Of a DNA stretch of 64,000 nt, positions 1-64,000 are shown in pieces. Location of the stretch: assembly GCF_045037415.1 (NCBI RefSeq), contig NZ_CP173439.1. One strand, 5' to 3'. Both the position numbers and the translations under genes were made by a program. The stretch comes from Escherichia coli (GTDB lineage: Bacteria; Pseudomonadota; Gammaproteobacteria; Enterobacterales; Enterobacteriaceae). The notes beneath the pieces are model-generated. The model worked only from the letters and a program-made list of their open reading frames with translations, had not been told where the DNA came from and made no database searches. Positions within the stretch are counted from its first letter, which is position 1, and each line of letters begins with the position of its first letter.

Positions 1-317
1 CTACCGGGGAGGAAGGAAAGTACCGGATGGAAAGAGTCCCCACTAAAGCAGACTGACAGACATCACAAATCCCCGGGAGGGGACTTGTGTATAAGAGACA
101 GCTCAGATACAGGGAAAGTGCAGAATGGCAACTATGATGTCTGGCGGCAATGCGAGTTCACCGGAACGATACATAGATTCTGTTTACCTCTCTCTCAACG
201 AGTTTAGTCTCCAGGATTCCCGGGGCGGTTCAGTCTGGCGACTCATCCTAATCATGCCTGTTTCCCATCCAACGGGAAAACCTGGGGTATTTCCCATATA
301 CTGGCCAGAGCATTTTC

Positions 318-1124
318 TCAGGATAATTGTTTCAGCATCACAACCGCATCAGATTCCGGCATCGCAAACTGCACCCGGTGCCGTGCAGCCACATCCAGCG
401 CAAACACCTTCGTGTAGACCTCCGTTGAGCTGATGGACTTATGCCCCATCAGGCTCTGCAGGACCTTCAGCGGTATACCGGCATACAGCATGTGCATCGC
501 ATAGGAATGGCGGAACGTATGTGGCGTGATCGGGACAGAGAACGTCACACCATCAGCGGCAGCGGCGGCAACCGCTTCCCCAATCCAGGTCCTGACCGTT
601 CTGTCCGTCACTTCCCAGATCCGCGCTTTCTCTGTCCTGCCTGTTCGTTTATTACGCCGTTCCATGGGGATTTTCAGTGTTGCCACCATCGTCTGCAGCT
701 GGCTGACGTACCAGGAGTCGGAGAGCGGGACCAGCCGGTGAGTCTGCTGACCGGCTGGCATTCTTCCTGCCGTCCTGGCGGCTTTTTCGGTCCGTTGTTT
801 CAGGGTCGCAAGCTGCACAAACGGATACGGAGGCGTGAGCGAAAAATCCCCCCGCGTCAGCGCTAGTGCTTCATTAATACGCGCGCCGGTGTTCCACAGA
901 GTGGCCAGCAGCATCTTGCGGCGCAGATCCGGGACATAATGAAGCAGGGCACTCACCTCGGGAGCCAGCAGATATTTCGGCAGTTCATCATGAACCATCG
1001 ACATCTGGCGGAGTGCCAGAGCTGCCGGATAATCAATGGCAACAGGAAGTTGTGCAGACTGTCCGGCAGAATACACTGCCGGTACCATGGCTGCAGACTG
1101 GCTGTGTATAACGGAGCCTGACAT
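318..1124 (-). CDS. resD: ResD tyrosine site-specific recombinase (F-plasmid D protein, multimer resolution)
   Basis: 268-aa ORF; translation matches F-plasmid ResD as recalled (MSGSVIHSQSAAMVPAVYS..., HxxR/Y recombinase C-terminus); sits directly downstream of ccdB as in F. Confidence 0.85.
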   Translation of the reverse strand: MSGSVIHSQSAAMVPAVYSAGQSAQLPVAIDYPAALALRQMSMVHDELPKYLLAPEVSALLHYVPDLRRKMLLATLWNTGARINEALALTRGDFSLTPPYPFVQLATLKQRTEKAARTAGRMPAGQQTHRLVPLSDSWYVSQLQTMVATLKIPMERRNKRTGRTEKARIWEVTDRTVRTWIGEAVAAAAADGVTFSVPITPHTFRHSYAMHMLYAGIPLKVLQSLMGHKSISSTEVYTKVFALDVAARHRVQFAMPESDAVVMLKQLS

Positions 1125-1650
<526 letters not shown>

Positions 1651-2244
1651 AATGCACCTCATCTTACATACTCTCTGTACACCATTAAGTATACACCAGT
1701 ATTACGCTATAACATGCCTCCGGCAACGGAATATTGTTATCCAGCTATTATTAACACCACCATCAATAACTGACCTGAAAAGTAATCATGACAATAATAA
1801 CCTGCAATGTAGTAACCATGATAAATTACAGGATGACTGTTTTTCTATGATCCGATTTTTATCGGATTCAGGATTTTCCGGAAGTGAATCAGGATCAGTG
1901 AATAAGCGAAGCGATCTTTTCTGCCGCTGATGACTGGCTCGGGAACACGGGAAGAAACACAACATACAGTGTCATGTCAGCGGAGCGGGACACCACATCC
2001 TGTGAAAGCGGACCAGCGGGCGGCAGCGAAGGATCCGCGGATCCGGAACCACCAGAAACCGGATCTGCGTGATGAGAAAAGAGTAGTAGATATGATTTTA
2101 TATAAAAAACATAAAACCATACCAGGCGTGATGTTTGTCATAATATATAAATTCATACCTGATATGATATTTACCAAAGTAGAGATAAATTATTCGCTGT
2201 ATGATTTTACCTATTAATGCACATAATCAAATGGAGCATGCAGG

Positions 2245-2514
2245 ATGGATGAAAAAGTATACTTTCGCCTCAGCTATGAAACGATGACCGGCGATACGGA
2301 AGACTTCATTAACGCATGTATTGAACGGGCAAACCGTGCGGACTGCAACGATACCGATGCGGAGATTGCCCGCGCACGCAGCACCATTGAACTCTGGTAC
2401 TGTCTGGCACTCGCGGGGCGTGCCCCAGACGACGTCGCCGACAGGGATCATCTGCGGTTCACCGAAATGCTCCTGCGCGCCCCGACAGCAGAACAACGCG
2501 CATGTCAGCTGTAA
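2245..2514 (+). CDS. hypothetical protein (high-GC gene)
   Basis: 89-aa ORF divergent from ccdA; noticeably GC-rich relative to neighbours; no recognisable family. Confidence 0.35.
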   Translation: MDEKVYFRLSYETMTGDTEDFINACIERANRADCNDTDAEIARARSTIELWYCLALAGRAPDDVADRDHLRFTEMLLRAPTAEQRACQL

Positions 2515-3098
2515 CCTCCCGTGGGCCGTCGCCGCTGCAACGACGGGTGCTGATTGTGCTGGCTGCCCTTGATGAAAAACGGCCTGGCCCCGTGCTGACT
2601 CGGGACATAGAACGGGTGCTGGAGCGAAGCGGGGAAGCCCCGGTCTACGGACCAAACCTGCGCGCCTCCTGCCGGCGCATGGAAGCATCAGGCTGGCTTC
2701 GCACACTGCGCGCCCCGAATCTGCAGCTGGCTGTCGAACTGACGGACGCCGGCCGGGCCGTGGCACAGCCTCTGCTGCTGGCAGAACAGGACCGCCTCCG
2801 GGCAAAACAGCGCGCGGCAGAAGTCGTCGTACTGCCGCTGGTCCCGGCATCAGGTCTGCCCGCAGACGGCACTTCTGCCACTGATCTGGCGGTGGAGCTG
2901 AACGGCATGACGTATCAGGCCTGCCGTGGGGATTTTGTGGTACGTCTCGACGGCAGCACCTGTCTGCAGTTATGGAACAGAGAAGGCAAGGTGGTACGCC
3001 GGGAGGGCGATCCGCTGGAAGTGGCGCAGTGGCTGCAGGCCTGTCATGATGCCGGAATAAAAGTTCGTGTACAGGTTAATGAAAGTATCACCCCGTAA
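2502..3098 (+). CDS. hypothetical protein, possible winged-helix N-terminus
   Basis: 198-aa ORF overlapping the upstream ORF end; N-terminal LQRRVLIVLAALDE...VLTRDIERVLE resembles a DNA-binding fold; GC-rich. Confidence 0.45.
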   Translation: MSAVTSRGPSPLQRRVLIVLAALDEKRPGPVLTRDIERVLERSGEAPVYGPNLRASCRRMEASGWLRTLRAPNLQLAVELTDAGRAVAQPLLLAEQDRLRAKQRAAEVVVLPLVPASGLPADGTSATDLAVELNGMTYQACRGDFVVRLDGSTCLQLWNREGKVVRREGDPLEVAQWLQACHDAGIKVRVQVNESITP

Positions 3099-3165
3099 AA
3101 ACATGCCTGCACGATTCACACATCATCCCATGGTGGCAGCCGGTTAACTTTCCTGCACCACCAGT
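3075..3165. repeat. Inverted-repeat copy A (~90 bp) bounding the AT-rich lasso island; partner at 9035..9125
   Basis: Reverse complement of 9035..9125 matches this stretch with a few mismatches (shared ...ccccgtaaaaacatgcctgcacg...catcccatggtggcagccggttaactttcctgc...). Confidence 0.6.
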
Positions 3166-3463
3166 GGAAAGAGGCCATGAGCAGTCCGAACAAAAAACCA
3201 CCCGTGATACTTATAATAATGGCCTCACCGGCCACCATTCCTGACGGCCCCCAGTAGATAAACCACATTGCACATCCCCAGGAAATGCCCCATAAGCCCC
3301 CCGTCAGCACCGTGACCTGCCAGAACGGCATAAAGGGTAATGGCGGAAGCCGGATCCCCAGCCGCCAGAGAATACGCAGAAGAGGAGGGGCATAATTGCT
3401 CCGCCACATCTTTTTGCTGTCCATCAGGGCAATGGCCCGGGCTTTTTTCTGCTCAAAAGTCAC
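3116..3463 (-). CDS. hypothetical small membrane protein
   Basis: 115-aa ORF with hydrophobic helices (LWGISWGCAMWFIYW, IIISITGGFLFGLLMASF); its last ~17 codons are duplicated in inverted orientation near 9040..9090. Confidence 0.5.
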   Translation of the reverse strand: MTFEQKKARAIALMDSKKMWRSNYAPPLLRILWRLGIRLPPLPFMPFWQVTVLTGGLWGISWGCAMWFIYWGPSGMVAGEAIIISITGGFLFGLLMASFHWWCRKVNRLPPWDDV

Positions 3464-3573
3464 AGGAGTACCTCCGTTCCATGATGTAAACGTGACACAG
3501 TTTATTGTTATTGATTATTATTATCATTATGTTATCACGCACCAGTACACGATGACAATAAAGGAGAAACCAG

Positions 3574-3921
3574 ATGAAAGCGGATATATCTGTAAAGTAT
3601 TTTCTGAAAAGCCTGATACCAGGTTTCATTATTCTTACAGTTTTTTATCTGGGATGGAAAGATAACCAGGAAAATTCAAGAATGTTTTATGCGTTCATCG
3701 GATGCATTATCAGCTCCATTACTTTTCCTTTTTCAATGAAGATAATACAGAAAATGGTAATAAGGTTTACAGGGAAAGAAGTCTGGCAAAAAGACTTCTT
3801 TACTAATCCAGTTGGCGGAAGCTTAACTGTAATATTTGAATTATTCTGTTTCGTTATATCAGTTCCTGTAGTTGCCATTTACTTAATATTTATATTCTGC
3901 AAAACCCTTTCAGGAAAATGA
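3574..3921 (+). CDS. small polytopic membrane protein, unknown function (first gene of the AT-rich island)
   Basis: 115-aa ORF with about three hydrophobic segments; AT-rich codon usage like the lasso genes downstream. Confidence 0.5.
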   Translation: MKADISVKYFLKSLIPGFIILTVFYLGWKDNQENSRMFYAFIGCIISSITFPFSMKIIQKMVIRFTGKEVWQKDFFTNPVGGSLTVIFELFCFVISVPVVAIYLIFIFCKTLSGK

Positions 3922-4456
3922 AAGGGCATCATTATATGTCAGATACCAATAAGTTTATTGTTCTGCTCAATAAACTTATCATTAACAAGCGCACTCACAG
4001 CAGCCATAATAATTGCAAAACCCAGAATACCTACAAGGGTCCCCGGCATGACGGAAAACGTCCATGCGGTAACAGATGAAGTAGCTCTTCCTGCTGCCAG
4101 TGATTCAAGTTTTACAAAAAATGGACGCCAGTTATCTGTCCAGACAACCTTACCAAACTCAGTGCTCCAGTCAGCAAAATCGTTGCCTTCAGTACACCGT
4201 GTTTTCTCTTCAGCTCTCTTCTGGTTGATGTCGGCAAGCTGGCAACAAAAATTCTCTTTTTACGTCAAGAACGTCATTTGCATGTTTTTACTCATTTGTT
4301 CTGGCACTGACGTTATTTCTCGCCGAATTTACCGCAGATTCAGCAAAGGTGATTTTATTGTAACTGCAACACCTACCAGATGACGGAAAACGGGTGAACG
4401 GATTAGAGTACGATTTTTCCATTTCGTGATCTTCACCTCAGAACCCCACCATTGAT

Positions 4457-4475
4457 GATAAAAATGATTATCATT
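4457..4475 (+). promoter_or_regulatory. Fur-box-like sequence next to the precursor promoter
   Basis: gataaaaatgattatcatt matches about 13 of 19 positions of the Fur consensus GATAATGATAATCATTATC; inner tgattatcatt is one mismatch from tgataatcatt. Confidence 0.3.
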
Positions 4476-4479
4476 CGCA

Positions 4480-4507
4480 TTGACACTTTGAAATAAGTAG
4501 TTATATT
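4480..4507 (+). promoter_or_regulatory. putative sigma-70 promoter of the lasso precursor gene
   Basis: TTGACA (4480..4485), 16-bp spacer, TATATT (4502..4507); about 70 bp upstream of the precursor ATG, which has an AAGGA Shine-Dalgarno. Confidence 0.35.
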
Positions 4508-4576
4508 TTTCATGGTTATTGAGCAATTGGTAACCAATGTAGGTTGTAGGTGTTTCATTTTCATTAAGGAATATGT

Positions 4577-4765
4577 ATGAAAAAACAATCTAAAGAAGTG
4601 AAAACCTCTGGCTCTGAACATCGTGAAATTATGATAGAAATTGATGCCTCTAAATCGACGAACGGTACCGGTGGAGGCTCCATCATTGAAGGGTCATACA
4701 CTGTCTATCGCTGCGATGGCGGAAGTGTCCCCTCGCGTCCTTTTGGCCCCCCATTCTGTCCTTAA
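4577..4765 (+). CDS. putative lasso-peptide precursor (A gene)
   Basis: 62-aa ORF MKKQSKEVKTSGSEHREIMIEIDASKSTNGTGGGSIIEGSYTVYRCDGGSVPSRPFGPPFCP; good SD; immediately upstream of the cyclase; Thr near the leader end, Gly-rich core start, Glu at a ring-forming distance, aromatic and Cys residues in the tail. Confidence 0.6.
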   Translation: MKKQSKEVKTSGSEHREIMIEIDASKSTNGTGGGSIIEGSYTVYRCDGGSVPSRPFGPPFCP

Positions 4766-4892
4766 ATTTAAAGGCTGGTCATGATTGAAATATTCACTTC
4801 TCTCAAACGAAAGCAATGAATCCGATAATACAGGTATATTCGATAAAAAGGACGTCTTTTGTGGCGTCCTTACCTTAAGGAGATTATTACGA

Positions 4893-6281
4893 ATGTCTTT
4901 GGGGGATAAATTTACATCTGGATACCGTGGGATTAATGCCTTCAATAGTGGCGTGATAAAACTTCTTGTTGCCAGAGAAAATGACTGGATTGAAGAAAAA
5001 CTTAGTGCCATTTTAACTCAATCACCTCGTATTGATTTCGAACCACTCATTGCGAGTATAGTTTTTGGGCGTACTGAGGGGAAAACTTCATTATTTAAAA
5101 ATGTGGAATGTATTGTTCCTGGTTGCAGTTTTAAAATTGACCACACGCACAATGGTGCATCCGTAAGTGAATATATTGACTGGAATGCAATTTCATATAA
5201 GACATTACCGCACGACCCGGCAGAGATTCTTTTTCAGTCTGTATCTGAAGTCGTCAACAGAAATCAAGGCGGATACTTTGTTGTGCGCCTGTCTGGTGGC
5301 ATGGACTCTACTGGCATTCTTCTCTCACTAATGGAGGCAGTTGATGTAAGCAGAATTATTGCCATAACTTATCGGTACCTTATGGGGACAAGCAATCAAG
5401 ATGAAGTATCAGCAAGGTATTTATGTAAAATATTTGGAATCAGGCAAATAATAATTGATTTTGAACCTCATTCATTATTTCATAGGCTTCCTTCACCAGT
5501 GCCTCCTGTTCTAAATATGAGAACAATAAATTTTAAAGTTTATGAAGAGGAAAGAAAGCGTATCGGAAGTATCTGTGGAGATAATTATACCCTGTTTGAT
5601 GGGCATGGGGGGGACCATGTATTTTGTGAGAAAATCCCGTTTGGAATAATAAAAGAGTTATTTTTCCATGGGAGTTTGTTAACCTCATGCCGTAAGTTAT
5701 TACAGATAGCTCGCCTTCATGGCATAAATATGAAAGATGTCTTATTAATGCATACTAATAGTATGCATTATCTTATAACTGAAGCACAGTGTTATTTTTC
5801 CAAAGATGTTATAAAAAACCTTCACTATGACAGAAAAACAGTAAGTGAAGAAAGAAAGTCAGCCCTTCAGGAGGCTATTCTTGATAATGGGACGAGCCTG
5901 ACGCTGAGTCTTACGGAAAACGATATATTCCCTTTTACAGACCAGAGGATGATAGGCTATGGTCTGAAACTCAGAGTTGAGGAGTCATTTGATACTACAT
6001 CAAAACGATTTCAATACAGAAAAGCGATTAATGACAGATATAAATTTGTATTTACCAGAAAAGATAAGGGGCATATAACAGGTGCATATCAGTCGGCCCT
6101 TAGTGTTAATAAGGACCGTGTTATTAATCTTCTGCGCCATGGGCAGTTCGCGACACACGGTTTGTTAAACTTGGAGGGGGTAGAGCGAGCAATAGAAACA
6201 AGTTCTCATGGCATCGGTGGAGTCAGTTTTATTCTTATGAAATTAATTGCTGCAGAACTTATCTTTGAAGGATATTTATAA
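4893..6281 (+). CDS. lasso-peptide cyclase (asparagine synthetase B-like, C protein)
   Basis: ORF 4785..6281 with the likely start at ATG 4893 (AAGGAG SD); PP-loop ATP pyrophosphatase motif VVRLSGGMDSTGIL; size like McjC; stop overlaps the next start (TAATG). Confidence 0.75.
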   Translation: MSLGDKFTSGYRGINAFNSGVIKLLVARENDWIEEKLSAILTQSPRIDFEPLIASIVFGRTEGKTSLFKNVECIVPGCSFKIDHTHNGASVSEYIDWNAISYKTLPHDPAEILFQSVSEVVNRNQGGYFVVRLSGGMDSTGILLSLMEAVDVSRIIAITYRYLMGTSNQDEVSARYLCKIFGIRQIIIDFEPHSLFHRLPSPVPPVLNMRTINFKVYEEERKRIGSICGDNYTLFDGHGGDHVFCEKIPFGIIKELFFHGSLLTSCRKLLQIARLHGINMKDVLLMHTNSMHYLITEAQCYFSKDVIKNLHYDRKTVSEERKSALQEAILDNGTSLTLSLTENDIFPFTDQRMIGYGLKLRVEESFDTTSKRFQYRKAINDRYKFVFTRKDKGHITGAYQSALSVNKDRVINLLRHGQFATHGLLNLEGVERAIETSSHGIGGVSFILMKLIAAELIFEGYL

Positions 6282-6964
6282 TGACTTCATTCTACTTTAA
6301 GCCGAATATACATCATGTCAATATTAATAATGAAATAACTATCCTTGATGAGATATCTGATCGTTATATCCTTCTTTCAGAAAAGCAATCAATTCTCTTA
6401 AAAGAGTATATGAGTGATGGTTCTCATAATTATGTCGGTGATACAATGAACCTGGAAGGTATAATTTCTAAGGAGTCGGGTACTCCTTTGGCAAAGAGTA
6501 CTCCGTCTCCTCAGGGGGTTGGTATATTGACCTGGAACAGTTATGTCAGCACTCGGTTGGGTATTGCCAGTTTTTTTTATATCTCTGAAGCAATAATGAG
6601 AATGATTCTTGTCCGAAAACGTCTCCAGTCAAAGGGTTTTCACCATTGCCTTGAGCATTGTCGTTGTGCGCTTAGCCAGAAGAGTTTTCCGTACATTTCC
6701 CTGAAAGATAAATTAATTATTGGGCAGAAGTTGAGCCAGAGTATTAAAATTGCGGCACCGTTTATCCCGGGCAAGGTTAAATGCCTTGAGTTTTCACTTG
6801 TTTTGTTCGACATGTTAGTGTCAAGAAAAATCAGTCCCACATTATTTATTGGATTCCAGCGCTATGATTTTCTTTCTCATGCATGGCTGGAAATTGATAA
6901 TGAAGTGGTTGCAGACCAAGATAACCTGAAAACAAAACTTACACCAATAATTAGAGTGGGATAA
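6281..6964 (+). CDS. lasso-peptide leader peptidase (transglutaminase-like Cys protease, B protein)
   Basis: 227 aa; candidate Cys...His...Asp triad (KVKCLEF ... LSHAWLEIDNE) with spacing like McjB; translationally coupled on both sides. Confidence 0.7.
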   Translation: MTSFYFKPNIHHVNINNEITILDEISDRYILLSEKQSILLKEYMSDGSHNYVGDTMNLEGIISKESGTPLAKSTPSPQGVGILTWNSYVSTRLGIASFFYISEAIMRMILVRKRLQSKGFHHCLEHCRCALSQKSFPYISLKDKLIIGQKLSQSIKIAAPFIPGKVKCLEFSLVLFDMLVSRKISPTLFIGFQRYDFLSHAWLEIDNEVVADQDNLKTKLTPIIRVG

Positions 6965-8688
6965 TGAAAATAAAAAATGTCATTTGTGAATTAAAATCAG
7001 GGGCAAGTGCTTACTCTTCGGCCTACAAGCTCATACGCTCACTGTATCCCGCATTCACATTTTCTTTTATCGGTGTGTCCATTCTCTTTATTCTGGCTTC
7101 GGTTCTTGGTGCATTACTTCCTTATCTGCTCAAAAAGACAGCGGAGGCGTATACTTTCTCTGAAGGGATATTATCTGCATTTTTCCTGATCACAATGACC
7201 TACGCCGTCAGCTGGACAGTGACCGAAGTACTGAAGAATATCAGAGGCATTTTTTCTGCGGGAATTCTGGCACAAGCAGATGCAGCACTAACCAGTAACA
7301 CGATGGAGATTTTACTTTCTATTAGTTTCCGGAAACAAAAGGAATTTGAGCCGGCGGTCCTGGCTGCAAATATTGATCGTGGCGCGCAATCATTCAGTGC
7401 GCTGACATTATCTGTTTTCTGGACACTACTCCCAATTACTGTAGAAATCAGTATGGCTGTTTATTTTCTTTATCAGAGTCTGGGTTTTACTTATTCACTT
7501 ATTTTCTCAATTTCTGTTATAGGTATGATTTTTCTTGCCTTCAGCATAGCGATCTTTAGTCGTCATATCCATACCGATATAATGAATACTCAGAATGGGG
7601 TGTATTCTTATACGATTGAGCGACTTGCCATGCCGTTGGATATCCGAATTAATTCAGCTCATGCAAAAGAAAGAGTTCTTCGCCAGGAAATTCTTAATCA
7701 GTATGTTAATACAATTAAGCTGACCAATAAAAAAATGGGCTTTTTACTGTCACTACAGGCAGTAGCTGTAGGCGTATTGCTTGCTATATCCGTACTGGTT
7801 CTGGTTTTTTTTAAAAAAGCGTCTCATATTGGAACTGGTGACTTTATTATGATTGTGGGCTATATTAGCATGCTAACATTTCAGTTGCGCACAATAGCCG
7901 GAGCCAGCATTGACATTCAACGCCAGATTGTGTACCTGAAAATTCTTCTGGAATATAACAGTATGCATCCCGAAGGGGTTATCCCTGATACAGTAAGCTC
8001 CCGCAGCACTGAGCGTATTTTTGATGTGCGTAATCTTGGAGCTTTTGCTGACGGCAGACTCCTCTTTAATAATGTGAGCTTCAGGATCCATGAAGGTGAA
8101 ATGTTTGCACTTTCTGCGCCTTCAGGTTTTGGTAAATCCACAATTCTGCAATATTTACTCGGTCTTGATACCCCAACTGAGGGCGATATTTATTTCCGAG
8201 GATACCGGATTAACACAGAGTTGAGTGCGTCTATCCTGGAGGACGTTGCTGTTGTGCCTCAAAAAGCCGTTCTGGTGCAGGGAACTATTCGTGATAATAT
8301 TCTGTATGGAACCGATGACATTCTTCCCGATGATGAACTGTTTTGCATCCTGAATTCATTGGGGTTAATTAAAGAGGACTGCGGAGAACATTTCCTTGCT
8401 TTCCTAGACCGGGATATTAATCCTCTGGGTAGTGGTTTGAGTGGTGGAGAGATCCAGCGATTATGCATAGCCCGCGCCCTAGCCCGTAAGAAAAAGATTA
8501 TCGTACTTGATGAACCCACGGCCTCTATTGGCGAAGAACTCGCGATAAAGATCATTACCTATATCCGGCAGCATTGCCCTACCGTTATTATTACAACTCA
8601 TAATCCACGAATTCTGGAGCTCGCCGATCATTTTTTTGATGGTATGTCAAAGTCTTGCGTCATTGCTGGAGAAGGCAGAGACCAATAA
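6964..8688 (+). CDS. ABC exporter (fused permease-ATPase, McjD-like export/immunity, D protein)
   Basis: 574 aa; N-terminal multi-TM domain; Walker A APSGFGKST, signature LSGGEIQR, Walker B IIVLDEPT. Confidence 0.85.
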   Translation: MKIKNVICELKSGASAYSSAYKLIRSLYPAFTFSFIGVSILFILASVLGALLPYLLKKTAEAYTFSEGILSAFFLITMTYAVSWTVTEVLKNIRGIFSAGILAQADAALTSNTMEILLSISFRKQKEFEPAVLAANIDRGAQSFSALTLSVFWTLLPITVEISMAVYFLYQSLGFTYSLIFSISVIGMIFLAFSIAIFSRHIHTDIMNTQNGVYSYTIERLAMPLDIRINSAHAKERVLRQEILNQYVNTIKLTNKKMGFLLSLQAVAVGVLLAISVLVLVFFKKASHIGTGDFIMIVGYISMLTFQLRTIAGASIDIQRQIVYLKILLEYNSMHPEGVIPDTVSSRSTERIFDVRNLGAFADGRLLFNNVSFRIHEGEMFALSAPSGFGKSTILQYLLGLDTPTEGDIYFRGYRINTELSASILEDVAVVPQKAVLVQGTIRDNILYGTDDILPDDELFCILNSLGLIKEDCGEHFLAFLDRDINPLGSGLSGGEIQRLCIARALARKKKIIVLDEPTASIGEELAIKIITYIRQHCPTVIITTHNPRILELADHFFDGMSKSCVIAGEGRDQ

Positions 8689-8712
8689 ACCACACACGTT
8701 AATTCATTTATA

Positions 8713-8980
8713 TCTAATCGGGGTTGTACGCCGGAAACGCCGAAATTTCCGATACAGCGAATTTGTTGATTTTTGAAGCATGTTTGGCAGGTTTTGACGT
8801 GTACGTTTATGGTGCAGTAAGTGAGAATTTATTCGTACCAGCCATATGATACGTTACGGGCAGTGATTTTTCGCGCTAGACAGCTATTTCTTTGCTGTCC
8901 GGTTAACTGTGGTCTTACGTACAGGTTGCCGAGCATAAAATTTGTGCCTCCCGGAAATTTCGGCGTTTCCGGCGTACAAC
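8713..8980. mobile_element. miniature inverted-repeat element (~268 bp) with 32-bp perfect terminal IRs beginning GGGG
   Basis: GGGGTTGTACGCCGGAAACGCCGAAATTTCCG at 8713..8744 and its exact reverse complement at 8949..8980; no ORF between. Confidence 0.45.
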
Positions 8981-9034
8981 CCCAAATAAATTCAATTAAT
9001 TACCTAAACAAGGTGAGACTTTTAGAGGAAATGA

Positions 9035-9125
9035 GCGCGGAACCCCTCTTTCCACTGGTGGCGCAGGAAAGTTAACCGGCTGCCACCATGGGATGATGTG
9101 TAAACCGTGCAGGCATGTTTTTACG
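9035..9125. repeat. Inverted-repeat copy B (partner of 3075..3165)
   Basis: Contains an inverted duplicate of the 3' end of the 3116..3463 gene (reads ...SFHWWRRKVNRLPPWDDV*) plus its downstream sequence. Confidence 0.6.
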
Positions 9126-9137
9126 GGATGATGCTTT

Positions 9138-9169
9138 CATTTGGATATAGAGAATTATTGTACGTTCAG
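9138..9169. repeat. partial copy of a 38-bp Tn3-family-like terminal repeat (tttggatatagagaattattgtac...)
   Basis: Shares the core tttggatat.ga.aattattgtac with copies at 32001, 42145 and 56465. Confidence 0.4.
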
Positions 9170-9465
9170 CACAACAAACTTAATACTAATGTATGCATAC
9201 ATTAGCATTAACTACACATTTAAGACATTAACCATTAATAATGTGTATTATTACACAATATTACCCATCAGGAAGCACGTCGTCAGTATTAGAAAAAAAT
9301 TACAAACGCTCGCCGCAGGCCCAGCGACCGAACGTTAGTGAGCGAGGAAGCGGAAGAGTGTCAGGTCTGAATTGAGCACATACGCCAGAAATTATATAGT
9401 AAAAAGATATATGATTTTTACATTGCTCAGTAGATTGTAAAATGCTGCTGATTGGATATCTATAT

Positions 9466-9852
9466 CTAATTTAGAATAATGGCTTTAAGATGGTCAGAAA
9501 CCATCTTCCAGTTATATTCTCCTGTTGCAGCATTCAAAGCGATAATTTGCATTTCATCAAACGAAATACGTGAACTAATAATATGTACACCATTCCGTTT
9601 TAAAAAAACCTGTGCAACAAACAAGGCTGTTCGCTTATTTGCATCGTTGAAAATGTGACCACGAGCAATAGCAACTAAATACACGGCAGCCAGATCCATA
9701 ATATCTGTCACACCTTCATAATGATACATGTTCAAAACACGATGAATGATCGCGTCAGCGCGACCGGGTTCTGGCATACCCGCCACGCCACCATCACGCG
9801 AAATCAAGCGGTCATGAAACTCAATCACTTCCTGTGAACTAACGAATTTCAT
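9466..9852 (-). CDS. doc: Doc toxin (Fic/Doc family)
   Basis: 128 aa with the Doc motif HIFNDANKRTA; overall similar to P1 Doc as recalled; overlaps the phd stop. Confidence 0.8.
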   Translation of the reverse strand: MKFVSSQEVIEFHDRLISRDGGVAGMPEPGRADAIIHRVLNMYHYEGVTDIMDLAAVYLVAIARGHIFNDANKRTALFVAQVFLKRNGVHIISSRISFDEMQIIALNAATGEYNWKMVSDHLKAIILN

Positions 9853-10073
9853 CGCTTAGAAAGCTCCGTATAGGCCGTCCCATGACTTTGCATGATCTCA
9901 GCAAACTCAGCATCAAGAGCCGCTTTACGGTATCGTTCAAAAGCGTCTTTATCAACTAGTACAGCCGCGCCACCTTTACGGCGCTGAATCTCAACAGGCT
10001 GATTTTCATCAACCGCCAGCTCGAGCAACGAGGCCAGGTTATCGCGAGCATGGCTATAGTTACATGTAAACAT
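9849..10073 (-). CDS. phd: Phd antitoxin (Phd/YefM family)
   Basis: From internal Met: MFTCNYSHARDNLASLLELAVDENQPVEIQRRKGGAAVLVDKDAFERYRKAALDAEFAEI..., close to P1 Phd. Confidence 0.75.
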   Translation of the reverse strand: MFTCNYSHARDNLASLLELAVDENQPVEIQRRKGGAAVLVDKDAFERYRKAALDAEFAEIMQSHGTAYTELSKR

Positions 10074-10090
10074 AGTGCTTCCTCTTTGAG

Positions 10091-10111
10091 TTGTACAATT
10101 AAATTGTACAA
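10091..10111. promoter_or_regulatory. putative phd-doc operator: two TTGTACAA palindromes
   Basis: ttgtacaattaaattgtacaa about 20 bp upstream of the phd start; each 8-mer is self-complementary. Confidence 0.35.
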
Positions 10112-10260
10112 CAGTTCTGTTCAATATGAAATCACCGTAGTAAGGGGGGCGTGCCCATTTCCTCTAAAAGTCTCACCTTTATTATGTAATTAATTGAGTT
10201 TATTTAGAAAATGTTGCAATTTTAGCATCATTTTTTATTGTTCTTTTTAACCTGAAGTAG

Positions 10261-10297
10261 GGGGCCGCTTGGAATTCGGAAATTTTCCCACGCTAAG
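10261..10297. repeat. Tn21/Tn1721-subgroup-like 38-bp terminal IR remnant abutting IS21 copy 1
   Basis: GGGGCCGCTTGGAATTCGGAAATTTTCCCACGCTAAG resembles the Tn1721 IR as recalled (GGGG...AATTCGGAAA...ACGCTAAG). Confidence 0.4.
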
Positions 10298-10357
10298 TGT
10301 CAACGCCACGATGTTTGACCGTTATTTGCCATTTTCATGCCCGCTAAGATACTTTCG

Positions 10358-12327
<1,970 letters not shown>

Positions 12328-13153
12328 GTTGATGTCCTTTCTGGTGTGAGAACCTTAAGGAAACAACATGTTGGGTGGAGCGGACAATCCAAATGGTGAA
12401 TTACCGTCTTATATCACTGGCGCTGACACGGCGTAGAACCCCGAGAAAACGAGAGCATGAAAACCCCCAGGACAGTCACTGAATGGGGGACCAGCAGCGG
12501 TAAAATAACCGACATAATTTCATAATGATGCCTCCGTTAGTTATGAAGGTTTGCGGGCTGACTATACTGTTGGTGCCTGAGCAGAACTGAAGGATTGAGC
12601 GTGTTTCTGATGGAGAGTTCCACAGGTATCCACGAGATTGATTATGCCACCAGAAACACGCTCGGATGCGTTTTAACGTTACTTTTACTGGCAGGCAAGG
12701 TTTCTTTGTTTTATTTGTATTCTGACTCTCAGAATGACTCTGTTCGCTCCATAAATATTAAAATTATCAGGTAGAAGAACTCTCTTTTGTACAACTTAAC
12801 TGTGTCTTTATGGAAATGTTGTAAAGGTTCTTTTCTTTAGCTGTATCGTATTTAAATATACTTTTCTGTAAGTGGAATCTTTGCATAAGATAATAAAAAA
12901 CAGCAAATTATATTAATGGTTATGATATCCTGGGAACACCTGATTAACTAATAAGTTATTTTAATAAAAACATCTGCACTGGCAAATAATTGTACCCCCT
13001 TCAATAGGAATATTCTTATTTAATGGCCTTGTTTATATTCTAAAAATAAAACTGAGAAACTCATCATATATTTGGTAAGAAAACGCACCGGTGAACACTA
13101 TCATGAGGCTATACTGCACTTCCTCAAATTGGGATATTATGATGCATTGATTC

Positions 13154-13903
13154 ATGAAAAAGAGTATACGCAATTACAACGCATTATGGATTGTCTGGTT
13201 ATTATGGGTTACAGCTATATTATATTTTATGCTAGGCAGTCATCGTGATGGTTTTCCCAATGATGTTATTGTTATACATATAATATATCTGCTATCATTA
13301 ATAATGATTGTGTTTTTCATAATAAAAAAGGTTTATGCAATTACTATGTTTAAAAGTAAGAAAAAGCCAGTATCAACACCACAAAGTTCTTCACAGAATT
13401 TAACTGAAGTTGAACACTCTCCGGAGTTACCTTCTTTATCCGGGACGCTTTGTACCACAAACTTACCAGGATCACTAAAGGAAATGAAAGATTGTTTTAT
13501 TTCGAATGACACTTCATTTAACGGAACTTTCAAATGCGGTGGTAATATAATTATTGAGGGGCATGTTGAGGGCGATGTTATTTGTGATAATCTTGTTAAA
13601 ATTGAGAGTGGGGGGTACATCAGAGGGGAGGTTCGTGGTCAGCAAGTGCTGATCAATGGAAAAGTCGAAGGCAAATGTTATGCTGCTAGATTGTCTGTCT
13701 TGTCTAAAGGCATTATGTATGGAGATATTTTTTCTGACGAAATTTCAATTGAAAAAGGGGGGAGTTTTATCGGGTGTTCACAATTAATGGATCCGTCATC
13801 AACAAAAATAGAACATGCAATTGAGGAGAACGATACTGATAGCGAGTTATTTATAACTGATATTCAGTCAACGCTTATACCTGAAGATAACTCGATAAAG
13901 TAA
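13154..13903 (+). CDS. membrane-anchored bactofilin-domain protein
   Basis: 249 aa; two N-terminal hydrophobic helices, then bactofilin-like beta-helix repeats (GGNIIIEGHVEGDVICDNLVKIESGGYIRGEVRGQQVLINGKVEGK...IEKGGSFIG). Confidence 0.5.
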   Translation: MKKSIRNYNALWIVWLLWVTAILYFMLGSHRDGFPNDVIVIHIIYLLSLIMIVFFIIKKVYAITMFKSKKKPVSTPQSSSQNLTEVEHSPELPSLSGTLCTTNLPGSLKEMKDCFISNDTSFNGTFKCGGNIIIEGHVEGDVICDNLVKIESGGYIRGEVRGQQVLINGKVEGKCYAARLSVLSKGIMYGDIFSDEISIEKGGSFIGCSQLMDPSSTKIEHAIEENDTDSELFITDIQSTLIPEDNSIK

Positions 13904-14056
13904 ACATCGGCTTCATAAATTATCGGTATTCATTCGATAGTTTATAGGAGGAAAATACAGGGTTTATATCCCTGTATCTATTCTTATCTGAATTGTCAGT
14001 GTTGCCATATCAAATACGGATATAATAAACAGGAACTTACGAAAACAATAACTGAT

Positions 14057-14434
14057 ATGACTTCACGGCTATTTCTGAAAGCTAATATCAGGAGTCTTAG
14101 TCAAATGAATTTATACTTAAGATTAAAACAGGTGGATTTATCATTAGGTAAATGGATTGATGGAAAAGACAAGATTAGTCAATTAATAATACTTAACACG
14201 ATGAGGATCCTGTTATTTACTGTTTGCATTTATATCATTGGGTTCGTTGATTTTAATTTCTACCATATAGCTGAAAATATTATATCTAATATATACAGAA
14301 TAGATATTTACATTGTTCATGGCATAATGATAATGCCACTATTAGCTATATCTGCATTCTTCATGTTTAGTGTTTCATTTATATTCTATTATTTATTAAA
14401 GAGATGTTTTATGTTGTGCTATCCAAAAAAATAA
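14057..14434 (+). CDS. hypothetical small membrane protein
   Basis: 125-aa AT-rich ORF with hydrophobic segments; no recognisable family. Confidence 0.3.
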   Translation: MTSRLFLKANIRSLSQMNLYLRLKQVDLSLGKWIDGKDKISQLIILNTMRILLFTVCIYIIGFVDFNFYHIAENIISNIYRIDIYIVHGIMIMPLLAISAFFMFSVSFIFYYLLKRCFMLCYPKK

Positions 14435-14588
14435 TCTGTCAGCAGGCCGCAATAGTTTCTGTCGTATTTGAAACTTGATGGTATGCCTGCGATCAATGCC
14501 AACCCCTGCCAGTTTTTTCGGCACAGGAGCTACCCGGTGAAATGCAATAGCACTCAGCTTACGTGAGAGCTATTGCATATAACATTAT

Positions 14589-15191
14589 TTAAAATGAATA
14601 GCGTACTTTTAAGTTCAGCTCATTATCGATATTGTATTTACCGCCAAATGAACGCTCATAGTCGATGCCAACACGGGTGTTTTTGCCAAGCTCAAATGCA
14701 AGGCGAGCTCCAACAAGTACTCGGCTGTCATGCCCGAATTTGACGGTTGTCTCGTTATAAGCATCACTGAGAATAGTTTGATTATCATTCAATATATCAA
14801 ACTGGTAACTTGTGTCTATCTTTGCTACTATTGACCAGTCCTTACCAGTGAGTTTTCTGGCAAAATCAACACCAGTACGACCGACAAGTACATTATAATC
14901 CTTGTTATCAATAACGGTTTGATTAGCCAGATTTTGTTTACTACCTCCAATCCGTCCATAAGTAAGTTCAAACTGAGACTCAATAAACATTTCATTACTC
15001 AGTCCCCAGCGATATCCTATTTCAGCGTCTGCATAATATGAATTTGTGCTGAAGTTCTCTTTGTCTCTTGGACTTAAATAGCTATAAACGTTTGTTGAAT
15101 GGATGTATTTAGCGATAAAATCAGTATAAAAACCGTTATCAAAGAAGATGGACGTATACCCACCCAGACCATAGCTTTTAGTATCGCCATA
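14589..15191 (-). pseudogene. autotransporter beta-barrel domain, 3' fragment (ends ...LNLKVRYSF)
   Basis: Translation continues upstream of the annotated Met without a start and is cut by the IS911 end at 15192; C-terminal aromatic residue typical of outer-membrane beta-barrels; 5' part found at 43915..44477. Confidence 0.6.
15067..15191. repeat. 125-bp direct repeat copy A (partner 43915..44039), internal to the split autotransporter gene
   Basis: Identical stretch cttggacttaaatagctataaacg...agtatcgccata found at both positions. Confidence 0.75.
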
Positions 15192-15508
15192 TGAAGTGGC
15201 ACACTGAATTTGGCCACCTGAACAGAGGTGATATGCTCACCTCAGAACAACACAGGTGCTCCAATGAAAAAAAGAAATTTCAGCGCAGAGTTTAAACGCG
15301 AATCCGCTCAACTGGTTGTTGACCAGAACTACACGGTGGCAGATGCCGCCAAAGCTATGGATATCGGCCTTTCCACAATGACAAGATGGGTCAAACAACT
15401 GCGTGATGAGCGTCAGGGCAAAACACCAAAAGCCTCTCCGATAACACCAGAACAAATCGAAATACGTGAGCTGAGGAAAAAGCTACAACGCATTGAAATG
15501 GAGAATGA
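15192..15508 (+). mobile_element. IS911 left-end fragment (IS3 family), cut by IS30
   Basis: Begins TGAAGTGGCACACTG; OrfA reads [53 protein letters not shown]...IEMENEIL, then diverges into the IS30 end. Confidence 0.6.
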
Positions 15509-15545
15509 AATATTAATTCAATTGGTCAACGCAACAGTTATGTGA
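15264..15545 (+). pseudogene. IS911 OrfA, C-terminally truncated/altered
   Basis: About 93 OrfA-like residues, then a foreign tail ([11 protein letters not shown]) read from IS30 sequence. Confidence 0.6.
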
Positions 15546-16233
15546 AAACATGGGGTTGCGGAGGTTTTTTGAATGAGACGAACATTTACAGCAGAGGAAA
15601 AAGCCTCTGTTTTTGAACTATGGAAGAACGGAACAGGCTTCAGTGAAATAGCGAATATCCTGGGTTCAAAACCCGGAACGATCTTCACTATGTTAAGGGA
15701 TACTGGCGGCATAAAACCCCATGAGCGTAAGCGGGCTGTAGCTCACCTGACACTGTCTGAGCGCGAGGAGATACGAGCTGGTTTGTCAGCCAACATAAGC
15801 ATTCGTGCGATAGCTACTGCGCTGAATCGCAGTCCTTCGACGATCTCACGTGAAGTTCAGCGTAATCGGGGCAGACGCTATTACAAAGCTGTTGATGCTA
15901 ATAACCGAGCCAACAGAATGGCGAAAAGGCCAAAACCGTGCTTACTGGATCAAAATTTACCATTGCGAAAGCTTGTTCTGGAAAAGCTGGAGATGAAATG
16001 GTCTCCAGAGCAAATATCAGGATGGTTAAGGCGAACAAAACCACGTCAAAAAACGCTGCGAATATCACCTGAGACAATTTATAAAACGCTGTACTTTCGT
16101 AGCCGTGAAGCGCTACACCACCTGAATATACAGCATCTGCGACGGTCGCATAGCCTTCGCCATGGCAGGCGTCATACCCGCAAAGGCGAAAGAGGTACGA
16201 TTAACATAGTGAACGGAACACCAATTCACCGAG
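15509..16233 (+). mobile_element. IS30 fragment (left end and 5' two-thirds of the transposase)
   Basis: ATTCAATTGGTCAACGCAACAGTTATGTG end sequence; transposase matches IS30 InsI for ~220 aa, then diverges after ...NGTPIH. Confidence 0.7.
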
Positions 16234-16283
16234 TAGGCAGCCTGGCGGCTGCGGCTTGTCATGGCCTGAAATTACCGTTATAA
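15573..16283 (+). pseudogene. IS30 transposase, 3'-truncated
   Basis: MRRTFTAEEKASVFELWKNGTGFSEIANILGSKPGTIFTMLRDTGGIKPHERKRAVAHLTLSEREEIRAGLS... matches IS30 transposase N-terminus; tail is junction-derived. Confidence 0.75.
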
Positions 16284-16317
16284 AAACAGACAATATCATT
16301 GTCTTTCAGGTAGTTAT

Positions 16318-16683
16318 ATGTCCCGTTCAGCTAAACCCCGTAAACGAAAACCTGCCCCTCAAAGAAGCAAACTTCCCCGCTATGTCGTGAAGCTTCACGA
16401 CGATGACTTCTTTGACGAAGAAGACGCAGAAGCTCTGCGCTTTGATAATTTTGACGATGCCGTTGAGTGCTGCGCAGACCTGAATATTCCCTTCTTTGTG
16501 GATGCCGGAAACAAAAAGCTGGTCTTCTGGTTTGTACGTGTTGATGACGAAGGGTATCCTGAAATAGCCCGCTGCACGGAGCGGGAGTTTGCGACCATTC
16601 TTGCCGGTATCAGCGCCGGCGGCATGTACTGCCCGGAGTGTGGCACGGTTCACTGGCCGGACGGAGTCCCCCCGCCCTTCTGA
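16318..16683 (+). CDS. IS91 ORF121
   Basis: 121-aa ORF immediately upstream of and overlapping the IS91-family transposase. Confidence 0.65.
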   Translation: MSRSAKPRKRKPAPQRSKLPRYVVKLHDDDFFDEEDAEALRFDNFDDAVECCADLNIPFFVDAGNKKLVFWFVRVDDEGYPEIARCTEREFATILAGISAGGMYCPECGTVHWPDGVPPPF

Positions 16684-17870
16684 TGCTTCCCCGTTTTGCC
16701 GACATTTTTCAGCAGGGAAACCGCTGGCTAAACTGGCTGGAGAAACAACCGGAAGGTTCAGTGCGTCCGGTAGTCATTGAGTCTGTGACAAAAATCATGG
16801 CCTGCGGGACCACGCTGATGGGGTACACACAGTGGTGCTGTTCATCTCCGGACTGCAGCCACATAAAAAAGGTCTGCTTCCGGTGTAAAAGTCGCTCCTG
16901 CCCGCACTGCGGAGTGAAGGCTGGCGCACAGTGGATACAGTATCTGCTGAATCTGGTTCCCGACTGTCCGTGGCAGCATATTGTGTTCACACTTCCCTGC
17001 CAGTACTGGTCCCTGGTGTTCCACAACCGGTGGTTACTGGCAGAGATGAGCCGCATTGCTGCGGATGTGATACAGGAAATCTGCCGCCAGGCAGATGTGG
17101 TGCCGGGAATATTCACGGTCATCCACACATGGGGACGTGACCAGCAGTGGCATCCGCACATTCACCTGTCGACAACGACCGGCGGCGTGACATCAGACCA
17201 CACCTGGAAAAACCTTCATTTTTACGCCCGTAAGGTGATGAGTATGTGGCGTTACCGGATAACGCGGTTACTGTCACGGAAATATCCGGACCTGGTGATA
17301 CCGGATGCGCTGGCAGCAGAAGGAAGCAGTAAACGGGACTGGAATCGCTTCCTGGACAGTCATTACCGGCGGGGCTGGAATGTCAACGTATCCCGGGTGA
17401 TGGATAACGCCACACATGTGGCGGTGTACTTCGGCTCTTACCTGAAAAAACCGCCGGTGCCGATGAGCCGTCTGGAGCACTATGCTGGTCAGGATGAAAT
17501 TGGTCTGCGTTACAACAGTCACCGGACAAAACGGGAAGAATACCTGGTGATGAGTGGTGATGAGTTTATGGAAAGGTTCTCCTGGCATGTGGCGGATAAG
17601 GGGTTCCATATGGTGAGGTACTACGGTTTCCTGAGTCCGGTGAAGCGCCGGTTACTGGAAGATGTTGTGTACGTCATAACGGAGACGGTGAGAAAGACGG
17701 CGATGCAAATCAGGTGGAGAGGGATGTATCAGCGGTTACTGAAGGTTGACCCGCTGAAGTGCATCCTGTGCGGAGGTCAGATGCGTTTTACGGGGCTGAA
17801 GCGGGGCTACCGTCTGACAGAGCTGGTCCTGATGCATGAGCCACTGGCGCAACAGCGGGTGTGCGGCTGA
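16638..17870 (+). CDS. tnpA: IS91-family HUH (Y2) transposase
   Basis: 410 aa; N-terminal Cys-rich zinc-binding region (CFRCKSRSCPHCG), HUH-type motif HPHIHLS, C-terminal CILCGG. Confidence 0.85.
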   Translation: MWHGSLAGRSPPALLMLPRFADIFQQGNRWLNWLEKQPEGSVRPVVIESVTKIMACGTTLMGYTQWCCSSPDCSHIKKVCFRCKSRSCPHCGVKAGAQWIQYLLNLVPDCPWQHIVFTLPCQYWSLVFHNRWLLAEMSRIAADVIQEICRQADVVPGIFTVIHTWGRDQQWHPHIHLSTTTGGVTSDHTWKNLHFYARKVMSMWRYRITRLLSRKYPDLVIPDALAAEGSSKRDWNRFLDSHYRRGWNVNVSRVMDNATHVAVYFGSYLKKPPVPMSRLEHYAGQDEIGLRYNSHRTKREEYLVMSGDEFMERFSWHVADKGFHMVRYYGFLSPVKRRLLEDVVYVITETVRKTAMQIRWRGMYQRLLKVDPLKCILCGGQMRFTGLKRGYRLTELVLMHEPLAQQRVCG

Positions 17871-18063
17871 GAGCCGCATCGGAGAAGTTGCGTCCATTTT
17901 CAGGGGAATGGGGTAAAAAACCATCAGTGATATACAGTATCAATCGATAAGATCCATTTAATTGACGGCGGTGCACTCATGGCACGCAGGCAGTGTTGAA
18001 TAAACATCCGTTTTTGGGTGTTTTTTTAATCTTTTTGGGATTTAAATTCCTATCGATGAACAG

Positions 18064-18330
18064 AGATGAGGACCTTCCATCATGGGCTTCGAGGCGGGCA
18101 CGCCACGCTTTTTCAGCCAGTTCATTATCGAACAGGCTTGCCAGATTCAGTAGCAGCGGGTAACGAAAGGGGGTCCAGTAGGCAACCCTGGGCACTGCAG
18201 GATTCATCCCCTGATCGAAGAACGAAATAATGGCGTGATCCCGTTTAACGACCTGCCAGACATCAAACCGTATCCGGTGCTTCTTCTGCAGGACAAGCAG
18301 CGTATCAACCACCTCATCAAGGCGGTGCAT
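18064..18330 (-). pseudogene. N-terminal fragment of an unknown gene truncated by IS91
   Basis: ORF 17977..18330 runs into IS91 sequence; only ~89 codons lie outside the IS. Confidence 0.3.
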
Positions 18331-18361
18331 GCCAAGCTCTGCGGCGTGCAGACGCTGTACT

Positions 18362-18385
18362 TGTCAACGCCACGATCTTTGACCG
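18362..18385. repeat. solo IS21-like terminal repeat remnant
   Basis: TGTCAACGCCACGATCTTTGACCG matches the first 23 bp of the IS21-like copies with one mismatch, then diverges. Confidence 0.4.
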
Positions 18386-19117
18386 TCTTATATCGACAGA
18401 GTTATCCGGCATGGTGTCAATCCGTTCACAATTTTTCCATCGGAGCAGCCTACCACCGGTGATAACCAGACTTTGCCTGTAGTTTGTATACACAATCCCT
18501 GGCATTGAAACACGCATATGAGGTGTACTTCGGAATATGACCGTGCGCTCAGGAAGTACGGCAGATTCCGTCAAAAATTACCTGTAAAGACAGACTTCAG
18601 AAAAAACAGTGCTCGCCGCAGACCGGTGACCGGGCGAAGCCCGCGAACCGGCGAGGAAGCGCAATATATCTGTAGTTACAGTGAGCAGGTACGCCCTGAA
18701 GCCCTTATAAGCGGTTGTGTATGCTGTTTCCCTGGGATGATTTATCCACATATCCGGAGGCTCGATCCAGTAAACAGATCCATGAATGATCAACAAAGGA
18801 TCCATTAAAGATCCCCATATCGCTGCAAACCTTGTCACTCATGGGCCGGGACCACGATCACATAAGCTGTGGCATGTTACTGATAAACAGTAACATGCTA
18901 ATGATAAGCTGTATTCAGTAATCCATATACTGAAGTAAGTTAATGACATAAACTATGGTCAGTACGCCAGACTCAGTTGTTAAATACAGGCTGCAGGTTT
19001 TTCTTCAGTCAGTTAGCGGAGTTCTGACACACGATTTTCTGTTTATTCTTTTACTGTCCACAGGCTGGAGGCTTTCTGGAAAACGAAAATTCAGACATCA
19101 AAAAACTGTTCGGCGAG

Positions 19118-20095
19118 GTGGATAAGTCGTCCGGTGAGCTGGTGACACTGACACCAAACAATAACAACACCGTACAACCTGTGGCGCTGATGCGTCTGGG
19201 CGTCTTTGTACCTACCCTTAAGTCACTGAAGAACAGTAAAAAAAATACACTGTCACGCACCGATGCCACGGAAGAACTGACGCGTCTTTCTCTGGCCCGT
19301 GCAGAAGGATTCGATAAGGTTGAGATCACCGGCCCCCGCCTGGATATGGATAACGATTTCAAGACCTGGGTGGGGATCATTCATTCCTTTGCCCGCCATA
19401 ACGTAATTGGTGACAAAGTGGAACTGCCTTTTGTCGAGTTTGCAAAACTGTGTGGTATACCTTCAAGCCAGTCATCCCGCAGGCTGCGTGAGCGTATCAG
19501 CCCTTCCCTGAAGCGCATTGCCGGTACCGTGATTTCGTTTTCCCGTACCGATGAGAAGCACACCCGGGAATATATCACCCATCTGGTACAGTCAGCCTAC
19601 TACGATACTGAGCGGGATATTGTGCAGTTACAGGCCGATCCCCGCCTGTTTGAACTGTACCAGTTTGACAGAAAAGTCCTTCTCCAGCTTAAGGCGATTA
19701 ATGCCCTGAAGCGACGGGAGTCCGCCCAGGCACTCTACACCTTTATAGAGAGCCTGCCCCGGGATCCGGCACCGATATCGCTGGCGCGGCTGCGTGCACG
19801 CCTCAATCTGAAGTCTCCTGTATTTTCCCAGAACCAGACGGTCAGACGGGCAATGGAGCAGTTGCGCGAGATTGGATATCTTGATTACACGGAGATCCAG
19901 CGGGGGCGGACAAAATTCTTCTGTATTCACTACCGGCGTCCCCGGTTAAAAGCGCCGAATGATGAGAGTAAGGAAAATCCGTTGCCACCTTCACCTGCGG
20001 AAAAAGTCAGTCCGGAGATGGCGGAGAAGCTTGCCCTGCTTGAGAAACTGGGCATCACGCTGGATGACCTGGAAAAACTCTTCAAATCCCGCTGA
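19118..20095 (+). CDS. repA: RepFIB replication initiator RepA
   Basis: 325 aa, [30 protein letters not shown]..., matches the RepFIB (P307-type) RepA as recalled; flanked by iteron-like repeats. Confidence 0.9.
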
Positions 20096-20099
20096 ATAT

Positions 20100-20370
20100 A
20101 AACTGTAGTCAGTGAAGAGCGCTCCTTTACTGACTACAGCTTATATTAACTGGTGCAGTGAGTGGTCTGCTCACTGCAGTTTATATTCTGTTCCCTGCAG
20201 TGCTGTCTGTAGCTGAGCTGCCATCTGCCTGTCCCTTACGTAAGTGATCCCGTAACCTGATGCTGAGGCATTGCTCCCTTCATAAAACATGACTTACTCA
20301 CTACAGCTTATATACATGCTCCAGCTTATGTTATGTCTGTTCTGCTGACCACAGCTTATATAAGGAAGCG
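20100..20370. repeat. RepFIB iteron region (repeated ACTACAGCTTATAT-type motifs)
   Basis: At least four direct copies and one inverted copy of (c/t)actacagcttatat(a/t) within 270 bp downstream of repA. Confidence 0.6.
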
Positions 20371-20379
20371 CGTATGCCG

Positions 20380-21120
20380 TCACCTCAGGGGAGGCAGTGT
20401 ACGCAGGATCTCCGCAGCATCCCGCCCGTCACCTGTGAAAGGCACTGCCAGCGTGGCAGCCATATCCAGCGCAAAAACTCTGGTATAAACCTCCATCGAA
20501 CGTGGATCCCTGTGACCAGCCAGTGCCTGGATGACTTTCCGGGGCTGGCGGTGATAGAGCATGTGCATGATATAGCTGTGCCGGAAGGTATGTGGTGTGA
20601 CCGGAATCGAAAAGTGAACCCCGTCTGCTTCGGCCCGTCTGACAGCCTGCTTCAGCCAGTTGCGCATGGTTTCGTCGGTCACGGCCCATAATAGTTCACG
20701 ACGCCGGGGCCGGGTGGTGATCATCCAGCTTTCCATCTGCCTGACATAGCTTATATCTGTCAGCGGAACTAGGCGGACTTCATCTTTTGGCGGGCGTCCG
20801 CGTCGCGCACGCACTTTTTCGGACAGGATCCGCACAAACGGTCTTACTCCATCCAGGTCAAATGATTCCGGCGTCAGCATCCGGGCTTCGCCAATACGCA
20901 TTCCGGTATTCCAGAGGGTGGCGAACAGCATATGGTGACGCTGATCCGGCATATAGAAAAGAAGGGCACTCACTTCCGGGGCCAGCAGGTAGGCCGGTGT
21001 GCCCCCCGTGGAAGTGGCCATTCTTCTCAGGGAGAGCGCTGTTGCAAAATCCACCCCCGGCGCAATGGGTAACAGGGAGACGCGTTCTGGTGAATTCTGC
21101 AGGGGAATGACATTGTTCAT
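20380..21120 (-). CDS. int: tyrosine site-specific recombinase (integrase family) next to RepFIB
   Basis: 246 aa; C-terminal catalytic region HTFRHSY...[14 protein letters not shown]; paralogous to ResD at 318..1124. Confidence 0.8.
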
Positions 21121-21790
21121 GAGTTATTTTTCACGTAGCACACGCACTGTTTATGGATACAGGTATTCTGACCTGAACGCCCGGATCCTTCCACGACAAT
21201 AAATCGCAGCGCGCGGATCCTTTTGTTTGATTATCACGCATTATTGCGGGTAAAACCAAATGCGTAAAGGCGCATTTTGCCGCAGGGATCCCGTCTTAAG
21301 CCAGTCATGGTGCGGGCTGAGAGCTGGTTTACCGTTTTTGGGAGAATTGGGGTAATGCCAGGAACAGGCAGATACGGAGAAAAATCCTGCAGATAACCTT
21401 CTACGACAACTGAAGGTGTCTGACGCCATATTCTTAGCTACTTCTCAGTTTTAAGGCGGCTTAGTCACAACATAAGGTTATGCATAATAAGCATATTTTA
21501 TTATGTTATGGTCTTGTTCATGCATGAACTGTTATCTATTCAGTCACTTTTAACGTTTTATATCATACTGCATATGACACAATCATCTTCTATATTCAGA
21601 TTAAAAATATTATGACGACGATCAAATAAATTTAGTGAAATCATTACTTACAATAATATGTTTATGACATAATTTATCAAAAATATCCGACAACCTTCCT
21701 GAAAGGTTACTGCGAGGAGTCAAACAATGAAGTGTAATAACTTATTCAGTCTTTTTTATGCTCTCTTTATAGCAAAACCAGGAAGTTAAA

Positions 21791-22960
21791 ATGAATCAGA
21801 AGTGGAAGACGCTAATAGTTTCAGTATTAACACCATCAAGTATTATATCAGGGATTGCGTTGATAGTTCTCTGGGGATATTTCAGTCGTCTGGATCGACT
21901 TGATATTTTCTTTGATGTGATGAATATTAAAAGCATCTTGGTATTGGTTTGTTGTACAACTATTCTATCATTGATTATGATCATTTTTATTTTTTTTATA
22001 ACATCTTTTTTTATACCAATAGTTATTCCTTATGATATAAAAAATCTTCCTGCTTACAATAAGATTCAGGGTAATTTTTTATCTGTAATGATGTTATCTG
22101 GCCTCTTCCCCATGGCCTTTATATACGTGTTATACTGTGCATTTGATTTTGACCAGAGTGTTAAAGATAACTCTGGCTGGTTATCTATTTTAAGTATAGG
22201 AGTACTAATAGTTGTTATTTCAGCCATAATAAACACGAGGTATCTTGAATATGACTTATCGTTTAAAAATAATAGAATGAAACTGTTGAGACGTGTTCAG
22301 ATCTATCTTGTCATTCCGTTGTCTATTGCTTTACTGGTGCATCTTCAGGTAATTCCACTGGAGATGGTTTTTAGGAATATTGAAACTTCAGATAAGAGTA
22401 TTAATTTCAAAGTGATAGCTGAACTGGCTTTCATGTCATATTTTATTTTTATTCTGACAATACTTCCCGGCCTCATTTATCTAAAAATGAATCCACAGCA
22501 TAAACTTTCTAAAAGAATTAGTTCTGCATTTGTCGCATCCTTGATGATATTATTAGTTATATCGACTCAAATAACCGTATTACCAGTAATTTTTACCCAT
22601 TCAGTTATTAAGCTCTCAGGTATAAGTGACTTCAAAATACATAGCTACATTATTAAAACAAGTGAATATCCGGAGGAGTTTTTTTCCAATGCAGTATGGG
22701 GTAAAAAAAATATAAAACCGGGGGAATATTACTCTGTGCAGGCTGTTTCTATGTTTACGACAAACCAGTTTATTCTCCTTTGTCCCAAGGATATTATAAG
22801 GTTTTATCGGGAAAGCTGGAAGTTCGACCTGCTTAATGTAGACTTCGATACAAATACCAGGAAGAAACTCCAGGAAGAAGCAGCATATTGCGTACCAATT
22901 TCTGCAATATCTGTAAAACGATGGGATATGCCTCTTCAGGGCTCGAAACCCTCAAATTAG
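21791..22960 (+). CDS. hypothetical polytopic membrane protein (AT-rich orphan)
   Basis: 389 aa with about eight hydrophobic helices and a ~90-aa hydrophilic C-terminal domain; flanked by long AT-rich non-coding DNA. Confidence 0.5.
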   Translation: MNQKWKTLIVSVLTPSSIISGIALIVLWGYFSRLDRLDIFFDVMNIKSILVLVCCTTILSLIMIIFIFFITSFFIPIVIPYDIKNLPAYNKIQGNFLSVMMLSGLFPMAFIYVLYCAFDFDQSVKDNSGWLSILSIGVLIVVISAIINTRYLEYDLSFKNNRMKLLRRVQIYLVIPLSIALLVHLQVIPLEMVFRNIETSDKSINFKVIAELAFMSYFIFILTILPGLIYLKMNPQHKLSKRISSAFVASLMILLVISTQITVLPVIFTHSVIKLSGISDFKIHSYIIKTSEYPEEFFSNAVWGKKNIKPGEYYSVQAVSMFTTNQFILLCPKDIIRFYRESWKFDLLNVDFDTNTRKKLQEEAAYCVPISAISVKRWDMPLQGSKPSN

Positions 22961-23038
22961 AAGGCCGCTCGTGCGACTGTATTAGATAGTAATGCGGTAT
23001 GGAAAAATAGTGATGGCAAGATGAACTTGACTTGGCTA

Positions 23039-23290
<252 letters not shown>

Positions 23291-23840
23291 TTATTTCCGA
23301 ACCTCGCCCTTGCCTGCGTAACCATCCGTCGCCCCCATCCTGTTTTCAGACTGCGGAAAAAGGCAAGTTTTTATCCCCCCACAGAGATTCAATCATATAT
23401 CGCGTGTTTTGGAAGTGACAGTTCTTATTCCTGAGAATACTGCATGTGCAACACACTCGGCATCCATCGATACCACTTTTATCTCCAATAGGCAGGATAA
23501 AAAACAAGACTGTGAATTAAAGTAATCGGCAAATGAATGAGTTAGAAGATACTGAAAATGAATCAAGGACTAACCCCATAGGGAATGAAAATAATAAAAG
23601 AACATCTTGTTTTTATTTTAATGAATGAGCATGTTCTTTTATATTAATAACAAAACCTATCATTAAACAAAATGATGAATGACAGAGTTTTCTTTAAAAT
23701 AGCTTATATTATCTTACAGTAGCTGACATAGTGCAATATAAATTATCAGCTATGCCATAACGGCTTAGCAGTGTCTAAGCGTAAGAATCAAGACTTCAGT
23801 TACAGTTTACTCACGGTAGAAATATTTAATGGATTTGCCC

Positions 23841-24746
23841 CTATATTTCCAGACACCTGTTATCACTTAACCCATCACTGGCCCACTGCCGCAGATATTC
23901 CCGTGGCGAGCGATAACCCAGCGCACTATGCGGATGCCATTCGTTATAATGCTCGAACGCCTCTGCAAGGTTCTTTGCTGCCGTTAACCCGTCTGGTTTG
24001 GGCATGATACTGATGTAGTCACGCTTTATCGTTTTCACGAAGCTCTCTGCTATTCCGTTACTCTCCGGACTCCGCACTGCCGTGTTCTTCGGTTCAAGTC
24101 CCAACATCCTGGCGAACTGACGTGTTTCATTCGCCCGGTAGCATGAACCATTATCCGTCAGCCACTCCACTGGAGACGCCGGAAGCTCGCTGCCAAAGCG
24201 GCGTTCCACTGCTCCCAGCATGACGTCCTGTACTGTTTCACTGTCGAAGCCACCCGTTGTGACCGCCCAGTGCAGTGCCTCACGGTCACAGCAGTCCAGC
24301 GCGAACGTGACCCGCAGTTTTTCTCCGTTATCACAGCGGAACTCAAACCCGTCAGAGCACCATCGCTGATTACTTTCTTTCACAGCCACTCTGCCGGTAT
24401 GTGCCCGTTTCGATGGCGGTACAGCGGGTTTTCGCTCAAGCAACAGCGCATTCTGGCGCATGATCCGGTAAACACGTTTGGCATTGATCGCAGGCATACC
24501 ATCAAGTTCTGTTTGTCTGCGAAGCAGCGCCCATACCCGACGATAACCATATGTGGGTAGCTCTCCGATAACATGGTGTATACGGCGAAGCACATCCGTA
24601 TCATCCGTGTGACGGCTGCGGCGGCCGTCCTTCCAGTCATCGGCTCGTCTGAGAATGACGTGCAACTGCGCACGCGACACCCGGAGACAACGGCTGACGA
24701 AGCTTACTCCCCATCCCCGGGCAATAAGGGCGCGTGCGCTATCCAC
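23841..24746 (-). CDS. insD: IS2 InsD (OrfB, DDE transposase)
   Basis: 301 aa matching IS2 InsD ([30 protein letters not shown]...). Confidence 0.9.
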
Positions 24747-25069
24747 TTTTTTGCTCGCCCATATTCAACGGCTTCTTTAAGGAGTTCATTTTCCATCGTT
24801 TTTTTGCCGAGCAGACGCTGGAGTTCTTTAATCTGCTTCATGGCGGCAGCAAGTTCAGAGGCAGGAACGACCTGTTCTCCGGCAGCCACAGCAGTAAGAC
24901 TTCCCTCCTGGTATTGCTTACGCCAGAGAAATAGCTGGCTGGCTGCCACACCATGTTGCCGGGCAACAAGGGAGACCGTCATTCCCGGTTCAAAGCTCTG
25001 CTGAACGATAGCGATCTTTTCCTGTGTAGTACGCCGTCTGCGTTTCTCCGGCCCTAAGACATCAATCAT
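24704..25069 (-). CDS. insC: IS2 InsC (OrfA)
   Basis: [41 protein letters not shown]... from the internal Met of ORF 24704..25114. Confidence 0.9.
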
Positions 25070-25350
25070 CTGTTCTCCAATGACTAGTCTAAAAACTAGT
25101 ATTAAGACTATCACTTAAATAAGTGATATTGGTTGTCTGGAGATTCAGGGGGCCAGTCTAAATTCCGTATTGCTGGTTCTTTATCGGTAGAAAAATCAAT
25201 ATCCATAGCATCGGTCGCAGGCGCTGATACATTGCAGAGCGACCGGGTATTAGAGTCGCTATTCACTGGTTATCACTGAACGCTGCGTGATCAGGGTTGC
25301 ATTAATAAAATGATATGTTATAACATACCAATATTAACATATATTTTCGC

Positions 25351-27321
25351 ATGTATATGAACGTAATCAGAAACGTCATTTGTACATTAATCATACTCCC
25401 GATAGGGTTACAGGCAGAGACCAGTCATTCTTCTATGGCTAAAGATACAATCACCGTTGTCGCGACAGGAAATCAGAACACGGTATTTGAAACGCCGTCA
25501 ATGGTCAGTGTCGTCACGAATGACACGCCATGGAGTCAGAATGCGGTCACATCAGCCGGCATGCTGAAAGGTGTTGCCGGTCTCAGCCAGACTGGTGCAG
25601 GACGGACCAATGGGCAGACCTTTAATCTACGCGGCTATGACAAAAGCGGGGTACTTGTTCTTGTTGACGGCATCCGTCAACTCAGTGACATGGCAAAAAG
25701 CAGTGGCACTTATCTGGATCCGGCACTCGTCAAACGTATCGAAGTTGTCCGCGGACCAAACTCCAGTCTGTACGGCAGTGGCGGGCTGGGAGGTGTTGTG
25801 GACTTCAGAACTGCCGATGCAGCAGATTTCCTTCCCCCCGGAGAGACAAACGGTTTAAGTCTGTGGGGAAATATCGCCAGTGGTGACCACAGCACAGGCT
25901 CGGGGCTCACCTGGTTCGGTAAAACCGGAAAAACAGATGCGCTCCTTTCTGTCATTATGCGTAAAAGAGGTAATATCTATCAAAGTGATGGTGAGCGCGC
26001 ACCTAACAAGGAAAAACCTGCAGCCCTGTTTGCGAAAGGCTCTGTCGGTATAACAGACAGTAACAAAGCAGGTGCCAGCTTGCGTCTCTACCGGAATAAC
26101 ACCACTGAACCGGGCAATCCCACTCAGACACATGGTGACAGCGGCCTGCGTGACAGAAAAACAGTACAAAATGACGTACAGTTCTGGTACCAGTACGCTC
26201 CTGTGGATAACAGCCTCATCAATGTAAAGTCAACTTTATATCTCAGTGATATCACTATCAAGACAAACGGTCACAACAAAACGGCAGAATGGAGAAACAA
26301 CAGAACCTCCGGTGTTAATGTTGTCAACAGGAGTCATACTCTGATTTTTCCGGGAGCCCATCAGTTAAGTTATGGCGCTGAATATTACCGTCAGCAGCAG
26401 AAGCCAGAAGGCTCTGCCACACTATATCCGGAAGGAAACATTGACTTTACATCGTTGTATTTCCAGGATGAAATGACAATGAAAAGCTACCCGGTTAACA
26501 TTATCGTCGGTTCCCGCTATGACCGGTACAAGAGCTTCAATCCCCGTGCCGGAGAACTGAAAGCCGAACGCCTGTCCCCAAGGGCGGCGATTTCAGTCTC
26601 ACCGACAGACTGGCTGATGATGTACGGCTCCATATCCTCTGCATTCCGTGCCCCCACAATGGCAGAAATGTACAGGGATGATGTACATTTTTACCGCAAG
26701 GGTAAACCCAATTACTGGGTACCTAACCTTAATCTGAAACCAGAAAATAACATTACCCGTGAGATTGGCGCAGGTATTCAACTGGACGGCCTGCTTACAG
26801 GCAATGATCGGCTGCAGTTGAAAGGCGGATATTTCGGAACGGATGCCAGAAACTATATTGCCACGCGCGTGGATATGAAACGGATGCGTTCTTATTCTTA
26901 TAATGTATCCCGGGCCCGTATCTGGGGATGGGATATGCAGGGAAATTACCAGTCTGATTATTTTGACTGGATGCTTTCTTATAACCGCACGGAAAGTATG
27001 GATGCCAGCAGCAGGGAATGGCTGGGCTCCGGCAATCCTGACACACTCATCAGTGACATCAGTATACCTGTTGGTCATGGAGGAGTTTCTGCCGGATGGC
27101 GTGCTGAACTTTCGGCAGCAGCCACGCATGTGAAAAAAGGCGATCCCCATCAGGCTGGCTATGCCGTACATTCCTTTTCACTGTCTTATAAGCCTGTAAG
27201 TGTTAAAGGCTTTGAGGCATCAGTGACTCTGGATAATGCCTTCAACAAGCTTGCCATGAATGGCAAAGGAGTGCCGCTTTCAGGCAGAACTGTCAGTCTT
27301 TATACCCGTTATCAGTGGTAA
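25351..27321 (+). CDS. TonB-dependent outer-membrane receptor, heme/hemoglobin (ChuA/ShuA-like) family
   Basis: 656 aa; signal peptide, plug-domain motifs, C-terminal ...RYQW; overall resemblance to ChuA. Confidence 0.8.
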   Translation: MYMNVIRNVICTLIILPIGLQAETSHSSMAKDTITVVATGNQNTVFETPSMVSVVTNDTPWSQNAVTSAGMLKGVAGLSQTGAGRTNGQTFNLRGYDKSGVLVLVDGIRQLSDMAKSSGTYLDPALVKRIEVVRGPNSSLYGSGGLGGVVDFRTADAADFLPPGETNGLSLWGNIASGDHSTGSGLTWFGKTGKTDALLSVIMRKRGNIYQSDGERAPNKEKPAALFAKGSVGITDSNKAGASLRLYRNNTTEPGNPTQTHGDSGLRDRKTVQNDVQFWYQYAPVDNSLINVKSTLYLSDITIKTNGHNKTAEWRNNRTSGVNVVNRSHTLIFPGAHQLSYGAEYYRQQQKPEGSATLYPEGNIDFTSLYFQDEMTMKSYPVNIIVGSRYDRYKSFNPRAGELKAERLSPRAAISVSPTDWLMMYGSISSAFRAPTMAEMYRDDVHFYRKGKPNYWVPNLNLKPENNITREIGAGIQLDGLLTGNDRLQLKGGYFGTDARNYIATRVDMKRMRSYSYNVSRARIWGWDMQGNYQSDYFDWMLSYNRTESMDASSREWLGSGNPDTLISDISIPVGHGGVSAGWRAELSAAATHVKKGDPHQAGYAVHSFSLSYKPVSVKGFEASVTLDNAFNKLAMNGKGVPLSGRTVSLYTRYQW

Positions 27322-27327
27322 CAAATC

Positions 27328-28119
27328 ATGATGAAAAATACAGGTTATATCTTAGCTCTTTGTCTGACAGCATCGGGGCATGTCCTGGCCCACGATGTCT
27401 GGATTACAGGTAAACAGGCAGAGAACAACATTACCGCAGAGATTGGTTATGGTCATAATTTCCCCTCAAAGGGCACAATTCCTGACAGAAGGAATTTCTT
27501 TGAAAATCCCCGGATTTATAACGGGAAAGAGACAATAACACTGAAGCCAGCGTCCACGGATTATGTCTATAAAACTGAGTCTGCAAGCAAAGATAATGGC
27601 TACGTTTTGTCAACATATATGAAACCGGGATACTGGTCGAGAACCTCTTCAGGATGGAAACCGGTCAGCCGGGAGGGCAGAAATGATGTGGCTTACTGTG
27701 AGTTTGTCACTAAATATGCGAAATCTTTTATTCCTGGTGAACAGCAGATGCCAGCACAACTCTATCAGTCTCCAACGGGGCATGAGCTTGAAATCATTCC
27801 GTTATCCGATATAAGTCGTTTCAGTGAAGATGTGAAGCTGAAAGTCCTGTATAAAACGTCCCCGCTCGCCGGAGCTATCATGGAGCTTGACTCGGTCAGT
27901 TATCTGAAATCATCCCGTCATACTCATGCAGTTGAGCACAAACATCCTGTTCATAAAGCAGAACTCACCTTTGTAACTAATGAGGATGGTATCGTCACAG
28001 TACCTTCTCTTCATATTGGACAGTGGCTGGCGAAAGTCCAAAATAAGAAAAGTTTTCAGGACAAAAGCCTGTGTGATGAAACTGTCGATGTGGCAACTTT
28101 AAGTTTCTCCCGAAATTAA
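27328..28119 (+). CDS. periplasmic protein co-encoded with the receptor (possibly DUF4198-like)
   Basis: 263 aa with signal peptide, start 6 bp after the receptor stop; family assignment from memory only. Confidence 0.45.
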   Translation: MMKNTGYILALCLTASGHVLAHDVWITGKQAENNITAEIGYGHNFPSKGTIPDRRNFFENPRIYNGKETITLKPASTDYVYKTESASKDNGYVLSTYMKPGYWSRTSSGWKPVSREGRNDVAYCEFVTKYAKSFIPGEQQMPAQLYQSPTGHELEIIPLSDISRFSEDVKLKVLYKTSPLAGAIMELDSVSYLKSSRHTHAVEHKHPVHKAELTFVTNEDGIVTVPSLHIGQWLAKVQNKKSFQDKSLCDETVDVATLSFSRN

Positions 28120-28142
28120 CAATACTATTCCCTGCCCTGAAA

Positions 28143-28847
28143 TTGTAAGCGTGCAGCAAGAACCGTATTGACGGGGATGTGTTATTCAGTCGGCAGTGCT
28201 ACGCGCCAGGGGAGCAGTTCGCCGACCCGGTTTATCGGCCAGTCGGCTATGACGTCAAGGACATAGCGGAGGTAGCTTTCTGGCTCCACTCCGTTCAGTT
28301 TGCACGTCCCGATCAGGCTGTACAGCAGCGCTCCCCGCTCTCCTCCATGATCCGAACCGAAGAACAGGTAGTTTTTGCGGCCCAGACTGACCATCCGCAA
28401 CGCATTTTCAGCGATGTTATTGTCCGCCTCAGCCCAGCCATCATCTGCATAGTACGTCAGCGCCGGCCACTGGTTCAGGGCGTATGCGAACGCTTTCGCC
28501 AGTTCTGAGTGTCGCGACAGGGTTTTCATCTTTTCACGCAGCCAGCTTTCCAGGGATTTCAGCAGCGGTTTCGTTTTCAACTGACGTTCGGCAAGGCGCT
28601 GCTCCGCCGTCATTCCCCTTATCTCTGCCTCGATGGCGTACAGTTCGCCGATCCGTTTCAGCGCTTCCTCCGTCAGGGTTGACGGGGTGCGAACGTGCAC
28701 ATCGTGGATTTTACGGCGGGCGTGAGCCCAACAGGCGGCTTCCGTTATCCGGTCATCCCGGTACAGCTCGTTGAACCCGGCGTATGCATCCGCCTGCAGT
28801 ACACCACTGAACCCCGCAAGATGGGTCTGCGGATGGATGCCTTTTCT
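28143..28847 (-). mobile_element. IS66-family element fragment, truncated by IS21-like copy 2
   Basis: Terminal GTAAGCGTGCAGCAAGAACCG characteristic of IS66-family IRs; adjacent ORF is the C-terminal part of an IS66-type transposase. Confidence 0.6.
28182..28847 (-). pseudogene. IS66-family transposase, 5'-truncated
   Basis: ...[56 protein letters not shown] is a conserved IS66 TnpC C-terminus; reading frame enters the IS21 end. Confidence 0.65.
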
Positions 28848-28908
28848 GTGTCAACGCCACGATGTTTGACCGTTATTTGCCATTTTCATGCCCGCTAAGA
28901 TACTTTCG

Positions 28909-30878
<1,970 letters not shown>

Positions 30879-32000
30879 GTTGATGTCCTTTCTGGTGTGA
30901 GAACCTTAAGGAAACAACATGTTGGGTGGAGCGGACAATCCAAATGGTGAATTACCGTCTTATATCACTGGCGCTGACAAACAGGGATATTGCGACAATT
31001 CACAGCAATATCGTGCAGGAATACAACACCCTTAAAGGGTATAGCTGGAAATGGCTGGGTGGGGTGTCAGTGGCTTTTCTGGTTATGTTCTGTGTGCTCG
31101 GATGGGGAATGAAAACAATACTCGACAGGAACTACAACGCCACAGCGGCGGTGTATCAGAAAGTTGTGACACTGGAAGATAAACTGGTGGAGAAACCTGT
31201 CACGGGGAAGAGCCGGAAAAACTGACGCGCTTCGCTTGTCCAACGCCTCACGACCCGCGAAAGAATTTCGCGAACCGTTCACTGTTTTTTTCAATATGAT
31301 TCTGTCTGCTTTGGTCGATAAAGCAGACGATAGTATTCCAGCCTTCGTATATATAACGGTACGTGCTCATCAGTAAGAGCTGGCGGTATTGTGTTATCAG
31401 GGGGAAGTTTTTTCAGATACTCACGAAATGCCTGGCTTGATGCCATAAAATCTACAGCTGCATCGATAATATGTGGGATATTTTCATCTAATTTTGTCAT
31501 GATGATTGATCTGATATTATCACGGTTCGTGAATTATAGTATGTCACTATTATTTATGCTTTAGTGAACCAGAAAAAATCCCCCGTTGGTATAGGGGGAT
31601 ATGTAAGGAGAAATAACTTCGCAGGTGTTCTTGTTTGTATTATAACGTGAAAAGAATGCACGCAACTTAATTAATCTGCCGTACTTCCTTTCAGTTTTCA
31701 AGATAAGGTTTATAATAAAACATGGAATGGAAGCAAGCTTTAAGGTTTCAGCTCTAAAATTTTTAATATCTATTAACTAGCTAGTTGTTGTCCTTGTGAG
31801 CATGTTGTATATAAAAGCTAGGATAATATCCTGACCGGAGTATTCATATTCCTTATCCCCTCTGTGTTCTCAGAGGTTTTTTTCTGTATTTAATGATATG
31901 AGCTGGAATGCGATTCCGGCCCCCCCCGTTTACATAATTCTCCCTGACATACGGCACCGGAATCGCATTGATTTTGCATTGCTAATGTCTAACTGTGCTG

Positions 32001-32038
32001 GTGAATGTTGGGGGCAGTTTGGATATCGAAAATTATTG
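32001..32038. repeat. 38-bp Tn3-family-like terminal repeat copy (GGGGCAGTTTGGATATCGAAAATTATTGTACGTTAAGG)
   Basis: Starts GGGG, ends ...GTTAAG like Tn3-family IRs; related copies at 42145 and 56465. Confidence 0.45.
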
Positions 32039-32042
32039 TACG

Positions 32043-32389
32043 TTAAGGTTGTTTTTTGACCTTGTCGGGGTCCGCCTGCGGGCAGTAGAGATCATATAAG
32101 GTATTCAATAACGTCATGATGCGGTTATCCCCGATACGGTAATATACCATTTTACCTGCCCGTCGGGTTCGACCAGCTTCAGGCGACGCATGACACCCAA
32201 CTGCTGAGACAGGGTCGGCTGAGTGATACCGACCGCCGCTTCCAGCTCGGTCACATTCGCTTCCCCCTGGCTTAACTGACACATCAACAATAGCCGGTCG
32301 CTGTTGGCCAGTCCCCGTAGGACATCTGCTGCCCCCAGGGCTGCATTTTTCATATCAGTCTGACGTTTTGTGTCTTCATTCATGGGCAT
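32043..32389 (-). pseudogene. ArsR/SmtB-family regulator (BigR/YgaV-like), apparent frameshift
   Basis: HTH region (NVTELEAAVGITQPTLSQQLGVMRRLKLVE) in one frame and the expected wing (GKMVYYRIGDNRI...LYDLYCP) in an overlapping frame; break near a G-run around 32160..32200. Confidence 0.55.
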
Positions 32390-32510
32390 TGCTGGTTTCT
32401 TATATTATGTATTTTTATATAATATTGTTCAGTATAATGATAGTGGCGTAATTTTGCCACCGTGATCTTCAGGTCTGCAGCGTCCAGCTGGACCGGGTAA
32501 CTAATTATAT

Positions 32511-34208
32511 ATGGCAGATATTTTGCCCCGAGTGAACAGAGAGGATGTAATGAAAATAGTGATTGTTGGTGGTGTTGCCGGGGGAGCATCCGCTGCAGCC
32601 AGGGCTCGTCGGTTATCAGAGGATGTCAGTATTGTTGTGTTTGAGCGGGGAAGCGATGTCTCTTTCGCCAACTGTGGATTGCCTTATCATATAGGCGGAA
32701 AAATTCCGTTACGGCAGTCGCTGATTCTGAAAACCCCGGAGGATTTTAAATCCCGTTTTAACATAGACGTCCGTATCCGTCATGAAGTGATGTCAGTAGA
32801 CCCGGTTAATAAGATGGTGACGGTTAAAAATCTGACCTCCGGGGAGGTCTATACCGAAGAATGGGATCGTCTGCTCCTCAGTACCGGTGCCGCTCCGGTT
32901 GTTCCCCCCTTGCCCGGACTACAGGAAGCGGGTGTCTTTACACTGCGAAATCTTACTGACATGGATGCTATCCAGGCGTGGATTGAGCAACATAATATCG
33001 CTCACACCACGCTTGTCGGGGGGGGATTTATCGGGCTCGAAGTGATGGAGGCACTGAGCGAAAGGGGGATCAGTGTGACCCTGCTGGAGATGGGGGAACA
33101 GGTTATGGCTCCGGTTGATCCTGAAATGGCATCGGCCCTGCATCAGGAAATCAGGAGTCATGGCGTGGATCTGCGTCTCAGAACGGCGCTCACCGAGGTA
33201 CTGCGGACAGAGACGGGATTCCGCGTTGCACTGTCTGACGGTGGGTTTCTGCAGACCGACATGGTTATTCTCGCCATCGGGGTAAAACCTGAGAGCAGCC
33301 TTGCCACAGGAGCCGGGCTCGCCGTGGGTAAACGGGGAGGCATAAGTGTCAATGCCTGTATGCAGACAAGTATCCCTGACATCTATGCCGTGGGGGATGC
33401 AGTTGAAACACCTGACCTTGTCTTTCAGGAACCCGCTAATGTTCCTCTGGCAGGGCCAGCCAACCGCCAGGGACGCATTGCTGCTGATAATATGCTCGAT
33501 CGTCACAGCCTTTACCATGGCAGTCAGGGGACATCCATTTGTAAGGTATTTTCGCTGAGTATTGGCAGTGTCGGGGCGAATGAAAAGCAGCTGAAAGCCC
33601 ATGGTACCCGATACGAGAAGGTTTACGTCCATGCCGCTGATCATGCCAGTTACTACCCGGGGGCAACAATGATCAGTCTGAAACTGCTGTTCAGCCCCGA
33701 TACCGGTAAAATTCTCGGGGCCCAGGCGTCAGGGAAAAAAGGGGTTGATAAACGCATCGATGTCCTGGCTGTCGTACAGCGCGCGGGGCTTACCGTTAAC
33801 GATCTCGAGCATCTGGAGCTGACCTATGCTCCGCCTTTCAACAGTGCAAGGGACGTCGTTAACCAGGCTGGAATGGTGGCGGCAAATGTTATCAAGGGTG
33901 ATACGGTCATCTGTCATGTCCGCGATGTGTTACAACGGGAACCGGGCAGTTATTGTTTACTTGATATTCGTTCTCCTGCAGAACTGAAACAATTTGGTGA
34001 ATATCCTGACGCGCTATCCATCCCTCTTGATTCCCTGCGGGAGAATCTTGATAAGTTGCCTGAAGATAAAGAGATTATTATCGGGTGTCAGAGTGGTCTG
34101 CGGGGGCATGTGGCATACCGTATGCTTCAGTCTCACGGCTTCCGGACATATAATCTGAGTGGTGGTTTTATAACTTGGCAGGCGGTTACGGAATCAATGA
34201 GTCAATAA
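32511..34208 (+). CDS. CoA-disulfide/persulfide reductase with C-terminal rhodanese domain
   Basis: 565 aa; FAD-binding GGVAGG start, pyridine-nucleotide disulfide oxidoreductase core with redox Cys (SFANCGLPY), C-terminal rhodanese with active-site Cys (IIIGCQSGLRG). Confidence 0.85.
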   Translation: MADILPRVNREDVMKIVIVGGVAGGASAAARARRLSEDVSIVVFERGSDVSFANCGLPYHIGGKIPLRQSLILKTPEDFKSRFNIDVRIRHEVMSVDPVNKMVTVKNLTSGEVYTEEWDRLLLSTGAAPVVPPLPGLQEAGVFTLRNLTDMDAIQAWIEQHNIAHTTLVGGGFIGLEVMEALSERGISVTLLEMGEQVMAPVDPEMASALHQEIRSHGVDLRLRTALTEVLRTETGFRVALSDGGFLQTDMVILAIGVKPESSLATGAGLAVGKRGGISVNACMQTSIPDIYAVGDAVETPDLVFQEPANVPLAGPANRQGRIAADNMLDRHSLYHGSQGTSICKVFSLSIGSVGANEKQLKAHGTRYEKVYVHAADHASYYPGATMISLKLLFSPDTGKILGAQASGKKGVDKRIDVLAVVQRAGLTVNDLEHLELTYAPPFNSARDVVNQAGMVAANVIKGDTVICHVRDVLQREPGSYCLLDIRSPAELKQFGEYPDALSIPLDSLRENLDKLPEDKEIIIGCQSGLRGHVAYRMLQSHGFRTYNLSGGFITWQAVTESMSQ

Positions 34209-34486
34209 GAGATGAGGTGCCATACACATGGCACCTCATCTTCCAGATTCATTGAAAACGTATTATATGGAATAGAAATCTACAAAAATAATTAACACCC
34301 TGGATGGTACCCTATTGCGATAATGTGGACTGTTCAAAAAACAGGCTTACCGTACAATAATTCTCTATATCCAAACTGACCCCAATGTTCCTGAATGTAA
34401 ATCTCCGTACAAAGATATCGTTGAGTTTTATATAATTCATTGTTTTTATTGTGTTTTGTTTTTTTTGGTTGTGCTGGTTTGTAGTT

Positions 34487-34512
34487 ATAAAAAACCCCTG
34501 GGAATCCAGGGG
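34487..34512 (-). terminator. possible Rho-independent terminator (minus strand)
   Basis: GC stem cccctgg/ccagggg with a 4-nt loop, followed on the minus strand by a T-run. Confidence 0.3.
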
Positions 34513-35571
34513 TAGGTAAGGAAAACAAATGATACTCAGTTAGTGTTGCACTTTAAACGGGTTGAAGTATAACTCGTATTAAATGAGATGTTGAAAATAA
34601 GTGAAAACCATTGCTGGTTGCAATAGGGCAGTATGCGTAAAAAATAAATTTGTGATGCTTTTCAAAAAAACAATTAATACATGAATATTACAGCTCATAT
34701 ATTACAGTTTATAAAAAACTGTGTTTTATCTATTACATAGAGAAAAATTCTTATCCTGAGCTGTGAACTTGGTTGTTTCGTTTGATATATATCTTTGTAA
34801 ATGTGGTTTATTATGCGGGCATTTTTTATTGAGTATTGAATCAGAATAAGTGATGCAGCTAAATTTATTTGCGTAACTATTTCATTGTCAATATTCTGAC
34901 TCAATCTGACACCTATCGTTTCTCTTGGATTCCCCACTTTTGTGGTTTTTTATCCGGAACGGGATAGTGCCAGTTGTTTTTTATCAGCCTCAGGGTATTT
35001 TGGGGCGGTTGCGAACATTGACGCATTCCACAACTAAAAAAAATTTCTCACAGACTCTGATTCTTGCCCCGACCCTTGGTCGGTTTTTTTTTGTCCTGGC
35101 GAAACGTGAAGCTCTGAAACAGGAAACCCCGTCAGAGCGCCACGCACCAGGGGAGAAAACTTGTCGTTTTGAGCCGTTCGGTGTTCAGAACGCACGAAAC
35201 CGATCGCACATCGCTTTCGTGCATAGTTATGCAACGCCCTGAAAACGATTCTGACGCGTTTTTCTGGTTTGGCCTGGTGTTTTCTTGTCTTTTTGCGTTT
35301 TTTGCGCCAGAAAGCGATTGAGGGCGTTTTACATGGTACGTACAACGGGAGTTATGGTAAATGGATCGGGTTTTCGGGAAGGTTCGACAGGATTTGCCGT
35401 TGGGTGTAGTGTAAGCGACTGAAAAACAAACGCCCCTGAAATCATGTCCAGATCCGGCAGAACCAGCCTCATGCGCAGTTCTGGCTGGTTTTTGACGTTG
35501 ATCGCGAGGGGGCAGCGATTGACTGGAGCGACCGGAACGCTCCCGCGCCGAACATCACCGTAAAAAATCCT

Positions 35572-36138
35572 GTGAACGGTCATGCTCACCTGCTCTACGC
35601 GCTCAATATCGCCGTGAGAACCGCGCCGGACAGCTCGGTTAAGGCGCTGAAATACGCCGCTGCGATTGAACGTTCGCTGTGTGAGAAACTTTGTGCTGAT
35701 GTGAACTACAGCGGACTGATTTGTAAAAATCCGTTCCACCTGGAATGGCAGGTGATGGAGTGGCGAGAGGAAGCCTATACCCTCGATGAACTGGCTGATT
35801 ATCTCGATTTGAGCGCCTCAGCGCGCCGTAGCATCGATAAACATTACGGGATGGGGCGAAACTGCCACCTGTTCGAAATGACGCGCAAATGGGCTTACAG
35901 GGCGATTCGTCAGGGCTGGCCCGAATTCTCACAGTGGCTTGATGCCGTGATTCAGCGTGTCGAAATGTACAACGCATCGCTTTCCGTTCCGCTTTCACCG
36001 CCTGAATGTCGGGCTATTGGCAAGAGCATTGCGAAATACACGCACAGGAACTTCACGCCGGAAACTTTCGCACAGTATGTGGCTGATACGCACACATTAA
36101 CGTACGTTTTCGTTCCATTGGCCCTCACCCCCCGATAA
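35572..36138 (+). CDS. ColE2-type replicase / PriCT-domain Rep protein, probably 5'-truncated or frameshifted
   Basis: Conserved sequence continues ~45 codons upstream of the annotated start (..FWLVFDVDREGAAIDWSDRNAPAPNITVKNPVNGHAHLLYAL..) with no start codon and stops just beyond; C-terminal PriCT-like region (ECRAIGKSIAKYTHRNFTPETF). Confidence 0.5.
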   Translation: MNGHAHLLYALNIAVRTAPDSSVKALKYAAAIERSLCEKLCADVNYSGLICKNPFHLEWQVMEWREEAYTLDELADYLDLSASARRSIDKHYGMGRNCHLFEMTRKWAYRAIRQGWPEFSQWLDAVIQRVEMYNASLSVPLSPPECRAIGKSIAKYTHRNFTPETFAQYVADTHTLTYVFVPLALTPR

Positions 36139-36377
36139 CGACCCAGGTAGCGCGCCGTATTCCCCCCGCCGGCCGTTTTCTTCGACATGTACATCAGGCG
36201 CGGAACTCATCGGGGCGCGGGAATGAAATCCCATTCAGACTCCGGATAGATTCAAGCAAGCCCACTTATCGTCAAAATCGGTGTTGCAAAAACGGGAGTG
36301 ACCATAGATCCGTTTTCCAAGCGGACCCCATAATATCGGCTGGTAAACATCACTCGCTAGTGCATTCTTTTTGTTGG

Positions 36378-36394
36378 TAATGATAATCATTTAC
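36378..36394 (+). promoter_or_regulatory. Fur box upstream of the ChaN-like/TonB/receptor cluster
   Basis: taATGATAATCATTtac contains a 13-bp perfect match to the Fur-box core AATGATAATCATT. Confidence 0.5.
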
Positions 36395-36470
36395 ATTCAT
36401 TCTTTGATGTTTTATCATAATTAATGTTTTGTCAATAAATATATGGAAACATATTGTTTCAGATGGGAAT

Positions 36471-37346
36471 ATGAGAAAGTTCATCCTTATTTCTATGATA
36501 ACGTTAGCTAGTGTTAGTCTGGGAGCCTGCAGACAGAATGTCACCATAAAGCAGGATGCGCCAGGGCAGAAAGCTTTCCTGACTGACGGGCAGATTTACG
36601 ATTTGCACAGTGGCAAAATTATTTCTAGCAGCGAGCTTTTGGCGGATCTTGCTACCGCTCAACATCTTATTATTGGTGAAAAACACGATAATGCCGAGCA
36701 TCATCAGATTGAGCTTTGGCTTATTCAAAATTTGCTCATCCAGCGACCACAGGGGAGTGTGTTGCTTGAGATGTTGACGTCAGAGCAACAGCCCCGAGTT
36801 AACCAAGTTAAATGTTGGCTGAAAGATAATCCTGTGGTTCGAGATAGCCGTGTTCAGGAACTACTTAACTGGCAAAAAGGGTGGTCCTGGGAGATGTATG
36901 GCGACATCGTCATGCAGCTATTACGTGGGCCTTACCCGCTGCTCAATGCCAACATTGGCCGGGAGCAGATATTGGCACTGTACAAAAAAAACGAATTTCC
37001 TAAAGGAAAAAAATCCACTGCACCTGTGGTACAAGAAGCTCTGCGTGAAACCATCATATCTATGCATGAAGGCAACCTTGAAAGCCAGCAACTGACGTCA
37101 ATGCTCTCTATTCAGCAGCAGCGGGATCGCTACATGGCCCGCCAGCTTCTGAGTGCCCCGGTACCGTCGTTGTTGATTGCAGGTGGTTATCACGCGTCAA
37201 AAAGCATGGGCGTACCGTTACACATGGAAGATCTTGCCACCGGCACCCATCCAGTGGTGTTGATGCTTGCAGAAAAAGGAATGAACATCACAGTAGATCA
37301 TGCTGACTACGTGTGGTTTGTAGCGCCAGATACAACAAAAAGGTAA
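36471..37346 (+). CDS. ChaN-like lipoprotein (Tiki/haem-binding-uptake family)
   Basis: Lipoprotein signal with lipobox LGAC; motif GEKHDNAEHH typical of the ChaN family as recalled; start taken at the internal Met of ORF 36429..37346. Confidence 0.55.
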   Translation: MRKFILISMITLASVSLGACRQNVTIKQDAPGQKAFLTDGQIYDLHSGKIISSSELLADLATAQHLIIGEKHDNAEHHQIELWLIQNLLIQRPQGSVLLEMLTSEQQPRVNQVKCWLKDNPVVRDSRVQELLNWQKGWSWEMYGDIVMQLLRGPYPLLNANIGREQILALYKKNEFPKGKKSTAPVVQEALRETIISMHEGNLESQQLTSMLSIQQQRDRYMARQLLSAPVPSLLIAGGYHASKSMGVPLHMEDLATGTHPVVLMLAEKGMNITVDHADYVWFVAPDTTKR

Positions 37347-37353
37347 ACCATGG

Positions 37354-38130
37354 ATGATGAATATTCTCCACTTCTCACAGTCGGTAAAATGGAGCAGCTG
37401 GTTTATCTGTTCTCTACTGCTTCATGGACTGATTTTCCTTGCGTTTATCTGGCGTTTTTCCGAAGTTCAGCCCGCTATGTCTCCTGCACCGGCGATCATG
37501 CTGCAATGGGCAGAAATTATAGAGGCTCCTTCTTCTCCACTTTCGCTTCCGGTGGGAATCGCTCAACAGGAGTCCGCAGTGACAGAAGAAAAGCAACAAA
37601 CTGAGGACAGACAACAACGTCCTGTCACTGAAGACAGTGATGCAACCATTGAAATAACTAGGAAGAAAAAGTCATCCGATGGAGAAAAGAAAAAGACACG
37701 TCCACCTCGTAAGATAAAGGCTCAAACCAGCGACAGCAACCCCACAGCCGTTTCCAGTAATGCTGCACCTCAGGCTCTGGTCGAATCGTCCCGTATTGCT
37801 GCGCCTTTTAACAGTGACTCAACAAAGCGAGATAATTCTGAGGCATCTTGGGAAAGCAGAGTAAAAGGCCACCTAAACCGTTATAAACGTTACCCTGGCG
37901 ATGCCAGAAAACGTGCACGAACCGGCACAGCCGTCGTGACTTTTACCGTAAACACGGAAGGCACTATTGTCAGTAGTTTCTTGGAAATCTCTTCAGGAAC
38001 CTTTTCTCTTGACCGCGAAGCTATTGCTGTTTTAGAACGCGCTCAACCACTTCCCAAACCACCGCCTGAAATATTGGAGGGAGGATTATTTAAAGTAAAA
38101 ATGCCGATTACCTTTAAGTTGAAGGAGTAA
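37354..38130 (+). CDS. tonB: TonB-family energy transducer
   Basis: N-terminal membrane anchor, Pro/Lys/Glu-rich spacer, C-terminal TonB domain (YPGDARKRARTGTAVVTFTVNTEGTIVSSFLEISSGTFSLDREAIAVL). Confidence 0.8.
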   Translation: MMNILHFSQSVKWSSWFICSLLLHGLIFLAFIWRFSEVQPAMSPAPAIMLQWAEIIEAPSSPLSLPVGIAQQESAVTEEKQQTEDRQQRPVTEDSDATIEITRKKKSSDGEKKKTRPPRKIKAQTSDSNPTAVSSNAAPQALVESSRIAAPFNSDSTKRDNSEASWESRVKGHLNRYKRYPGDARKRARTGTAVVTFTVNTEGTIVSSFLEISSGTFSLDREAIAVLERAQPLPKPPPEILEGGLFKVKMPITFKLKE

Positions 38131-38298
38131 AGGGATAATTGGCCGTTCAAGTTCATTTAACTGAAATTTAATTTTCATTTTTATGCTGAACATTTTATCA
38201 AACTTTTCCACTGTCAAAAAAATCAAAAAGACAGTAGAACATAATTAATAAACAAATAGTTATACTTATCTTTATTAATATTATACCCAAGGAAATTT

Positions 38299-40560
38299 AT
38301 GAACGTTATAAAACTGGCTATCGGCTCAGGCATATTATTGCTCAGCTGCGGTGCTTACTCACAATCCATCAGTGAAAAAACTAATTCCGACAAAAAAGGA
38401 GCGGCAGAATTCAGTCCGCTCAGCGTTTCTGTCGGGAAGACGACCAGTGAGCAGGAAGCTCTCGAGAAAACAGGCGCGACCAGTTCCCGGACAACGGACA
38501 AAAACCTGCAATCACTTGACGCAACAGTGCGTAGTATGCCTGGTACTTATACTCAAATAGATCCTGGTCAGGGAGCAATCAGTGTGAATATTCGAGGCAT
38601 GAGCGGATTTGGTCGTGTAAACACTATGGTCGATGGTATTACCCAGAGTTTTTACGGAACCTCTACCTCCGGAACAACGACGCATGGTTCAACTAACAAT
38701 ATGGCTGGCGTACTTATAGATCCTAACTTACTGGTAGCAGTTGATGTTACACGCGGTGACAGCAGTGGCTCTGAAGGGATCAACGCCCTTGCCGGTAGTG
38801 CAAATATGCGTACTATTGGCGTTGACGATGTAATATTTAACGGTAATACATATGGCCTTCGTTCACGTTTCTCTGTCGGTAGTAATGGGCTGGGACGCAG
38901 CGGAATGATCGCCCTTGGTGGAAAAAGCGACGCTTTTACGGATACGGGAAGCATTGGCGTTATGGCTGCTGTGAGCGGCAGTTCTGTGTACTCTAATTTC
39001 TCAAATGGTTCTGGAATTAACAGCAAAGAGTTTGGTTATGATAAATATATGAAGCAGAACCCCAAATCCCAACTGTATAAAATGGATATCAGACCAGACG
39101 AATTTAACAGCTTCGAACTTTCCGCTCGAACCTATGAAAATAAATTTACACGTCGTGATATAACCAGTGACGACTATTACATTAAATATCATTACACCCC
39201 TTTTTCTGAATTAATTGACTTTAACGTAACGGCCAGTACCAGTCGCGGTAATCAAAAGTATCGTGATGGCTCGCTGTATACTTTCTACAAAACCTCAGCG
39301 CAAAATCGTTCTGACGCGCTGGATATCAACAATACCAGCCGGTTCACTGTCGCGGACAATGACCTGGAGTTTATGCTGGGCAGCAAACTGATGCGTACCC
39401 GCTATGACCGGACCATTCACTCAGCGGCGGGCGACCCGAAAGCGAATCAGGAATCGATCGAGAACAATCCGTTCGCACCCTCCGGCCAGCAGGATATTTC
39501 AGCGCTGTATACCGGGCTGAAGGTTACGCGCGGCATCTGGGAGGCAGATTTCAATCTCAACTACACACGTAACAGGATCACAGGGTACAAGCCCGCCTGC
39601 GATTCACGCGTTATCTGCGTGCCACAGGGTAGCTACGATATTGACGATAAAGAGGGTGGCTTCAACCCTTCAGTTCAGCTTTCTGCTCAGGTAACACCAT
39701 GGCTTCAGCCGTTCATTGGCTACAGCAAATCCATGCGCGCCCCGAACATCCAGGAGATGTTCTTCTCTAATTCAGGAGGCGCATCCATGAACCCATTCCT
39801 GAAGCCTGAACGTGCAGAAACCTGGCAGGCGGGTTTTAACATTGATACCAGAGATTTACTGGTCGAACAGGATGCCCTGCGCTTTAAGGCTCTGGCGTAC
39901 CGCAGCAGGATCCAGAACTACATCTACAGCGAGTCTTATCTGGTTTGTTCTGGAGGTCGTAAATGCAGTCTGCCTGAGGTGATTGGCAATGGCTGGGAGG
40001 GCATTAGCGATGAATACAGCGACAATATGTACATCTACGTTAACTCGGCAAGCGACGTTATCGCAAAGGGCTTCGAACTGGAGATGGATTATGATGCAGG
40101 TTTTGCTTTTGGTCGACTCTCTTTCAGCCAGCAGCAAACAGACCAGCCAACCTCCATCGCCAGCACCCACTTTGGCGCAGGGGATATAACCGAACTGCCC
40201 AGAAAATACATGACGCTGGATACTGGTGTTCGCTTCTTCGATAACGCGTTGACCCTGGGCACTATCATAAAATACACAGGCAAGGCTCGTCGCCTGTCGC
40301 CTGATTTTGAGCAGGACGAACATACCGGCGCAATAATCAAACAGGATTTGCCGCAGATCCCAACGATTATCGATCTCTATGGTACTTACGAGTACAACCG
40401 CAACCTGACACTGAAACTTTCGGTACAAAACCTGATGAACAGAGATTATTCGGAGGCGCTGAATAAGCTCAACATGATGCCAGGTCTTGGTGACGAAACC
40501 CACCCAGCCAATTCCGCGCGTGGCAGAACATGGATATTTGGCGGGGATATTCGTTTCTGA
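38299..40560 (+). CDS. TonB-dependent outer-membrane receptor (YncD-like)
   Basis: 753 aa; signal peptide, plug then beta-barrel, C-terminal ...WIFGGDIRF. Confidence 0.85.
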   Translation: MNVIKLAIGSGILLLSCGAYSQSISEKTNSDKKGAAEFSPLSVSVGKTTSEQEALEKTGATSSRTTDKNLQSLDATVRSMPGTYTQIDPGQGAISVNIRGMSGFGRVNTMVDGITQSFYGTSTSGTTTHGSTNNMAGVLIDPNLLVAVDVTRGDSSGSEGINALAGSANMRTIGVDDVIFNGNTYGLRSRFSVGSNGLGRSGMIALGGKSDAFTDTGSIGVMAAVSGSSVYSNFSNGSGINSKEFGYDKYMKQNPKSQLYKMDIRPDEFNSFELSARTYENKFTRRDITSDDYYIKYHYTPFSELIDFNVTASTSRGNQKYRDGSLYTFYKTSAQNRSDALDINNTSRFTVADNDLEFMLGSKLMRTRYDRTIHSAAGDPKANQESIENNPFAPSGQQDISALYTGLKVTRGIWEADFNLNYTRNRITGYKPACDSRVICVPQGSYDIDDKEGGFNPSVQLSAQVTPWLQPFIGYSKSMRAPNIQEMFFSNSGGASMNPFLKPERAETWQAGFNIDTRDLLVEQDALRFKALAYRSRIQNYIYSESYLVCSGGRKCSLPEVIGNGWEGISDEYSDNMYIYVNSASDVIAKGFELEMDYDAGFAFGRLSFSQQQTDQPTSIASTHFGAGDITELPRKYMTLDTGVRFFDNALTLGTIIKYTGKARRLSPDFEQDEHTGAIIKQDLPQIPTIIDLYGTYEYNRNLTLKLSVQNLMNRDYSEALNKLNMMPGLGDETHPANSARGRTWIFGGDIRF

Positions 40561-40628
40561 TGACAATTTCCGCTAGGTTCAGACAATACGTTTTCTCTCT
40601 TATGTCAATTTTATTGCAGGAACGAAAA

Positions 40629-41804
40629 ATGAATATTTTCACTTTATCCAAAGCACCGCTATACCTGTTAATTTCACTATTTTTACCCACGATGGCCATG
40701 GCTATCGATCCACCTGAACGCGAACTTTCGCGATTTGCCCTGAAAACGAATTACCTTCAGTCCCCTGATGAAGGCGTCTATGAACTGGCGTTTGATAATG
40801 CCAGTAAAAAGGTGTTTGCAGCAGTCACCGATCGTGTAAATCGTGAAGCCAATAAAGGCTATCTGTATTCGTTTAATTCAGATTCGCTGAAAGTCGAAAA
40901 TAAATACACGATGCCATACCGGGCATTTTCGCTGGCGATAAATCAGGATAAACATCAGCTCTATATCGGACACACCCAGTCAGCGTCCCTGCGTATCAGT
41001 ATGTTTGACACCCCAACCGGCAAACTGGTAAGAACCAGCGACAGGTTAAGTTTTAAAGCGGCAAACGCTGCAGATTCGCGTTTTGAGCATTTTCGCCATA
41101 TGGTTTACAGCCAGGATTCCGATACCCTGTTTGTGAGTTATAGCAATATGCTGAAAACGGCCGAGGGCATGAAGCCTCTGCATAAGCTGTTAATGCTCGA
41201 CGGGACGACGCTTGCCTTAAAAGGCGAGGTTAAGGATGCTTACAAAGGTACAGCGTATGGTCTGACGATGGATGAAAAAACACAGAAAATCTACGTTGGC
41301 GGAAGAGATTACATCAACGAAATTGATGCGAAAAATCAGACGCTGCTGCGTACCATCCCGTTGAAAGATCCGAGACCACAAATCACAAGTGTGCAGAATC
41401 TGGCGGTGGACTCCGCTTCTGACCGTGCCTTTGTGGTGGTATTCGACCATGACGATCGTTCCGGTACAAAAGATGGACTCTATATTTTTGACTTACGCGA
41501 CGGTAAACAGCTTGGCTATGTGCACACAGGAGCCGGAGCTAACGCGGTGAAATACAATCCGAAATATAACGAACTGTATGTCACCAACTTCACTAGCGGC
41601 ACCATCAGCGTAGTGGATGCCACCAAATACAGCATCACCCGTGAATTTAACATGCCGGTCTACCCAAACCAGATGGTGTTGTCGGACGATATGGATACCC
41701 TTTACATTGGCATCAAAGAAGGCTTTAACCGCGATTGGGATCCTGATGTGTTTGTGGAAGGAGCTAAAGAACGTATTCTGAGCATTGATTTGAAAAAGTC
41801 GTGA
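40629..41804 (+). CDS. periplasmic beta-propeller protein (YncE-like)
   Basis: Signal peptide from internal Met (MNIFTLSKAPLYLLISLFLPTMAMA); repeated YV/beta-propeller blades (LYIGHTQS, IYVGG, LYVTNFTSGTISVVD); E. coli yncE likewise sits beside yncD. Confidence 0.65.
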   Translation: MNIFTLSKAPLYLLISLFLPTMAMAIDPPERELSRFALKTNYLQSPDEGVYELAFDNASKKVFAAVTDRVNREANKGYLYSFNSDSLKVENKYTMPYRAFSLAINQDKHQLYIGHTQSASLRISMFDTPTGKLVRTSDRLSFKAANAADSRFEHFRHMVYSQDSDTLFVSYSNMLKTAEGMKPLHKLLMLDGTTLALKGEVKDAYKGTAYGLTMDEKTQKIYVGGRDYINEIDAKNQTLLRTIPLKDPRPQITSVQNLAVDSASDRAFVVVFDHDDRSGTKDGLYIFDLRDGKQLGYVHTGAGANAVKYNPKYNELYVTNFTSGTISVVDATKYSITREFNMPVYPNQMVLSDDMDTLYIGIKEGFNRDWDPDVFVEGAKERILSIDLKKS

Positions 41805-42067
41805 TCGGGGGGAAAAAACATGGGATAAAAACTCCGTTATTCCACTAAACTGGCCGGACTAGGAAAAGCAAACATCTCTGTCCTGCCGGTACGCCTGTTA
41901 CGCCGCTCCATGAGGCTGAGGAATCTCCAGAAAACGAGACAGGCACAGCATTGTACGATCAACTGATTTGTGCCAATAATTAAATGAAATCACAGCTATG
42001 CCTGTTCATGGGGTTCTAGGCCGGAACCCCAGATTTTTCCGATTGTTTGTTTTCTAACTGATTATTC

Positions 42068-42105
42068 AGTAGTTTTAGAGGGCTGACGCTCAGTGGAACG
42101 AAAAC
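42068..42105. repeat. Tn3 (TnA)-type 38-bp terminal IR remnant
   Basis: ...CTGACGCTCAGTGGAACGAAAACTCACGTTAAG identical to the Tn3 IR over 33 bp. Confidence 0.55.
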
Positions 42106-42144
42106 TCACGTTAAGAGGTTTTGACTATGATAAAAGTCAAAGTA

Positions 42145-42182
42145 GGGGTGAGTTTGGATATGGAAATTATTGTACTATAAGG
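42145..42182. repeat. 38-bp Tn3-family-like terminal repeat copy (GGGGTGAGTTTGGATATGGAAATTATTGTACTATAAGG)
   Basis: Same family as 32001 and 56465; followed by ~85 bp that recurs at 12437..12520. Confidence 0.45.
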
Positions 42183-42326
42183 AGAGCATGAAAAACCCTG
42201 GGGCAGTCACTGAATGAGGGACCAGCAGCGGTAAAATAACCAGCATAATTTCTGCGTGGTCGATTTTTATACCGTGACAGGCTGTTTTTTATACTTGCAC
42301 CGATTCCCGGGCACACTTAGCCTGTG

Positions 42327-42593
42327 TCAGGCCGGCATATACCTCAGCAGACTGATATCCCGCGCGTTTTTCTTCAGCCCTGATACATTCAGCCCCGCAA
42401 TGGCCCGGCGGTATACCATCCGGCCGCCGCACAGCACGCATTCGAACGGGTCACGACTCAGGAACTGTTTCACCATTTGTGCATAGCACACTTTCGCCAC
42501 TGCTTCCGGTTTATCCATCCCCAGAGCACGGTACACCTGCGGCAGCTTCTCTCCACACACCCGGTTGGCAAGGAACCCGAAGTACCTCACCAT
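42327..42593 (-). pseudogene. IS91-family transposase, C-terminal fragment
   Basis: 88 aa (MVRYFGFLANR...FECVLCGGRMV...) parallels the C-terminus of the IS91 TnpA at 16638..17870; no N-terminal part. Confidence 0.6.
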
Positions 42594-42657
42594 CTTAAAA
42601 AACTGAACCGCCCCGGGAATCCTGGAGACTAAACTTCCTGAGAAAGAGGTAAACAGG

Positions 42658-42984
42658 ATGACTAAAAATACTCGTTTTTCCCCCGAAGTCCGTCAACGGG
42701 CAGTCCGTATGGTTCTGGAAAGTCAGGGCGAATATGACTCACAATGGGCGACAATTTGTTCCATTGCCCCAAAGATTGGCTGTACACCGGAGACTCTGCG
42801 TGTCTGGGTACGCCAGCATGAGCGGGATACCGGAGGCGGTGATGGCGGGCTCACCACCGCTGAACGTCAGCGTCTGAAAGAGCTGGAACGTGAAAATCGT
42901 GAACTGCGCCGCAGTAACGATATCCTTCGCCAGGCTTCCGCTTATTTTGCGAAGGCGGAGTTCGACCGCCTCTGGAAAAAGTGA
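42658..42984 (+). CDS. IS629-like OrfA
   Basis: 108 aa, HTH plus leucine-zipper region. Confidence 0.85.
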
Positions 42985-43872
42985 TGCCACTGCTGGATAA
43001 GCTGCGTAAGCTGTACGGGGTCGGACCGGTATGCAGTGAACTACATATTGCCCCGTCAACGTATTACCACTGTCAGCAACAGCGACATCATCCTGATAAA
43101 CGCAGTGCCCGTGCGCAGCGCGATGACTGGCTGAAGAAAGAGATACTGCGCGTATACGATGGGAATCATCAGGTATACGGTGTGCGTAAAGTCTGGCGTC
43201 AGTTGTTACGGGAAGGAATCAGGGTAGCCAGATGTACAGTGGCGCGCCTCATGGCGGTTATGGGACTTGCCGGTGTTCTCCGGGGTAAAAAGGTCCGCAC
43301 TACCGTCAGCCGGAAAGCCGTTGCCGCAGGCGACCGCGTAAACCGTCAGTTTGTGGCAGAACGTCCTGACCAGTTGTGGGTGGCTGATTTTACTTACGTC
43401 AGCACATGGCAGGGGGTCGTCTATGTGGCGTTCATCATTGATGTGTTTGCCGGATACATCGTGGGGTGGCGGGTTCTCATCGTCCATGGAAACGACATTC
43501 GTGCTGGATGCACTGGAGCAGGCGTTATGGGCCCGTCGACCGTCCGGCACGGTCCATCACAGTGATAAAGGTTCTCAGTATGTATCGCTGGCCTACACAC
43601 AGCGGCTTAAGGAAGCCGGATTACTGGCATCAACAGGAAGTACAGGCGACTCGTATGACAACGCGATGGCGGAGAACATCAATGGTCTTTACAAAGCGGA
43701 GGTAATACACCGTAAGAGCTGGAAAAACCGTGCAGAAGTGGAACTGGCCACACTCACGTGGGTGGACTGGTATAACAATCGACGATTGCTGGAAAGGCTG
43801 GGCCATACTCCTCCGGCAGAAGCAGAAAAAGCTTATTATGCTTCCATCGGAAACGATGATCTGGCAGCCTGA
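42981..43872 (+). pseudogene. IS629-like OrfB (DDE transposase) with an internal frameshift
   Basis: Two overlapping ORFs (42981..43565 and 43351..43872) each carry part of the OrfB sequence; frame switch near 43480. Confidence 0.7.
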
Positions 43873-43914
43873 GTTCACAGATAAAACACTCTCCAGGAAA
43901 CCCGGGGCGGTTCA

Positions 43915-44477
43915 CTTGGACTTAAATAGCTATAAACGTTTGTTGAATGGATGTATTTAGCGATAAAATCAGTATAAAAACCGTTATCAAAGAAGATGGA
44001 CGTATACCCACCCAGACCATAGCTTTTAGTATCGCCATAATAGCTGCCGCTCAGCTCTGCATTGGTACTTGTATGGGTAAATATTAAGCCAGTGTATAGC
44101 ATTGCTGATTCAATTCTTATGCCTTTGTCTGCACCGAGTTGCAGGTGGTTGTATGTATTCTGATAACCGTCAGTGCCACTCCCCTGACCGAGCATATAGC
44201 GTCCCCAGACCCCGGCTTCTCCACTGTCGCGAATGTCCCCCATACGTTTATTGAGGTTATTCATTTCTGTAGAGAAAAGGCGGTAGCTGCTATTAGCAAA
44301 ACTGGCCGCCGTACTGACTGCTTTTTTATCAGGCTCTGAGTTAAAGCCAATAATTGCCAGATTTGTACCGTTACCGTTATCACTAGTACCAAGTATCGGT
44401 GTTACGTTACTGAGCCCCGTTTTCTGGCTTATTGCCGAGAACATACTGAAATCGGTACCATCCGGTGCTTCAATTAG
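43915..44477 (-). pseudogene. autotransporter beta-domain, 5'-proximal fragment (continues the 14589..15191 fragment)
   Basis: Translation ...YGDTKSYGLGGYTSIFFDNGFYTDFIAKYIHSTNVYSYLSP then runs into the IS629 end; upstream part cut by IS5; first 125 bp identical to 15067..15191. Confidence 0.55.
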
Positions 44478-45671
<1,194 letters not shown>

Positions 45672-46306
45672 CTAAAGGCGTCTTTGGCTTCGGTCAGCGA
45701 ACACTGCTGTTTTTCTTTGCAGGACGGTGAATCTTTGTAGTCCGTCATCTGCGCCAGCAGCTGATAGCTGTTGTCAAGCTGCATCTGGCTGCGCTCTTTT
45801 TCCATCGCCTGCACCGCTTTCTGGCTAAACGCCGCAGAGTCATCGGTGATCACCGGATTAAACGTTGGGTCCATCGTGCCCATTTTTTCCTGATGATGTA
45901 CCGGAATGTCGCACCCAGGGAAAGCGCCGGTGATAAAGAATTGTGCCGTCGCAACGGTGCGTTGCAGACTGTTGGCATAGGTATATACCGTGTCCGGCGT
46001 CGGGCATTCGCCTGACGTGACCATCCCCAGCTCCGCCAGCCATTCTCGCATGTAGTGGCCCATATAAATTTCCAGCACACCGCCTTTCGTGGTGAGCTGC
46101 CCGCCGGGCACATCCCACTCCGGCCACTGATTCGGCGTGGACTGCTCCAGCACGCTGCCATTATTGGCCAACGGCGCGCGCAAGTTGTGTCGGCTCATCA
46201 TCAACACTTGTTGCAGTTGATAACCTTCCGGCGTTGTCTGCGCTTGCGCGGCGGACGACAATAAAACAGCCCCTGCCACAGCGGCGGCGAGTATCAATTT
46301 TTTCAT
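45672..46306 (-). pseudogene. agp: glucose-1-phosphatase/histidine acid phosphatase (Agp-like), 3'-truncated by IS5
   Basis: Signal peptide plus RHNLRAP (RHGxRxP) motif; close to E. coli Agp over ~210 aa, then enters IS5. Confidence 0.7.
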
Positions 46307-46427
46307 CCCTACAACCTCTTGTTGTTATCAATCCTCATAGAGTGTGACAGAAATATGACATTTTTCCGGGAACGGTTTCGCAAAACGGGAGATTCCAGAA
46401 GATAACCGGCAGGTCAGCGTGTTCCGG

Positions 46428-46913
46428 TTACTCCGAGATAAAAACCTCATACTTAATATTGCGGGCGCAATAAAAAGTGCCGTCCGTCAGATACAGTTCA
46501 CGAAATCGCGTGTTATCAGAGATGTTGTCCAGCAGGGAACGTTCCGTATCGACAAATTCTTTTTGCACGCGGTAATGAACGGCGTTCTCCGTTTCAAAAG
46601 AGACATATTCCGTGGTGGCGTAGGGCTTATTTTTTGATTTCACGTACACGATATATTGCACGGTACTGGCCGTCAGCCCCGTTTTCGCCGCGATCTCTTT
46701 GAGACTCAACGTCTCAGAGGCATAAAGCGCCTGAACCTGCGCTATGCGTCGGTGATTATACGCCGTCACCCGAAGGCTCAGTTTCAGCCGATAGGCCATA
46801 TTCCGCACGGCGGTAATATTAGTGTGAAGCAGTTGCGCTATCTGCTCTGTCGTGAGGATGCCCGCGTTTTCCCGCAGAATCGCAAGGCTTTCGTCGTTCC
46901 AGATAAATGCCAT
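46428..46913 (-). CDS. hypothetical protein (possible HTH-containing)
   Basis: 161-aa ORF immediately downstream of the thioredoxin-like gene; no recognisable motif. Confidence 0.4.
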   Translation of the reverse strand: MAFIWNDESLAILRENAGILTTEQIAQLLHTNITAVRNMAYRLKLSLRVTAYNHRRIAQVQALYASETLSLKEIAAKTGLTASTVQYIVYVKSKNKPYATTEYVSFETENAVHYRVQKEFVDTERSLLDNISDNTRFRELYLTDGTFYCARNIKYEVFISE

Positions 46914-46937
46914 TGGGTATCTCTCCGTACGCGTCGT

Positions 46938-47423
46938 TCATCGCGCCGCCAGGCGCGCAAACGTGGCCTCTAACTCAGGCGGCTTACGCATACCCTGGTG
47001 TAGCTCCAGAACGCGTCCTTCGGAGTCAATCAGTACGGAGGTCGGCGTGCCGATCACCTGATAACGTTCCTGGGTAATGTTGAGCTGATCGCGCACCACC
47101 GGATAGGTTATCTGATGTTTTGCCAGCAGATCGTTGATCCTGACCGTTTCAGGGTCGGTATTGACCGCCACAACCACCACTTTATCGCCCCATTTTTTGC
47201 TCAGCGCTTCCAGCGTGTCCATTTCCGCCAGGCACCCCCCGCATCCCGCAGACCAAAAATTCAGGTACACCGCCTTTCCTTGCCAGCGTTCAAGGCCTGA
47301 CTCCTGGCCTTGCAGATCAAACGCCGCCAGCGCCGGGGCCGGTGCCCCGACCGCCAGCTTTTCTTCTTTACACCCGCTTATCAGGATCGCCGCCGCGAGT
47401 AACAGCACATTATGCCAGCGCAT
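46938..47423 (-). CDS. thioredoxin-like thiol:disulfide oxidoreductase (TlpA/ResA-like)
   Basis: Signal/anchor then WSAGCGGC CxxC motif; last gene of the fetMP-associated ABC operon. Confidence 0.7.
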   Translation of the reverse strand: MRWHNVLLLAAAILISGCKEEKLAVGAPAPALAAFDLQGQESGLERWQGKAVYLNFWSAGCGGCLAEMDTLEALSKKWGDKVVVVAVNTDPETVRINDLLAKHQITYPVVRDQLNITQERYQVIGTPTSVLIDSEGRVLELHQGMRKPPELEATFARLAAR

Positions 47424-48105
47424 GTTGATTGGCCTCCTCACCCAGATATTTACCGTGTTGCAGCCGCAGAATACGGTCGGCAAACTGCCCAAGCGCAGGG
47501 TTGTGCGTCACCATCACAATCGTGCGCCCCTGACGATGCAGATCGGTGAGCAGATCCAGCACCCGCTGCTCATTCTCTTCATCCAGGTTGCCCGTCGGTT
47601 CATCCGCGAAAATAACCGGCGGTTCGTTGACCAGCGCCCGGGCGATACACACACGCTGCTGCTCACCACCGGAAAGCTGGCTCGGCAGGTGCGTCACACG
47701 ATGCCCAAGCCCTACCTGTTCCAGCACCTTCCTCGCCGCCGCTTCATCCACCACGCTGTGGTAATGCTGGGCGAGCATGATGTTTTCCAGCGCAGTTAAG
47801 AACGGGATCAAATGGAACTGCTGAAATACCAGGCCGATTTTCTCGGCGCGAAAGCGACGGCGCCCCTCTTCATCCAGCGCGGCGGCATCGGTGCCATCAA
47901 GAAACACCTGCCCTTCCGTCGCCGTATCAAGGCACGTCAGAATATTCATCAGCGTGGTTTTACCAGAACCAGAAGCGCCCATAATGGCGACAAATTCACC
48001 CTGCGCAATGCGCAGATTAATGTCATCCAGGGCGGTAACGTCACCGAACCGTTTGTATAAGTGGCGGGTTTCGATCGCCACCTGAGGGATATGCGTAACG
48101 GACAT
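47410..48105 (-). CDS. ABC transporter ATP-binding protein (LolD/MacB-type)
   Basis: Walker [10 protein letters not shown], signature LSGGEQQR, Walker [12 protein letters not shown]. Confidence 0.85.
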
Positions 48106-48109
48106 GGCG

Positions 48110-49240
48110 CTACTCTCCTTTCAGCACTTTAGCAGGCTCGACGCTTACCGCGCGTCGCACCGGAACAATCGCCGCCAGAATGGCGACCAGTAAAGACAAC
48201 ACCAGAGTAATGGGCAACACCGGCAGACGCAGTGAAATGGCGGCATTAAACACCGTTAATCCCAACAGTTGCGCCAGCAAATATCCCAGCACCCAGCCGC
48301 ACGCCACCGCCGCCAGCGCGATGATGCTGGTTTCCAGCAGAATTTGCCGCACGATATCGCCGTTGCTGGAACCAAGCGCTTTTTGCAGCGCAAACTCGTG
48401 CGCCCGCTCGCCGACAATCGCCATCAGCGTGGTATTCACGCACAGCGAAGAGAGCGCCAGAATCACGATCGAGACCAGTCCCATCAGACCTTTAATTTTA
48501 TCCAGCACCTGCCCTTCGGAAGCAGAGACCTTACGCACCGGACGAATCTCCTGGTCAGGATACTGCGCCTGCAACCGGCTGGCATAGTTCTCCACCTGGC
48601 CGACATCGTTACTGACGCTCAGCAAGCCGTGGCTGATTTTGCCCGGCTGATGCAGCCAGGCCTGCGCCACGTCGAGGCTGACGATCAGCATGTTGTCCGT
48701 CGCATCGCCAGACTCCACAATGCCTTTAATCTGCAAATTCTTACGCTGATTGTGATCCACCAGCGTGATGCTGTCGCCCGGCTGCACGTTGAGGCGTTCC
48801 GCCAGTTTGACGCCGATCATCGCATTACGGTCGTCAAAACTGACGCCAATCCAGCTACCGGTGACCTGCCAGTACGGCACCAGTTTTTGCAGCGACTCGA
48901 ACCACACGCCAACCATCACCACTTTTTCCAGCTCGGTACGCGCCATGCCGTACAACCACGGACTGGCGCCATGCACCAGCCCCTGCGGCGCCTGATCGAG
49001 AATGCTCTGCAACTCCTGCTGCGGCATACTGGAACCGTGCCCCGGCCCGATGTAAAAATTCGCGCCGAAGGTGCGCAGTTCTTCGCTCATTTTGGTGTTA
49101 ATGTCGAACCAGACGGCAGAAAGCGCCGTCACGATGGTCGCCCCCACCATCAGCGCGGCAAACACCACGCTGACCCGCTGAAAACGCAGACGCAGCGCCC
49201 GCCACACCAGCAGCCAGAGCATGGTACGTTTAGCGGCCAT
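48110..49240 (-). CDS. ABC transporter permease, FtsX-like
   Basis: N-terminal TM, large periplasmic domain, C-terminal multi-TM bundle; start estimated at an internal Met. Confidence 0.7.
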   Translation of the reverse strand: MAAKRTMLWLLVWRALRLRFQRVSVVFAALMVGATIVTALSAVWFDINTKMSEELRTFGANFYIGPGHGSSMPQQELQSILDQAPQGLVHGASPWLYGMARTELEKVVMVGVWFESLQKLVPYWQVTGSWIGVSFDDRNAMIGVKLAERLNVQPGDSITLVDHNQRKNLQIKGIVESGDATDNMLIVSLDVAQAWLHQPGKISHGLLSVSNDVGQVENYASRLQAQYPDQEIRPVRKVSASEGQVLDKIKGLMGLVSIVILALSSLCVNTTLMAIVGERAHEFALQKALGSSNGDIVRQILLETSIIALAAVACGWVLGYLLAQLLGLTVFNAAISLRLPVLPITLVLSLLVAILAAIVPVRRAVSVEPAKVLKGE

Positions 49241-50513
49241 ACAGCACCTCCACAGGATACAGCCGGGCAATCCGCCGGGCCGGGAACCAGGTGCCGATCA
49301 ACGCAATCAGTACCGCAATCACCAGTACGCACGGCACCACAATCCAGGCAAAATTAAGCGGCGCGTCGAAGAGCATGACGCCAATCGCTTTCGCCAGCCC
49401 CCACCCGGCAATACATCCCAGCGCACCGCCAGCCAGCCCGCTGGACGCCGCTTCCAGGTAGAACAGCAGCATAATTTGCCACTGTCGCGCACCCAGCGCT
49501 TTCATCAAACCGATCTCTTTGGCGCGTTCCATAATGGTGCTGGTCATCAGCGAGGCGATCCCCATTGCGGAAGCCACCAGCGCCGCGACGGTAACGACCG
49601 CCATCAGCAACTGAATTTTATCGATCACCACCCCTTCGGACGCCGCGACCTGCCATACCGGGCGCACTTCCGCACCGGAAATCGCCTCTTCCAGCTGATG
49701 CGCGATCGACGACACATAGGCCGTGCAATACCAGAGGTCGTACTCTTCGGCATTGAGCGCGTCCAGGTTTTCCCGCGCGCGGCGGGACAGTTCGTTTTCC
49801 GGCACCGTCAGCGCCGAGACGCGAATCGCCTGCACTTTTCCGGGGAGCCCCAGCAGGTGCTGTACCGTGCTTAGCGGCATCACCAGTTGGTTATCTTCAT
49901 CGCCGCCGCTGGAGAGGATACCGCTGACGGTGACCTGCACTGCTTCGCCTTCGGTACGTAATGTCAGCTTATCACCGGGTTTCCAGCCCATTTGCCGCGC
50001 CAGCGCGTGCCCGACTAAGGTCTGCGGCTCTGCGCCTGCGGGTTCCTGCGGCCAGTCGCCGGTCACCTGCCAGTATGGGCTGACCGTTTTCTGCCCCGTC
50101 TCATATCCCTCTTCATCAGGAATATCCACTGGCTGACTGAAGAAAGTGCCCAGAATCCGCACTGGTTCTCCCTCCACGCTGGCTTCGCCGCCGAGCATCG
50201 GCGCAAACCCGACAATGTTGTTTCGCCAGAAGATATCTTTGATGTTCGGCAGCTCGGCTTCATCAAGAAAATCCTGACCGGAAAGCGGATTACTGCTCTC
50301 ACTAAACAGCGCGGGCAGCGCAGCCTGTCCGGCGGGTTCAATCAAAATGTTCGCACCATAAGACTTCAGCTCTCTGGACATTTTGTCGCCGATATCAATG
50401 GACACCGCCAGCAGCGCCGAGATCAGGCTGGAGGCCAGAAAAACGGTGATTATCGCCAGCACTTTGCGGCGTAAATTGCGCCCCCAGGATTGTCGTAACA
50501 TCCGCCACAGCAT
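49230..50513 (-). CDS. ABC transporter permease, FtsX-like
   Basis: 427 aa, same architecture as its neighbour. Confidence 0.75.
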   Translation of the reverse strand: MLWRMLRQSWGRNLRRKVLAIITVFLASSLISALLAVSIDIGDKMSRELKSYGANILIEPAGQAALPALFSESSNPLSGQDFLDEAELPNIKDIFWRNNIVGFAPMLGGEASVEGEPVRILGTFFSQPVDIPDEEGYETGQKTVSPYWQVTGDWPQEPAGAEPQTLVGHALARQMGWKPGDKLTLRTEGEAVQVTVSGILSSGGDEDNQLVMPLSTVQHLLGLPGKVQAIRVSALTVPENELSRRARENLDALNAEEYDLWYCTAYVSSIAHQLEEAISGAEVRPVWQVAASEGVVIDKIQLLMAVVTVAALVASAMGIASLMTSTIMERAKEIGLMKALGARQWQIMLLFYLEAASSGLAGGALGCIAGWGLAKAIGVMLFDAPLNFAWIVVPCVLVIAVLIALIGTWFPARRIARLYPVEVLYGR

Positions 50514-50515
50514 GA

Positions 50516-51895
50516 TTATTCCTCCCTCATGTCGGCAGGAACAAACTGCTCCGGCGTTTCACGGAAGCGTTCATAGTTAGCCTCTGACGAGAAGAACCAG
50601 GTCTTGCCGCCATAGCTGTATTTGTAATCGGCTGAGGTATTGGTCAACGTTGAACCATCGACCGGATCGGTCACTTTAATAGTCATGACCGTCGAGAAGT
50701 AGTTCACCCCTGTCGCCAGTTCTTTACCGGGGATCACCAGCTCTTTTTCATCATTGTGCCAGTTTTCAATCGGCACCGGGTTACAGCCACCGGCCTTGCC
50801 GATAGACGGAATAAAAATATGCACTCCGCAGGCGACGCAGATAACCTGATTGCCCTCCATGACATAACCCTGATCGCCGCACAGCAGGCAGGCGTCGAAC
50901 ACCACGCCAAAACGCAGCTTGTCGGGATAGCGGTTAATCACGAAGAAGCGCACCGCTTTGCCATCGTCCGCCACCCAGACGAAACGATGCAGTTTACCGT
51001 CACGAAGCTGTTCAACCGGCAGGCGCACCATGCCATCGCTCCCCAGCGTTACGGGCACGGCTTCAGAGAGTTGCGGCGGCTGCGAGGCCACTTTATCCCA
51101 CCACAGTTGGCCTGCGATAACGACCACCGCGCAGCCGATTGTGACCAACCACAGCCGCAAAGCGTTGCGACGCTGCGCCAGCGCCAGACGGTGAGCAATC
51201 GGTTCTTCGGTTTCCCGCGTCTGTCGAAAAGCCCGCAACAGCGCCGGAAGCCAGCACAGCGCCAGGGCCAGCAGCAGCGCGGCTCCCGTCCAGTTATACA
51301 GCGCCGTGTTATTTGTGACTTTCGCCACGAAGCTCAGCAGTGATTTTCCCAGCGGAACAACCTGTAATTTCATCAGCAACAACAGCAGGTTGCCGCTCAG
51401 CGGCAGCCAGATCATCACCAGCAGAATCAGCGTTAACGGCCAGTACAGGCCGCGAATACGCCGCAGCAGCATCGCGCAGAGTACGCCCGCCAGACAGAGG
51501 ATCGCAAAAGCGAGAACGACGGCCGTCAGGTTTAACAGCAGGTCAGTATTCAGCACATGCGTACTGGTCAGCCCGCCCAGATTAGGGTCCAGCGCCCAAT
51601 GGCGGGCAGCGCCGAAAATCAGAATCCCCTGCCACAGATAGCGGATACGCGTTGAAGCCCACCAGAAACTGAGGACAAACAGCAGCGATACCATGACCTC
51701 CGCCCCAACCAGCAGCAGTTGTACCGGTTGGCTGCCGTGAATAAACAGTCCCGCCAGCACGCCGGCAATCAGCCCGGTCAGCAGCGTCCAGGTCAGCGGA
51801 CGTAAAGAGGGAGGATCGTTTCGACTCCAGAGAACACCGGAAAGAAGCGCAATGCAGAAAAAGACCTGTAGCGTCGTGACGAAAAAGTAACTCAT
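50516..51895 (-). CDS. integral membrane protein with C-terminal Cys-rich/YHS-like domain (Cj1660-like)
   Basis: 459 aa; multiple TM helices; C-terminal CLLCGD...CVACG and KYSYGGKTWFFSSEANYERF. Confidence 0.55.
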   Translation of the reverse strand: MSYFFVTTLQVFFCIALLSGVLWSRNDPPSLRPLTWTLLTGLIAGVLAGLFIHGSQPVQLLLVGAEVMVSLLFVLSFWWASTRIRYLWQGILIFGAARHWALDPNLGGLTSTHVLNTDLLLNLTAVVLAFAILCLAGVLCAMLLRRIRGLYWPLTLILLVMIWLPLSGNLLLLLMKLQVVPLGKSLLSFVAKVTNNTALYNWTGAALLLALALCWLPALLRAFRQTRETEEPIAHRLALAQRRNALRLWLVTIGCAVVVIAGQLWWDKVASQPPQLSEAVPVTLGSDGMVRLPVEQLRDGKLHRFVWVADDGKAVRFFVINRYPDKLRFGVVFDACLLCGDQGYVMEGNQVICVACGVHIFIPSIGKAGGCNPVPIENWHNDEKELVIPGKELATGVNYFSTVMTIKVTDPVDGSTLTNTSADYKYSYGGKTWFFSSEANYERFRETPEQFVPADMREE

Positions 51896-51998
51896 AACTT
51901 CGACTCTGTACGGCGGGTTGAATTAAGCGACGGGCATATGATCGGTCTGACCAACGCGCCAGAAGGGGGAATCCTCCTGGCGCGTTGGTTAGTCGGTT

Positions 51999-52529
51999 TT
52001 AGTTCAGACCGACATATTTAAACTCGTAGCTCACATCAAACGGTTTCCACCAGCGGCCTACGCCTGTTTCGCTGTCAGTATGGCGATGCATCCCGGCTTT
52101 TGACGGCGGTTCAATGTGGTAGGTCACTTTATAGTTGCCCACGCCCATCATTTTGATGTTCGCGCCATAGTGCGGGCCATCGCTGGCAACCATCGGCATG
52201 AAGGTGCCTTCCTGTTTTTCGCCCGTGTCGTTGTTGACCAGGGTGTAGCTGATGGTCAGGTACGGGATCCATTCCCCTGCGCCAAAGCCGTTTTTATTGC
52301 CTTCTACAGCGTGGATATCCGCTTCAAGGTGAACATCGGCTTTTGCTGCCGGTAAGCCCATGCCGCGCGGTTCCATATCAATCGGTTGCAGGTAAACGGC
52401 CGCCAGCTCCATTTCATTCATGGTGACAGGCTCGCCTGCCGGGTACTCTTTAAAAGCAAACGCGGCTGGCGCAATGAAAATGCTGGCCATCACTGCGCTG
52501 GCAATCAGGGTTTTCTTCATGGTCATCAA
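51999..52529 (-). CDS. fetP: periplasmic iron transport protein FetP/P19 family
   Basis: 176 aa with signal peptide; size and position immediately after the FTR1-type permease match FetP/P19. Confidence 0.7.
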   Translation of the reverse strand: MMTMKKTLIASAVMASIFIAPAAFAFKEYPAGEPVTMNEMELAAVYLQPIDMEPRGMGLPAAKADVHLEADIHAVEGNKNGFGAGEWIPYLTISYTLVNNDTGEKQEGTFMPMVASDGPHYGANIKMMGVGNYKVTYHIEPPSKAGMHRHTDSETGVGRWWKPFDVSYEFKYVGLN

Positions 52530-52566
52530 ACGTATCCTCTCGTCTAAAACAACGGCTATACAACGA

Positions 52567-54513
52567 TTATGGGTTATTTTTTATCGTCTCCCCGGGAACC
52601 GCGCTTTTGCGCCGCATCACCCACAGCGCCACCAGCGCCGCGAGCAGCAATACGACCTGCGGTAACAACGTTTCCACGTAGGGATAAATCCCCAGCCAGC
52701 TGATTTCAGGGAAGCCGTTAATCAACGTAGGCTGGAACAGTTTGCCTTCCACCAGTTCCAGAACGCCTTTGCCCGCAAAGACGAAGGCCATCAGATACAT
52801 GAAACTGCCGGTAAACATAAAGAAGGGTTTCAGCGGCAGGCGCACTACTGAGTAACGCATCACCAGCCAGGCGAGCAGCAGCACCACGCAGCCAATCACA
52901 AAACCGGCGCCAATCGCCATATGGCCGGATACCGTGTTTGCATCGCCAATCAGAGCGTAATAGAACAGCACCGTTTCCGCCCCTTCGCGGTACACCGCCA
53001 GGAAGCTGGTCAGCCATAGTCCGACCAGGGAGCCTCGCGACAGGGAATGAGACAGTTTGCCTTCCAGCCAGGCTTTCCAGTGGCGCGCTTCCACTTTGGA
53101 CAGCAGCCAGTAACTCATAAAGAACAGCATCACGACGGCAATCAGCATCGTTATGCCTTCCAGCAGTTCACGGCTGGCGCCGGAGTTAGTAAACAGCATC
53201 TGGAAGATAGCGGCGGTGATGACGCTGGCGATCAGCGCCACAATTACCGACTGACGAATAAGCGGCAGCTTATCCTGATGGTTGTTTTTCACCATGTAGG
53301 CCACGATTGCCGCAACAATCAGCAGCGCTTCCAGCCCCTCGCGCACGATGATCATCAGACTATAGAGCAGCAGACTCCACTGGGTTTCTTCGCCTTCGCC
53401 CAGCATCGTCACGGCTTTTTGCAGATCCTGCGCCAGCGCGCTGGCCTCTGCATTCAGGCGCTCAACCGGCTGACCGGCCTTCATCAGACTGACCAAGCGG
53501 GTAAAATACGCCTCCAGCGTGGTTTTAAATGCCGAATCGCGAGAGCCGATTTTGTTTTCCATGCCGCTGGCTTCGAAGCGGTCGAAGTAGGTATCCTGGA
53601 TATCCAGAATCGCATTCTTCGCATCGCCGCCCTGATAGCGCGCTATCGCGTCCTGAATGCTCTGGTTAATTCCCGTCGTCACCTCAGCCCAGTCGGTGCG
53701 GTTATTTCCCTCGTCCGCCGCCGGAATGTTGTCTGCGCTTTGCGCTGCGGCAACCTGCTGATCGTCACGGGTGGTTGGCAAGCCGGGTAAGATATCCTCG
53801 ATATCCTGTAGCAGCGTAGTGACCTGATAGGAGACATCGTTGAGATGGTCAGGTTGCGCGGTCAGCGCAATCAGGGATGAGAATTGTTGGTTAATGGAGG
53901 CGGCATCTTTTGCAGAACGGTTTTGTCTGAGGGACATCTCCATCTCAGAGTTTTTAAAGCCCTGATAGTGCGCCTGTTGAACGTGCTGACTGGCAACGCT
54001 GTAATTCCCGGCCTGATATTCAGTGACCGCCTGCGCCAGCAGATCGTCGATCGTCCTGAAACTCTCCTGCCAGTGAACGGCAATGTCGTCCCTGGACAGC
54101 GCGTTGTGCTGCTCTTCGGCCACCAGACGATGTCCGCCATCCAGCACCGGTTCCACTTCGCGCAGTGCGGCTTTCAGCCAGTCAATGCGCGCCTGGACGT
54201 CAGCGAGCGGTTTTTTCTCGCCAATCATTCGACGGATCTCGCCGAATGCGCTCTCCATCTCGTAACTTTTGCGCGCGGAAATGTTGATGCGGATCGGCCC
54301 TTCCAGGTTCTCGAACACCTCAAAATAGGCCATTTGTACCGTGCGGCGCGCCTCGTCGGCATGCTGTTGCTGATAAAGTTCCGCTGTTTTATCAAGACGT
54401 TGCTCGATATCTTCAATCAAAGGCGCATAATTCGTCGACGCCCAGACACTCATGCTTATAAACAAGCCAAAGAGAGTAACCAACAAAGAGTTACGAAAGT
54501 TACGCACGTGCAC
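52567..54513 (-). CDS. fetM: FTR1-family iron permease with large N-terminal periplasmic domain (FetM-like)
   Basis: 648 aa; REGLEALLIVAAI (RExxE motif) in the C-terminal membrane domain; Fur box immediately upstream. Confidence 0.8.
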   Translation of the reverse strand: MHVRNFRNSLLVTLFGLFISMSVWASTNYAPLIEDIEQRLDKTAELYQQQHADEARRTVQMAYFEVFENLEGPIRINISARKSYEMESAFGEIRRMIGEKKPLADVQARIDWLKAALREVEPVLDGGHRLVAEEQHNALSRDDIAVHWQESFRTIDDLLAQAVTEYQAGNYSVASQHVQQAHYQGFKNSEMEMSLRQNRSAKDAASINQQFSSLIALTAQPDHLNDVSYQVTTLLQDIEDILPGLPTTRDDQQVAAAQSADNIPAADEGNNRTDWAEVTTGINQSIQDAIARYQGGDAKNAILDIQDTYFDRFEASGMENKIGSRDSAFKTTLEAYFTRLVSLMKAGQPVERLNAEASALAQDLQKAVTMLGEGEETQWSLLLYSLMIIVREGLEALLIVAAIVAYMVKNNHQDKLPLIRQSVIVALIASVITAAIFQMLFTNSGASRELLEGITMLIAVVMLFFMSYWLLSKVEARHWKAWLEGKLSHSLSRGSLVGLWLTSFLAVYREGAETVLFYYALIGDANTVSGHMAIGAGFVIGCVVLLLAWLVMRYSVVRLPLKPFFMFTGSFMYLMAFVFAGKGVLELVEGKLFQPTLINGFPEISWLGIYPYVETLLPQVVLLLAALVALWVMRRKSAVPGETIKNNP

Positions 54514-54528
54514 ACCGCCAAAGAATAC

Positions 54529-54547
54529 AAATGATAATTATTATCAT
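54529..54547 (-). promoter_or_regulatory. Fur box upstream of fetM
   Basis: AATGATAATTATTATCAT, one mismatch from the Fur core; lies 15-35 bp upstream of the annotated GTG start, so the true start or promoter geometry needs checking. Confidence 0.5.
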
Positions 54548-54799
54548 ATCTTTTTGTCGCGTTGTACATGACCTGGATCATAAAAATGTCAGCAGACGAC
54601 AAGTTATGTAAACTTATTTCATCAAATCGTGATGAACACACACATTATGCGTTGATAAAAGGGACGTTATCTCCCTGTTTTTCTCATGGAATTAACGGCA
54701 AGGCAGGCGCGGTAACAGAGGAATAAATCCCCCTGCCGACAGTGATATTATTCATTATCGGCAGGCAGAAATAAAACGCGTTATTGCGTACAGCAATAT

Positions 54800-55561
54800 T
54801 CAAAGATTAAGGTTATTTCGATCGCTGGCAAGACGCTGTAAGAATTGACCATATCCCTGCGGCCCCATCCAGTAGTTAATACTTTTCTCAACGCCGGTTG
54901 ATGTCAACGTCGCACCGGAAATACCGTCAACGGTATATTCATCGGCATGTTCAGGTTTATCCTGTACTATTTTCAATGCAGGATGTCCGCTGTTATCTAA
55001 TAATCGTTTCCCTGGCCACTGTTTGCGCCAGTTGGCGTCTTCCACCCTAGCCCCCAGAAACGGCGTTTCCCGTTGCTGATAATAATACAGATTTCTCACC
55101 GTACGACCGTCCAGCCCCAGAGCAAGAAACGCATGCATCATGGATTTCGCGCCCTTACCGGTAACTGGAATGATAACCTGCTGAATTTCATTATTTTTAT
55201 CTTTCACAAAGAACACATCCGCCACCGTACAGCGCTGACGAACCTGCGCTGGGTCGCGTTCAGGGGCAAGTTTTTCACACTTCTGCCGCGCGGTGTCCGC
55301 GCTGCTGCCAGCCACCAGTTCGCCGGAATCTAAATTAACATGGCGTTGAATAATATAACGATGATAGAGCGTTTCGACTGATTTTTTATCCTGGGTCTCT
55401 GATTTCATCAGGCCCGCAGCGTGTAAAATTGCCGCCTGTTTTTCCTCCTCTGTCGGCTCCGTCATTTCTCCCTGGAACAGCATAAACCATGCCGCCGCCG
55501 CAACAAAAATAAGGACACAAAGCACCATCATTGATGCAACAATAATTTTACCCTTGCGCAT
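54800..55561 (-). CDS. FMN-binding domain membrane protein (NqrC/RnfG-like)
   Basis: Membrane anchor then a domain with the conserved GISGATLTS motif; start estimated at an internal Met. Confidence 0.55.
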   Translation of the reverse strand: MRKGKIIVASMMVLCVLIFVAAAAWFMLFQGEMTEPTEEEKQAAILHAAGLMKSETQDKKSVETLYHRYIIQRHVNLDSGELVAGSSADTARQKCEKLAPERDPAQVRQRCTVADVFFVKDKNNEIQQVIIPVTGKGAKSMMHAFLALGLDGRTVRNLYYYQQRETPFLGARVEDANWRKQWPGKRLLDNSGHPALKIVQDKPEHADEYTVDGISGATLTSTGVEKSINYWMGPQGYGQFLQRLASDRNNLNL

Positions 55562-55797
55562 TGAATTGTTATCCCTGTCAAAATGGAAATCGAAAAAATC
55601 GCCTGAACGTATCACAGACTTTCATTCAATTAAAACAGATATGCCATTATCAATTCAGGTTTGCAACGTCAGGCAGCGGTAAAAAATAATAACTGGCGTC
55701 GGTAAAAAAGCAGCAAAAATAACAGAAAACACGCTCTCCGCTCGTTTTACACATCCTTACAATGGGTTAAAAAATGCCGGGTTTCCCCGGCACGCTA

Positions 55798-56304
55798 TCA
55801 AAACATGGCTGCCCGCCACAGACGTAACTTCATGCCCCAGTAGCTGGTCCAGCCGCTGGTCGTAGTTACCACCTGCCCCTTCGACACCACCACCAGCGTT
55901 GGCGTGACGCTGATTTCCCAGTTTCGTGATATCTCACCGCCGCTATCATTCACGACGGGGAACGTCACCCTTTTACGCGATAACCAGCGGGAAACCTCCC
56001 CGTCATTACCGGAACGCAGCGCGATGGTCATGACGCTCTCCCCTTCCGACTGCAAACGGGCGACATCCGGCGTGGTGAAACGGCAGATACCGCACCAGCT
56101 CGCCCAGAAGTAGAGCAGCACCGGGCGTTCTTCACTGATCGACGCCAGCGTTACGGTTTCCCCGTCCAGCGTATGCAGCGGCGTGCTGTCAAACATGGCC
56201 GGCATCTGCGGAGAACGCCAGACATCCAGCAGGATTATCACGCCAGCCAGCAGAACCAGTAAGATCGCGCCTTCACGCAGCCAGCGGCGCAGTTTACTGA
56301 GCAT
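55798..56304 (-). CDS. scsD: thiol:disulfide interchange protein ScsD-like (TlpA family)
   Basis: 168 aa; membrane anchor and WASWCGICR CxxC motif; sits directly after an ScsC-like fragment. Confidence 0.65.
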   Translation of the reverse strand: MLSKLRRWLREGAILLVLLAGVIILLDVWRSPQMPAMFDSTPLHTLDGETVTLASISEERPVLLYFWASWCGICRFTTPDVARLQSEGESVMTIALRSGNDGEVSRWLSRKRVTFPVVNDSGGEISRNWEISVTPTLVVVSKGQVVTTTSGWTSYWGMKLRLWRAAMF

Positions 56305-56464
56305 GGGCCACCGCCAGTTTTTCTTTCACCACCGCCTCAAGGGTCTCCCACGATACCGCGCCGGGGATCATCTCGTCGCCAATGATGGTTGCCGGCGTCC
56401 CCTGAACGCCAACCAGCCGGGCGAGTTGCAGATTGGTGCTCAACGTCTCCATGCTTTTCTCATC
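56294..56464 (-). pseudogene. scsC: DsbA-like ScsC, C-terminal fragment only
   Basis: ...GVQGTPATIIGDEMIPGAVSWETLEAVVKEKL is a DsbA-family C-terminus; the 5' part is replaced at the 38-bp repeat at 56465. Confidence 0.5.
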
Positions 56465-56503
56465 GGGGTCAGTTTGGATATAGAGAATTATTGTACTATA
56501 AGG
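56465..56503. repeat. 38-bp Tn3-family-like terminal repeat copy (GGGGTCAGTTTGGATATAGAGAATTATTGTACTATAAG)
   Basis: 38 bp from GGGG to TAAG; forms the junction that truncates scsC. Confidence 0.5.
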
Positions 56504-56757
56504 GCTTCCCCGGCATGTCAACGCCGGTGTTTACGGTTTCTGTCTGCACTATAGTAAAAAAATAAAGGGGAGAGACTGCGGTACTATAAACGGTCATGAT
56601 GAATCGTCATCGATTCGGACCCTGATGAAAGACGCTCGTGAGGCTCTAGTTCGTTAGTCGGGTACACTTGCCCTGTACAATAAGCAGATATACCTCACGG
56701 GGTCTAACCCTTTATCATCAACGAGTTGCAGATCAGATGGTCATACAGCTTTGTACT

Positions 56758-57071
56758 TTAGCTGGCTGAGTACAACCTGAAATCATCACCGTAATGCAAT
56801 GATGCCCAGCACAGTCTTGCATTTTTGGCAGCGATGGCAACAACAGCGCGCCAGTATCCTCTGCGTTCGACCAGTGAGCAGACCCAACGACTGAATAAAT
56901 CAGTCCTTTTCTCCGCCCCGATCAGTACCGAGCGGGCACCCTGAACCAGAAGTGTTCTCAGATACGAATCGCCAGCTTTCGTTATCCTGCCAAGCTTCGA
57001 CTTTCCGCCGCTGCTGTACTGCGATGGTGTCAGTCCCAGCCAGGCTGCCAGCTGGCGCCCATTCTTAAAAT
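56758..57071 (-). pseudogene. IS110/IS1111-family transposase (IS4321/IS5075-like), C-terminal fragment cut by IS26
   Basis: ...NGRQLAAWLGLTPSQYSSGGKSKLGRITKAGDSYLRTLLVQGARSVL is the conserved IS110-family C-terminus; reading frame enters the IS26 IR. Confidence 0.6.
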
Positions 57072-57891
57072 GGCACTGTTGCAAAGTTAGCGATGAGGCA
57101 GCCTTTTGTCTTATTCAAAGGCCTTACATTTCAAAAACTCTGCTTACCAGGCGCATTTCGCCCAGGGGATCACCATAATAAAATGCTGAGGCCTGGCCTT
57201 TGCGTAGTGCACGCATCACCTCAATACCTTTGATGGTGGCGTAAGCCGTCTTCATGGATTTAAATCCCAGCGTGGCGCCGATTATCCGTTTCAGTTTGCC
57301 ATGATCGCATTCAATCACGTTGTTCCGGTACTTAATCTGTCGGTGTTCAACGTCAGACGGGCACCGGCCTTCGCGTTTGAGCAGAGCAAGCGCGCGACCA
57401 TAGGCGGGCGCTTTATCCGTGTTGATGAATCGCGGGATCTGCCACTTCTTCACGTTGTTGAGGATTTTACCCAGAAACCGGTATGCAGCTTTGCTGTTAC
57501 GACGGGAGGAGAGATAAAAATCGACAGTGCGGCCCCGGCTGTCGACGGCCCGGTACAGATACGCCCAGCGACCATTGACCTTCACGTAGGTTTCATCCAT
57601 GTGCCACGGGCAAAGATCGGAAGGGTTACGCCAGTACCAGCGCAGCCGTTTTTCCATTTCAGGCGCATAACGCTGAACCCAGCGGTAAATCGTGGAGTGA
57701 TCGACATTCACTCCGCGTTCAGCCAGCATCTCCTGCAGCTCACGGTAACTGATGCCGTATTTGCAGTACCAGCGTACGGCCCACAGAATGATGTCACGCT
57801 GAAAATGCCGGCCTTTGAATGGGTTCATGTGCAGCTCCATCAGCAAAAAGGGATGATAAGTTTATCACCACCGACTATTTGCAACAGTGCC
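57072..57891 (-). mobile_element. IS26, complete, 820 bp
   Basis: GGCACTGTTGCAAA terminal repeats at both ends; intact tnp26. Confidence 0.95.
57124..57828 (-). CDS. tnpA: IS26 transposase Tnp26
   Basis: MNPFKGRHFQRDIILWAVRWYCKYGISYRELQEMLAERGVNVDHSTIYRWVQRYAPEMEKRLRWYWRNPSDL... (234 aa from the internal Met). Confidence 0.95.
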   Translation of the reverse strand: MNPFKGRHFQRDIILWAVRWYCKYGISYRELQEMLAERGVNVDHSTIYRWVQRYAPEMEKRLRWYWRNPSDLCPWHMDETYVKVNGRWAYLYRAVDSRGRTVDFYLSSRRNSKAAYRFLGKILNNVKKWQIPRFINTDKAPAYGRALALLKREGRCPSDVEHRQIKYRNNVIECDHGKLKRIIGATLGFKSMKTAYATIKGIEVMRALRKGQASAFYYGDPLGEMRLVSRVFEM

Positions 57892-59064
57892 ATTCTGAGC
57901 ACTGTCGCGCTCGACGCTGTCGGCATCGGCCTGATTATGCCGGTGCTGCCGGGCCTCCTGCGCGATCTGGTTCACTCGAACGACGTCACCGCCCACTATG
58001 GCATTCTGCTGGCGCTGTATGCGTTGATGCAATTTGCCTGCGCACCTGTGCTGGGCGCGCTGTCGGATCGTTTCGGGCGGCGGCCGGTCTTGCTCGTCTC
58101 GCTGGCCGGCGCTGCTGTCGACTACGCCATCATGGCGACGGCGCCTTTCCTTTGGGTTCTCTATATCGGGCGGATCGTGGCCGGCATCACCGGGGCGACT
58201 GGGGCGGTAGCCGGCGCTTATATTGCCGATATCACTGATGGCGATGAGCGCGCGCGGCACTTCGGCTTCATGAGCGCCTGTTTCGGGTTCGGGATGGTCG
58301 CGGGACCTGTGCTCGGTGGGCTGATGGGCGGTTTCTCCCCCCACGCTCCGTTCTTCGCCGCGGCAGCCTTGAACGGCCTCAATTTCCTGACGGGCTGTTT
58401 CCTTTTGCCGGAGTCGCACAAAGGCGAACGCCGGCCGTTACGCCGGGAGGCTCTCAACCCGCTCGCTTCGTTCCGGTGGGCCCGGGGCATGACCGTCGTC
58501 GCCGCCCTGATGGCGGTCTTCTTCATCATGCAACTTGTCGGACAGGTGCCGGCCGCGCTTTGGGTCATTTTCGGCGAGGATCGCTTTCACTGGGACGCGA
58601 CCACGATCGGCATTTCGCTTGCCGCATTTGGCATTCTGCATTCACTCGCCCAGGCAATGATCACCGGCCCTGTAGCCGCCCGGCTCGGCGAAAGGCGGGC
58701 ACTCATGCTCGGAATGATTGCCGACGGCACAGGCTACATCCTGCTTGCCTTCGCGACACGGGGATGGATGGCGTTCCCGATCATGGTCCTGCTTGCTTCG
58801 GGTGGCATCGGAATGCCGGCGCTGCAAGCAATGTTGTCCAGGCAGGTGGATGAGGAACGTCAGGGGCAGCTGCAAGGCTCACTGGCGGCGCTCACCAGCC
58901 TGACCTCGATCGTCGGACCCCTCCTCTTCACGGCGATCTATGCGGCTTCTATAACAACGTGGAACGGGTGGGCATGGATTGCAGGCGCTGCCCTCTACTT
59001 GCTCTGCCTGCCGGCGCTGCGTCGCGGGCTTTGGAGCGGCGCAGGGCAACGAGCCGATCGCTGA
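57892..59064 (+). pseudogene. tetA: tet(A) class A tetracycline efflux gene, 5'-truncated by IS26
   Basis: From the IS26 junction the frame reads ILSTVALDAVGIGLIMPVLPGLLRDLVHSNDVTAHYGILLALYALMQFACAPVLGALSDRFGRRP...; about 10 N-terminal codons, the start codon and tetR are absent. Confidence 0.85.
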
Positions 59065-59095
59065 TCGTGGAAACGATAGGCCTATGCCATGCGGG

Positions 59096-59856
59096 TCAAG
59101 GCGACTTCCGGCAAGCTATACGCGCCCTAGGAGTGCGGTTGGAACGTTGGCCCAGCCAGATACTCCCGATCACGAGCAGGACGCCGATGATTTGAAGCGC
59201 ACTCAGCGTCTGATCCAAGAACAACCATCCTAGCAACACGGCGGTCCCCGGGCTGAGAAAGCCCAGTAAGGAAACAACTGTAGGTTCGAGTCGCGAGATC
59301 CCCCGGAACCAAAGGAAGTAGGTTAAACCCGCTCCGATCAGGCCGAGCCACGCCAGGCCGAGAACATTGGTTCCTGTAGGCATCGGGATTGGCGGATCAA
59401 ACACTAAAGCTACTGGAACGAGCAGAAGTCCTCCGGCCGCCAGTTGCCAGGCGGTAAAGGTGAGCAGAGGCACGGGAGGTTGCCACTTGCGGGTCAGCAC
59501 GGTTCCGAACGCCATGGAAACCGCCCCCGCCAAGCCCGCTGCGACGCCGACAGGATCTAGCGCTGCGTTTGGTGTCAACACCAACAGCGCCACGCCCGCA
59601 GTTCCGCAAATAGCCCCCAGGACCGCCATCAATCGTATCGGGCTACCTAGCAGAGCGGCAGAGATGAACACGACCATCAGCGGCTGCACAGCGCCTACCG
59701 TCGCCGCGACCCCGCCCGGCAGGCGGTAGACCGAAATAAACAACAAGCTCCAGAATAGCGAAATATTAAGTGCGCCGAGGATGAAGATGCGCATCCACCA
59801 GATTCCCGTTGGAATCTGTCGGACGATCATCACGAGCAATAAACCCGCCGGCAACG
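59096..59856 (-). pseudogene. EamA/DMT transporter (PecM-like, Tn1721-associated), 5'-truncated by IS1
   Basis: 252-aa hydrophobic ORF downstream of and convergent with tet(A), as in Tn1721; N-terminal part replaced by the IS1 end. Confidence 0.6.
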
Positions 59857-59871
59857 GGTAATGACTCCAAC

Positions 59872-60375
59872 TTATTGATAGTGTTTTATGTTCAGATAAT
59901 GCCCGATGACTTTGTCATGCAGCTCCACCGATTTTGAGAACGACAGCGACTTCCGTCCCAGCCGTGCCAGGTGCTGCCTCAGATTCAGGTTATGCCGCTC
60001 AATTCGCTGCGTATATCGCTTGCTGATTACGTGCAGCTTTCCCTTCAGGCGGGATTCATACAGCGGCCAGCCATCCGTCATCCATATCACCACGTCAAAG
60101 GGTGACAGCAGGCTCATAAGACGCCCCAGCGTCGCCATAGTGCGTTCACCGAATACGTGCGCAACAACCGTCTTCCGGAGCCTGTCATACGCGTAAAACA
60201 GCCAGCGCTGGCGCGATTTAGCCCCGACGTATCCCCACTGTTCGTCCATTTCCGCGCAGACGATGACGTCACTGCCCGGCTGTATGCGCGAGGTTACCGA
60301 CTGCGGCCTGAGTTTTTTAAATGGCGGAAAATCGTGTTGAGGCCAACGCCCATAATGCGGGCGGTTGCCCGGCAT
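59872..60375 (-). CDS. insB: IS1 InsB
   Basis: 167-aa ORF matching IS1 InsB. Confidence 0.9.
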
Positions 60376-60569
60376 CCAACGCCATTCATGGCCATATCAA
60401 TGATTTTCTGGTGCGTACCGGGTTGAGAAGCGGTGTAAGTGAACTGCAGTTGCCATGTTTTACGGCAGTGAGAGCAGAGATAGCGCTGATGTCCGGCGGT
60501 GCTTTTGCCGTTACGCACCACCCCGTCAGTAGCTGAACAGGAGGGACAGCTGATAGAAACAGAAGCCAC
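60294..60569 (-). CDS. insA: IS1 InsA
   Basis: 91 aa, [43 protein letters not shown]... Confidence 0.9.
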
Positions 60570-60624
60570 TGGAGCACCTCAAAAACACCATCATACACTA
60601 AATCAGTAAGTTGGCAGCATCACC

Positions 60625-61059
60625 CACTTTCTCCTGCCAGAGACGCCGGATATCCTTTTCATCCCGACCAGTCAGTTTTTTACCGGACAGCAGACGGTTA
60701 AGCAGTTCCTGTCTCGCATCCGGTACGTCTTCAGTCAGACGCATAAGCCGGAGTAATTCCTGACGACTGAGTACCATGCGTGATTCCTCCGGTACGCTGT
60801 AATAATTAAAAATACGACTGAATACCCCACAACAGCAGGCAACGGACAGGCACAGGGATTTCAGATACAGGCCAGAAACACAGAATGTGGCAACACCACA
60901 AAGAATAGCTATAACTAAAAATCCCTTACCCAGTGCCATACACAAAGAACCCTGTTTTCTGGATATCCGCTCATGCTCATCCAGAATAAAATCTATTTTT
61001 TCATTTTCTGATTTATGCATAGTGTTTCCTCTGCCTTTCCTGATACGCCTGACATTCAA
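60625..61059 (-). pseudogene. hypothetical tra-region protein, 3' end replaced by IS1
   Basis: ORF 60598..61059; its last 8 codons (GDAANLLI*) are encoded by the IS1 terminal repeat. Confidence 0.4.
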
Positions 61060-61234
61060 CGCACAACGTCACACCGGGAAATATTTTCCGCCGGGCTTCC
61101 GGAATAGGATTTCCGCATGCTTCACAGAGATAAACAGGAATACCATGAGCATTTATTTTCTGGCGTATCCGGTTTATTCCTGTCATGGTCAGTTGTTCTG
61201 TTACTGAATATGCTTCATCGGCTTCATCACTCAC
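61013..61234 (-). CDS. traR: TraR (DksA-like zinc-finger protein)
   Basis: 73 aa with CxxC...CxxC zinc finger; matches F TraR as recalled. Confidence 0.85.
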   Translation of the reverse strand: MSDEADEAYSVTEQLTMTGINRIRQKINAHGIPVYLCEACGNPIPEARRKIFPGVTLCVECQAYQERQRKHYA

Positions 61235-61368
61235 GGAATATTCCTCCCGACATGTTCTGACACGCTACCGCCCATCCCTTTTCACGCACAGGGCACTCGT
61301 TTTACAGGCAGATTTTGAATACAGAAAGCCCGCCGGCATTGCCGGCTGATATACAACTTCAGGGCCAG

Positions 61369-61884
61369 TTAATTAATACGTGGTTTTCCCCACGCAGACG
61401 GTTTAATAACAAAAAACACACTGGATGGTTGATGATAAACATCCTGATTATCAATATAAGGCGCTATCCATAATGCTGCCGTCTGCTCACCCGTTCTTAG
61501 CGGGCGGGGAGGTGTTACCGACGCAACTGAACTGACCGGAATAATCGTTTTCACTTCCCGGGCAGCCGTAAACAACGGACGTGGTGCCAGCAGTTTCTGC
61601 TCCGGAAGTGCAGTCACAGCAGGCCTGCTGCGGGACGGCGTTGTCGCCGCAACGGCCTGCACCGACGTGGTCCGGAAGTTCCCGTCAGCCAGGCGCGGCA
61701 GTGATGCCGCAGCCGGCTTTGCTTCTGAGGACTGCTCCAGTTTTTTGGCCTTCTCATTGGCCTGCTCCATAGTCATACAGGTATCGGATGTGGTGGCATC
61801 ACACTCAAAATCGGAGTTCGTTCCGGCACAGCCGGAAAGTAATAACGTCCCCAGCAGCGGAATAAATAAAGAAATCTGTTTCAT
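61369..61884 (-). CDS. traV: TraV lipoprotein (type IV secretion outer-membrane component)
   Basis: 171 aa; lipoprotein signal LLLSGCAG; F-operon position between trbG and traR. Confidence 0.85.
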   Translation of the reverse strand: MKQISLFIPLLGTLLLSGCAGTNSDFECDATTSDTCMTMEQANEKAKKLEQSSEAKPAAASLPRLADGNFRTTSVQAVAATTPSRSRPAVTALPEQKLLAPRPLFTAAREVKTIIPVSSVASVTPPRPLRTGEQTAALWIAPYIDNQDVYHQPSSVFFVIKPSAWGKPRIN

Positions 61885-62132
61885 TGTCCCTCACCTTTCT
61901 CATCGCAGTTCACAAAATCATTCTTCAAATCCCTGACCGTACAGTTTTTTACAATGTCAGGATTTTCAAAAACCGTATTCCGTGATGATTTATAAACATA
62001 TGCCACAATGCGTTCTTCCCCCGCATCAGCTTCTGGTGCACTGACTTCACATAACGGAGGTGTTATTCCGGACTCATACAGCACCGGATAATTTATTTTT
62101 TTGACGCTGCCATCAGAAACCAGCTTATTCAT
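61881..62132 (-). CDS. trbG: TrbG
   Basis: 83-aa ORF at the F-operon position between trbD and traV. Confidence 0.7.
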   Translation of the reverse strand: MNKLVSDGSVKKINYPVLYESGITPPLCEVSAPEADAGEERIVAYVYKSSRNTVFENPDIVKNCTVRDLKNDFVNCDEKGEGQ

Positions 62133-62481
62133 CGAAGGGTTCCTTATATTTCTGAATAATTCTGTCGATTAGTTCTTTCACCGGAACAGATTTTCCGCCA
62201 CCGGATTGTCCGGCAACCACAATATGCCCCGGAGAAGAAAATAAACGCATCGACATTCCCTCCTTCATCACACCGACAGCAGCCATATTAAAATTGTGCG
62301 GCAATGATTCAGAACCGAATTTCTTCAGTGCAGGAAGAACTATCCTTGTGGTGCAGTTACTGAGAACAGCATGCATAAAATCATCTGATACGTTTTTATC
62401 CGGCACAGCGCGGGCAGTAATAACATTAATATTACGCATGTTCATTTTTATCTCCGTTGCTTCTGTTTGTTCTGTCATCAT
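62125..62481 (-). CDS. trbD: TrbD-like protein (start uncertain)
   Basis: ORF at the trbD position between traP and trbG; longer than F TrbD as recalled, so the true start may be internal. Confidence 0.45.
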   Translation of the reverse strand: MMTEQTEATEIKMNMRNINVITARAVPDKNVSDDFMHAVLSNCTTRIVLPALKKFGSESLPHNFNMAAVGVMKEGMSMRLFSSPGHIVVAGQSGGGKSVPVKELIDRIIQKYKEPFDE

Positions 62482-63022
62482 GGAAATAAACAGGGCATTT
62501 CCTGATTTTTTCCGGCAGGGAAGCGTCTTCCGTATAAACTTCCTTCAGATGTTCATCTGCGGTTCCCACCCGGACACATTTCATTTTTCCGGGCCACATC
62601 GGATATTTCCCGGTGCCTGCCGCAAACGACATATACATCAGTGCCAGCGTTGCCCAGAATGCGGTGACCAGTTGCATCAGTGACCGGTCAGTCTCCCTGA
62701 CATAATCTGCAGCATCAGCCGCGCGGTAATGGCAGATATCCTGTATTTCTGATCTGCCTGAAGAATCAGAGGAAGAAAACCAGCATTCACTGACCGGGAA
62801 CTGTCCGGCAGGTGCTGTTTGTCTTACGAAGTTAATCTCCTTAACCAGTAATTTCCCCGGCGTGGTGTTGTCCTTCCATAAAACAAACAGAGCCATCAGG
62901 GCCATTGTGGCCAGTGGCAGAATGACGGTGTACTTCAGACACCAGAACAGTCCTCGCAGAACCCGGGCGACAACATACCGGGCGGCATGGCACGCCTGAC
63001 GGGACGACATATTATTTGCCAT
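62432..63022 (-). CDS. traP: TraP
   Basis: 196-aa membrane protein at the F-operon position after traB; length matches F TraP. Confidence 0.8.
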   Translation of the reverse strand: MANNMSSRQACHAARYVVARVLRGLFWCLKYTVILPLATMALMALFVLWKDNTTPGKLLVKEINFVRQTAPAGQFPVSECWFSSSDSSGRSEIQDICHYRAADAADYVRETDRSLMQLVTAFWATLALMYMSFAAGTGKYPMWPGKMKCVRVGTADEHLKEVYTEDASLPEKIRKCPVYFHDDRTNRSNGDKNEHA

Positions 63023-64000
63023 CGTTGCCTCCTCCCTGGCTGCCGGACATAAACTGCTGCGGATTCAGGTTGCCCAGCTGCTTCAGCATCTGGTCAGTAT
63101 TAAAGCCGTTAAGATGACTTTCAGCTGATGGCGGAACAGGAACCGGACTTTCCGGATTATCTTCTTCCGCTCTGTTCTGCGTGCGCTCCAGCGCCATCTC
63201 TTCCACGGTTTTCAGCTGGAAGCCGTCCTGGAACACCACGGTCACTTCGTTGCCCGCACCAATCGGTATCACCGGGTGATACTGTTCGGCACGTTTGATG
63301 TAGTAGTCACTGAGCGTCTGTGCGGCTTTCGATGCGCCGCCACCGATACCCATTTTCAGGACATCACCAGCCCCGTAAGCGGCTGTGGCACCCAGCCCGA
63401 CAGCCGGCTGGGAGGCGCGCTCCATTCCCTGACCGATACCGTCAACAAATCCCGCGCCCCATGCCCAGCCGAGGATTTTGCCGTTACGCATCACCACTTC
63501 GCCCTTGATACCGTTTTTACCCCGGAAGCTGACATGCCCCTTAATCGGCATATCAATAGTTTTGCCGTCCTTCAGGCAACTGATATTGCGGGTGCGTACA
63601 ATGGCACGCTCACTGGACACATCCCCCCAGGCTTCCAGCCCCACAAAACATCCCGTTGCGTCATACGTCTTGCTGTTCGGCATTTCCACCAGGCCGGTGA
63701 TACGCAACTGCATCGGCACCGTGGATTCATTACCGGTGACTGAGGCATTGGCATCCGCCCCTTCAATCAGCATGGCTTTCGCAAAACTTCCTGACGGAAT
63801 GTACGGCAGCGATGTTCCCTGTTTTCCCTCATTACGGGTAAACACCTTACGCTGTATCCGGTTAGGCACCGGCACAGACTGGTACGTCACCTGTGGTGGT
63901 GGCGTGACACCATTCCCGGGATAAAACGCCGTCGGCGGTGGAACAGCAACGCTGCCCTGCGGCGGGAAGGATACGGGGGTGTTTCCTGGCTGTGGTTCGC
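63012..64000 (-). CDS. traB: TraB (VirB10-like), 5' end beyond the window
   Basis: Open frame to the window edge; Gly-rich C-terminal domain; followed by traP as in F. Confidence 0.85.
   Translation of the reverse strand, partial: EPQPGNTPVSFPPQGSVAVPPPTAFYPGNGVTPPPQVTYQSVPVPNRIQRKVFTRNEGKQGTSLPYIPSGSFAKAMLIEGADANASVTGNESTVPMQLRITGLVEMPNSKTYDATGCFVGLEAWGDVSSERAIVRTRNISCLKDGKTIDMPIKGHVSFRGKNGIKGEVVMRNGKILGWAWGAGFVDGIGQGMERASQPAVGLGATAAYGAGDVLKMGIGGGASKAAQTLSDYYIKRAEQYHPVIPIGAGNEVTVVFQDGFQLKTVEEMALERTQNRAEEDNPESPVPVPPSAESHLNGFNTDQMLKQLGNLNPQQFMSGSQGGGNDGK

Follow-up and report, generated by a model that had tools for sequence, protein, structure and literature searches.

The minus-strand region from 46938 to 54547 of the window, i.e. 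of the whole 64,000-nucleotide (64 kb) stretch of Escherichia coli DNA analysed here, is a known and characterised system, the FetMP-Fls iron-uptake operon that is common on E. coli F-type plasmids. It comprises seven minus-strand open reading frames, namely fetM, fetP, flsD, flsA, flsB, flsC and flsT. An earlier note on this DNA had read these seven ORFs as a minus-strand FetMP/cFtr1-P19-type iron-uptake operon with accessory genes; all of them were recovered in place, and both the protein families and the gene order agree with that reading. We consider it very probable that the region as a whole is accounted for by a plasmid-borne FetMP-Fls system with a Fur-governed promoter and a fetM start at GTG 54507.

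Identity and distribution of the locus

The fetP gene (51999–52526, minus strand) lies directly downstream of the permease gene fetM (52567–54507, minus strand), separated from it by 40 nt, and encodes a periplasmic P19-family copper/iron-binding protein (PF10634, E=7e-70). Mature FetP is 100% identical to FetP from uropathogenic E. coli F11 as crystallised in PDB 3NRP/3NRQ, and because of the identity to 3NRP the locus is the archetypal E. coli FetMP. The F11 system, described as a Fur-regulated Fe2+/Fe3+ uptake system (Koch et al. 2011, J Biol Chem 286:25317, as cited in PMC7285068), shares with the present locus the mature FetP (100%) and an FTR1-type FetM that carries a periplasmic domain at its N-terminus. 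Comparison with F11 FetMP revealed no detectable differences; it is the same locus.

The 8 kb region matches 845 plasmid records, all but one at ≥99% identity (99–100%). It occurs in 839 of 5426 complete E. coli genomes as well as on five Salmonella plasmids. Among 80 related loci (Enterobacterales, Pasteurellaceae, Vibrio and other groups), approximately 70 show the same seven-gene order; in most of the rest, the locus or contig breaks off within the cluster. Chance is far too weak to explain the arrangement. The GC content is 55–59% across 46–54 kb and mostly in the 40s and low 50s in the rest of the window. A matching order, DsbD-DsbA-Trx-FMN_bind-fetMP-flsDABCT-hyp-...-HisPhos, is found on the C. 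freundii chromosome. The operon is carried on an IS-flanked fragment that very probably derives from a Citrobacter-like chromosome.

FetM and its start codon

FetM, an FTR1/ILT-family iron permease, matches Pfam FTR1 with E=7.5e-43. Its core contains seven TM segments with two REXXE motifs, REGLE at 389 and REGAE at 507, both of which are invariant in 16 diverse homologues. At the N-terminus, a hydrophobic segment (residues 7–25) is followed by a 358-aa acidic domain (~360 aa, predicted periplasmic), and the hydropathy profile and positive-inside pattern agree with an N-out topology. Residues 1–23 form a predicted signal peptide with cleavage between VWA and ST; its n-region, h-region and AxA-type site are found in FetM plus 15 of 17 further homologues (35–55% identity).

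From the alignment of orthologous loci, fetM translation is predicted to start at the conserved GTG 54507, which yields a 646-aa precursor. In the 12 aligned loci this codon is GTG in eight and ATG in four; the stretch upstream of it shows frame-breaking indels (1, 2 and 4 nt), and those downstream are multiples of 3 only. A GGCGG Shine-Dalgarno (SD)-like sequence, weak in other genera, is located 6 nt upstream of GTG 54507. The earlier note had proposed instead that the true start is probably an internal Met. This is ATG 54453 (MSVWAS..., 628 aa), with which the GTG-proximal 54 nt would be leader or promoter. ATG is the preferred start codon, the 628-aa form is annotated by RefSeq/PGAP on at least 1000 contigs, and a start at this position would provide a leader of 71–80 nt past the Fur box. 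However, this Met is not conserved, being replaced by V, L, A, C or T in Citrobacter, Phytobacter, Superficieibacter, Klebsiella and Raoultella, and the bases that precede it (tttataagcATG) contain no SD-like sequence. Moreover, the 18 codons 5' of ATG 54453 hold frame and signal-peptide character in the 12 loci, and this character extends to nearly every full-length FetM homologue down to 35% identity. Use of the internal Met would remove the signal peptide and leave the 360-aa domain, which has to be periplasmic if the 7-TM FTR1 core is N-out, without an export signal. Since a conserved signal peptide would be deleted, moving the start to this Met appears wrong, and we hold it to be highly improbable.

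The first in-frame GTG at 54513, the annotated start in the earlier note, would give the longest ORF of 648 aa. It is the earliest start codon in the ORF, and C. freundii carries an ATG 1–3 codons upstream of the conserved GTG. Yet the GGCGG sequence stops just 1 nt before GTG 54513, most aligned loci have no start codon in the respective column, and the indels immediately upstream of 54507 do not come in triplets, so that we regard this start as unlikely and retain GTG 54507.

Fur box and promoter

Immediately upstream of fetM, the sequence TGATAATnATTATCA at 54532–54546 is a perfect match to the 7-1-7 motif (TGATAATAATTATCA; no strand assigned). Across the 64 kb window, five sites match 7-1-7 with up to two mismatches, where 0.31 would be expected. 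The box ends 19 nt before GTG 54513 of the longest ORF and 24 nt before the conserved GTG 54507, consistent with the earlier placement within ~35 bp of the GTG start. In the closest relatives, drawn from seven genera, the box-to-start spacing is 20–24 nt with 0–2 mismatches, and the box is kept in Citrobacter, Superficieibacter, Klebsiella, Raoultella, Sodalis and Atlantibacter. When scored as a 19-mer, the window site has 4–5 mismatches, compared to one in Citrobacter, because of a 4-bp deletion in its 5' part. The earlier note had also considered that the N-terminus might be conserved from the annotated GTG and the Fur-like sequence be coding; the alignment bears out conservation of the N-terminus from the GTG, while an in-frame stop inside the Fur box shows the Fur-like sequence to be non-coding.

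A promoter scan returned two candidates, TGTACA-17-GATAAT and GCGACA-18-TATCAT, each of which overlaps the Fur box. The candidate -10 hexamer GATAAT is located at 54540–54545 (minus strand) and the alternative TATCAT at 54531–54536. The box had been called too close to the start for normal promoter geometry. This objection finds no support, since the box overlaps two -10-like hexamers and the predicted leader would be an ordinary one of 17–26 nt. Transcription would start at a promoter with its -10 region within the Fur operator; from this geometry, the conservation and the literature we infer that Fe(II)-Fur therefore blocks the promoter in replete iron. Fur boxes do look like -10 regions, and the Fur-like sequence could thus be a chance AT-rich match in a promoter instead of an operator. 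We find this hardly credible: the 15-nt 7-1-7 match is perfect, with an expectation far below 0.31 per 64 kb, its phylogenetic footprint equals coding sequence in strength, with diverging flanks, F11 FetMP is published as Fur regulated, and the cluster of plasmid pUO-StVR2 is published with a Fur site. On this evidence, the Fur box in the fetM promoter is taken to be real.

A conserved palindrome upstream of the Fur box

Approximately 33 nt upstream of the Fur box lies an FNR/CRP-type palindrome, aTGATCCAGGTCAt (54568–54581, minus strand), which matches TTGAT-N4-ATCAA at 7/10 positions. It is conserved in both Enterobacterales and Pasteurellaceae and is a candidate for a second operator or activator site. 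Of the 80 related loci, 51 have the pattern TGAY-N4-RTCA 60–130 nt upstream of fetM, compared to ~0.6 expected (background 0.007 per 70 nt). Its arms TGAY/RTCA are conserved and its central N4 is freely variable. The perfect FNR consensus TTGAT-N4-ATCAA is present in five Yersinia loci, and 17 further loci match it at 9/10 positions. Relative to the TSS predicted from the GATAAT hexamer, the window palindrome is centred 41.5 nt upstream, and -41.5 is the classical class II activator position.

Two modes of regulation are to be weighed here. Either Fur regulates alone, with the palindrome serving as a -35/UP-type promoter element or as the site of a non-FNR regulator, or Fur repression is combined with FNR activation, as in feoABC. 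Fur-only control would fit the 7/10 match of the window site, in which the FNR-discriminating outer T and A are changed, as well as a palindrome-to-Fur-box spacing in which the plasmid deviates by 2–4 nt from the other aligned loci; moreover, no paper tying FNR to fetMP was found in the literature searched. Against it stand the conserved arms around a variable centre, the excess of sites among the 80 loci, the 9–10/10 matches in 22 orthologous loci and the predicted -41.5 centring. Taken together, we give Fur-only control slightly less than an even chance.

Genes flanking and following fetMP

Directly upstream of fetM, a gene at 54800–55561 (minus strand), with its own promoter region, encodes a membrane-anchored, NqrC-derived FMN-binding protein. 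The earlier note had missed both this conserved neighbour and flsE, which directly follows flsT. In Enterobacteriaceae the NqrC-derived gene is always found just upstream of fetM. Its product resembles V. cholerae NqrC over the full length (E=2e-50), shares its membrane anchor and SGAT FMN-acceptor motif, and passes the NCBIfam NqrC cut-off. The DGISGAT motif (FMN_bind domain, flavinylated Thr) is invariant in this clade and in true NqrC, which forms the next clade at no more than 43% identity. A Yokenella homologue (43% identity) is part of nqrABCDEF-nqrM, unlike the gene studied here, for which no flanking nqr genes were found in the window or in 16 related loci and which is always beside fetMP-fls. 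To our knowledge, E. coli lacks an Nqr complex.

Downstream of fetP, flsD (50516–51895, minus strand; C. jejuni fetA), which is collinear in related loci, encodes a polytopic membrane protein with Cys-rich FtrD-like/DUF2318 and YHS domains. It is followed on the same strand by flsA (49230–50513), a MacB/LolCE/FtsX-type ABC permease with a periplasmic MacB_PCD domain, flsB (48110–49240), a second permease of this type with 376 aa from its ATG, flsC (47410–48105), an ABC ATPase of the LolD/MacB/FtsE type, and flsT (46938–47423), a TlpA/ResA-like thiol-disulfide oxidoreductase whose lipobox LISGC and CGGC active site were read off the translation. The flsE gene (46428–46913, minus strand; 161 aa; named after PMC7285068) lies 24 nt 3' of flsT and is confined to Citrobacter-type clusters; a domain search with its product returned HTH matches only, all sub-threshold. 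The histidine phosphatase gene flsF is truncated in this window. Just 3' of the fetP stop, a GC-rich 16-bp hairpin without a U-run (51951–51988, minus strand) has an MFE of -47.6 kcal/mol (z=-5.4). Nearly all related loci have a hairpin at the same place with unrelated sequence, and in the one Yersinia locus whose sequence was inspected (L018) it is followed by a T-run. The hairpin probably raises fetMP mRNA above the fls part of the transcript.

Comparison with known systems

Plasmid pUO-StVR2 of Salmonella Typhimurium shares the nine-gene layout fetM-fetP-flsD-A-B-C-T-E-F, the IS26 flanks and a putative Fur box, which is drawn upstream of its cluster (PMC7285068); the truncation of flsF sets the present locus apart. 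Its FetMP-Fls imports iron, and deletion leads to 5-fold lower iron content (Garcia et al. 2020, PMC7285068) as well as growth, invasion and macrophage defects (PMC7285068). The fetM start and an FNR-like site are not discussed in that paper, in which the NqrC-like gene appears as an unnamed 'additional gene' in the Figure 1 legend.

FetMP-Fls is the orthologue of C. jejuni fetMP-fetABCDEF (cFtr1-P19, Cj1658-1665), with protein identities of 27–57% (PMC7285068). The first seven genes have the same order and domains, and as here there is an intergenic gap past fetP and a Fur box near the start of fetM, at a distance of 10 nt in C. jejuni. In contrast, C. jejuni lacks an NqrC-like gene and encodes two thioredoxins, FetE and FetF. 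Every gene of the C. jejuni cluster is needed in iron limitation (PMC6083913, Liu et al. 2018; PMC10783030, Richardson-Sanchez et al. 2023), and FetE behaves in a more oxidase-like than reductase-like way (PMC6083913/PMC10783030).

Bordetella/Brucella FtrABCD and E. coli EfeUOB likewise combine an FTR1-family permease carrying REXXE with a periplasmic metal-binding partner. Within FtrABCD, FtrA is homologous to P19 (FetP PDB matches 8VV5 and 7R4Z), and FlsD has an FtrD-like domain. However, FtrABCD employs the cupredoxin FtrB and the polyferredoxin FtrD and lacks both an ABC transporter and a thioredoxin, whereas EfeUOB relies on EfeO and the peroxidase EfeB. The extra ~360-aa periplasmic domain of FetM is absent from the permeases of both systems, and EfeU models match FetM residues 385–593 only.

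Proposed mechanism of iron uptake

In the proposed mechanism, the 23-residue signal peptide would export the ~360-aa acidic FetM domain to the periplasm, ahead of the seven-helix FTR1 core. As published for identical or orthologous proteins, the periplasmic copper protein FetP binds iron and passes it on to FetM, which carries it into the cytoplasm; hereby, FetP probably redox-cycles Fe(III)/Fe(II). FlsD, the heteromeric MacB/LolCDE-type FlsABC ATPase complex and the lipoprotein thioredoxin FlsT would support iron import by FetM, most likely by supplying or relaying redox equivalents, or by mechanical work in the periplasm.

Operon identity, distribution and origin

The minus strand of the window carries seven consecutive open reading frames (46938-54513) with short gaps or overlaps between them. 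The first encodes FetM, an FTR1 protein (Pfam) with REGLE at residue 389 and REGAE at residue 507, and the second encodes FetP (P19/'Fe2+ transport protein', PF10634, E = 7e-70). They are followed by FlsD (ORF 3), in which a polytopic membrane region precedes an FtrD-like Cys-rich domain and a YHS domain, the LolCE/MacB/FtsX-type permeases FlsA and FlsB (ORFs 4 and 5), the ABC ATPase FlsC (ORF 6), and FlsT (ORF 7), a TlpA/ResA-type thioredoxin-like protein whose lipobox (LISGC) and CGGC motif were read from the translation. ORFs, domains and Fur motif thus bear out, as written, the seven-gene iron uptake operon with a Fur box noticed at first reading. Its assignment to the FetMP or cFtr1-P19 type was also right, and the system is already described, as follows from four lines of evidence. 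FetP of uropathogenic E. coli F11 (PDB 3NRP/3NRQ) and the P19 protein of the window have the same mature sequence (100% identity). The gene order is identical to that of FetMP-Fls on the Salmonella plasmid pUO-StVR2 (fetM, fetP, flsD, flsA, flsB, flsC, flsT, flsE, flsF; PMC7285068). In C. jejuni the orthologous fetMP-fetABCDEF is under Fur control, with every gene needed at iron limitation (PMC6083913, PMC10783030). Finally, about 70 of 80 related loci have the seven genes in this order (Enterobacterales, Pasteurellaceae, Vibrio, Verrucomicrobia and others); of the remaining loci, most end within the cluster.

Published work on identical or orthologous proteins has shown that FetM is an iron transporter and that the downstream genes are required; FetP is a copper/iron protein of the periplasm, required when Fe(II) is low and for Fe(III). 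Loss of fetMP-flsDA from pUO-StVR2 lowers cellular iron five-fold and impairs growth, invasion and intramacrophage replication (PMC7285068); no newer mechanistic literature on FetMP was found after 2023. Judged by family matches, FlsABC would be a mechanotransmitting complex of the LolCDE/MacB type and not a classical importer. The 8-kb segment is 99-100% identical across 845 plasmid records. Of 5426 complete E. coli genomes, 839 (about 15%) contain it, nearly always on a plasmid. The operon is already known as a module for fitness and virulence, carried together with resistance genes by epidemic F-type plasmids.

The segment has a GC content of 55-59%, compared to mostly the 40s and low 50s in the rest of the window. 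The C. freundii chromosome carries, in this order, DsbD, DsbA-like, Trx (168 aa), FMN_bind, fetM, fetP, flsD, flsA, flsB, flsC, flsT, a hypothetical protein (162 aa) and, further on, a histidine phosphatase. Between its IS elements the window has a DsbA fragment, a 168-aa Trx and the FMN_bind gene upstream of the operon, with flsE and a truncated phosphatase downstream of it. Compared with the Citrobacter proteins, FetM, FetP and FlsD/A/B/C are 88-97% identical, FlsT is about 82-85% and FlsE about 78% identical, and the upstream neighbours reach 70-77%. As read from gene content and sequence, the segment is a capture from a Citrobacter-like chromosome, the exact donor being absent from the sampled genomes. 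The membrane-anchored thioredoxin (168 aa, WCGIC) and the DsbA fragment (55798-56464, minus strand) are the IS-cut remnant of the DsbD-DsbA-Trx operon that adjoins the cluster in Citrobacter. In other genera this operon, which we take to be Scs-like, does not belong to the Fet system.

Downstream of the operon, FlsE (46428-46913, minus strand, 161 aa) is found, among the related loci, only in Citrobacter-type clusters. It gives many weak, sub-threshold helix-turn-helix matches in Pfam (residues 20-44 and 62-89) and no meaningful match in NCBIfam, and may be a small DNA-binding protein.

Within the operon, the fetP stop codon is followed by a 16-bp GC-rich stem-loop (51951-51988, minus strand, z = -5.4). 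Nearly all related loci have a hairpin at this position, though of unrelated sequence; in the inspected Yersinia locus it is followed by a T-run. The element probably acts as a partial terminator or stabilises the 3' end of the mRNA, and would uncouple the expression of fetMP from that of fls; a regulatory element in the gap after fetP had already been suspected (Richardson-Sanchez et al., PMC10783030).

Start codon of fetM

The earlier note took the internal Met as the probable true start of fetM. The same codon (ATG 54453, 628 aa) is the RefSeq/PGAP start (WP_001332815.1), and at least 1000 contigs carry this form, the dominant NCBI/RefSeq model; the annotation of Citrobacter orthologues has a longer N-terminus (645-649 aa). 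The promoter and fetM 5' region was aligned for 12 loci of seven genera; as the codon at 54507, eight of them have GTG and the other four (Klebsiella, Raoultella) ATG. Indels upstream of this codon measure 1, 2 and 4 nt, those downstream are multiples of three only. The internal Met is replaced by V, L, A, C or T in homologues, and no SD-like sequence precedes ATG 54453. Residues 1-23 of the longer protein, MRNFRNSLLVTLFGLFISMSVWA, form a textbook signal peptide with a basic n-region, a hydrophobic core and a V-W-A cleavage site, and the same pattern stands directly before a conserved (N/D)Y motif in 15 of 17 further homologues (35-55% identity). With the Met not conserved and both the signal peptide and the codon at 54507 conserved, the internal start is refuted.

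Between the two remaining candidates, GTG 54513 (the start of the longest ORF) and GTG 54507, the spacing of a GGCGG sequence favours the latter, since it lies 6 nt upstream of GTG 54507 but just 1 nt from GTG 54513. The start of fetM is therefore placed at GTG 54507, two codons inside the longest ORF, yielding a protein of 646 aa. Its hydropathy profile runs from the signal-like segment through a 358-aa acidic domain to the membrane core, and the positive-inside pattern is consistent with an N-terminus outside, the accepted topology of FTR1 permeases. Initiated at GTG 54507, FetM would have its N-domain exported by Sec; begun at MSVWAS, it would have no means to export the 358-aa acidic domain. 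The 628-aa form of E. coli FetM that dominates in RefSeq thus probably lacks the signal peptide, a truncation of consequence for expression constructs, localisation predictions and structure modelling.

Fur box and promoter geometry

A perfect 7-1-7 Fur motif, TGATAATAATTATCA, is located at 54532-54546. A stop codon in the fetM frame falls within it, so the box is non-coding. With up to two mismatches the 7-1-7 motif has five matches in the window compared to 0.31 expected. A search of the window with the 19-mer consensus (up to three mismatches) did not recover the fetM box. According to the 7-1-7 model and the alignment, this is due to a 4-bp deletion in the plasmid lineage, which removed part of the 5' hexamer of the 19-bp box (54546-54550 region) and kept the palindromic core. 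The deletion was judged relative to Citrobacter, which has a full 19-mer box (GATAATGATAATAATTATC, one mismatch), by comparison with the related loci L002, L005, L007 and L013. It also brings the FNR-like site closer to the -10 region.

A Fur operator over the -10 region combined with a short leader is the classical arrangement for repression. At fetM, two sigma-70-like matches have -10 hexamers that fall within the Fur box (GATAAT, 54545-54540; TATCAT, 54536-54531), and the predicted leader of 17-26 nt is ordinary. All close relatives keep 20-24 nt between Fur box and start codon; in C. jejuni, the box lies 10 nt from the fetM start. The objection that the box sits too close to the start for normal promoter geometry does not hold, given this leader length and the conserved spacing. 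Fur would repress fetM at the operator overlapping the -10 region.

Two further regions of the window contain Fur-like sites. At 36375-36395, two overlapping matches lie about 35-55 nt upstream of the plus-strand ORF 36429-37346, in a region encoding a ChaN-family lipoprotein, a TonB-like protein and a TonB-dependent receptor (cjrABC-like), with senB further on; this locus is probably a second Fur-regulated iron locus of the plasmid. Fur-like boxes are also found at 3507-3531 between small divergent ORFs, with three mismatches to the 19-mer and, at 3512-3526, one mismatch to the 7-1-7 motif; the annotation there comprises a colicin-like pore-former and immunity genes.

A conserved FNR-type element

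The block TTTTTATGATCCAGGTCATGTACAA, some 33 nt before the Fur box, hardly varies among Citrobacter, Superficieibacter and Klebsiella, while its flanks diverge. It contains an FNR-type palindrome, whose copy in the window (54568-54581, minus strand) matches 7 of 10 positions of the FNR consensus. Of 80 loci, 51 have the core TGAY-N4-RTCA at 60-130 nt upstream of fetM, compared to about 0.6 loci expected at a background rate of 0.007 per 70 nt, and the arms of the palindrome are conserved, its centre being variable. Five Yersinia loci carry the perfect consensus TTGAT-N4-ATCAA, and 17 more loci, including Haemophilus, Budvicia and Brenneria, match 9 of 10 positions. A CRP site was considered instead and rejected, since on manual comparison the Yersinia sites fit FNR at 10 of 10 and CRP at about 7 of 10 positions. 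A conserved TTGACA upstream of the palindrome was rejected as main -35 element, no -10 element lying at 16-18 nt in the alignment.

For the FNR-type palindrome, the transcription start predicted from the GATAAT hexamer would put the centre at -41.5, a class II position, and FNR input to the fetM promoter is possible. The feoABC operons of E. coli and Shigella, in which Fur repression is combined with FNR/ArcA activation (reviewed in PMC3852070), provide a precedent for such an arrangement. A literature search for FNR together with FetMP or fetM found no link, two primary papers on the system lying outside its reach. As far as found, the element is a second, widely conserved promoter element not described in the literature searched.

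An orphan NqrC paralogue upstream of fetM

Directly upstream of fetM and on the same strand lies a gene named NqrC by PGAP (54800-55561, minus), separated from fetM by a terminator-like hairpin of its own. Its start is probably ATG 55561 (253 aa) and not PGAP's GTG 55615, because homologues measure 246-253 aa and begin with MRKGK or MRKSK. Over its full length the protein resembles V. cholerae NqrC, and the FMN-acceptor motif DGISGAT is preserved; no nqr partner genes are found beside it. In 13 of 13 related loci whose FetM shares 78% identity or more (Citrobacter, Superficieibacter, Raoultella, Klebsiella and Sodalis, with differing genomic surroundings), the gene is immediately upstream of fetM. 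Three more members of its clade (46-58% identity) also adjoin FTR1-P19-FtrD-like genes, and at 43% identity follows a clade of true NqrC, encoded within nqrABCDEF-nqrM (Yokenella). By sequence and neighbourhood, this 'NqrC' is an orphan paralogue linked to fetMP-fls, always upstream in Enterobacteriaceae and never in an nqr operon.

The gene was seen in the window and in the related loci L002, L004-L011, L013, L075, L083 and L085-L087, with the SGAT motif conserved. In L011 (Candidatus Sodalis endolongispinus, about 5137-5667) it contains in-frame stops, and fetMP-fls appears intact. Across 10 loci no Fur or FNR box was found upstream of it, just a TTGCAA...TGGCAT block of weak conservation, which gives no support to co-regulation with fetMP.

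P19-associated flavinylated proteins have been listed, mainly from Gram-positives (Méheust et al.), and in Gram-positive Fet clusters an FMN-binding protein takes the place of the thioredoxin of Proteobacteria (Liu et al.), whereas the window holds both types together. By this analogy, the NqrC-like protein is a plausible candidate for a periplasmic electron carrier. Flavinylated by ApbE, it would carry periplasmic electrons for an Fe(III)/Fe(II) or thiol redox step, which makes the paralogue a concrete candidate for the missing electron path of the FetMP-Fls uptake mechanism.

Conclusion

We tentatively propose, as a reading that we ourselves regard as rather doubtful, that the promoter is an oxygen/iron-integrating switch, which an ancestral FNR site activates and Fur represses, and that the NqrC paralogue was recruited in Enterobacteriaceae, this plasmid among them, as periplasmic electron carrier. 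The FNR-type element suggests when the FetMP-Fls system is used: if this reading is true, the system would, like feoABC, be made mainly at low oxygen and low iron.

Follow-up and report, generated by a model that had tools for sequence, protein, structure and literature searches.

A target-matching non-coding region in the remnant of an IS1111-type element that lies within a Tn3-family terminal repeat beside a truncated scsC gene

Introduction

In a 64,000-nucleotide stretch of an Escherichia coli plasmid (the window; RefSeq contig NZ_CP173439.1), the scsC gene breaks off at a 38-bp repeat, and part of an IS110/IS1111-family transposase gene lies a short distance beyond it. What interrupted scsC, and what is the sequence between the repeat and the transposase fragment? 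Insertion directed by a transposon terminal repeat and followed by deletion had been suggested by a first-pass annotation, with the target sites of IS4321 and IS5075 as the point of comparison. We find it very probable that an IS1111-type element inserted into a Tn3-family terminal inverted repeat (IR) within scsC, that IS26 subsequently removed part of the product, and that the 3' non-coding region (NCR) of the element contains a guide matching the IR. This reading is built on the observed anatomy of the locus, the position and orientation specificity of insertion, and covariation between guide and target.

Results

The scsC remnant (56294..56464, minus strand) consists of the last 56 codons (56297-56464) and the stop codon (56294-56296). 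It aligns with residues 137-190 of Salmonella ScsC (PDB 4gxz; E=2.8e-25), with 7 differences in 54 aligned residues, and matches positions 145-189 of the 191-position Pfam DSBA model. These alignments bear out the initial estimate that about 55 C-terminal residues survive. Roughly 150 codons at the N-terminal end, among them those of the CXXC site, are gone, the remnant lacks the full-length thioredoxin fold with a CXXC site that characterizes ScsC, and it is a pseudogene. Neither a CPYC active-site motif nor any further piece of scsC, the 5' half included, was found in the window. Directly downstream of the remnant is an intact scsD (55798..56304, minus strand) encoding a 168-aa thioredoxin-like protein disulfide oxidoreductase. 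The scsD ORF matches the Pfam models Redoxin, AhpC-TSA and Thioredoxin, and is labelled protein disulfide oxidoreductase or ScsD in matching plasmids.

Abutting the scsC remnant at 56465-56502 is a GGGG…TAAG 38-mer, GGGGTCAGTTTGGATATAGAGAATTATTGTACTATAAG. A second copy at 34346-34383 (minus strand) has 2 mismatches, where zero chance matches are expected (100 shuffles), and a third, more diverged copy occupies 32010-32047. Tn3-family IRs are 38 bp long, start with GGGG, end with TAAG and lie at the end of an element with a Tn3-family tnpA. The copies at 32010 and 34346 are intact over 38 bp; at a complete locus from another plasmid (L001; NZ_KY416992.1, with the complete IS at 40287-41653, L001:4038-5404), the same IR flanks genes for a 1,012-aa Tn3-family transposase and a resolvase. 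The copy beside scsC is different. Its outer 32 bp (GGGGTCAGTTTGGATATAGAGAATTATTGTAC; 56465..56496, plus strand, so that the transposon interior would be rightward) do not differ from the corresponding 32 bp of the intact IR at 34346-34383, but positions 33-34 read TA, compared with GG or GT in the two intact copies. Complete loci have these 32 bp in front of the insertion sequence (IS), with GTTAAG and a Tn3-family tnpA behind it. The 38-mer is a chimera of 32 bp of IR and 6 bp of IS (TATAAG, 56497-56502), the latter mimicking the GTTAAG or GGTAAG of the IR. The repeat had been located correctly in the first-pass annotation, but it is not an intact terminal repeat because its last 6 bp are the IS end.

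The transposase 3' fragment (56758..57071, minus strand) aligns colinearly with the end of the 340-codon gene of complete copies, of which it keeps the last 104 codons and the stop codon, and includes the motif GLTPSQYSSG. It matches Pfam Transposase_20 (PF02371; E=3e-18) and is cut exactly where IS26 begins, at 57072, as expected of a C-terminal IS110/IS1111 transposase fragment truncated by IS26, which is what the first-pass annotation had called it. The N-terminal DEDD/RuvC-like domain and the left end of the IS are deleted from the window remnant. A full-length relative matches NF033542 (IS110 family RNA-guided transposase; E=2e-105). The features that mark an IS1111 transposase (DEDD catalytic domain, C-terminal Transposase_20 domain and GL-P----S/T-G motif) were all found, the catalytic domain only in the full-length relative. 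In transposase orientation, the right end of the IS (56497..56511, minus strand) consists of a 3-bp extension, ATA, and a 12-bp subterminal IR (GGGGAAGCCCTT in the IS sense). In the complete copy of L001, the pairing partner of AAGGGCTTCCCC at the right end is GGGGAAGTCCCTT at the opposite end, and the extensions are TAT and CCATTC. A complete copy reads GAATGG/AAGGGACTTCCCC … GGGGAAGCCCTT/ATA, of which the window retains the right repeat and ATA only. Complete copies have 12/13-bp subterminal inverted repeats with 6-bp left and 3-bp right extensions; subterminal repeats of about 11-13 bp with asymmetric terminal extensions, 6-7 bp on the left and 3 bp on the right, are part of the description of IS1111 (PMC11187229). 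When the two ends are joined in silico, the predicted circle junction (…CCCTTATA/GAATGG…) contains a putative promoter, TTGACA and TAGAAT separated by 17 nt; in the IS1111 group, the abutted ends of a circular intermediate create a promoter.

We compared copies from six plasmid loci and 26 stretches of species-representative genomes, from genera that include Erwinia, Rahnella, Yersinia, Kosakonia, Citrobacter, Kluyvera, Serratia and Buttiauxella. Complete copies read 32 bp of IR, the IS (TATAAGGGCTTCCCC…GGGGAAGTCCCTTCCATTC), GTTAAG, and then the Tn3-family tnpA and resolvase genes. The GTTAAG that is missing from the window resumes after the 1,363-1,368-bp IS, and the 32-bp and 6-bp flanks add up to exactly 38 bp, without a target duplication. 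The insertion site is therefore between IR positions 32 and 33 (32/33), inside the repeat, and the transposase gene reads toward the outer GGGG end of the IR. Nineteen copies interrupt, at 32/33, a 38-bp IR recognisable as GGGG- or GGGC-type, all of them in one orientation, and 2 further copies lie within an IR already split by an IS4321-like element. All informative copies share one position and one orientation in 38-bp IRs, the site specificity expected of IS1111 elements. At least four types of transposon carry the same IS segment in their IRs, one transposon having it at each of its ends. A copy in the IS26 tnp gene is an off-target event. Copies of this IS1111 type do sit in Tn3-family IRs, as the initial hypothesis of a family that targets terminal repeats required. 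That hypothesis had placed the IS about 250 bp beyond the repeat; this is the right distance for the transposase gene, but the IS itself begins within the repeat, at IR position 32/33.

The gap of ~255 bp between the repeat and the transposase fragment is the IS's own 3' NCR, which is complete (56497..56757, minus strand; 261 nt) and is predicted to be a seekRNA/bridge-RNA coding region. The downstream NCR is longer than the 83-nt 5' leader, and a longer NCR downstream of the transposase gene distinguishes IS1111 elements (PMC11187229), in which the guide RNA is encoded in that downstream NCR (PMC11187229; PMC11208160). For 93% of IS1111 elements, a bridge RNA has been predicted within the right end (PMC11208160). 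In experiments with other IS1111 members, a seekRNA made from the downstream NCR bound the transposase and was required for targeting and transposition (PMC11187229). The conserved structured core of the NCR (56556..56705, minus strand) is predicted to fold into two stem-loops, of which the first contains a large internal loop, and ends in a U-run. RNAalifold analysis of 21 unique homologous NCRs retained the stems in 20-21 of the 21 sequences. Pairs 14-64 (GC/AU), 36-45 (GC/AU) and 88-113 (UA/UG/CG) show compensatory changes, although structural covariation is limited because the sequences are closely related. An Rfam scan of 56300-57100 returned chance snoRNA-like matches only (E of at least 1) and no curated family, and a promoter and terminator scan of the remnant gave nothing above shuffle expectation.

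Three segments of the NCR, all on the minus strand, resemble guides. Segment 1 (56675..56683; RNA UUAUUGUAC) repeats exactly the 9 bp of IR next to the IS (56488-56496), a match of 9/9 in the window. In 25 of 26 Enterobacterales copies, segment 1 matches its own flank at 8-9 of 9 positions. Four classes of segment 1 were seen (TTGTAC, ACGTAC, TCCTAC and ACTCAC), and only 1 in 10,000 permutations reached the observed score for covariation with the flank. Segment 2 (56650..56658; RNA ACUAACGAA) matches the inner IR together with the IS left end (CTTAAC/GAA, as read in complete copies). In relatives, segment 2 is CUUAACGAA, CUUAGCGAA or UUUACCGAA where the inner flank is GTTAAG, GCTAAG or GGTAAG, the exception being L014, with one mismatch. 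The window-type segment 2 fits the inner flank less well than does that of the relatives. Segment 3 (56581..56589; RNA UUAUAGUAC) matches the junction of the IS right end and the outer IR (TTATA/GTAC). It becomes UUAUAGUAG in IS5708-type copies, which have a flank starting with GTAG, while in one Tn3-type copy (L029) it does not follow the target. The IS ends are invariant among copies, and guide covariation is seen on the target side. Segments 1 and 2 together match both sides of the target and change with it, as a guide would. In nature, the guide segment may have been reprogrammed for at least four kinds of IR, namely the main type, a Tn1000-like and a Tn3-like type, and one that reads …ATATCCTAC.

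Alternatively, the transposase itself could choose the site by protein-DNA recognition of a conserved IR, with the NCR matches being incidental. The target always has an AC/G.TAAG core that a protein could read. However, the 5-6 variable bases beside this core differ by IR type and the NCR segment follows them, while the transposases are 85-97% identical across those IR types; moreover, related IS1111 members need the NCR RNA for targeting (PMC11187229). We consider this alternative unlikely, and favor recognition through the NCR.

The intact IR at 34346-34383 raises the question of whether it and the IR beside scsC arose together, as the two ends of a cointegrate or of a very large transposon, so that a single transposition would bound the 22-kb RepFIB-cjr-senB-FTR1-scs segment. 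Their first 32 bp are identical, and they face outward like the IRs at unresolved cointegrate junctions. Against this, the IR at 34346-34383 (minus strand) has a partner at 32010-32047 (plus strand), and AATGTT lies outside both (32004-32009 and 34384-34389), marking a self-contained insertion of 2,374 bp (32010..34383) without a transposase. The IRs of this element form an inverted repeat (I1) with 57-nt arms and 86% complementarity, and it carries genes for a BigR/ArsR-like regulator and a CoA-disulfide reductase. The AATGTT direct repeat fits a 5-bp target duplication plus one chance base. In addition, the 5-bp flanks of the outward-facing IRs differ (TCATC and AATGT), and there is no 5' part of scsC beside 34384. 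We therefore rejected 34346-34383 as the partner of the 56465 IR, and regard a one-event origin as very unlikely. None of the plasmids examined retains the partner IR of the 56465 repeat, the transposon interior or the other half of scsC, and no tnpA or tnpR relic was found in the window. The two intact IRs of the 2,374-bp element are, as predicted from their sequence, unoccupied target sites for the window IS type.

It could also be argued that the 38-mer beside scsC is an intact IR after all, and that the transposase gene is a passenger, or belongs to an unrelated IS, inside a Tn3-family transposon. The 38-mer does read GGGG…TAAG like a complete IR, and in L001 an IS110-type gene lies between the IR and tnpA. 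This explanation, which we rate slightly lower still, does not account for TA at positions 33-34, for the return of GTTAAG exactly after a segment with subterminal inverted repeats, or for the occurrence of that segment in IRs of several transposon types and at both ends of one of them, while empty IRs are present in the window.

By sequence, the window IS belongs to the ISSm1/IS1618/IS5708 group of the IS1111 type. This group (ISSm1, IS1618, ISEc76, ISCfr26, ISLad6 and IS5708) is defined at >70% transposase identity (PMC11187229 source data). The window-type IS shares with the group a 340-aa transposase, a length of 1,363-1,368 bp, and identical ends and subterminal IRs, and copies labelled ISSm1-family and IS1618 by PGAP share its 32/33 IR position. 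Transposase identity of the window-type IS is 96.8% to an ISSm1-like element, 94.7% to IS1618, 92.9% to ISCfr26 and 87.4% to IS5708. The nearest labelled relative has 92.6% nucleotide identity to the window IS, and the hairpin (GGG/CCC) and second guide segment of the window IS differ from those of its relatives. We rejected assignment to any of the six named members, since the identity pattern matches none in the published matrix; the window IS looks like an unnamed sibling, or a member named outside the six-member matrix. In the literature searched, these six elements appear only in passing, with no target site stated. The comparison with IS4321/IS5075 target sites fails: that the element is an isoform of these has practically no probability, even though IS4321 likewise is an IS1111-type element that enters a 38-bp Tn3-family IR in a single orientation, as its transposase is 37% identical to that of the window IS at the amino acid level, it cuts the Tn21-type IR at 22/23 (read directly from a plasmid locus) rather than at 32/33, its terminal extensions are TAATGAG/AGA rather than GAATGG/ATA, and two loci (L014 and L019) carry both kinds in one IR at separate positions.

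Both neighbours of IS26 (57072..57891, minus strand; 820 bp), namely the IS and tet(A), are truncated by it. IS26 has the terminal sequence GGCACTGTTGCAAA at both ends, is the sole IS26 copy in the window, and contains an ORF matching the IS6-family transposase model NF033587. Its left flank (TCTTAAAA) and right flank (ATTCTGAG) do not form an 8-bp target duplication. In related plasmids, IS26 lies 13-16 bp further into the IS.

Discussion

We propose a history of three steps. A Tn3-family transposon with the IR GGGGTCAGTTTGGATATAGAGAATTATTGTACG(G/T)TAAG would have come into scsC of an F-type E. coli plasmid, leaving the last 56 scsC codons beside the tnpA-proximal IR by simple insertion or by transposon-adjacent deletion. 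A 1,367-bp IS of the ISSm1/IS1618/IS5708 group would then have entered this IR at 32/33 without a target duplication. Finally, IS26 would have deleted everything inside the transposon together with the inner 6 bp of the IR, the left end of the IS and 236 of the 340 codons of its transposase gene. Of the IS, 104 transposase codons, the intact 261-nt 3' NCR and the right end survive, next to 32 bp of the IR. We infer the order of events, the role of IS26 as cause of the deletion, and expression of the RNA. The complete copies support the original idea of IR-targeted insertion followed by deletion, with corrections to the insertion site, the content of the gap, the identity of the IS and the partner of the IR. 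As for the mechanism of targeting, the 3' NCR would be transcribed into a seekRNA/bridge RNA, and short segments in its loops would pair with the IS ends as well as with the IR on both sides of the cut, and so direct the DEDD recombinase to its site.

The scsC/IR/IS junction is present in 662 plasmid records and is therefore an inherited scar. The locus is an ordinary, inactive scar in a common E. coli F-type plasmid; lacking both a catalytic domain and a left end, the remnant cannot transpose. The scar accounts for the pseudogene state of scsC and for the end of the region at IS26. In annotation, calling the 38-mer at 56465-56502 a transposon end misplaces the boundary by 6 bp, and the 255 bp between repeat and transposase that appear to be "intergenic" are IS sequence.

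The NCR remnant is on the same strand as the IS26 transposase gene and downstream of it, and could therefore be transcribed. If so, a related transposase of full length could use the guide-RNA region of the remnant in trans, with the two empty IRs of the plasmid as targets. We suggest tentatively, as a possibility with less than an even chance, that the ISSm1/IS1618/IS5708 group is a second, undescribed lineage of RNA-guided "transposon-end hunters", independent of IS4321/IS5075 and cutting at 32/33, and that the remnant is usable in trans. The relatives form a natural series in which near-identical recombinases appear to be retargeted to other transposon ends by about 5 guide bases. This series offers a test set for the seekRNA/bridge-RNA model, and for the disabling or marking of Tn3-family transposons by an IS.

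Compared with the Salmonella scsABCD copper-sensitivity suppressor locus, the region has the same arrangement of a match to ScsC residues 137-190 followed by an intact scsD. It differs in that scsA and scsB are absent, scsC lacks its N-terminal ~150 codons, and the locus is plasmid-borne, adjoining an FTR1-type iron uptake cluster.

IS4321 and IS5075 behave in a similar general way. They too are IS1111-type elements with subterminal IRs that insert without a target duplication at a single position and in a single orientation in a Tn3-family 38-bp IR, with the transposase gene reading from inner to outer. Their reported length is 1,327 bp, compared with 1,367 bp for the window IS type. Reportedly, their targets are the IRs of Tn21-subfamily transposons (Partridge & Hall 2003). 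The window IS type is found instead in Tn3/Tn1000-like and related IRs.

The NCR resembles the seekRNA and bridge RNA systems of ISEc11, ISKpn4 and ISPa11, and of IS621, in having short segments that match both sides of the target, and in the prediction of a structured RNA with internal loops. Unlike in those systems, the RNA is deduced here from sequence covariation alone. The NCR segments described here also span the recombinant junctions, matching target and IS end together.

Structure of the scsC remnant

The window comes from an F-type plasmid of E. coli, one of the RepFIB / cjrABC-senB / FTR1 iron-uptake kind. In minus-strand order from the right, the region comprises IS26 (57072-57891; 820 bp, present once in the window), a 104-codon piece from the 3' end of an IS110/IS1111-type transposase gene (56758-57071; Pfam Transposase_20, E=3e-18), 261 nt of non-coding DNA (56497-56757), a 32-bp GGGG-type repeat (56465-56496), the last 56 codons of scsC (56297-56464; aligned with Salmonella ScsC residues 137-190, E=2.8e-25) and an intact scsD (55798-56304). 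All features described in the first-pass annotation, including the C-terminal scsC remnant and the transposase end cut by IS26, were found where it had placed them.

A 75-aa minus-strand ORF (56294-56521) begins within the IS end, crosses the terminal inverted repeat (IR) and continues into the scsC remnant. An outward-facing TTGACA is also present in the IS right end; no convincing hybrid promoter emerged from a simple promoter scan. Since the operon promoter of scsD has been lost, its expression may by now rely on transcripts entering from the IS/IS26 side.

Apart from two mismatches (positions 33-34), the 38-mer at 56465-56502 is repeated at 34346-34383, where no chance recurrence is expected. 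Plasmids with a complete IS copy were found by megablast. In NZ_KY416992.1 (locus L001), the outer IR part GGGGTCAGTTTGGATATCGAAAATTATTGTAC is followed by the IS (TATAAGGGCTTCCCC … 1,367 bp … GGGGAAGTCCCTTCCATTC), then by GTTAAG and genes for a 1,012-aa Tn3-family transposase and a resolvase. The flanks of 32 bp and 6 bp restore a whole 38-bp IR with zero duplication, which indicates that TATAAG in the window belongs to the IS end and resembles the IR's own GTTAAG/GGTAAG by chance. The 38-mer, previously read as a transposon repeat, is thus a hybrid of a 32-bp IR part and an IS end. The proposal of IR-targeted insertion followed by deletion was essentially right, but the IS sits inside the IR, not ~250 bp beyond it.

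In transposase orientation, the complete IS has a 6-bp left extension (GAATGG), subterminal inverted repeats of 13/12 bp (AAGGGACTTCCCC and GGGGAAGCCCTT), an 83-nt leader, a 340-aa transposase gene, a 261-nt 3' non-coding region (NCR) and a 3-bp right extension (ATA). Such extensions, subterminal repeats and a long 3' NCR define the IS1111 type (PMC11187229). When the ends are abutted in silico they form TTGACA, 17 nt and TAGAAT, the predicted junction promoter expected of a circular intermediate.

Identity of the IS

PGAP labels on related copies are ISSm1 (92.6% nucleotide identity), IS1618 of Yersinia pestis pMT1 (88.8%) and IS5708 (78.5%). IS5708, ISEc76, ISSm1, ISCfr26, IS1618 and ISLad6 form one group at >70% transposase identity (PMC11187229 source data). 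The window-type transposase shares 96.8% aa identity with an ISSm1-like copy (L002), 94.7% with IS1618, 92.9% with ISCfr26 and 87.4% with IS5708. Because none of the six named members shows this set of identities, the IS appears to be a further sibling of the ISSm1/IS1618/IS5708 group. What survives in the window is inactive and derives from an IS that is new or unnamed but of an already known kind. Its overall interest is modest and comes mostly from the clean natural series of guide/target co-variation among its relatives.

Target sites and predicted guide-RNA region

Five plasmid copies from different lineages (window type, ISSm1-like, a 90.6% E. coli variant, a Salmonella Cubana variant and IS1618) all occupy one site, between positions 32 and 33 of the same IR, and point the same way. 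An exact-pattern scan with the IS end, using one genome per species, returned 26 stretches from many Enterobacterales genera, 19 of which have a recognisable 32-bp outer IR part before the IS. The IR kinds among these 19 include the main type, the Tn1000-like …GAAAACGTAC type and …ATATCCTAC types; among the 26, one contig end matches the Tn3 IR (…AAAACTCAC). The suggestion that the fragment comes from a repeat-targeting family is borne out by these relatives, found at this one point of Tn3-family IRs and in one orientation.

An IR already carrying an IS4321-like element is the site of two of the 26 copies. In Rahnella bruchi (L014, about 11370-11415) and Edaphovirga cremea (L019), a single transposon IR is occupied twice, by an IS4321-like element between positions 22 and 23 and an IS5708-like element between 32 and 33, with 10 bp (AATATCCTAC) separating them. 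Both IRs of one transposon are occupied in L001. In L007 (from NZ_KY416992.1; positions 1-11600 of L007), a Tn3-family transposon has the same IS in both terminal IRs; besides tnpA and tnpR it contains a bacteriocin-type export set (CPBP protease, HlyD, peptidase-ABC transporter), and it splits a heat-resistance locus between a diguanylate cyclase gene and htpX. In Erwinia oleae (L032/L033), a duplicated or nested IS right end, reading …CATCCTAC, TATAAGGGCTTCCCCGAACAGTCAAC, TATAAGGG… in turn, suggests tandem or partial re-insertion.

In IS1111 elements, the NCR that follows the transposase gene encodes a guide RNA (seekRNA or bridge RNA) with short matches to both target strands (PMC11187229; PMC11208160). 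The 255-bp "gap" between repeat and transposase fragment is this predicted guide-RNA region of the IS itself. Segment 1 (RNA sense UUAUUGUAC, 56675-56683) repeats exactly the 9 bp of IR adjoining the IS. Across the 26 copies it matches its own flank at 8-9 of 9 positions, in four classes that follow IR type (UUGUAC, ACGUAC, UCCUAC and ACUCAC), and the score was reached by 1 of 10,000 permutations. The sole exception (6/9) is an IS5708 copy in an IS26 transposase gene (…GAAACCTAC on one side, GTGAAG on the other; E. coli pAW1.7_1, L006, 1456-1500 and 2864-2908). This site is an imperfect look-alike of the target, and with a match of just 6/9 the copy looks like an off-target insertion. A second record, H79, also has IS5708 and IS26 together.

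Segment 2 (CUUAACGAA in most copies, ACUAACGAA at 56650-56658 in the window) matches the inner IR part together with the adjoining IS left end, and becomes CUUAGCGAA or UUUACCGAA with an inner flank of GCTAAG or GGTAAG, with one exception. Segment 3 (UUAUAGUAC, 56581-56589) matches the sequence where the IS right end meets the outer IR; it becomes …GUAG in IS5708-type copies, where the flank begins GTAG. RNAalifold of 21 unique NCR sequences gave two stem-loops, the first with a large internal loop in which segments 1 and 2 flank a small hairpin, and compensatory changes in three stems. No Rfam family matched the NCR. RNA-guided targeting by this IS is therefore well supported in silico.

Other repeats and the lost transposon

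The IR at 34346-34383 was considered as the partner of that at 56465 and rejected, as its actual partner is a third copy at 32010-32047 (GGGGGCAGTTTGGATATCGAAAATTATTGTACGTTAAG); these two bound a 2,374-bp element that has the direct repeat AATGTT on either side. The cargo of this element is limited to two genes, one at 32114-32389 (minus strand) for a BigR/ArsR-like regulator and one at 32511-34208 for a CoA-disulfide reductase of 565 aa that is extended at its C-terminus. Since 32010-34383 contains no transposase, the element resembles non-autonomous cargo that would be mobilised in trans. At least 80% of a 3,484-bp query that includes it (30900-34383) is present in only 26 plasmid records. 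The element's two IRs are unbroken, each matching guide segment 1, and so would be empty target sites.

No tnpA, tnpR or scsC 5' remnant was found in the window; the transposon that struck scsC is lost beyond IS26. A lone IR-like 38-mer of another Tn3-family type (10260-10297, GGGGGCCGCTTGGAATTCGGAAATTTTCCCACGCTAAG), with no partner found in the window, lies 60 bp from one of two copies of an IS21-family element (10358-12327 and 28909-30878). The second copy has ORFs for a 266-aa IstB and a 299-aa IstA-like protein, the latter overlapped by a 120-aa ORF, suggesting that istA is split or frameshifted; the first copy likewise has ORFs of 266 aa and 299 aa.

IS26 and the history of the junction

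IS26 (57064-57899 with flanks) has unrelated left (TCTTAAAA) and right (ATTCTGAG) flanks, and thus no 8-bp target duplication. On one side it directly abuts the IS remnant and on the other a tet(A) missing its first 8 codons, which is followed by an EamA/PecM-like gene. Such an arrangement is characteristic of deletion or recombination mediated by IS26.

The scsD-ΔscsC segment is present at ≥99% identity in 736 plasmid records and the scsC/IR/IS junction in 662. Only 16 records reach the window's IS26 boundary; in others IS26 lies 13-16 bp further in, or deeper still. The prevalence of the junction and the differing IS26 boundaries argue that the scar arose once, long ago, was passed down in a large plasmid lineage and was later nibbled repeatedly by IS26.

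Comparison with IS4321 and IS5075

The first-pass annotation had pointed to IS4321/IS5075 target sites for comparison. In a Tn21-type IR, IS4321 lies between positions 22 and 23 (CTTAGCGTGCTTTATT before the IS, TTCCGTTTTCTGAGACGACCCC after it), whereas the window-type IS splits its IR between 32 and 33. At 37% aa identity between the transposases and with different insertion points, assignment to the IS4321/IS5075 kind was rejected. IS4321 has the same orientation relative to the IR as the window-type IS. The window-type IS therefore shares the behaviour of IS4321/IS5075 but differs from them in lineage and IR position.

Follow-up and report, generated by a model that had tools for sequence, protein, structure and literature searches.

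Tn1721-derived tetracycline resistance modules have been sequenced on IncF plasmids such as pRHBSTW-00176_4 (CP056803), AR437 unnamed2 (NZ_CP029104) and pDLI.6n (NZ_CP103975), and the tetR-tetA(A)-pecM arrangement with a convergent pecM has been termed delta-Tn1721 (PMC3817090). Adjacent-deletion derivatives of IS26 (PMC7986276, PMC9330008) are characterized by a single IS26, a deletion starting from one IS end, the lack of an 8-bp duplication and an unchanged flank at the other IS end; a tet(A) remnant left by such a deletion is an ordinary kind of biology. The documented route of gene activation by IS26 is the formation of hybrid promoters, as described for aphA7, blaSHV-2a and blaKPC (PMC6807381, PMC7986276).

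The stretch analyzed here (64,000 nucleotides, hereafter the window) carries at 57072-60624 a Tn1721-type tetA-pecM fragment that is caught between IS26 and IS1 and is devoid of tetR, the promoter and the native start. An earlier note had described a Tn1721-type tetracycline resistance remnant between these two insertion sequences, and all of its elements were recovered in the following arrangement:

56758..57071, minus strand: remaining 3' part of an IS110-family transposase gene truncated by IS26, covering profile positions 247-341 of 343 only (NCBIfam transpos_IS110)
57072..57891, minus strand: complete IS26 (820 bp), with its IRR end at 57072 and its IRL end, adjoining tet(A), at 57891
57124..57828, minus strand: tnp26 (234 aa), a single DDE transposase gene divergent from tet(A)
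57853..59064, plus strand: IS26::tet(A) fusion ORF (403 aa), 13 IS26-encoded residues (MISLSPPTICNSA) followed by Tet(A) residues 10-399
57892..59064, plus strand: tet(A) codons 10-399 and stop, 100% identical to the intact allele
59096..59856, minus strand: pecM/EamA-family gene without its first 41 codons, convergent with tet(A)
59857..60624, minus strand: complete IS1 (768 bp) with the reading frames insA (60294-60569) and insB' (59872-60375)
60625..61884, minus strand: right-hand backbone with F-type transfer genes (traV, 61369-61884; traR, 61013-61234; a 153-aa ORF)

Between both IS elements, 1,965 bp of Tn1721-type module DNA are left (57892-59856), and the ORF list of this interval contains no Tn3-family transposase gene. 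The linkage and spacing of tetA and pecM are those of the modules in the comparison loci L001, L005 (pRHBSTW-00176_4) and L006, with tetR missing and pecM truncated in the window. The three IncF modules named above match the window with 99.9-100% identity in tet(A) codons 10-399, in the spacer between the two genes and in the convergent pecM, and the pecM-IS1 junction, identical to that of CP056803 and NZ_CP029104, is common to many plasmids that still harbour an intact tet(A). In contrast to these modules, tetR, the divergent tetO promoters and the start region of tet(A) are gone, as is the Tn21 mer module located between IS26 and tetR in CP056803.

At the left boundary, the first tet(A) base (57892) directly follows the last IS26 base, exactly as had been noted before. 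The alignment to the reference allele suggested in the earlier note placed Tet(A) residues 10-399 at 57892-59061 with 100% identity (tblastn). While this bears out the reported N-terminal truncation, the count of about 10 missing codons has to be corrected to nine (27 nt; residues 1-9, MKPNRPLIV), which were lost together with the native start (GTG) and ribosome-binding site (GGAGG) and are replaced by IS26 sequence. The claim that start codon, promoter and tetR are gone holds as well: no TetR match, and hence no divergent tetR with a TetR-controlled promoter, was found in the window, nor does it contain the deleted DNA or a second tet gene. At the right boundary, the PecM-like gene is indeed 5'-truncated at the directly adjoining IS1 and retains 761/885 nt.

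IS26 itself is bounded by perfect 14-bp terminal repeats (57072-57085 and 57878-57891), and its transposase scored 275.6 bits against the IS6-family model (cutoff 125). The Tnp26 protein is canonical; on the DNA level, the element carries two silent variants, at position 43 (57849) and position 321 (57571). Its flanks (CTTAAAAT and ATTCTGAG) show no 8-bp target-site duplication, as is expected after deletion or recombination, and the left flank with the IS110 remnant, whose mechanical ORF extends 13 nt into IS26 up to 57084, is also present in many IncF plasmids. There is no second IS26 copy in the window and thus no directly oriented IS26 pair forming a pseudo-compound transposon or translocatable unit; the other boundary of the resistance segment is IS1. 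This element, with terminal repeats and both reading frames present, is 100% identical to IS1 of L005 and L006, and lacks a 9-bp target duplication in its flanks (CCGGCAACG and CACTTTCTC). The tra operon is cut at this boundary, the 3' end of the 153-aa ORF extending into IS1.

Comparison with pRHBSTW-00176_4 points to the origin of this arrangement. Window positions 55000-57891 align to L005 11502-14377 and positions 57892-60624 to L005 22430-25162, the latter with 100% identity across 2,733 bp. Because the two alignments adjoin at the IRL end of IS26, the window lacks L005 14378-22429, i.e. 8,052 bp comprising the Tn21 mer genes, tetR and the 5' end of tet(A), and this deletion directly adjoins IS26. 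Two single-base markers were informative. The rare T at IS26 position 43 recurs in the backbone IS26 copies of L005 and L006 as well as in L012, and the A at pecM base 59533 is, among the loci compared, shared with L005 only; 9/10 other carriers of the same IS26/tet(A) junction have C and G at these two positions. The shared markers indicate a probable IS26 adjacent deletion in place, which would not differ in kind from the described derivatives, except that its end-point puts an IS26 ATG in frame with tet(A). Two other origins were considered and rejected: for a simple IS26 insertion, the reciprocal junction (tet(A) 5' end/IS26) does not occur in PLSDB, and the rest of tet(A)/tetR that an inversion would have left elsewhere is not found in the window.

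Based on this comparison, the following course of events may be proposed. On an E. coli IncF plasmid with senB and an iron-uptake module, a resident IS26 already adjoining the IS110 remnant would have targeted codon 10 of tet(A) by replicative, intramolecular transposition. The DNA between its IRL end and the target, about 8 kb that included the Tn21 mer operon and tetR as well as the tetO-controlled promoters, the ribosome-binding site and the first nine tet(A) codons, would thereby have been lost, the opposite side of the module having presumably been trimmed earlier by IS1. What remained would be a full-identity tet(A) body with neither promoter nor repressor. Selection may have promoted this loss, as tetA-tetR impose a fitness cost of about 1% on an IncF plasmid (PMC8764527). 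As the retained 2,733 bp show 0 differences from a plasmid with intact tetR-tet(A), the event looks recent, and the term "decayed" used in the earlier note is therefore misleading; apart from the two truncations there is no decay. Overall, we consider it probable that a recent in-place IS26 adjacent deletion left the tet(A) body promoterless and most likely silent or weak.

The remaining tet(A) body could nevertheless be translated from within IS26. An ATG at 57853, 39 nt inside the element, is in frame with tet(A), and the N-terminal region of the resulting protein includes MISLSPPTICNSAILSTV. The earlier note had pointed to an ORF at 57301..59064 reading through from IS26; this ORF is indeed open and in frame, but the 403-aa fusion describes the gene better than the 587-aa ORF. 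The fusion scored 875 bits against the Tet(A) family model (NCBIfam tet_MFS_A, NF012193; cutoff 840; profile positions 7-394 of 394). Because IS26 happens to supply this in-frame ATG, an intact Tet(A) is reported by gene callers and AMR tools. A close relative is WP_224728653.1, annotated as Tet(A) by RefSeq/PGAP from the same start on plasmid NZ_CP159754 of E. coli Z22-2, with the same IS26 orientation, junction nucleotide and 13-residue N-terminus. Unlike the window, it has C at position 43, as in canonical IS26, together with a T-to-A substitution; its C-terminus is a different one from about residue 397 onwards, where an IS91-family fragment adjoins, and it lies in another neighbourhood, with mph(A) and floR.

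We therefore weighed whether the fusion could be a working, TetR-independent resistance gene with low-level constitutive transcription from a weak promoter in or upstream of IS26. Translation would start at ATG57853 or at an alternative in-frame GTG (57829), so that 13-21 IS26 residues replace the first nine of Tet(A). Several features are compatible with this explanation, which we regard as possible but rather unlikely. Besides the score above the family cutoff and the PGAP annotation, the ORF contains zero inactivating changes and keeps a 19-residue hydrophobic TM1 window and the conserved ILSTVALD segment of TM1. The exact fusion protein was found on 35 public contigs, where its IS26 has at least 9 different left flanks and the right-hand context also varies, a diversity that could reflect selection; a second allele was found on 7 contigs; moreover, little TetA may suffice for resistance. 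Against it stand the loss of the N-terminal residues K2 and R5 and the expression signals.

No sigma-70 promoter on the tet(A) strand was found within or upstream of IS26, and no promoter-like site on the plus strand of 57000-59200. The nearest upstream plus-strand matches lie at about 55.7 kb, roughly 2 kb away and at chance level, and the best PWM candidate reached 6.8 bits (99.85th percentile), as chance gives; consensus scans of this kind miss weak or non-canonical promoters. As in the known hybrid promoters, the IS26 repeat provides an outward -35 box (TTGCAA, 57879-57884), here 7 nt from tet(A) DNA. In contrast to those cases, the hexamers at the required spacing of 16-18 nt (CTGTCG, ACTGTC and TGTCGC) offer no -10 partner. 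The hybrid-promoter mechanism is also inapplicable because ATG57853 lies upstream of the -35 box and any transcript would begin beyond the one start codon for the full-length protein. Read-through transcription from plus-strand genes further upstream was discarded, as all upstream genes are located on the minus strand; in addition, a terminator-like hairpin lies upstream at 56889-56905.

Translation signals are similarly poor. An A-rich tract precedes ATG57853 and speaks for a working fusion, but the Shine-Dalgarno-like AAAGGG directly abuts the start codon and is thus badly spaced. A crude thermodynamic model estimated initiation at ATG57853 to be about 4% of that at the native site and scored GTG57829 as high as the native start, values that are a rough indication only, since the mRNA-folding term dominates this simplified model. 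As neither a promoter nor a well-spaced ribosome-binding site serves ATG57853, the gene is most likely silent or too weakly expressed, predicted to remain below clinical tetracycline resistance. A full-text literature search returned no phenotype for an IS26-truncated tet(A) allele and no MIC either way. The variant at 57849 was also considered as an expression-improving adaptation and dismissed: it alters no top promoter candidate, slightly worsens Shine-Dalgarno pairing and occurs in backbone IS26 copies away from tet(A). With regard to its signals, the locus is more likely a footprint of a former resistance region, as previously proposed, than an active determinant.

The distribution of the junction bears on the same question. 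The IS26/tet(A) codon-10 junction is very rare, being present in 0/4,162 PLSDB plasmids with tet(A) and in 1/5,426 complete E. coli genomes, which argues against a working fusion; its independent origin at least 2 times in the fusion-giving orientation argues for one. The same nucleotide is, however, also used by a reversed IS26; there, the junction follows an in-frame TAA and a start codon is lacking, so that functional selection is not required to explain the recurrence. This recurrence hints at a target hot spot of IS26. An IS26-repeat-like motif (GAGCACTGTCGC, 57897-57908) was evaluated as its cause and rejected with only 9/14 matches, not above chance; roughly one site per kb of the window reaches at least 10/14 matches to the IS26 repeat, and we keep the motif as a lead only. 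An extended proposal holds that codon 10 is a recurrent target that repeatedly yields a self-sufficient, TetR-free Tet(A) in the window's orientation, its start codon and first 13 residues being encoded by the antisense strand of the IS26 left end. This seems unlikely to us; if true, resistance would be constitutive at a low level and free of the tetR cost, and IS26 would donate translation starts and not just -35 boxes.

Instead of arising in place, the junction could have been imported ready-made, via an IS26 translocatable unit or homologous recombination with another IS26/tet(A) plasmid. Many contexts carry the identical junction, L012 combines the T43 IS26 variant and the junction with a full-length pecM, and flank exchange by IS26 readily occurs (PMC7986276). 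Nevertheless, import would require crossovers within the 42 bp from position 43 to the IS end and before 59533 in order to keep both lineage markers, and the window contains only one IS26. A single 8,052-bp deletion accounts for everything, and we judge import to be improbable.

Contigs are often mis-joined at multi-copy repeats such as IS26 and IS1, but an assembly artefact from repeat collapse can practically be dismissed, as the IS26/tet(A) junction recurs in independent assemblies (NCBI, ENA, Logan), the pecM-IS1 junction is found in many complete plasmids and the break-points coincide to the base with the IS termini.

In-place deletion thus being the preferred reading, the locus offers a clean and dated case of an IS26 deletion, likely in one step, that took mercury and tetracycline determinants together, and it flags a junction nucleotide reached by IS26 independently more than once. 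Its practical relevance lies in genotype-based tetracycline resistance calls. Since the truncated gene passes NCBI's Tet(A) model and bears the name Tet(A) in RefSeq, a genome-only prediction would call the plasmid tetracycline-resistant despite the loss of promoter, repressor and native start. If the fusion is silent, it would be a source of genotype-phenotype discordance; if active, it would represent a regulator-free allele that is indistinct in current schemes. In the PLSDB annotation of pSBF22a, an equivalent truncated gene is called tet(A) at 100% identity.

The interval 56000-62000, resolved by sequence reading and an ORF listing, consists of four abutting pieces:

57072-57891, tnp26 on the minus strand: complete IS26, 820 bp (275.6 bits against the IS6-family model)
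57892-59064 (stop): truncated tet(A), its first base directly after IS26
59096-59856, minus strand: EamA/PecM-like gene, convergent with tet(A)
59857-60624: complete IS1, 768 bp

IS26 is bounded by perfect 14-bp terminal repeats (57072-57085 and 57878-57891), of which no further copy occurs anywhere in the window, and inspection of the flanks revealed no target duplication at IS26 or at IS1. In the reference alignment proposed by an earlier note, intact Tet(A) matched the window at residues 10-399 with 100% identity (tblastn), with no further Tet(A) match in the 64 kb; a TetR search of the same sequence likewise returned no match. The note was thus right that tet(A) begins exactly at the IS26 inverted repeat and that tetR is missing. 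The native GTG start, preceded by GGAGG in the intact gene, is gone as it stated, but comparison with the intact gene gives nine lost codons (MKPNRPLIV) rather than about ten. The PecM-like gene is indeed cut at its 5' end by IS1, keeping 761 of 885 nt and losing 41 codons. With just 1,965 bp of module DNA left between IS26 and IS1, and tetR gone, this remnant is not a functional Tn1721; nor, with a single IS26 present, is it an IS26 pseudo-compound transposon.

The plasmid is of the E. coli IncF type with senB and an FTR1 iron-uptake module, and in many such plasmids IS26 and its left flank (an IS110-family remnant, 56758-57071) are fixed. The DNA to the right of this IS26 in pRHBSTW-00176_4 (CP056803) comprises a stretch of ~1.4 kb, an EAL-domain gene, the merEDACPTR genes, a fragment of Tn1721, tetR and tet(A), a truncated pecM and IS1. 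Pairwise BLAST aligned window 55000-57891 with 11502-14377 of this plasmid and window 57892-60624 with 22430-25162, the latter with 0 mismatches in 2,733 bp, so that the region, previously called decayed, shows no decay beyond its truncations. Absent from the window are the intervening 8,052 bp (14378-22429), which begin exactly at the IS26 IRL end. A deletion from the IRL end with no flanking duplication is the signature expected of an IS26 adjacent deletion, i.e. intramolecular replicative transposition in cis (reviewed in PMC7986276 and PMC9330008), by which IS26 would have removed this segment beside IRL from a structure resembling pRHBSTW-00176_4. The event is apparently recent.

Two lineage markers bracket the IS26/tet(A) junction. 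Relative to canonical IS26, the window copy has two C-to-T changes: a silent one at position 321 (57571), found in the window only among the copies seen, and one in the tnp26 leader at position 43 (57849), where T is common to the backbone IS26 of pRHBSTW-00176_4 and of pDLI.6n (NZ_CP103975) and to an ENA metagenome scaffold (ETEC16-1). The second marker, A at pecM base 59533, is common only to pRHBSTW-00176_4 among all loci compared. At the two marker positions, nine of the ten other public loci with the identical junction carry C and G, respectively; the tenth, the metagenome scaffold, has T at IS26 position 43 but G at 59533. Because the window pattern matches pRHBSTW-00176_4 at both markers, its junction was most probably made in place rather than imported. 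In the scaffold, the IRR side of the fusion-bearing IS26 adjoins bases 18-37 of another IS26 left end (~2178-2197), i.e. IS26 inserted in, or recombined beside, a second IS26 fragment. Between the backbone IS26, which pRHBSTW-00176_4 and pDLI.6n have in common, and IS1, the tetR-tetA-pecM and EAL-mer blocks of the two plasmids stand in swapped order, which shows that the resistance region has been rearranged further.

The open reading frame 57301-59064, described earlier as reading through in frame from IS26, is real. The start of interest is its proximal in-frame ATG (57853), 39 nt within IS26 and antisense to tnp26, yielding a protein of 403 aa composed of MISLSPPTICNSA and Tet(A) residues 10-399. 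The fusion scored 875 bits against the NCBI Tet(A) model (cutoff 840); it is a Tet(A) family member by sequence score, but not by completeness or regulation. The exact protein was found on 35 contigs of the public protein collection. A second allele (P0002; 7 contigs), at 6022-7233 of the E. coli Z22-2 plasmid NZ_CP159754, has the same IS26-derived N-terminus, differs by a T-to-A substitution, and has its C-terminal residues exchanged where an IS91-family fragment adjoins the 3' end; although trimmed at both ends, it carries the RefSeq annotation tet(A) (WP_224728653.1). Junction and IS26 orientation are identical in all ten retrieved contexts; their left flanks are of at least nine kinds, and their right-hand neighbours vary (full-length pecM then a Tn3-family transposase gene fragment; pecM then an isochorismatase gene; further truncations).

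A Kyte-Doolittle scan indicated that a 19-residue hydrophobic window (ILSTVALDAVGIGLIMPVL) is retained, with a mean of 2.07 vs 2.39 in the wild type, while the two N-terminal basic residues of Tet(A) are lost. Since the alignment with NorA, the closest solved relative, begins at Tet(A) residue 4, the deletion appears to take away one or two turns at the start of TM1, and the fusion protein, if made, could plausibly insert and work. Regarding transcription, a sigma-70 scan of 57000-59200 gave no match on either strand, the nearest plus-strand matches (near 55.7 kb) do not rise above chance, and there is a terminator-like hairpin at 56889-56905. The best plus-strand PWM hit across IS26 reached 6.8 bits (99.85th percentile of all window positions), a value that a 600-bp region would yield by chance, and all upstream genes lie on the strand opposite to tet(A). 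IS26 can activate neighbours by a hybrid promoter using the outward TTGCAA of its terminal repeat (PMC6807381, PMC7986276), here at 57879-57884; we rejected this route because the hexamers 16-18 nt downstream (ACTGTC, CTGTCG, TGTCGC) provide no -10, and such a transcript would start past the ATG at 57853. The sole purine-rich tract before this ATG, AAAGGG, touches the start codon, and a crude thermodynamic estimate put initiation there at ~4% of the native rate; in the same rough model, the in-frame GTG at 57829 scored about equal to the native start. From these sequence features, we lean towards a transcriptionally orphaned gene that would confer no or only marginal resistance, and consider it unlikely that the fusion is active as a resistance gene. 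We found no literature report on the phenotype of an IS26-truncated tet(A). A 1% cost was measured for tetA-tetR on an IncF plasmid (PMC8764527), which offers a reason why such deletions survive.

In PLSDB, the tet(A) 5' region has matches in 4,162 plasmids, 4,121 of which reach a coverage of 80% or more of the 532-nt query that spans this region; none carries the fusion-giving junction, which was present in one of 5,426 complete E. coli genomes (Z22-2). Six PLSDB plasmids (e.g. pSBF22a) have IS26 at the identical tet(A) nucleotide in opposite orientation; there, a TAA stands in frame ahead of the junction and the gene has no start codon to use. The reciprocal junction (tet(A) 5' end/IS26) was not found. 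In loci L002, L003 and L007-L016, too, IS26 adjoins tet(A) at the nucleotide corresponding to window 57892. The markers and these junction data distinguish the window lineage (T43, A59533), a common lineage (C43, G59533) and the reversed IS26 (pSBF22a and five other PLSDB plasmids), and indicate no fewer than three apparently independent IS26 events at a single phosphodiester bond. Since the non-coding orientation occurs too, target preference fits better than selection for the fusion, suggesting an IS26 target hot spot. A motif that resembles the IS26 repeat and lies in tet(A) close to the junction (GAGCACTGTCGC, 57897-57908), considered as the cause, was not above chance. IS26, IS1, the Tn1721-type tetA-pecM fragment and IS26 deletion are all textbook matter, and there is little new in the elements or the process; the locus is of value as a caution for resistance calling from genotype and as a hint that IS26 may hit this site recurrently.

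On the right, IS1 cuts an F-type transfer operon (60598-61884, continuing to 64000; traV, traR and a 153-aa ORF) just downstream of traR. The 153-aa ORF, whose last codons and stop are supplied by IS1, had no family match. Unless traC and later genes, which are not adjacent, sit outside the window, the plasmid may be non-conjugative. On the left, the C-terminal remnant of the IS110-family transposase (56758-57084, ~95 residues) is truncated by IS26; this junction is conserved among numerous IncF plasmids, pVR50 and pCE10 included, and so is an old backbone scar. Further upstream (44000-56550), a conserved cluster for iron uptake, of a kind typical of ExPEC IncF plasmids, runs entirely on the minus strand, with FTR1 permease, DUF2318/Fe-S protein, ABC transporter genes, TlpA-like and DsbA-like oxidoreductases and an NqrC-like FMN-binding protein.

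Follow-up and report, generated by a model that had tools for sequence, protein, structure and literature searches.

Truncation of an F-type transfer operon at IS1 next to a decayed tet(A) region in an Escherichia coli plasmid

Introduction

Deletions of adjacent DNA mediated by IS1 belong to the classical biology of this element, of Tn9, and of the R100 r-determinant. In such deletions, the insertion sequence and one of its flanks are kept, its other end becomes linked, without a change of orientation, to a distant site, and a contiguous block is lost with no 9-bp duplication. The genes traC, traW, traU, traN, traF, traH, traG, traD, and traI encode essential F transfer functions.

Partial loss of tra genes linked to mobile elements is found on several IncF plasmids that are otherwise stable and carry virulence or resistance genes, among them pEC958, pEK499, the E. 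coli U1 plasmid NZ_CP041358.1, and NZ_CP069461.1. Only trbI, traW, and traU are missing from pEC958, for which loss of transfer was shown. On the U1 plasmid, IS1 stands in place of the region from traC to the 5' part of traU, and on NZ_CP069461.1, IS5 stands in place of the proximal half of the operon (traM to traN), with trbE to traX kept. Another such plasmid, pEK516 (NC_013121.1 / EU935738), is reportedly the IncF plasmid carrying CTX-M-15 that Woodford et al. described from E. coli ST131 in 2009. It has been described as usually non-conjugative, has lost traC to traX and finO, and is typed as being without a relaxase. On pSTEC173 (CP060110.1), IS1 also lies in the traR-traC spacer region.

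Here, we describe an F-type tra operon truncated at IS1 in a 64,000-nucleotide stretch of E. coli DNA (contig NZ_CP173439.1 of assembly GCF_045037415.1), referred to below as the window. Its truncation is genuine, ordinary, and of a known, well-documented kind: the window shares the loss of traC to traX and finO with pEK516 and the link between a mobile element and partial tra loss with pEC958, pEK499, NZ_CP041358.1, and NZ_CP069461.1. The elements and extents on these last four plasmids differ from those in the window, and the arrangement on NZ_CP069461.1 is its mirror image. The IS1 of pSTEC173 has the same orientation as that in the window, but it is a simple insertion, flanked by the 9-bp target site duplication (TSD) tgcattctt, and lies about 150 bp farther downstream; traC, trbI, traW, traU, and trbC continue past it, and pSTEC173 is typed as conjugative with a MOBF relaxase.

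Results

The window retains proximal F-type tra genes, with traB, traP, trbD, trbG, traV, and traR lying in F order on the minus strand (Table 1). These calls were made with NCBIfam equivalog models, the curated cutoffs of which were exceeded in 6 of 6 cases, with Pfam matches as further support, and they agree throughout with the order proposed in the first-pass annotation, which had been made from the sequence alone. The positions of traA, traL, traE, and traK are past the window end, as is oriT with traM, traY, and traJ, upstream of traB and past base 64000.

The same annotation had placed the break directly after traR, with a different open reading frame (ORF) instead of traC. The operon is indeed truncated at IS1, but the break lies 396 bp into yfhA, which, where this tra lineage is intact, opens a series of three small ORFs between traR and traC. 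The ORF that follows traR was considered as a novel product and rejected as such, since its codons 1-132 (60625-61020) are those of yfhA/yafA, a conserved ORF of 158 aa, after which the IS1 left inverted repeat (IRL) supplies 8 codons and a stop (60598-60624; GGTGATGCTGCCAACTTACTGATTTAG). The earlier statement that its final 8 codons are IS1 sequence is exact, as the C terminus GDAANLLI and its stop codon lie wholly within IRL. As first listed, this ORF spanned 60598-61059 (153 aa); its likely start, judged by the annotation in relatives, is the ATG at 61020, which gives 140 aa. In an alignment with intact yfhA from pRHBSTW-00177_5 and pC15-1a, the chimera lacks the 26 C-terminal codons. The names YfhA and YafA come from the source annotation; the protein belongs to a cluster of 945 members and has no family match in Pfam or NCBIfam. 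Exact-protein look-ups with the 140-aa and 153-aa forms of the chimera returned no match. Shorter YfhA forms were also considered as extra IS1 events and rejected, those of 131 and 137 aa being tandem-duplication variants and that of 126 aa an IS10-type junction.

The element at the break has the features of IS1, namely a length of 768 bp, imperfect terminal inverted repeats of about 23 bp, and the insA and insB' reading frames, and it is present as a single copy in the 64-kb window. Position 60625, where the first-pass annotation began its interval, is the exact border between tra and IS1, with a 1-bp ambiguity. A 9-bp target duplication is absent at this IS1 (the flanks are ccggcaacg and cactttctc), as expected where the present flanks arose by deletion or recombination and not by simple insertion.

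What had been called a tet remnant beyond IS1 can be refined to a truncated pecM and a truncated tet(A). The 5' part of pecM is removed at the right inverted repeat (IRR) end of IS1, and the same pecM-IS1 junction is found, identically, in NZ_CP029104.1, CP056803.1, and further plasmids. Residues 10 to 399 of tet(A) are retained at 100% identity (tblastn), without the first 9 codons and the promoter, and no tblastn match to tetR was found in the window. IS26, also a single copy in the window, forms the other boundary of the remnant and cuts the 5' end of tet(A). The resistance region is decayed to a 3.5-kb scar made up of IS26, truncated tet(A), truncated pecM, and IS1.

Table 1. Features of the truncated tra operon and the neighboring resistance scar, in window coordinates
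Feature	Coordinates	Strand	Evidence and remarks
traB, 3' two-thirds	63012-64000	minus	NCBIfam NF010289, E 7e-201, profile positions 148-474/474 (63012-63998); Pfam TrbI; gene continues past base 64000, first ~147 codons beyond window
traP	62432-63022	minus	NCBIfam NF010299, E 1e-105; Pfam TraP, E 2e-88
trbD	62125-62481	minus	NCBIfam NF010282 TrbD, E 1e-69
trbG	61881-62132	minus	NCBIfam NF010307 TrbG, E 4e-56
traV (lipoprotein)	61369-61884	minus	NCBIfam NF010293, E 1e-85; Pfam TraV
traR (DksA/TraR zinc-finger protein)	61013-61234	minus	NCBIfam NF010268, E 4e-54
yfhA'::IS1 chimeric ORF, 140 aa	60598-61020	minus	ATG 61020; alignment with intact yfhA
IS1, 768 bp	59857-60624	minus	768/768 identical (0 mismatches) to annotated copies in NZ_CP029104.1 and CP056803.1
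IS1 IRL	60602-60624		GGTGATGCTGCCAACTTACTGAT
IS1 insA, 91 aa	60294-60569		
IS1 insB', 167-aa ORF	59872-60375		
IS1 IRR	59857-59879		GGTAATGACTCCAACTTATTGAT
pecM, truncated (EamA-family transporter, Tn1721)	59096-59856	minus	Pfam EamA; TIGR00950 from profile position 27
tet(A), truncated	57892-59064	plus	NCBIfam tet_MFS_A, E 4e-263, profile positions 9-394; tblastn
IS26, 820 bp	57072-57891	minus	240-aa ORF; matches annotated IS26 in pEK516 and NZ_CP069461.1

We searched the whole 64 kb for the remainder of the operon and its IncFII surroundings. At a threshold of E<=1e-3, tblastn gave no match in the 64 kb to 33 distal-tra and IncFII-backbone proteins from an intact relative that is 100% identical across the retained segment, or to 14 proteins from a second relative. 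Neither blastn nor tblastn detected in the 64 kb the traC ATPase gene, trbI, traW, traU, trbC, traN, traF, traH, or traG, and the same was true of distal tra as a whole and of finO, nuc, hha, repA-FII, pemIK, and DUF262. Queries for the TraD coupling protein and the TraI relaxase/helicase from two relatives found no tblastn match in the 64 kb. The sole blastn match to the distal region was 255 bp of the retained yfhA. For this stretch, the first-pass reading of a tra operon cut at IS1, with traC to traI not following, is borne out.

The intact relative is the conjugative plasmid CP056798.1, which is 100% identical to window positions 60625-64000 and in which yfhA runs on and is followed by two ORFs and then traC to finO. 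On NZ_CP029104.1, the entire ancestral order is found on one strand, with 35.5 kb from the IS1 IRL to traR. The IRL-side DNA of NZ_CP029104.1 and CP056803.1 differs from that in the window, being DUF262-pemKI-repA in one and Tn3 in the other; thus, the resident IS1 of this type has IRL-side partners that vary among plasmids, as in classical adjacent deletions. NZ_CP069461.1, the plasmid closest in backbone, shows 100% identity across window positions 39001-57891, and past the shared IS26 boundary it carries accessory DNA, FII remnants, finO, traX, and traI on the same strand, a layout that places the missing block exactly at the present position of IS1. In addition, the retained tra DNA has its ancestral orientation relative to IS1, which argues for a deletion, and an inversion was rejected on this ground. 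A further plasmid with matches up to the IS1 end, pMS20673A, was dropped as an informative relative, its IS1 being in an unrelated tet(B) context. The pecM flank is conserved, the distal site has the same orientation, and the block between them is absent; we therefore consider it probable that the truncation arose by a one-sided adjacent deletion by the IS1 that borders the Tn1721-derived tet(A)-pecM segment, with removal of the backbone beside IRL.

When a 600-bp query across the junction was used, pEK516 alone was recovered among 72,556 plasmids, 5,426 complete E. coli genomes yielded no genuine match, and a 33-mer junction pattern had no match in JGI metagenome contigs or GTDB genome contigs. 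The IRL-yfhA junction of pEK516 is identical to that in the window to the base (...gcagcatcacc/cactttctcctgcc, with the slash at the junction), IS1 has the same orientation, and the chimeric ORF likewise joins 132 yfhA codons to GDAANLLI and a stop. In contrast, the donor IS1 of pEK516 is the copy inserted upstream of nuc, which in pC15-1a is a simple insertion with the TSD aatggcacc and is common to 47 plasmids. The two IS1 copies have A/G in pEK516 and G/T in the window at diagnostic positions, nuc-hha-repA(FII) is retained in pEK516 but lost in the window, and pEK516 has the pC15-1a tra allele without trbG, whereas the allele in the window is that of CP056798.1 and includes trbG. The comparison does not support a single event shared by descent, since the IRR flank, two IS1 single-nucleotide polymorphisms (SNPs), five yfhA SNPs within 97 bp, and the tra lineage all differ and only the position of the junction is in common. 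As neither the IS1 copy nor the tra allele is shared with pEK516, two independent events appear to have struck this site.

An explanation in two steps would connect these plasmids through a simple IS1 insertion in yfhA, ancestral also to pEK516, followed in the window lineage by RecA-dependent recombination with the directly oriented pecM IS1. We regard this as unlikely, even though its product would equal the observed structure and the base-identical junction of pEK516 fits with it. The IS1 SNPs (60229 and 60232) that separate the window/NZ_CP029104.1 type from the pEK516/pC15-1a type are in the middle of IS1, and a crossover to their right would be traceless. However, no simple IS1 insertion at this site was found in the 72,556 plasmids, the 5,426 complete E. 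coli genomes, or the metagenome and GTDB contigs. The yfhA alleles beside the junction, of CP056798.1 type in the window and of pC15-1a type in pEK516, differ at 5 positions in 97 bp, the first of them 33 bp away, and the tra lineages differ in the presence or absence of trbG and in traB (~92% identical). Given these alleles and lineages, one ancestral insertion is a poor fit to both plasmids.

It is very improbable that the structure is an assembly artifact, in which two IS1 copies were collapsed so that pecM-IS1 was joined to IS1-yfhA' and an FII/distal-tra segment of ~37 kb was dropped. The 768-bp IS1 repeat exceeds short reads, and assemblies classically go wrong where they are joined across repeats of this kind, but a like deletion occurs in pEK516, which was sequenced independently, and in GCA_900448495.1, and the window has a single IS1 and is free of orphan FII and tra fragments. 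Even under this scenario the IS1-yfhA junction would be real, so that tra would still be interrupted. Scarcely credible is a move of the distal tra genes in place of their loss, by IS1 inversion or translocation or as an excised IS1-FII-traC-to-traX circle kept as a second replicon, whereby transfer functions would still be supplied from another site in cis or in trans: such a circle, having its own IncFII replicon and pemIK, could in principle replicate, but excision would have deprived the block of the PY promoter and of oriT, the retained tra DNA is oriented toward IS1 as after a deletion and not an inversion, and the comparable complete plasmid pEK516 is simply without these genes.

Discussion

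In the adjacent deletion that we favor, the ancestral order would have been tet(A) - pecM - IS1 - DUF262 - pemK/pemI - repA(IncFII) - hha - nuc - finO - traX - traI - traD...traC - two small ORFs - yfhA - traR - traV...traM. IS1 and its pecM flank would have remained unaltered while IRL became newly joined to yfhA codon 132, and the DNA removed, some 36-37 kb, would have comprised the whole IncFII replicon, pemIK, finO, DUF262, hha, nuc, and all tra genes from traC to traX. Chemically, the likeliest route would be intramolecular replicative transposition of IS1 into yfhA, which is expected to retain the insertion sequence without duplicating the target. If a second IS1 had been inserted earlier at the yfhA site, homologous recombination with it would be an alternative route to an identical product, and sequence alone would not separate the two. 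A microhomology deletion via the shared GATGC was rejected, as the junction retains the complete IS1 terminus GGT-GATGC. There is no essential difference between the window and classical IS1 adjacent deletions; the base-identical IS1 end-point in pEK516 and the window, apparently reached independently, is the only mildly unexpected point.

It is possible, although we lean somewhat against it, that yfhA codon 132 is a preferred IS1 target, the pecM-IS1 and nuc-IS1 copies having produced deletions that end at the same base on two tra lineages. The target, GTGGATGC, is similar to the terminus of IS1, GGTGATGC, and the candidate preferred end-point can be written GAGAAAGTG/GATGC. As for the cause of such a hot spot, the site is not AT-rich (45% AT within +/-20-50 bp), and no match with at most 1 mismatch to the integration host factor (IHF) consensus WATCAANNNNTTR was found within +/-120 bp. 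If the hot spot is true, distal tra loss in IncF plasmids of extraintestinal pathogenic E. coli (ExPEC) would be channeled in part by a sequence-specific IS1 target, and selection against costly conjugation would perhaps also favor the loss.

Deficiency in transfer is expected, as the essential traC, traW, traU, traN, traF, traH, traG, traD, and traI are absent from the 64 kb. Precedents are pEK516, which shares the junction, and pEC958. Beside the absence of traC to traI, the truncation of YfhA is of no importance. Within this 64-kb view, the plasmid is predicted not to be self-transmissible, having no coupling protein (traD) or relaxase (traI). It would keep only the proximal genes traM to traR and presumably oriT, partly outside the window. 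By established F-plasmid genetics, the missing traC, traW, traU, traN, traF, traH, and traG would leave it with no pilus or secretion channel. At best, the plasmid could be mobilized by a coresident F-like plasmid with a cognate relaxosome. We infer that replication must rely on the FIA/FIB replicons. Loss of finO probably leaves the remnant operon derepressed, with transcription that would run into IS1 in the insA direction.

These changes predict that this virulence plasmid, with senB/cjrABC, iron-uptake loci, and FIA/FIB, is locked in its host lineage unless a helper mobilizes it, and loss of IncFII predicts a changed incompatibility makeup. Together, the tra truncation and the resistance scar are of use in typing plasmids and in assessing the risk of transfer, and they add one further example of the well-known IS-driven decay of tra in ExPEC IncF plasmids.

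Truncation of the tra operon within yfhA

Six genes, each matched by an NCBIfam equivalog (E-values 4e-54 to 7e-201) with Pfam concurring, lie in F order between positions 60625 and 64000, as the first-pass annotation had read them. Over 60624-64000 the window shares 100% identity with pRHBSTW-00177_5 (CP056798.1), an intact conjugative IncF plasmid in which a 158-aa ORF and then small ORFs of 72 and 115 aa separate traR from traC. The 158-aa ORF, called YfhA or YafA in source records, is widespread (a 945-member cluster at 90% identity) and matched no Pfam or NCBIfam family. From annotation in relatives, its true start is most likely the ATG at 61020. We found that the window keeps the first 132 codons of yfhA from this ATG, and the break therefore falls within yfhA, after 396 bp of the gene; the proposal that IS1 cuts the operon holds, but the cut is not directly after traR. 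The last eight codons and stop of the post-traR ORF (GDAANLLI*), already suspected to derive from IS1, are the first 27 bases of its left inverted repeat (IRL), and the coordinates given in the first-pass annotation are exact.

Features of the window. All tra/trb assignments are NCBIfam equivalogs above curated cut-off, with Pfam in agreement.
Feature	Position	Strand	Remarks
resD	318-1124		followed by ccdB/ccdA
IS21-like element	10297-12428		2,132 bp
RepFIB	19118-20095		RepB family initiator
IS21-like element	28848-30979		direct copy, 99.86% identical
IS26	57072-57891		cuts tet(A) 5' end
Predicted IS26-tet(A) fusion	57853-59064	+	in-frame ATG 39 nt within IS26
IS1	59857-60624		768 bp; adjoins yfhA remnant downstream; typical inverted repeats, insA/insB' frames
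traR	61013-61234	-
traV	61369-61884	-
trbG	61881-62132	-
trbD	62125-62481	-
traP	62432-63022	-
traB	63012 to window end	-	3' two-thirds

The IS1 is identical at 768/768 positions to annotated copies in other plasmids. Its right inverted repeat (IRR) adjoins the expected tet remnant, a 5'-truncated pecM (EamA family) and then tet(A), of which codons 10-399 are present at 100% identity; the first nine codons, the promoter, and tetR are missing because IS26 cuts tet(A), and the resistance region has shrunk to a 3.5-kb scar from IS26 to IS1. Translation from the ATG in the IS26 end could yield a predicted fusion of MISLSPPTICNSA to residues 10-399 of Tet(A), in a setting that lacks tetR. None of the best plasmid matches spanned this precise IS26|tet(A) junction in one piece.

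Search for distal tra genes

The first-pass annotation had left traC to traI to be sought elsewhere. Within the 64-kb window, the intact relative's entire traC...finO...repA2 stretch matched by blastn only over the 255 bp of yfhA still present, and tblastn found none of 33 proteins of that relative at E<=1e-3 and none of 14 proteins of a second relative (TraC, TraD, TraI, FinO, Nuc, Hha, RepA-FII, PemI/K, DUF262, and others). The rest of the window, in which no second transfer system was found, has the usual backbone of an ExPEC FIA/FIB virulence plasmid, with ccdAB-resD at its start, RepFIB, a haem receptor, cjrABC-senB, and iron-transport loci. The window begins inside the RepFIA maintenance region (1-1124). 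Because this region and RepFIB are present and no IncFII replicon occurs in the window, the plasmid would type as F-:A+:B+. The two IS21-like copies bracket ~16 kb including RepFIB, and deletion or amplification could arise between them.

Proposed origin of the truncation

NZ_CP029104.1, CP056803.1, and further plasmids carry tet(A)-pecM|IS1 joined in exactly the same way; the junction is an old one common to all of them. On one strand, NZ_CP029104.1 reads tet(A), pecM, IS1, DUF262, pemK, pemI, repA(FII), hha, nuc, finO, traX, traI, traD ... traC, traR ... traM. The closest backbone relative, NZ_CP069461.1 (100% identity over window 39001-57891, same IS26 boundary), carries accessory DNA, FII remnants, finO, traX, and traI past IS26 on the same strand. 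The window therefore has the same architecture minus one contiguous block at the IS1 IRL. NZ_CP029104.1 has 35.5 kb in this block; counting the extra small ORFs brings it to about 36-37 kb.

The flanks of the IS1 (ccggcaacg | IS1 | cactttctc) show no 9-bp target-site duplication (TSD), the element retains its ancestral pecM flank, and the tra DNA that remains is oriented as in the ancestor; together these are what an IS1-mediated adjacent deletion classically leaves behind. The likeliest route is intramolecular transposition of IS1. A less likely one, recombination between this copy and an IS1 already present in yfhA, would end in an identical product. It is possible but unlikely that the assembly collapsed across two IS1 copies, or that the distal block was relocated or replicates separately. 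Inversion is excluded by the orientation of the retained tra DNA, and microhomology deletion by the full IS1 terminus.

Comparison with pEK516 and other breaks near yfhA

Only one of 72,556 plasmids, the CTX-M-15 plasmid pEK516 (NC_013121.1) from UK ST131, has the same IS1|yfhA junction, cut like the window after ...GAGAAAGTG|G; the junction is absent from all complete RefSeq E. coli genomes, and the pEK516 chimeric protein is present in one further assembly. In pEK516 the IRR adjoins sequence upstream of nuc (a junction common to 47 plasmids), in the window pecM, and two IS1 positions are A/G in the pEK516-type copy but G/T in the window and NZ_CP029104.1; the pEK516 event accordingly used another IS1. 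The nuc-linked IS1 is a simple insertion in pC15-1a (TSD aatggcacc), and pEK499 (L012 3301-4876) has the nuc-linked IS1 of this lineage with a truncated blaTEM at the IRL side. The retained yfhA allele of pEK516 is that of pC15-1a, whereas the window has that of pRHBSTW-00177_5, and the 97 bp next to the junction hold five SNPs between the two alleles, the nearest at 33 bp. Every proximal Tra protein of pEK516 shares its accession with the pC15-1a counterpart, trbG is absent, and traB is ~92% identical to the window's. By these comparisons, the two tra regions represent different lineages, and two independent IS1 deletions with the same end base are the simplest reading.

This shared end-point is the one small curiosity of the window's truncation, and neither AT-richness nor an IHF consensus at the junction accounts for it. 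The target GTGGATGC matches the IS1 terminus GGTGATGC at 6/8 positions; target homology to IS1 ends was reportedly seen in early Tn9/IS1 work, which serves here as a lead only. In 21 public contigs (including L017 4375-4501, L018, and L019), yfhA is joined after codon 126, 18 bp upstream of the IS1 site, to sequence beginning CTGATGAATCCCCTAATGATTTTGG, which we take to be the outside end of IS10; IS10 would be a second IS type truncating yfhA. Some F-like plasmids have a tandem yfhA duplication (L004, the E. coli U1 plasmid NZ_CP041358.1, 9313-9726; L015/L016 4001-4880). Its first copy, 131 or 137 aa long, is interrupted close to the same position (…LWQE/K), and the 137-aa version finishes in the TraR C-terminus (QRKHYA/V), an indication that the break point is also a recombination or module boundary.

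Like this IS10-type junction, other insertions have struck the traR-traC spacer: pSTEC173 has an IS1 with a proper TSD there, ~150 bp downstream of the window's site, and the U1 plasmid has a divergent IS1 (93% identical; L004 7352-8521) in place of traC to the 5' part of traU. Both pEK499 and the U1 plasmid carry further IS1 IRL-side rearrangements in tra regions.

Predicted consequences

F plasmids without traC, trbI, traW, traU, trbC, traN, traF, traH, and traG form no pilus or mating-pair apparatus, and those without traD and traI have no DNA processing or coupling. Since these genes are missing, established F-plasmid genetics predicts that the plasmid should not be self-transmissible. By comparison, pEK516 was typed without a relaxase and is described as usually non-conjugative, and pEC958 lacks only trbI-traW-traU, yet its transfer was not achieved. 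As oriT and traM/Y/J are presumably kept beyond the window, a compatible helper could mobilise the plasmid. With finO gone, the remnant operon should be derepressed, and its transcription now runs into IS1 in the insA direction. Surface exclusion is expected to disappear along with traS/traT, and the loss of repA-FII and pemIK is expected to leave maintenance to FIA/FIB.

Real and correctly described in the first-pass annotation, the IS1-mediated truncation of this F-type operon is ordinary and belongs to a well-known kind. NZ_CP069461.1 has the mirror-image defect (L021 39270-59266), with IS5 in place of traM...traN and only trbE-traX/finO left. Independent tra decay appears to be common in this plasmid family.
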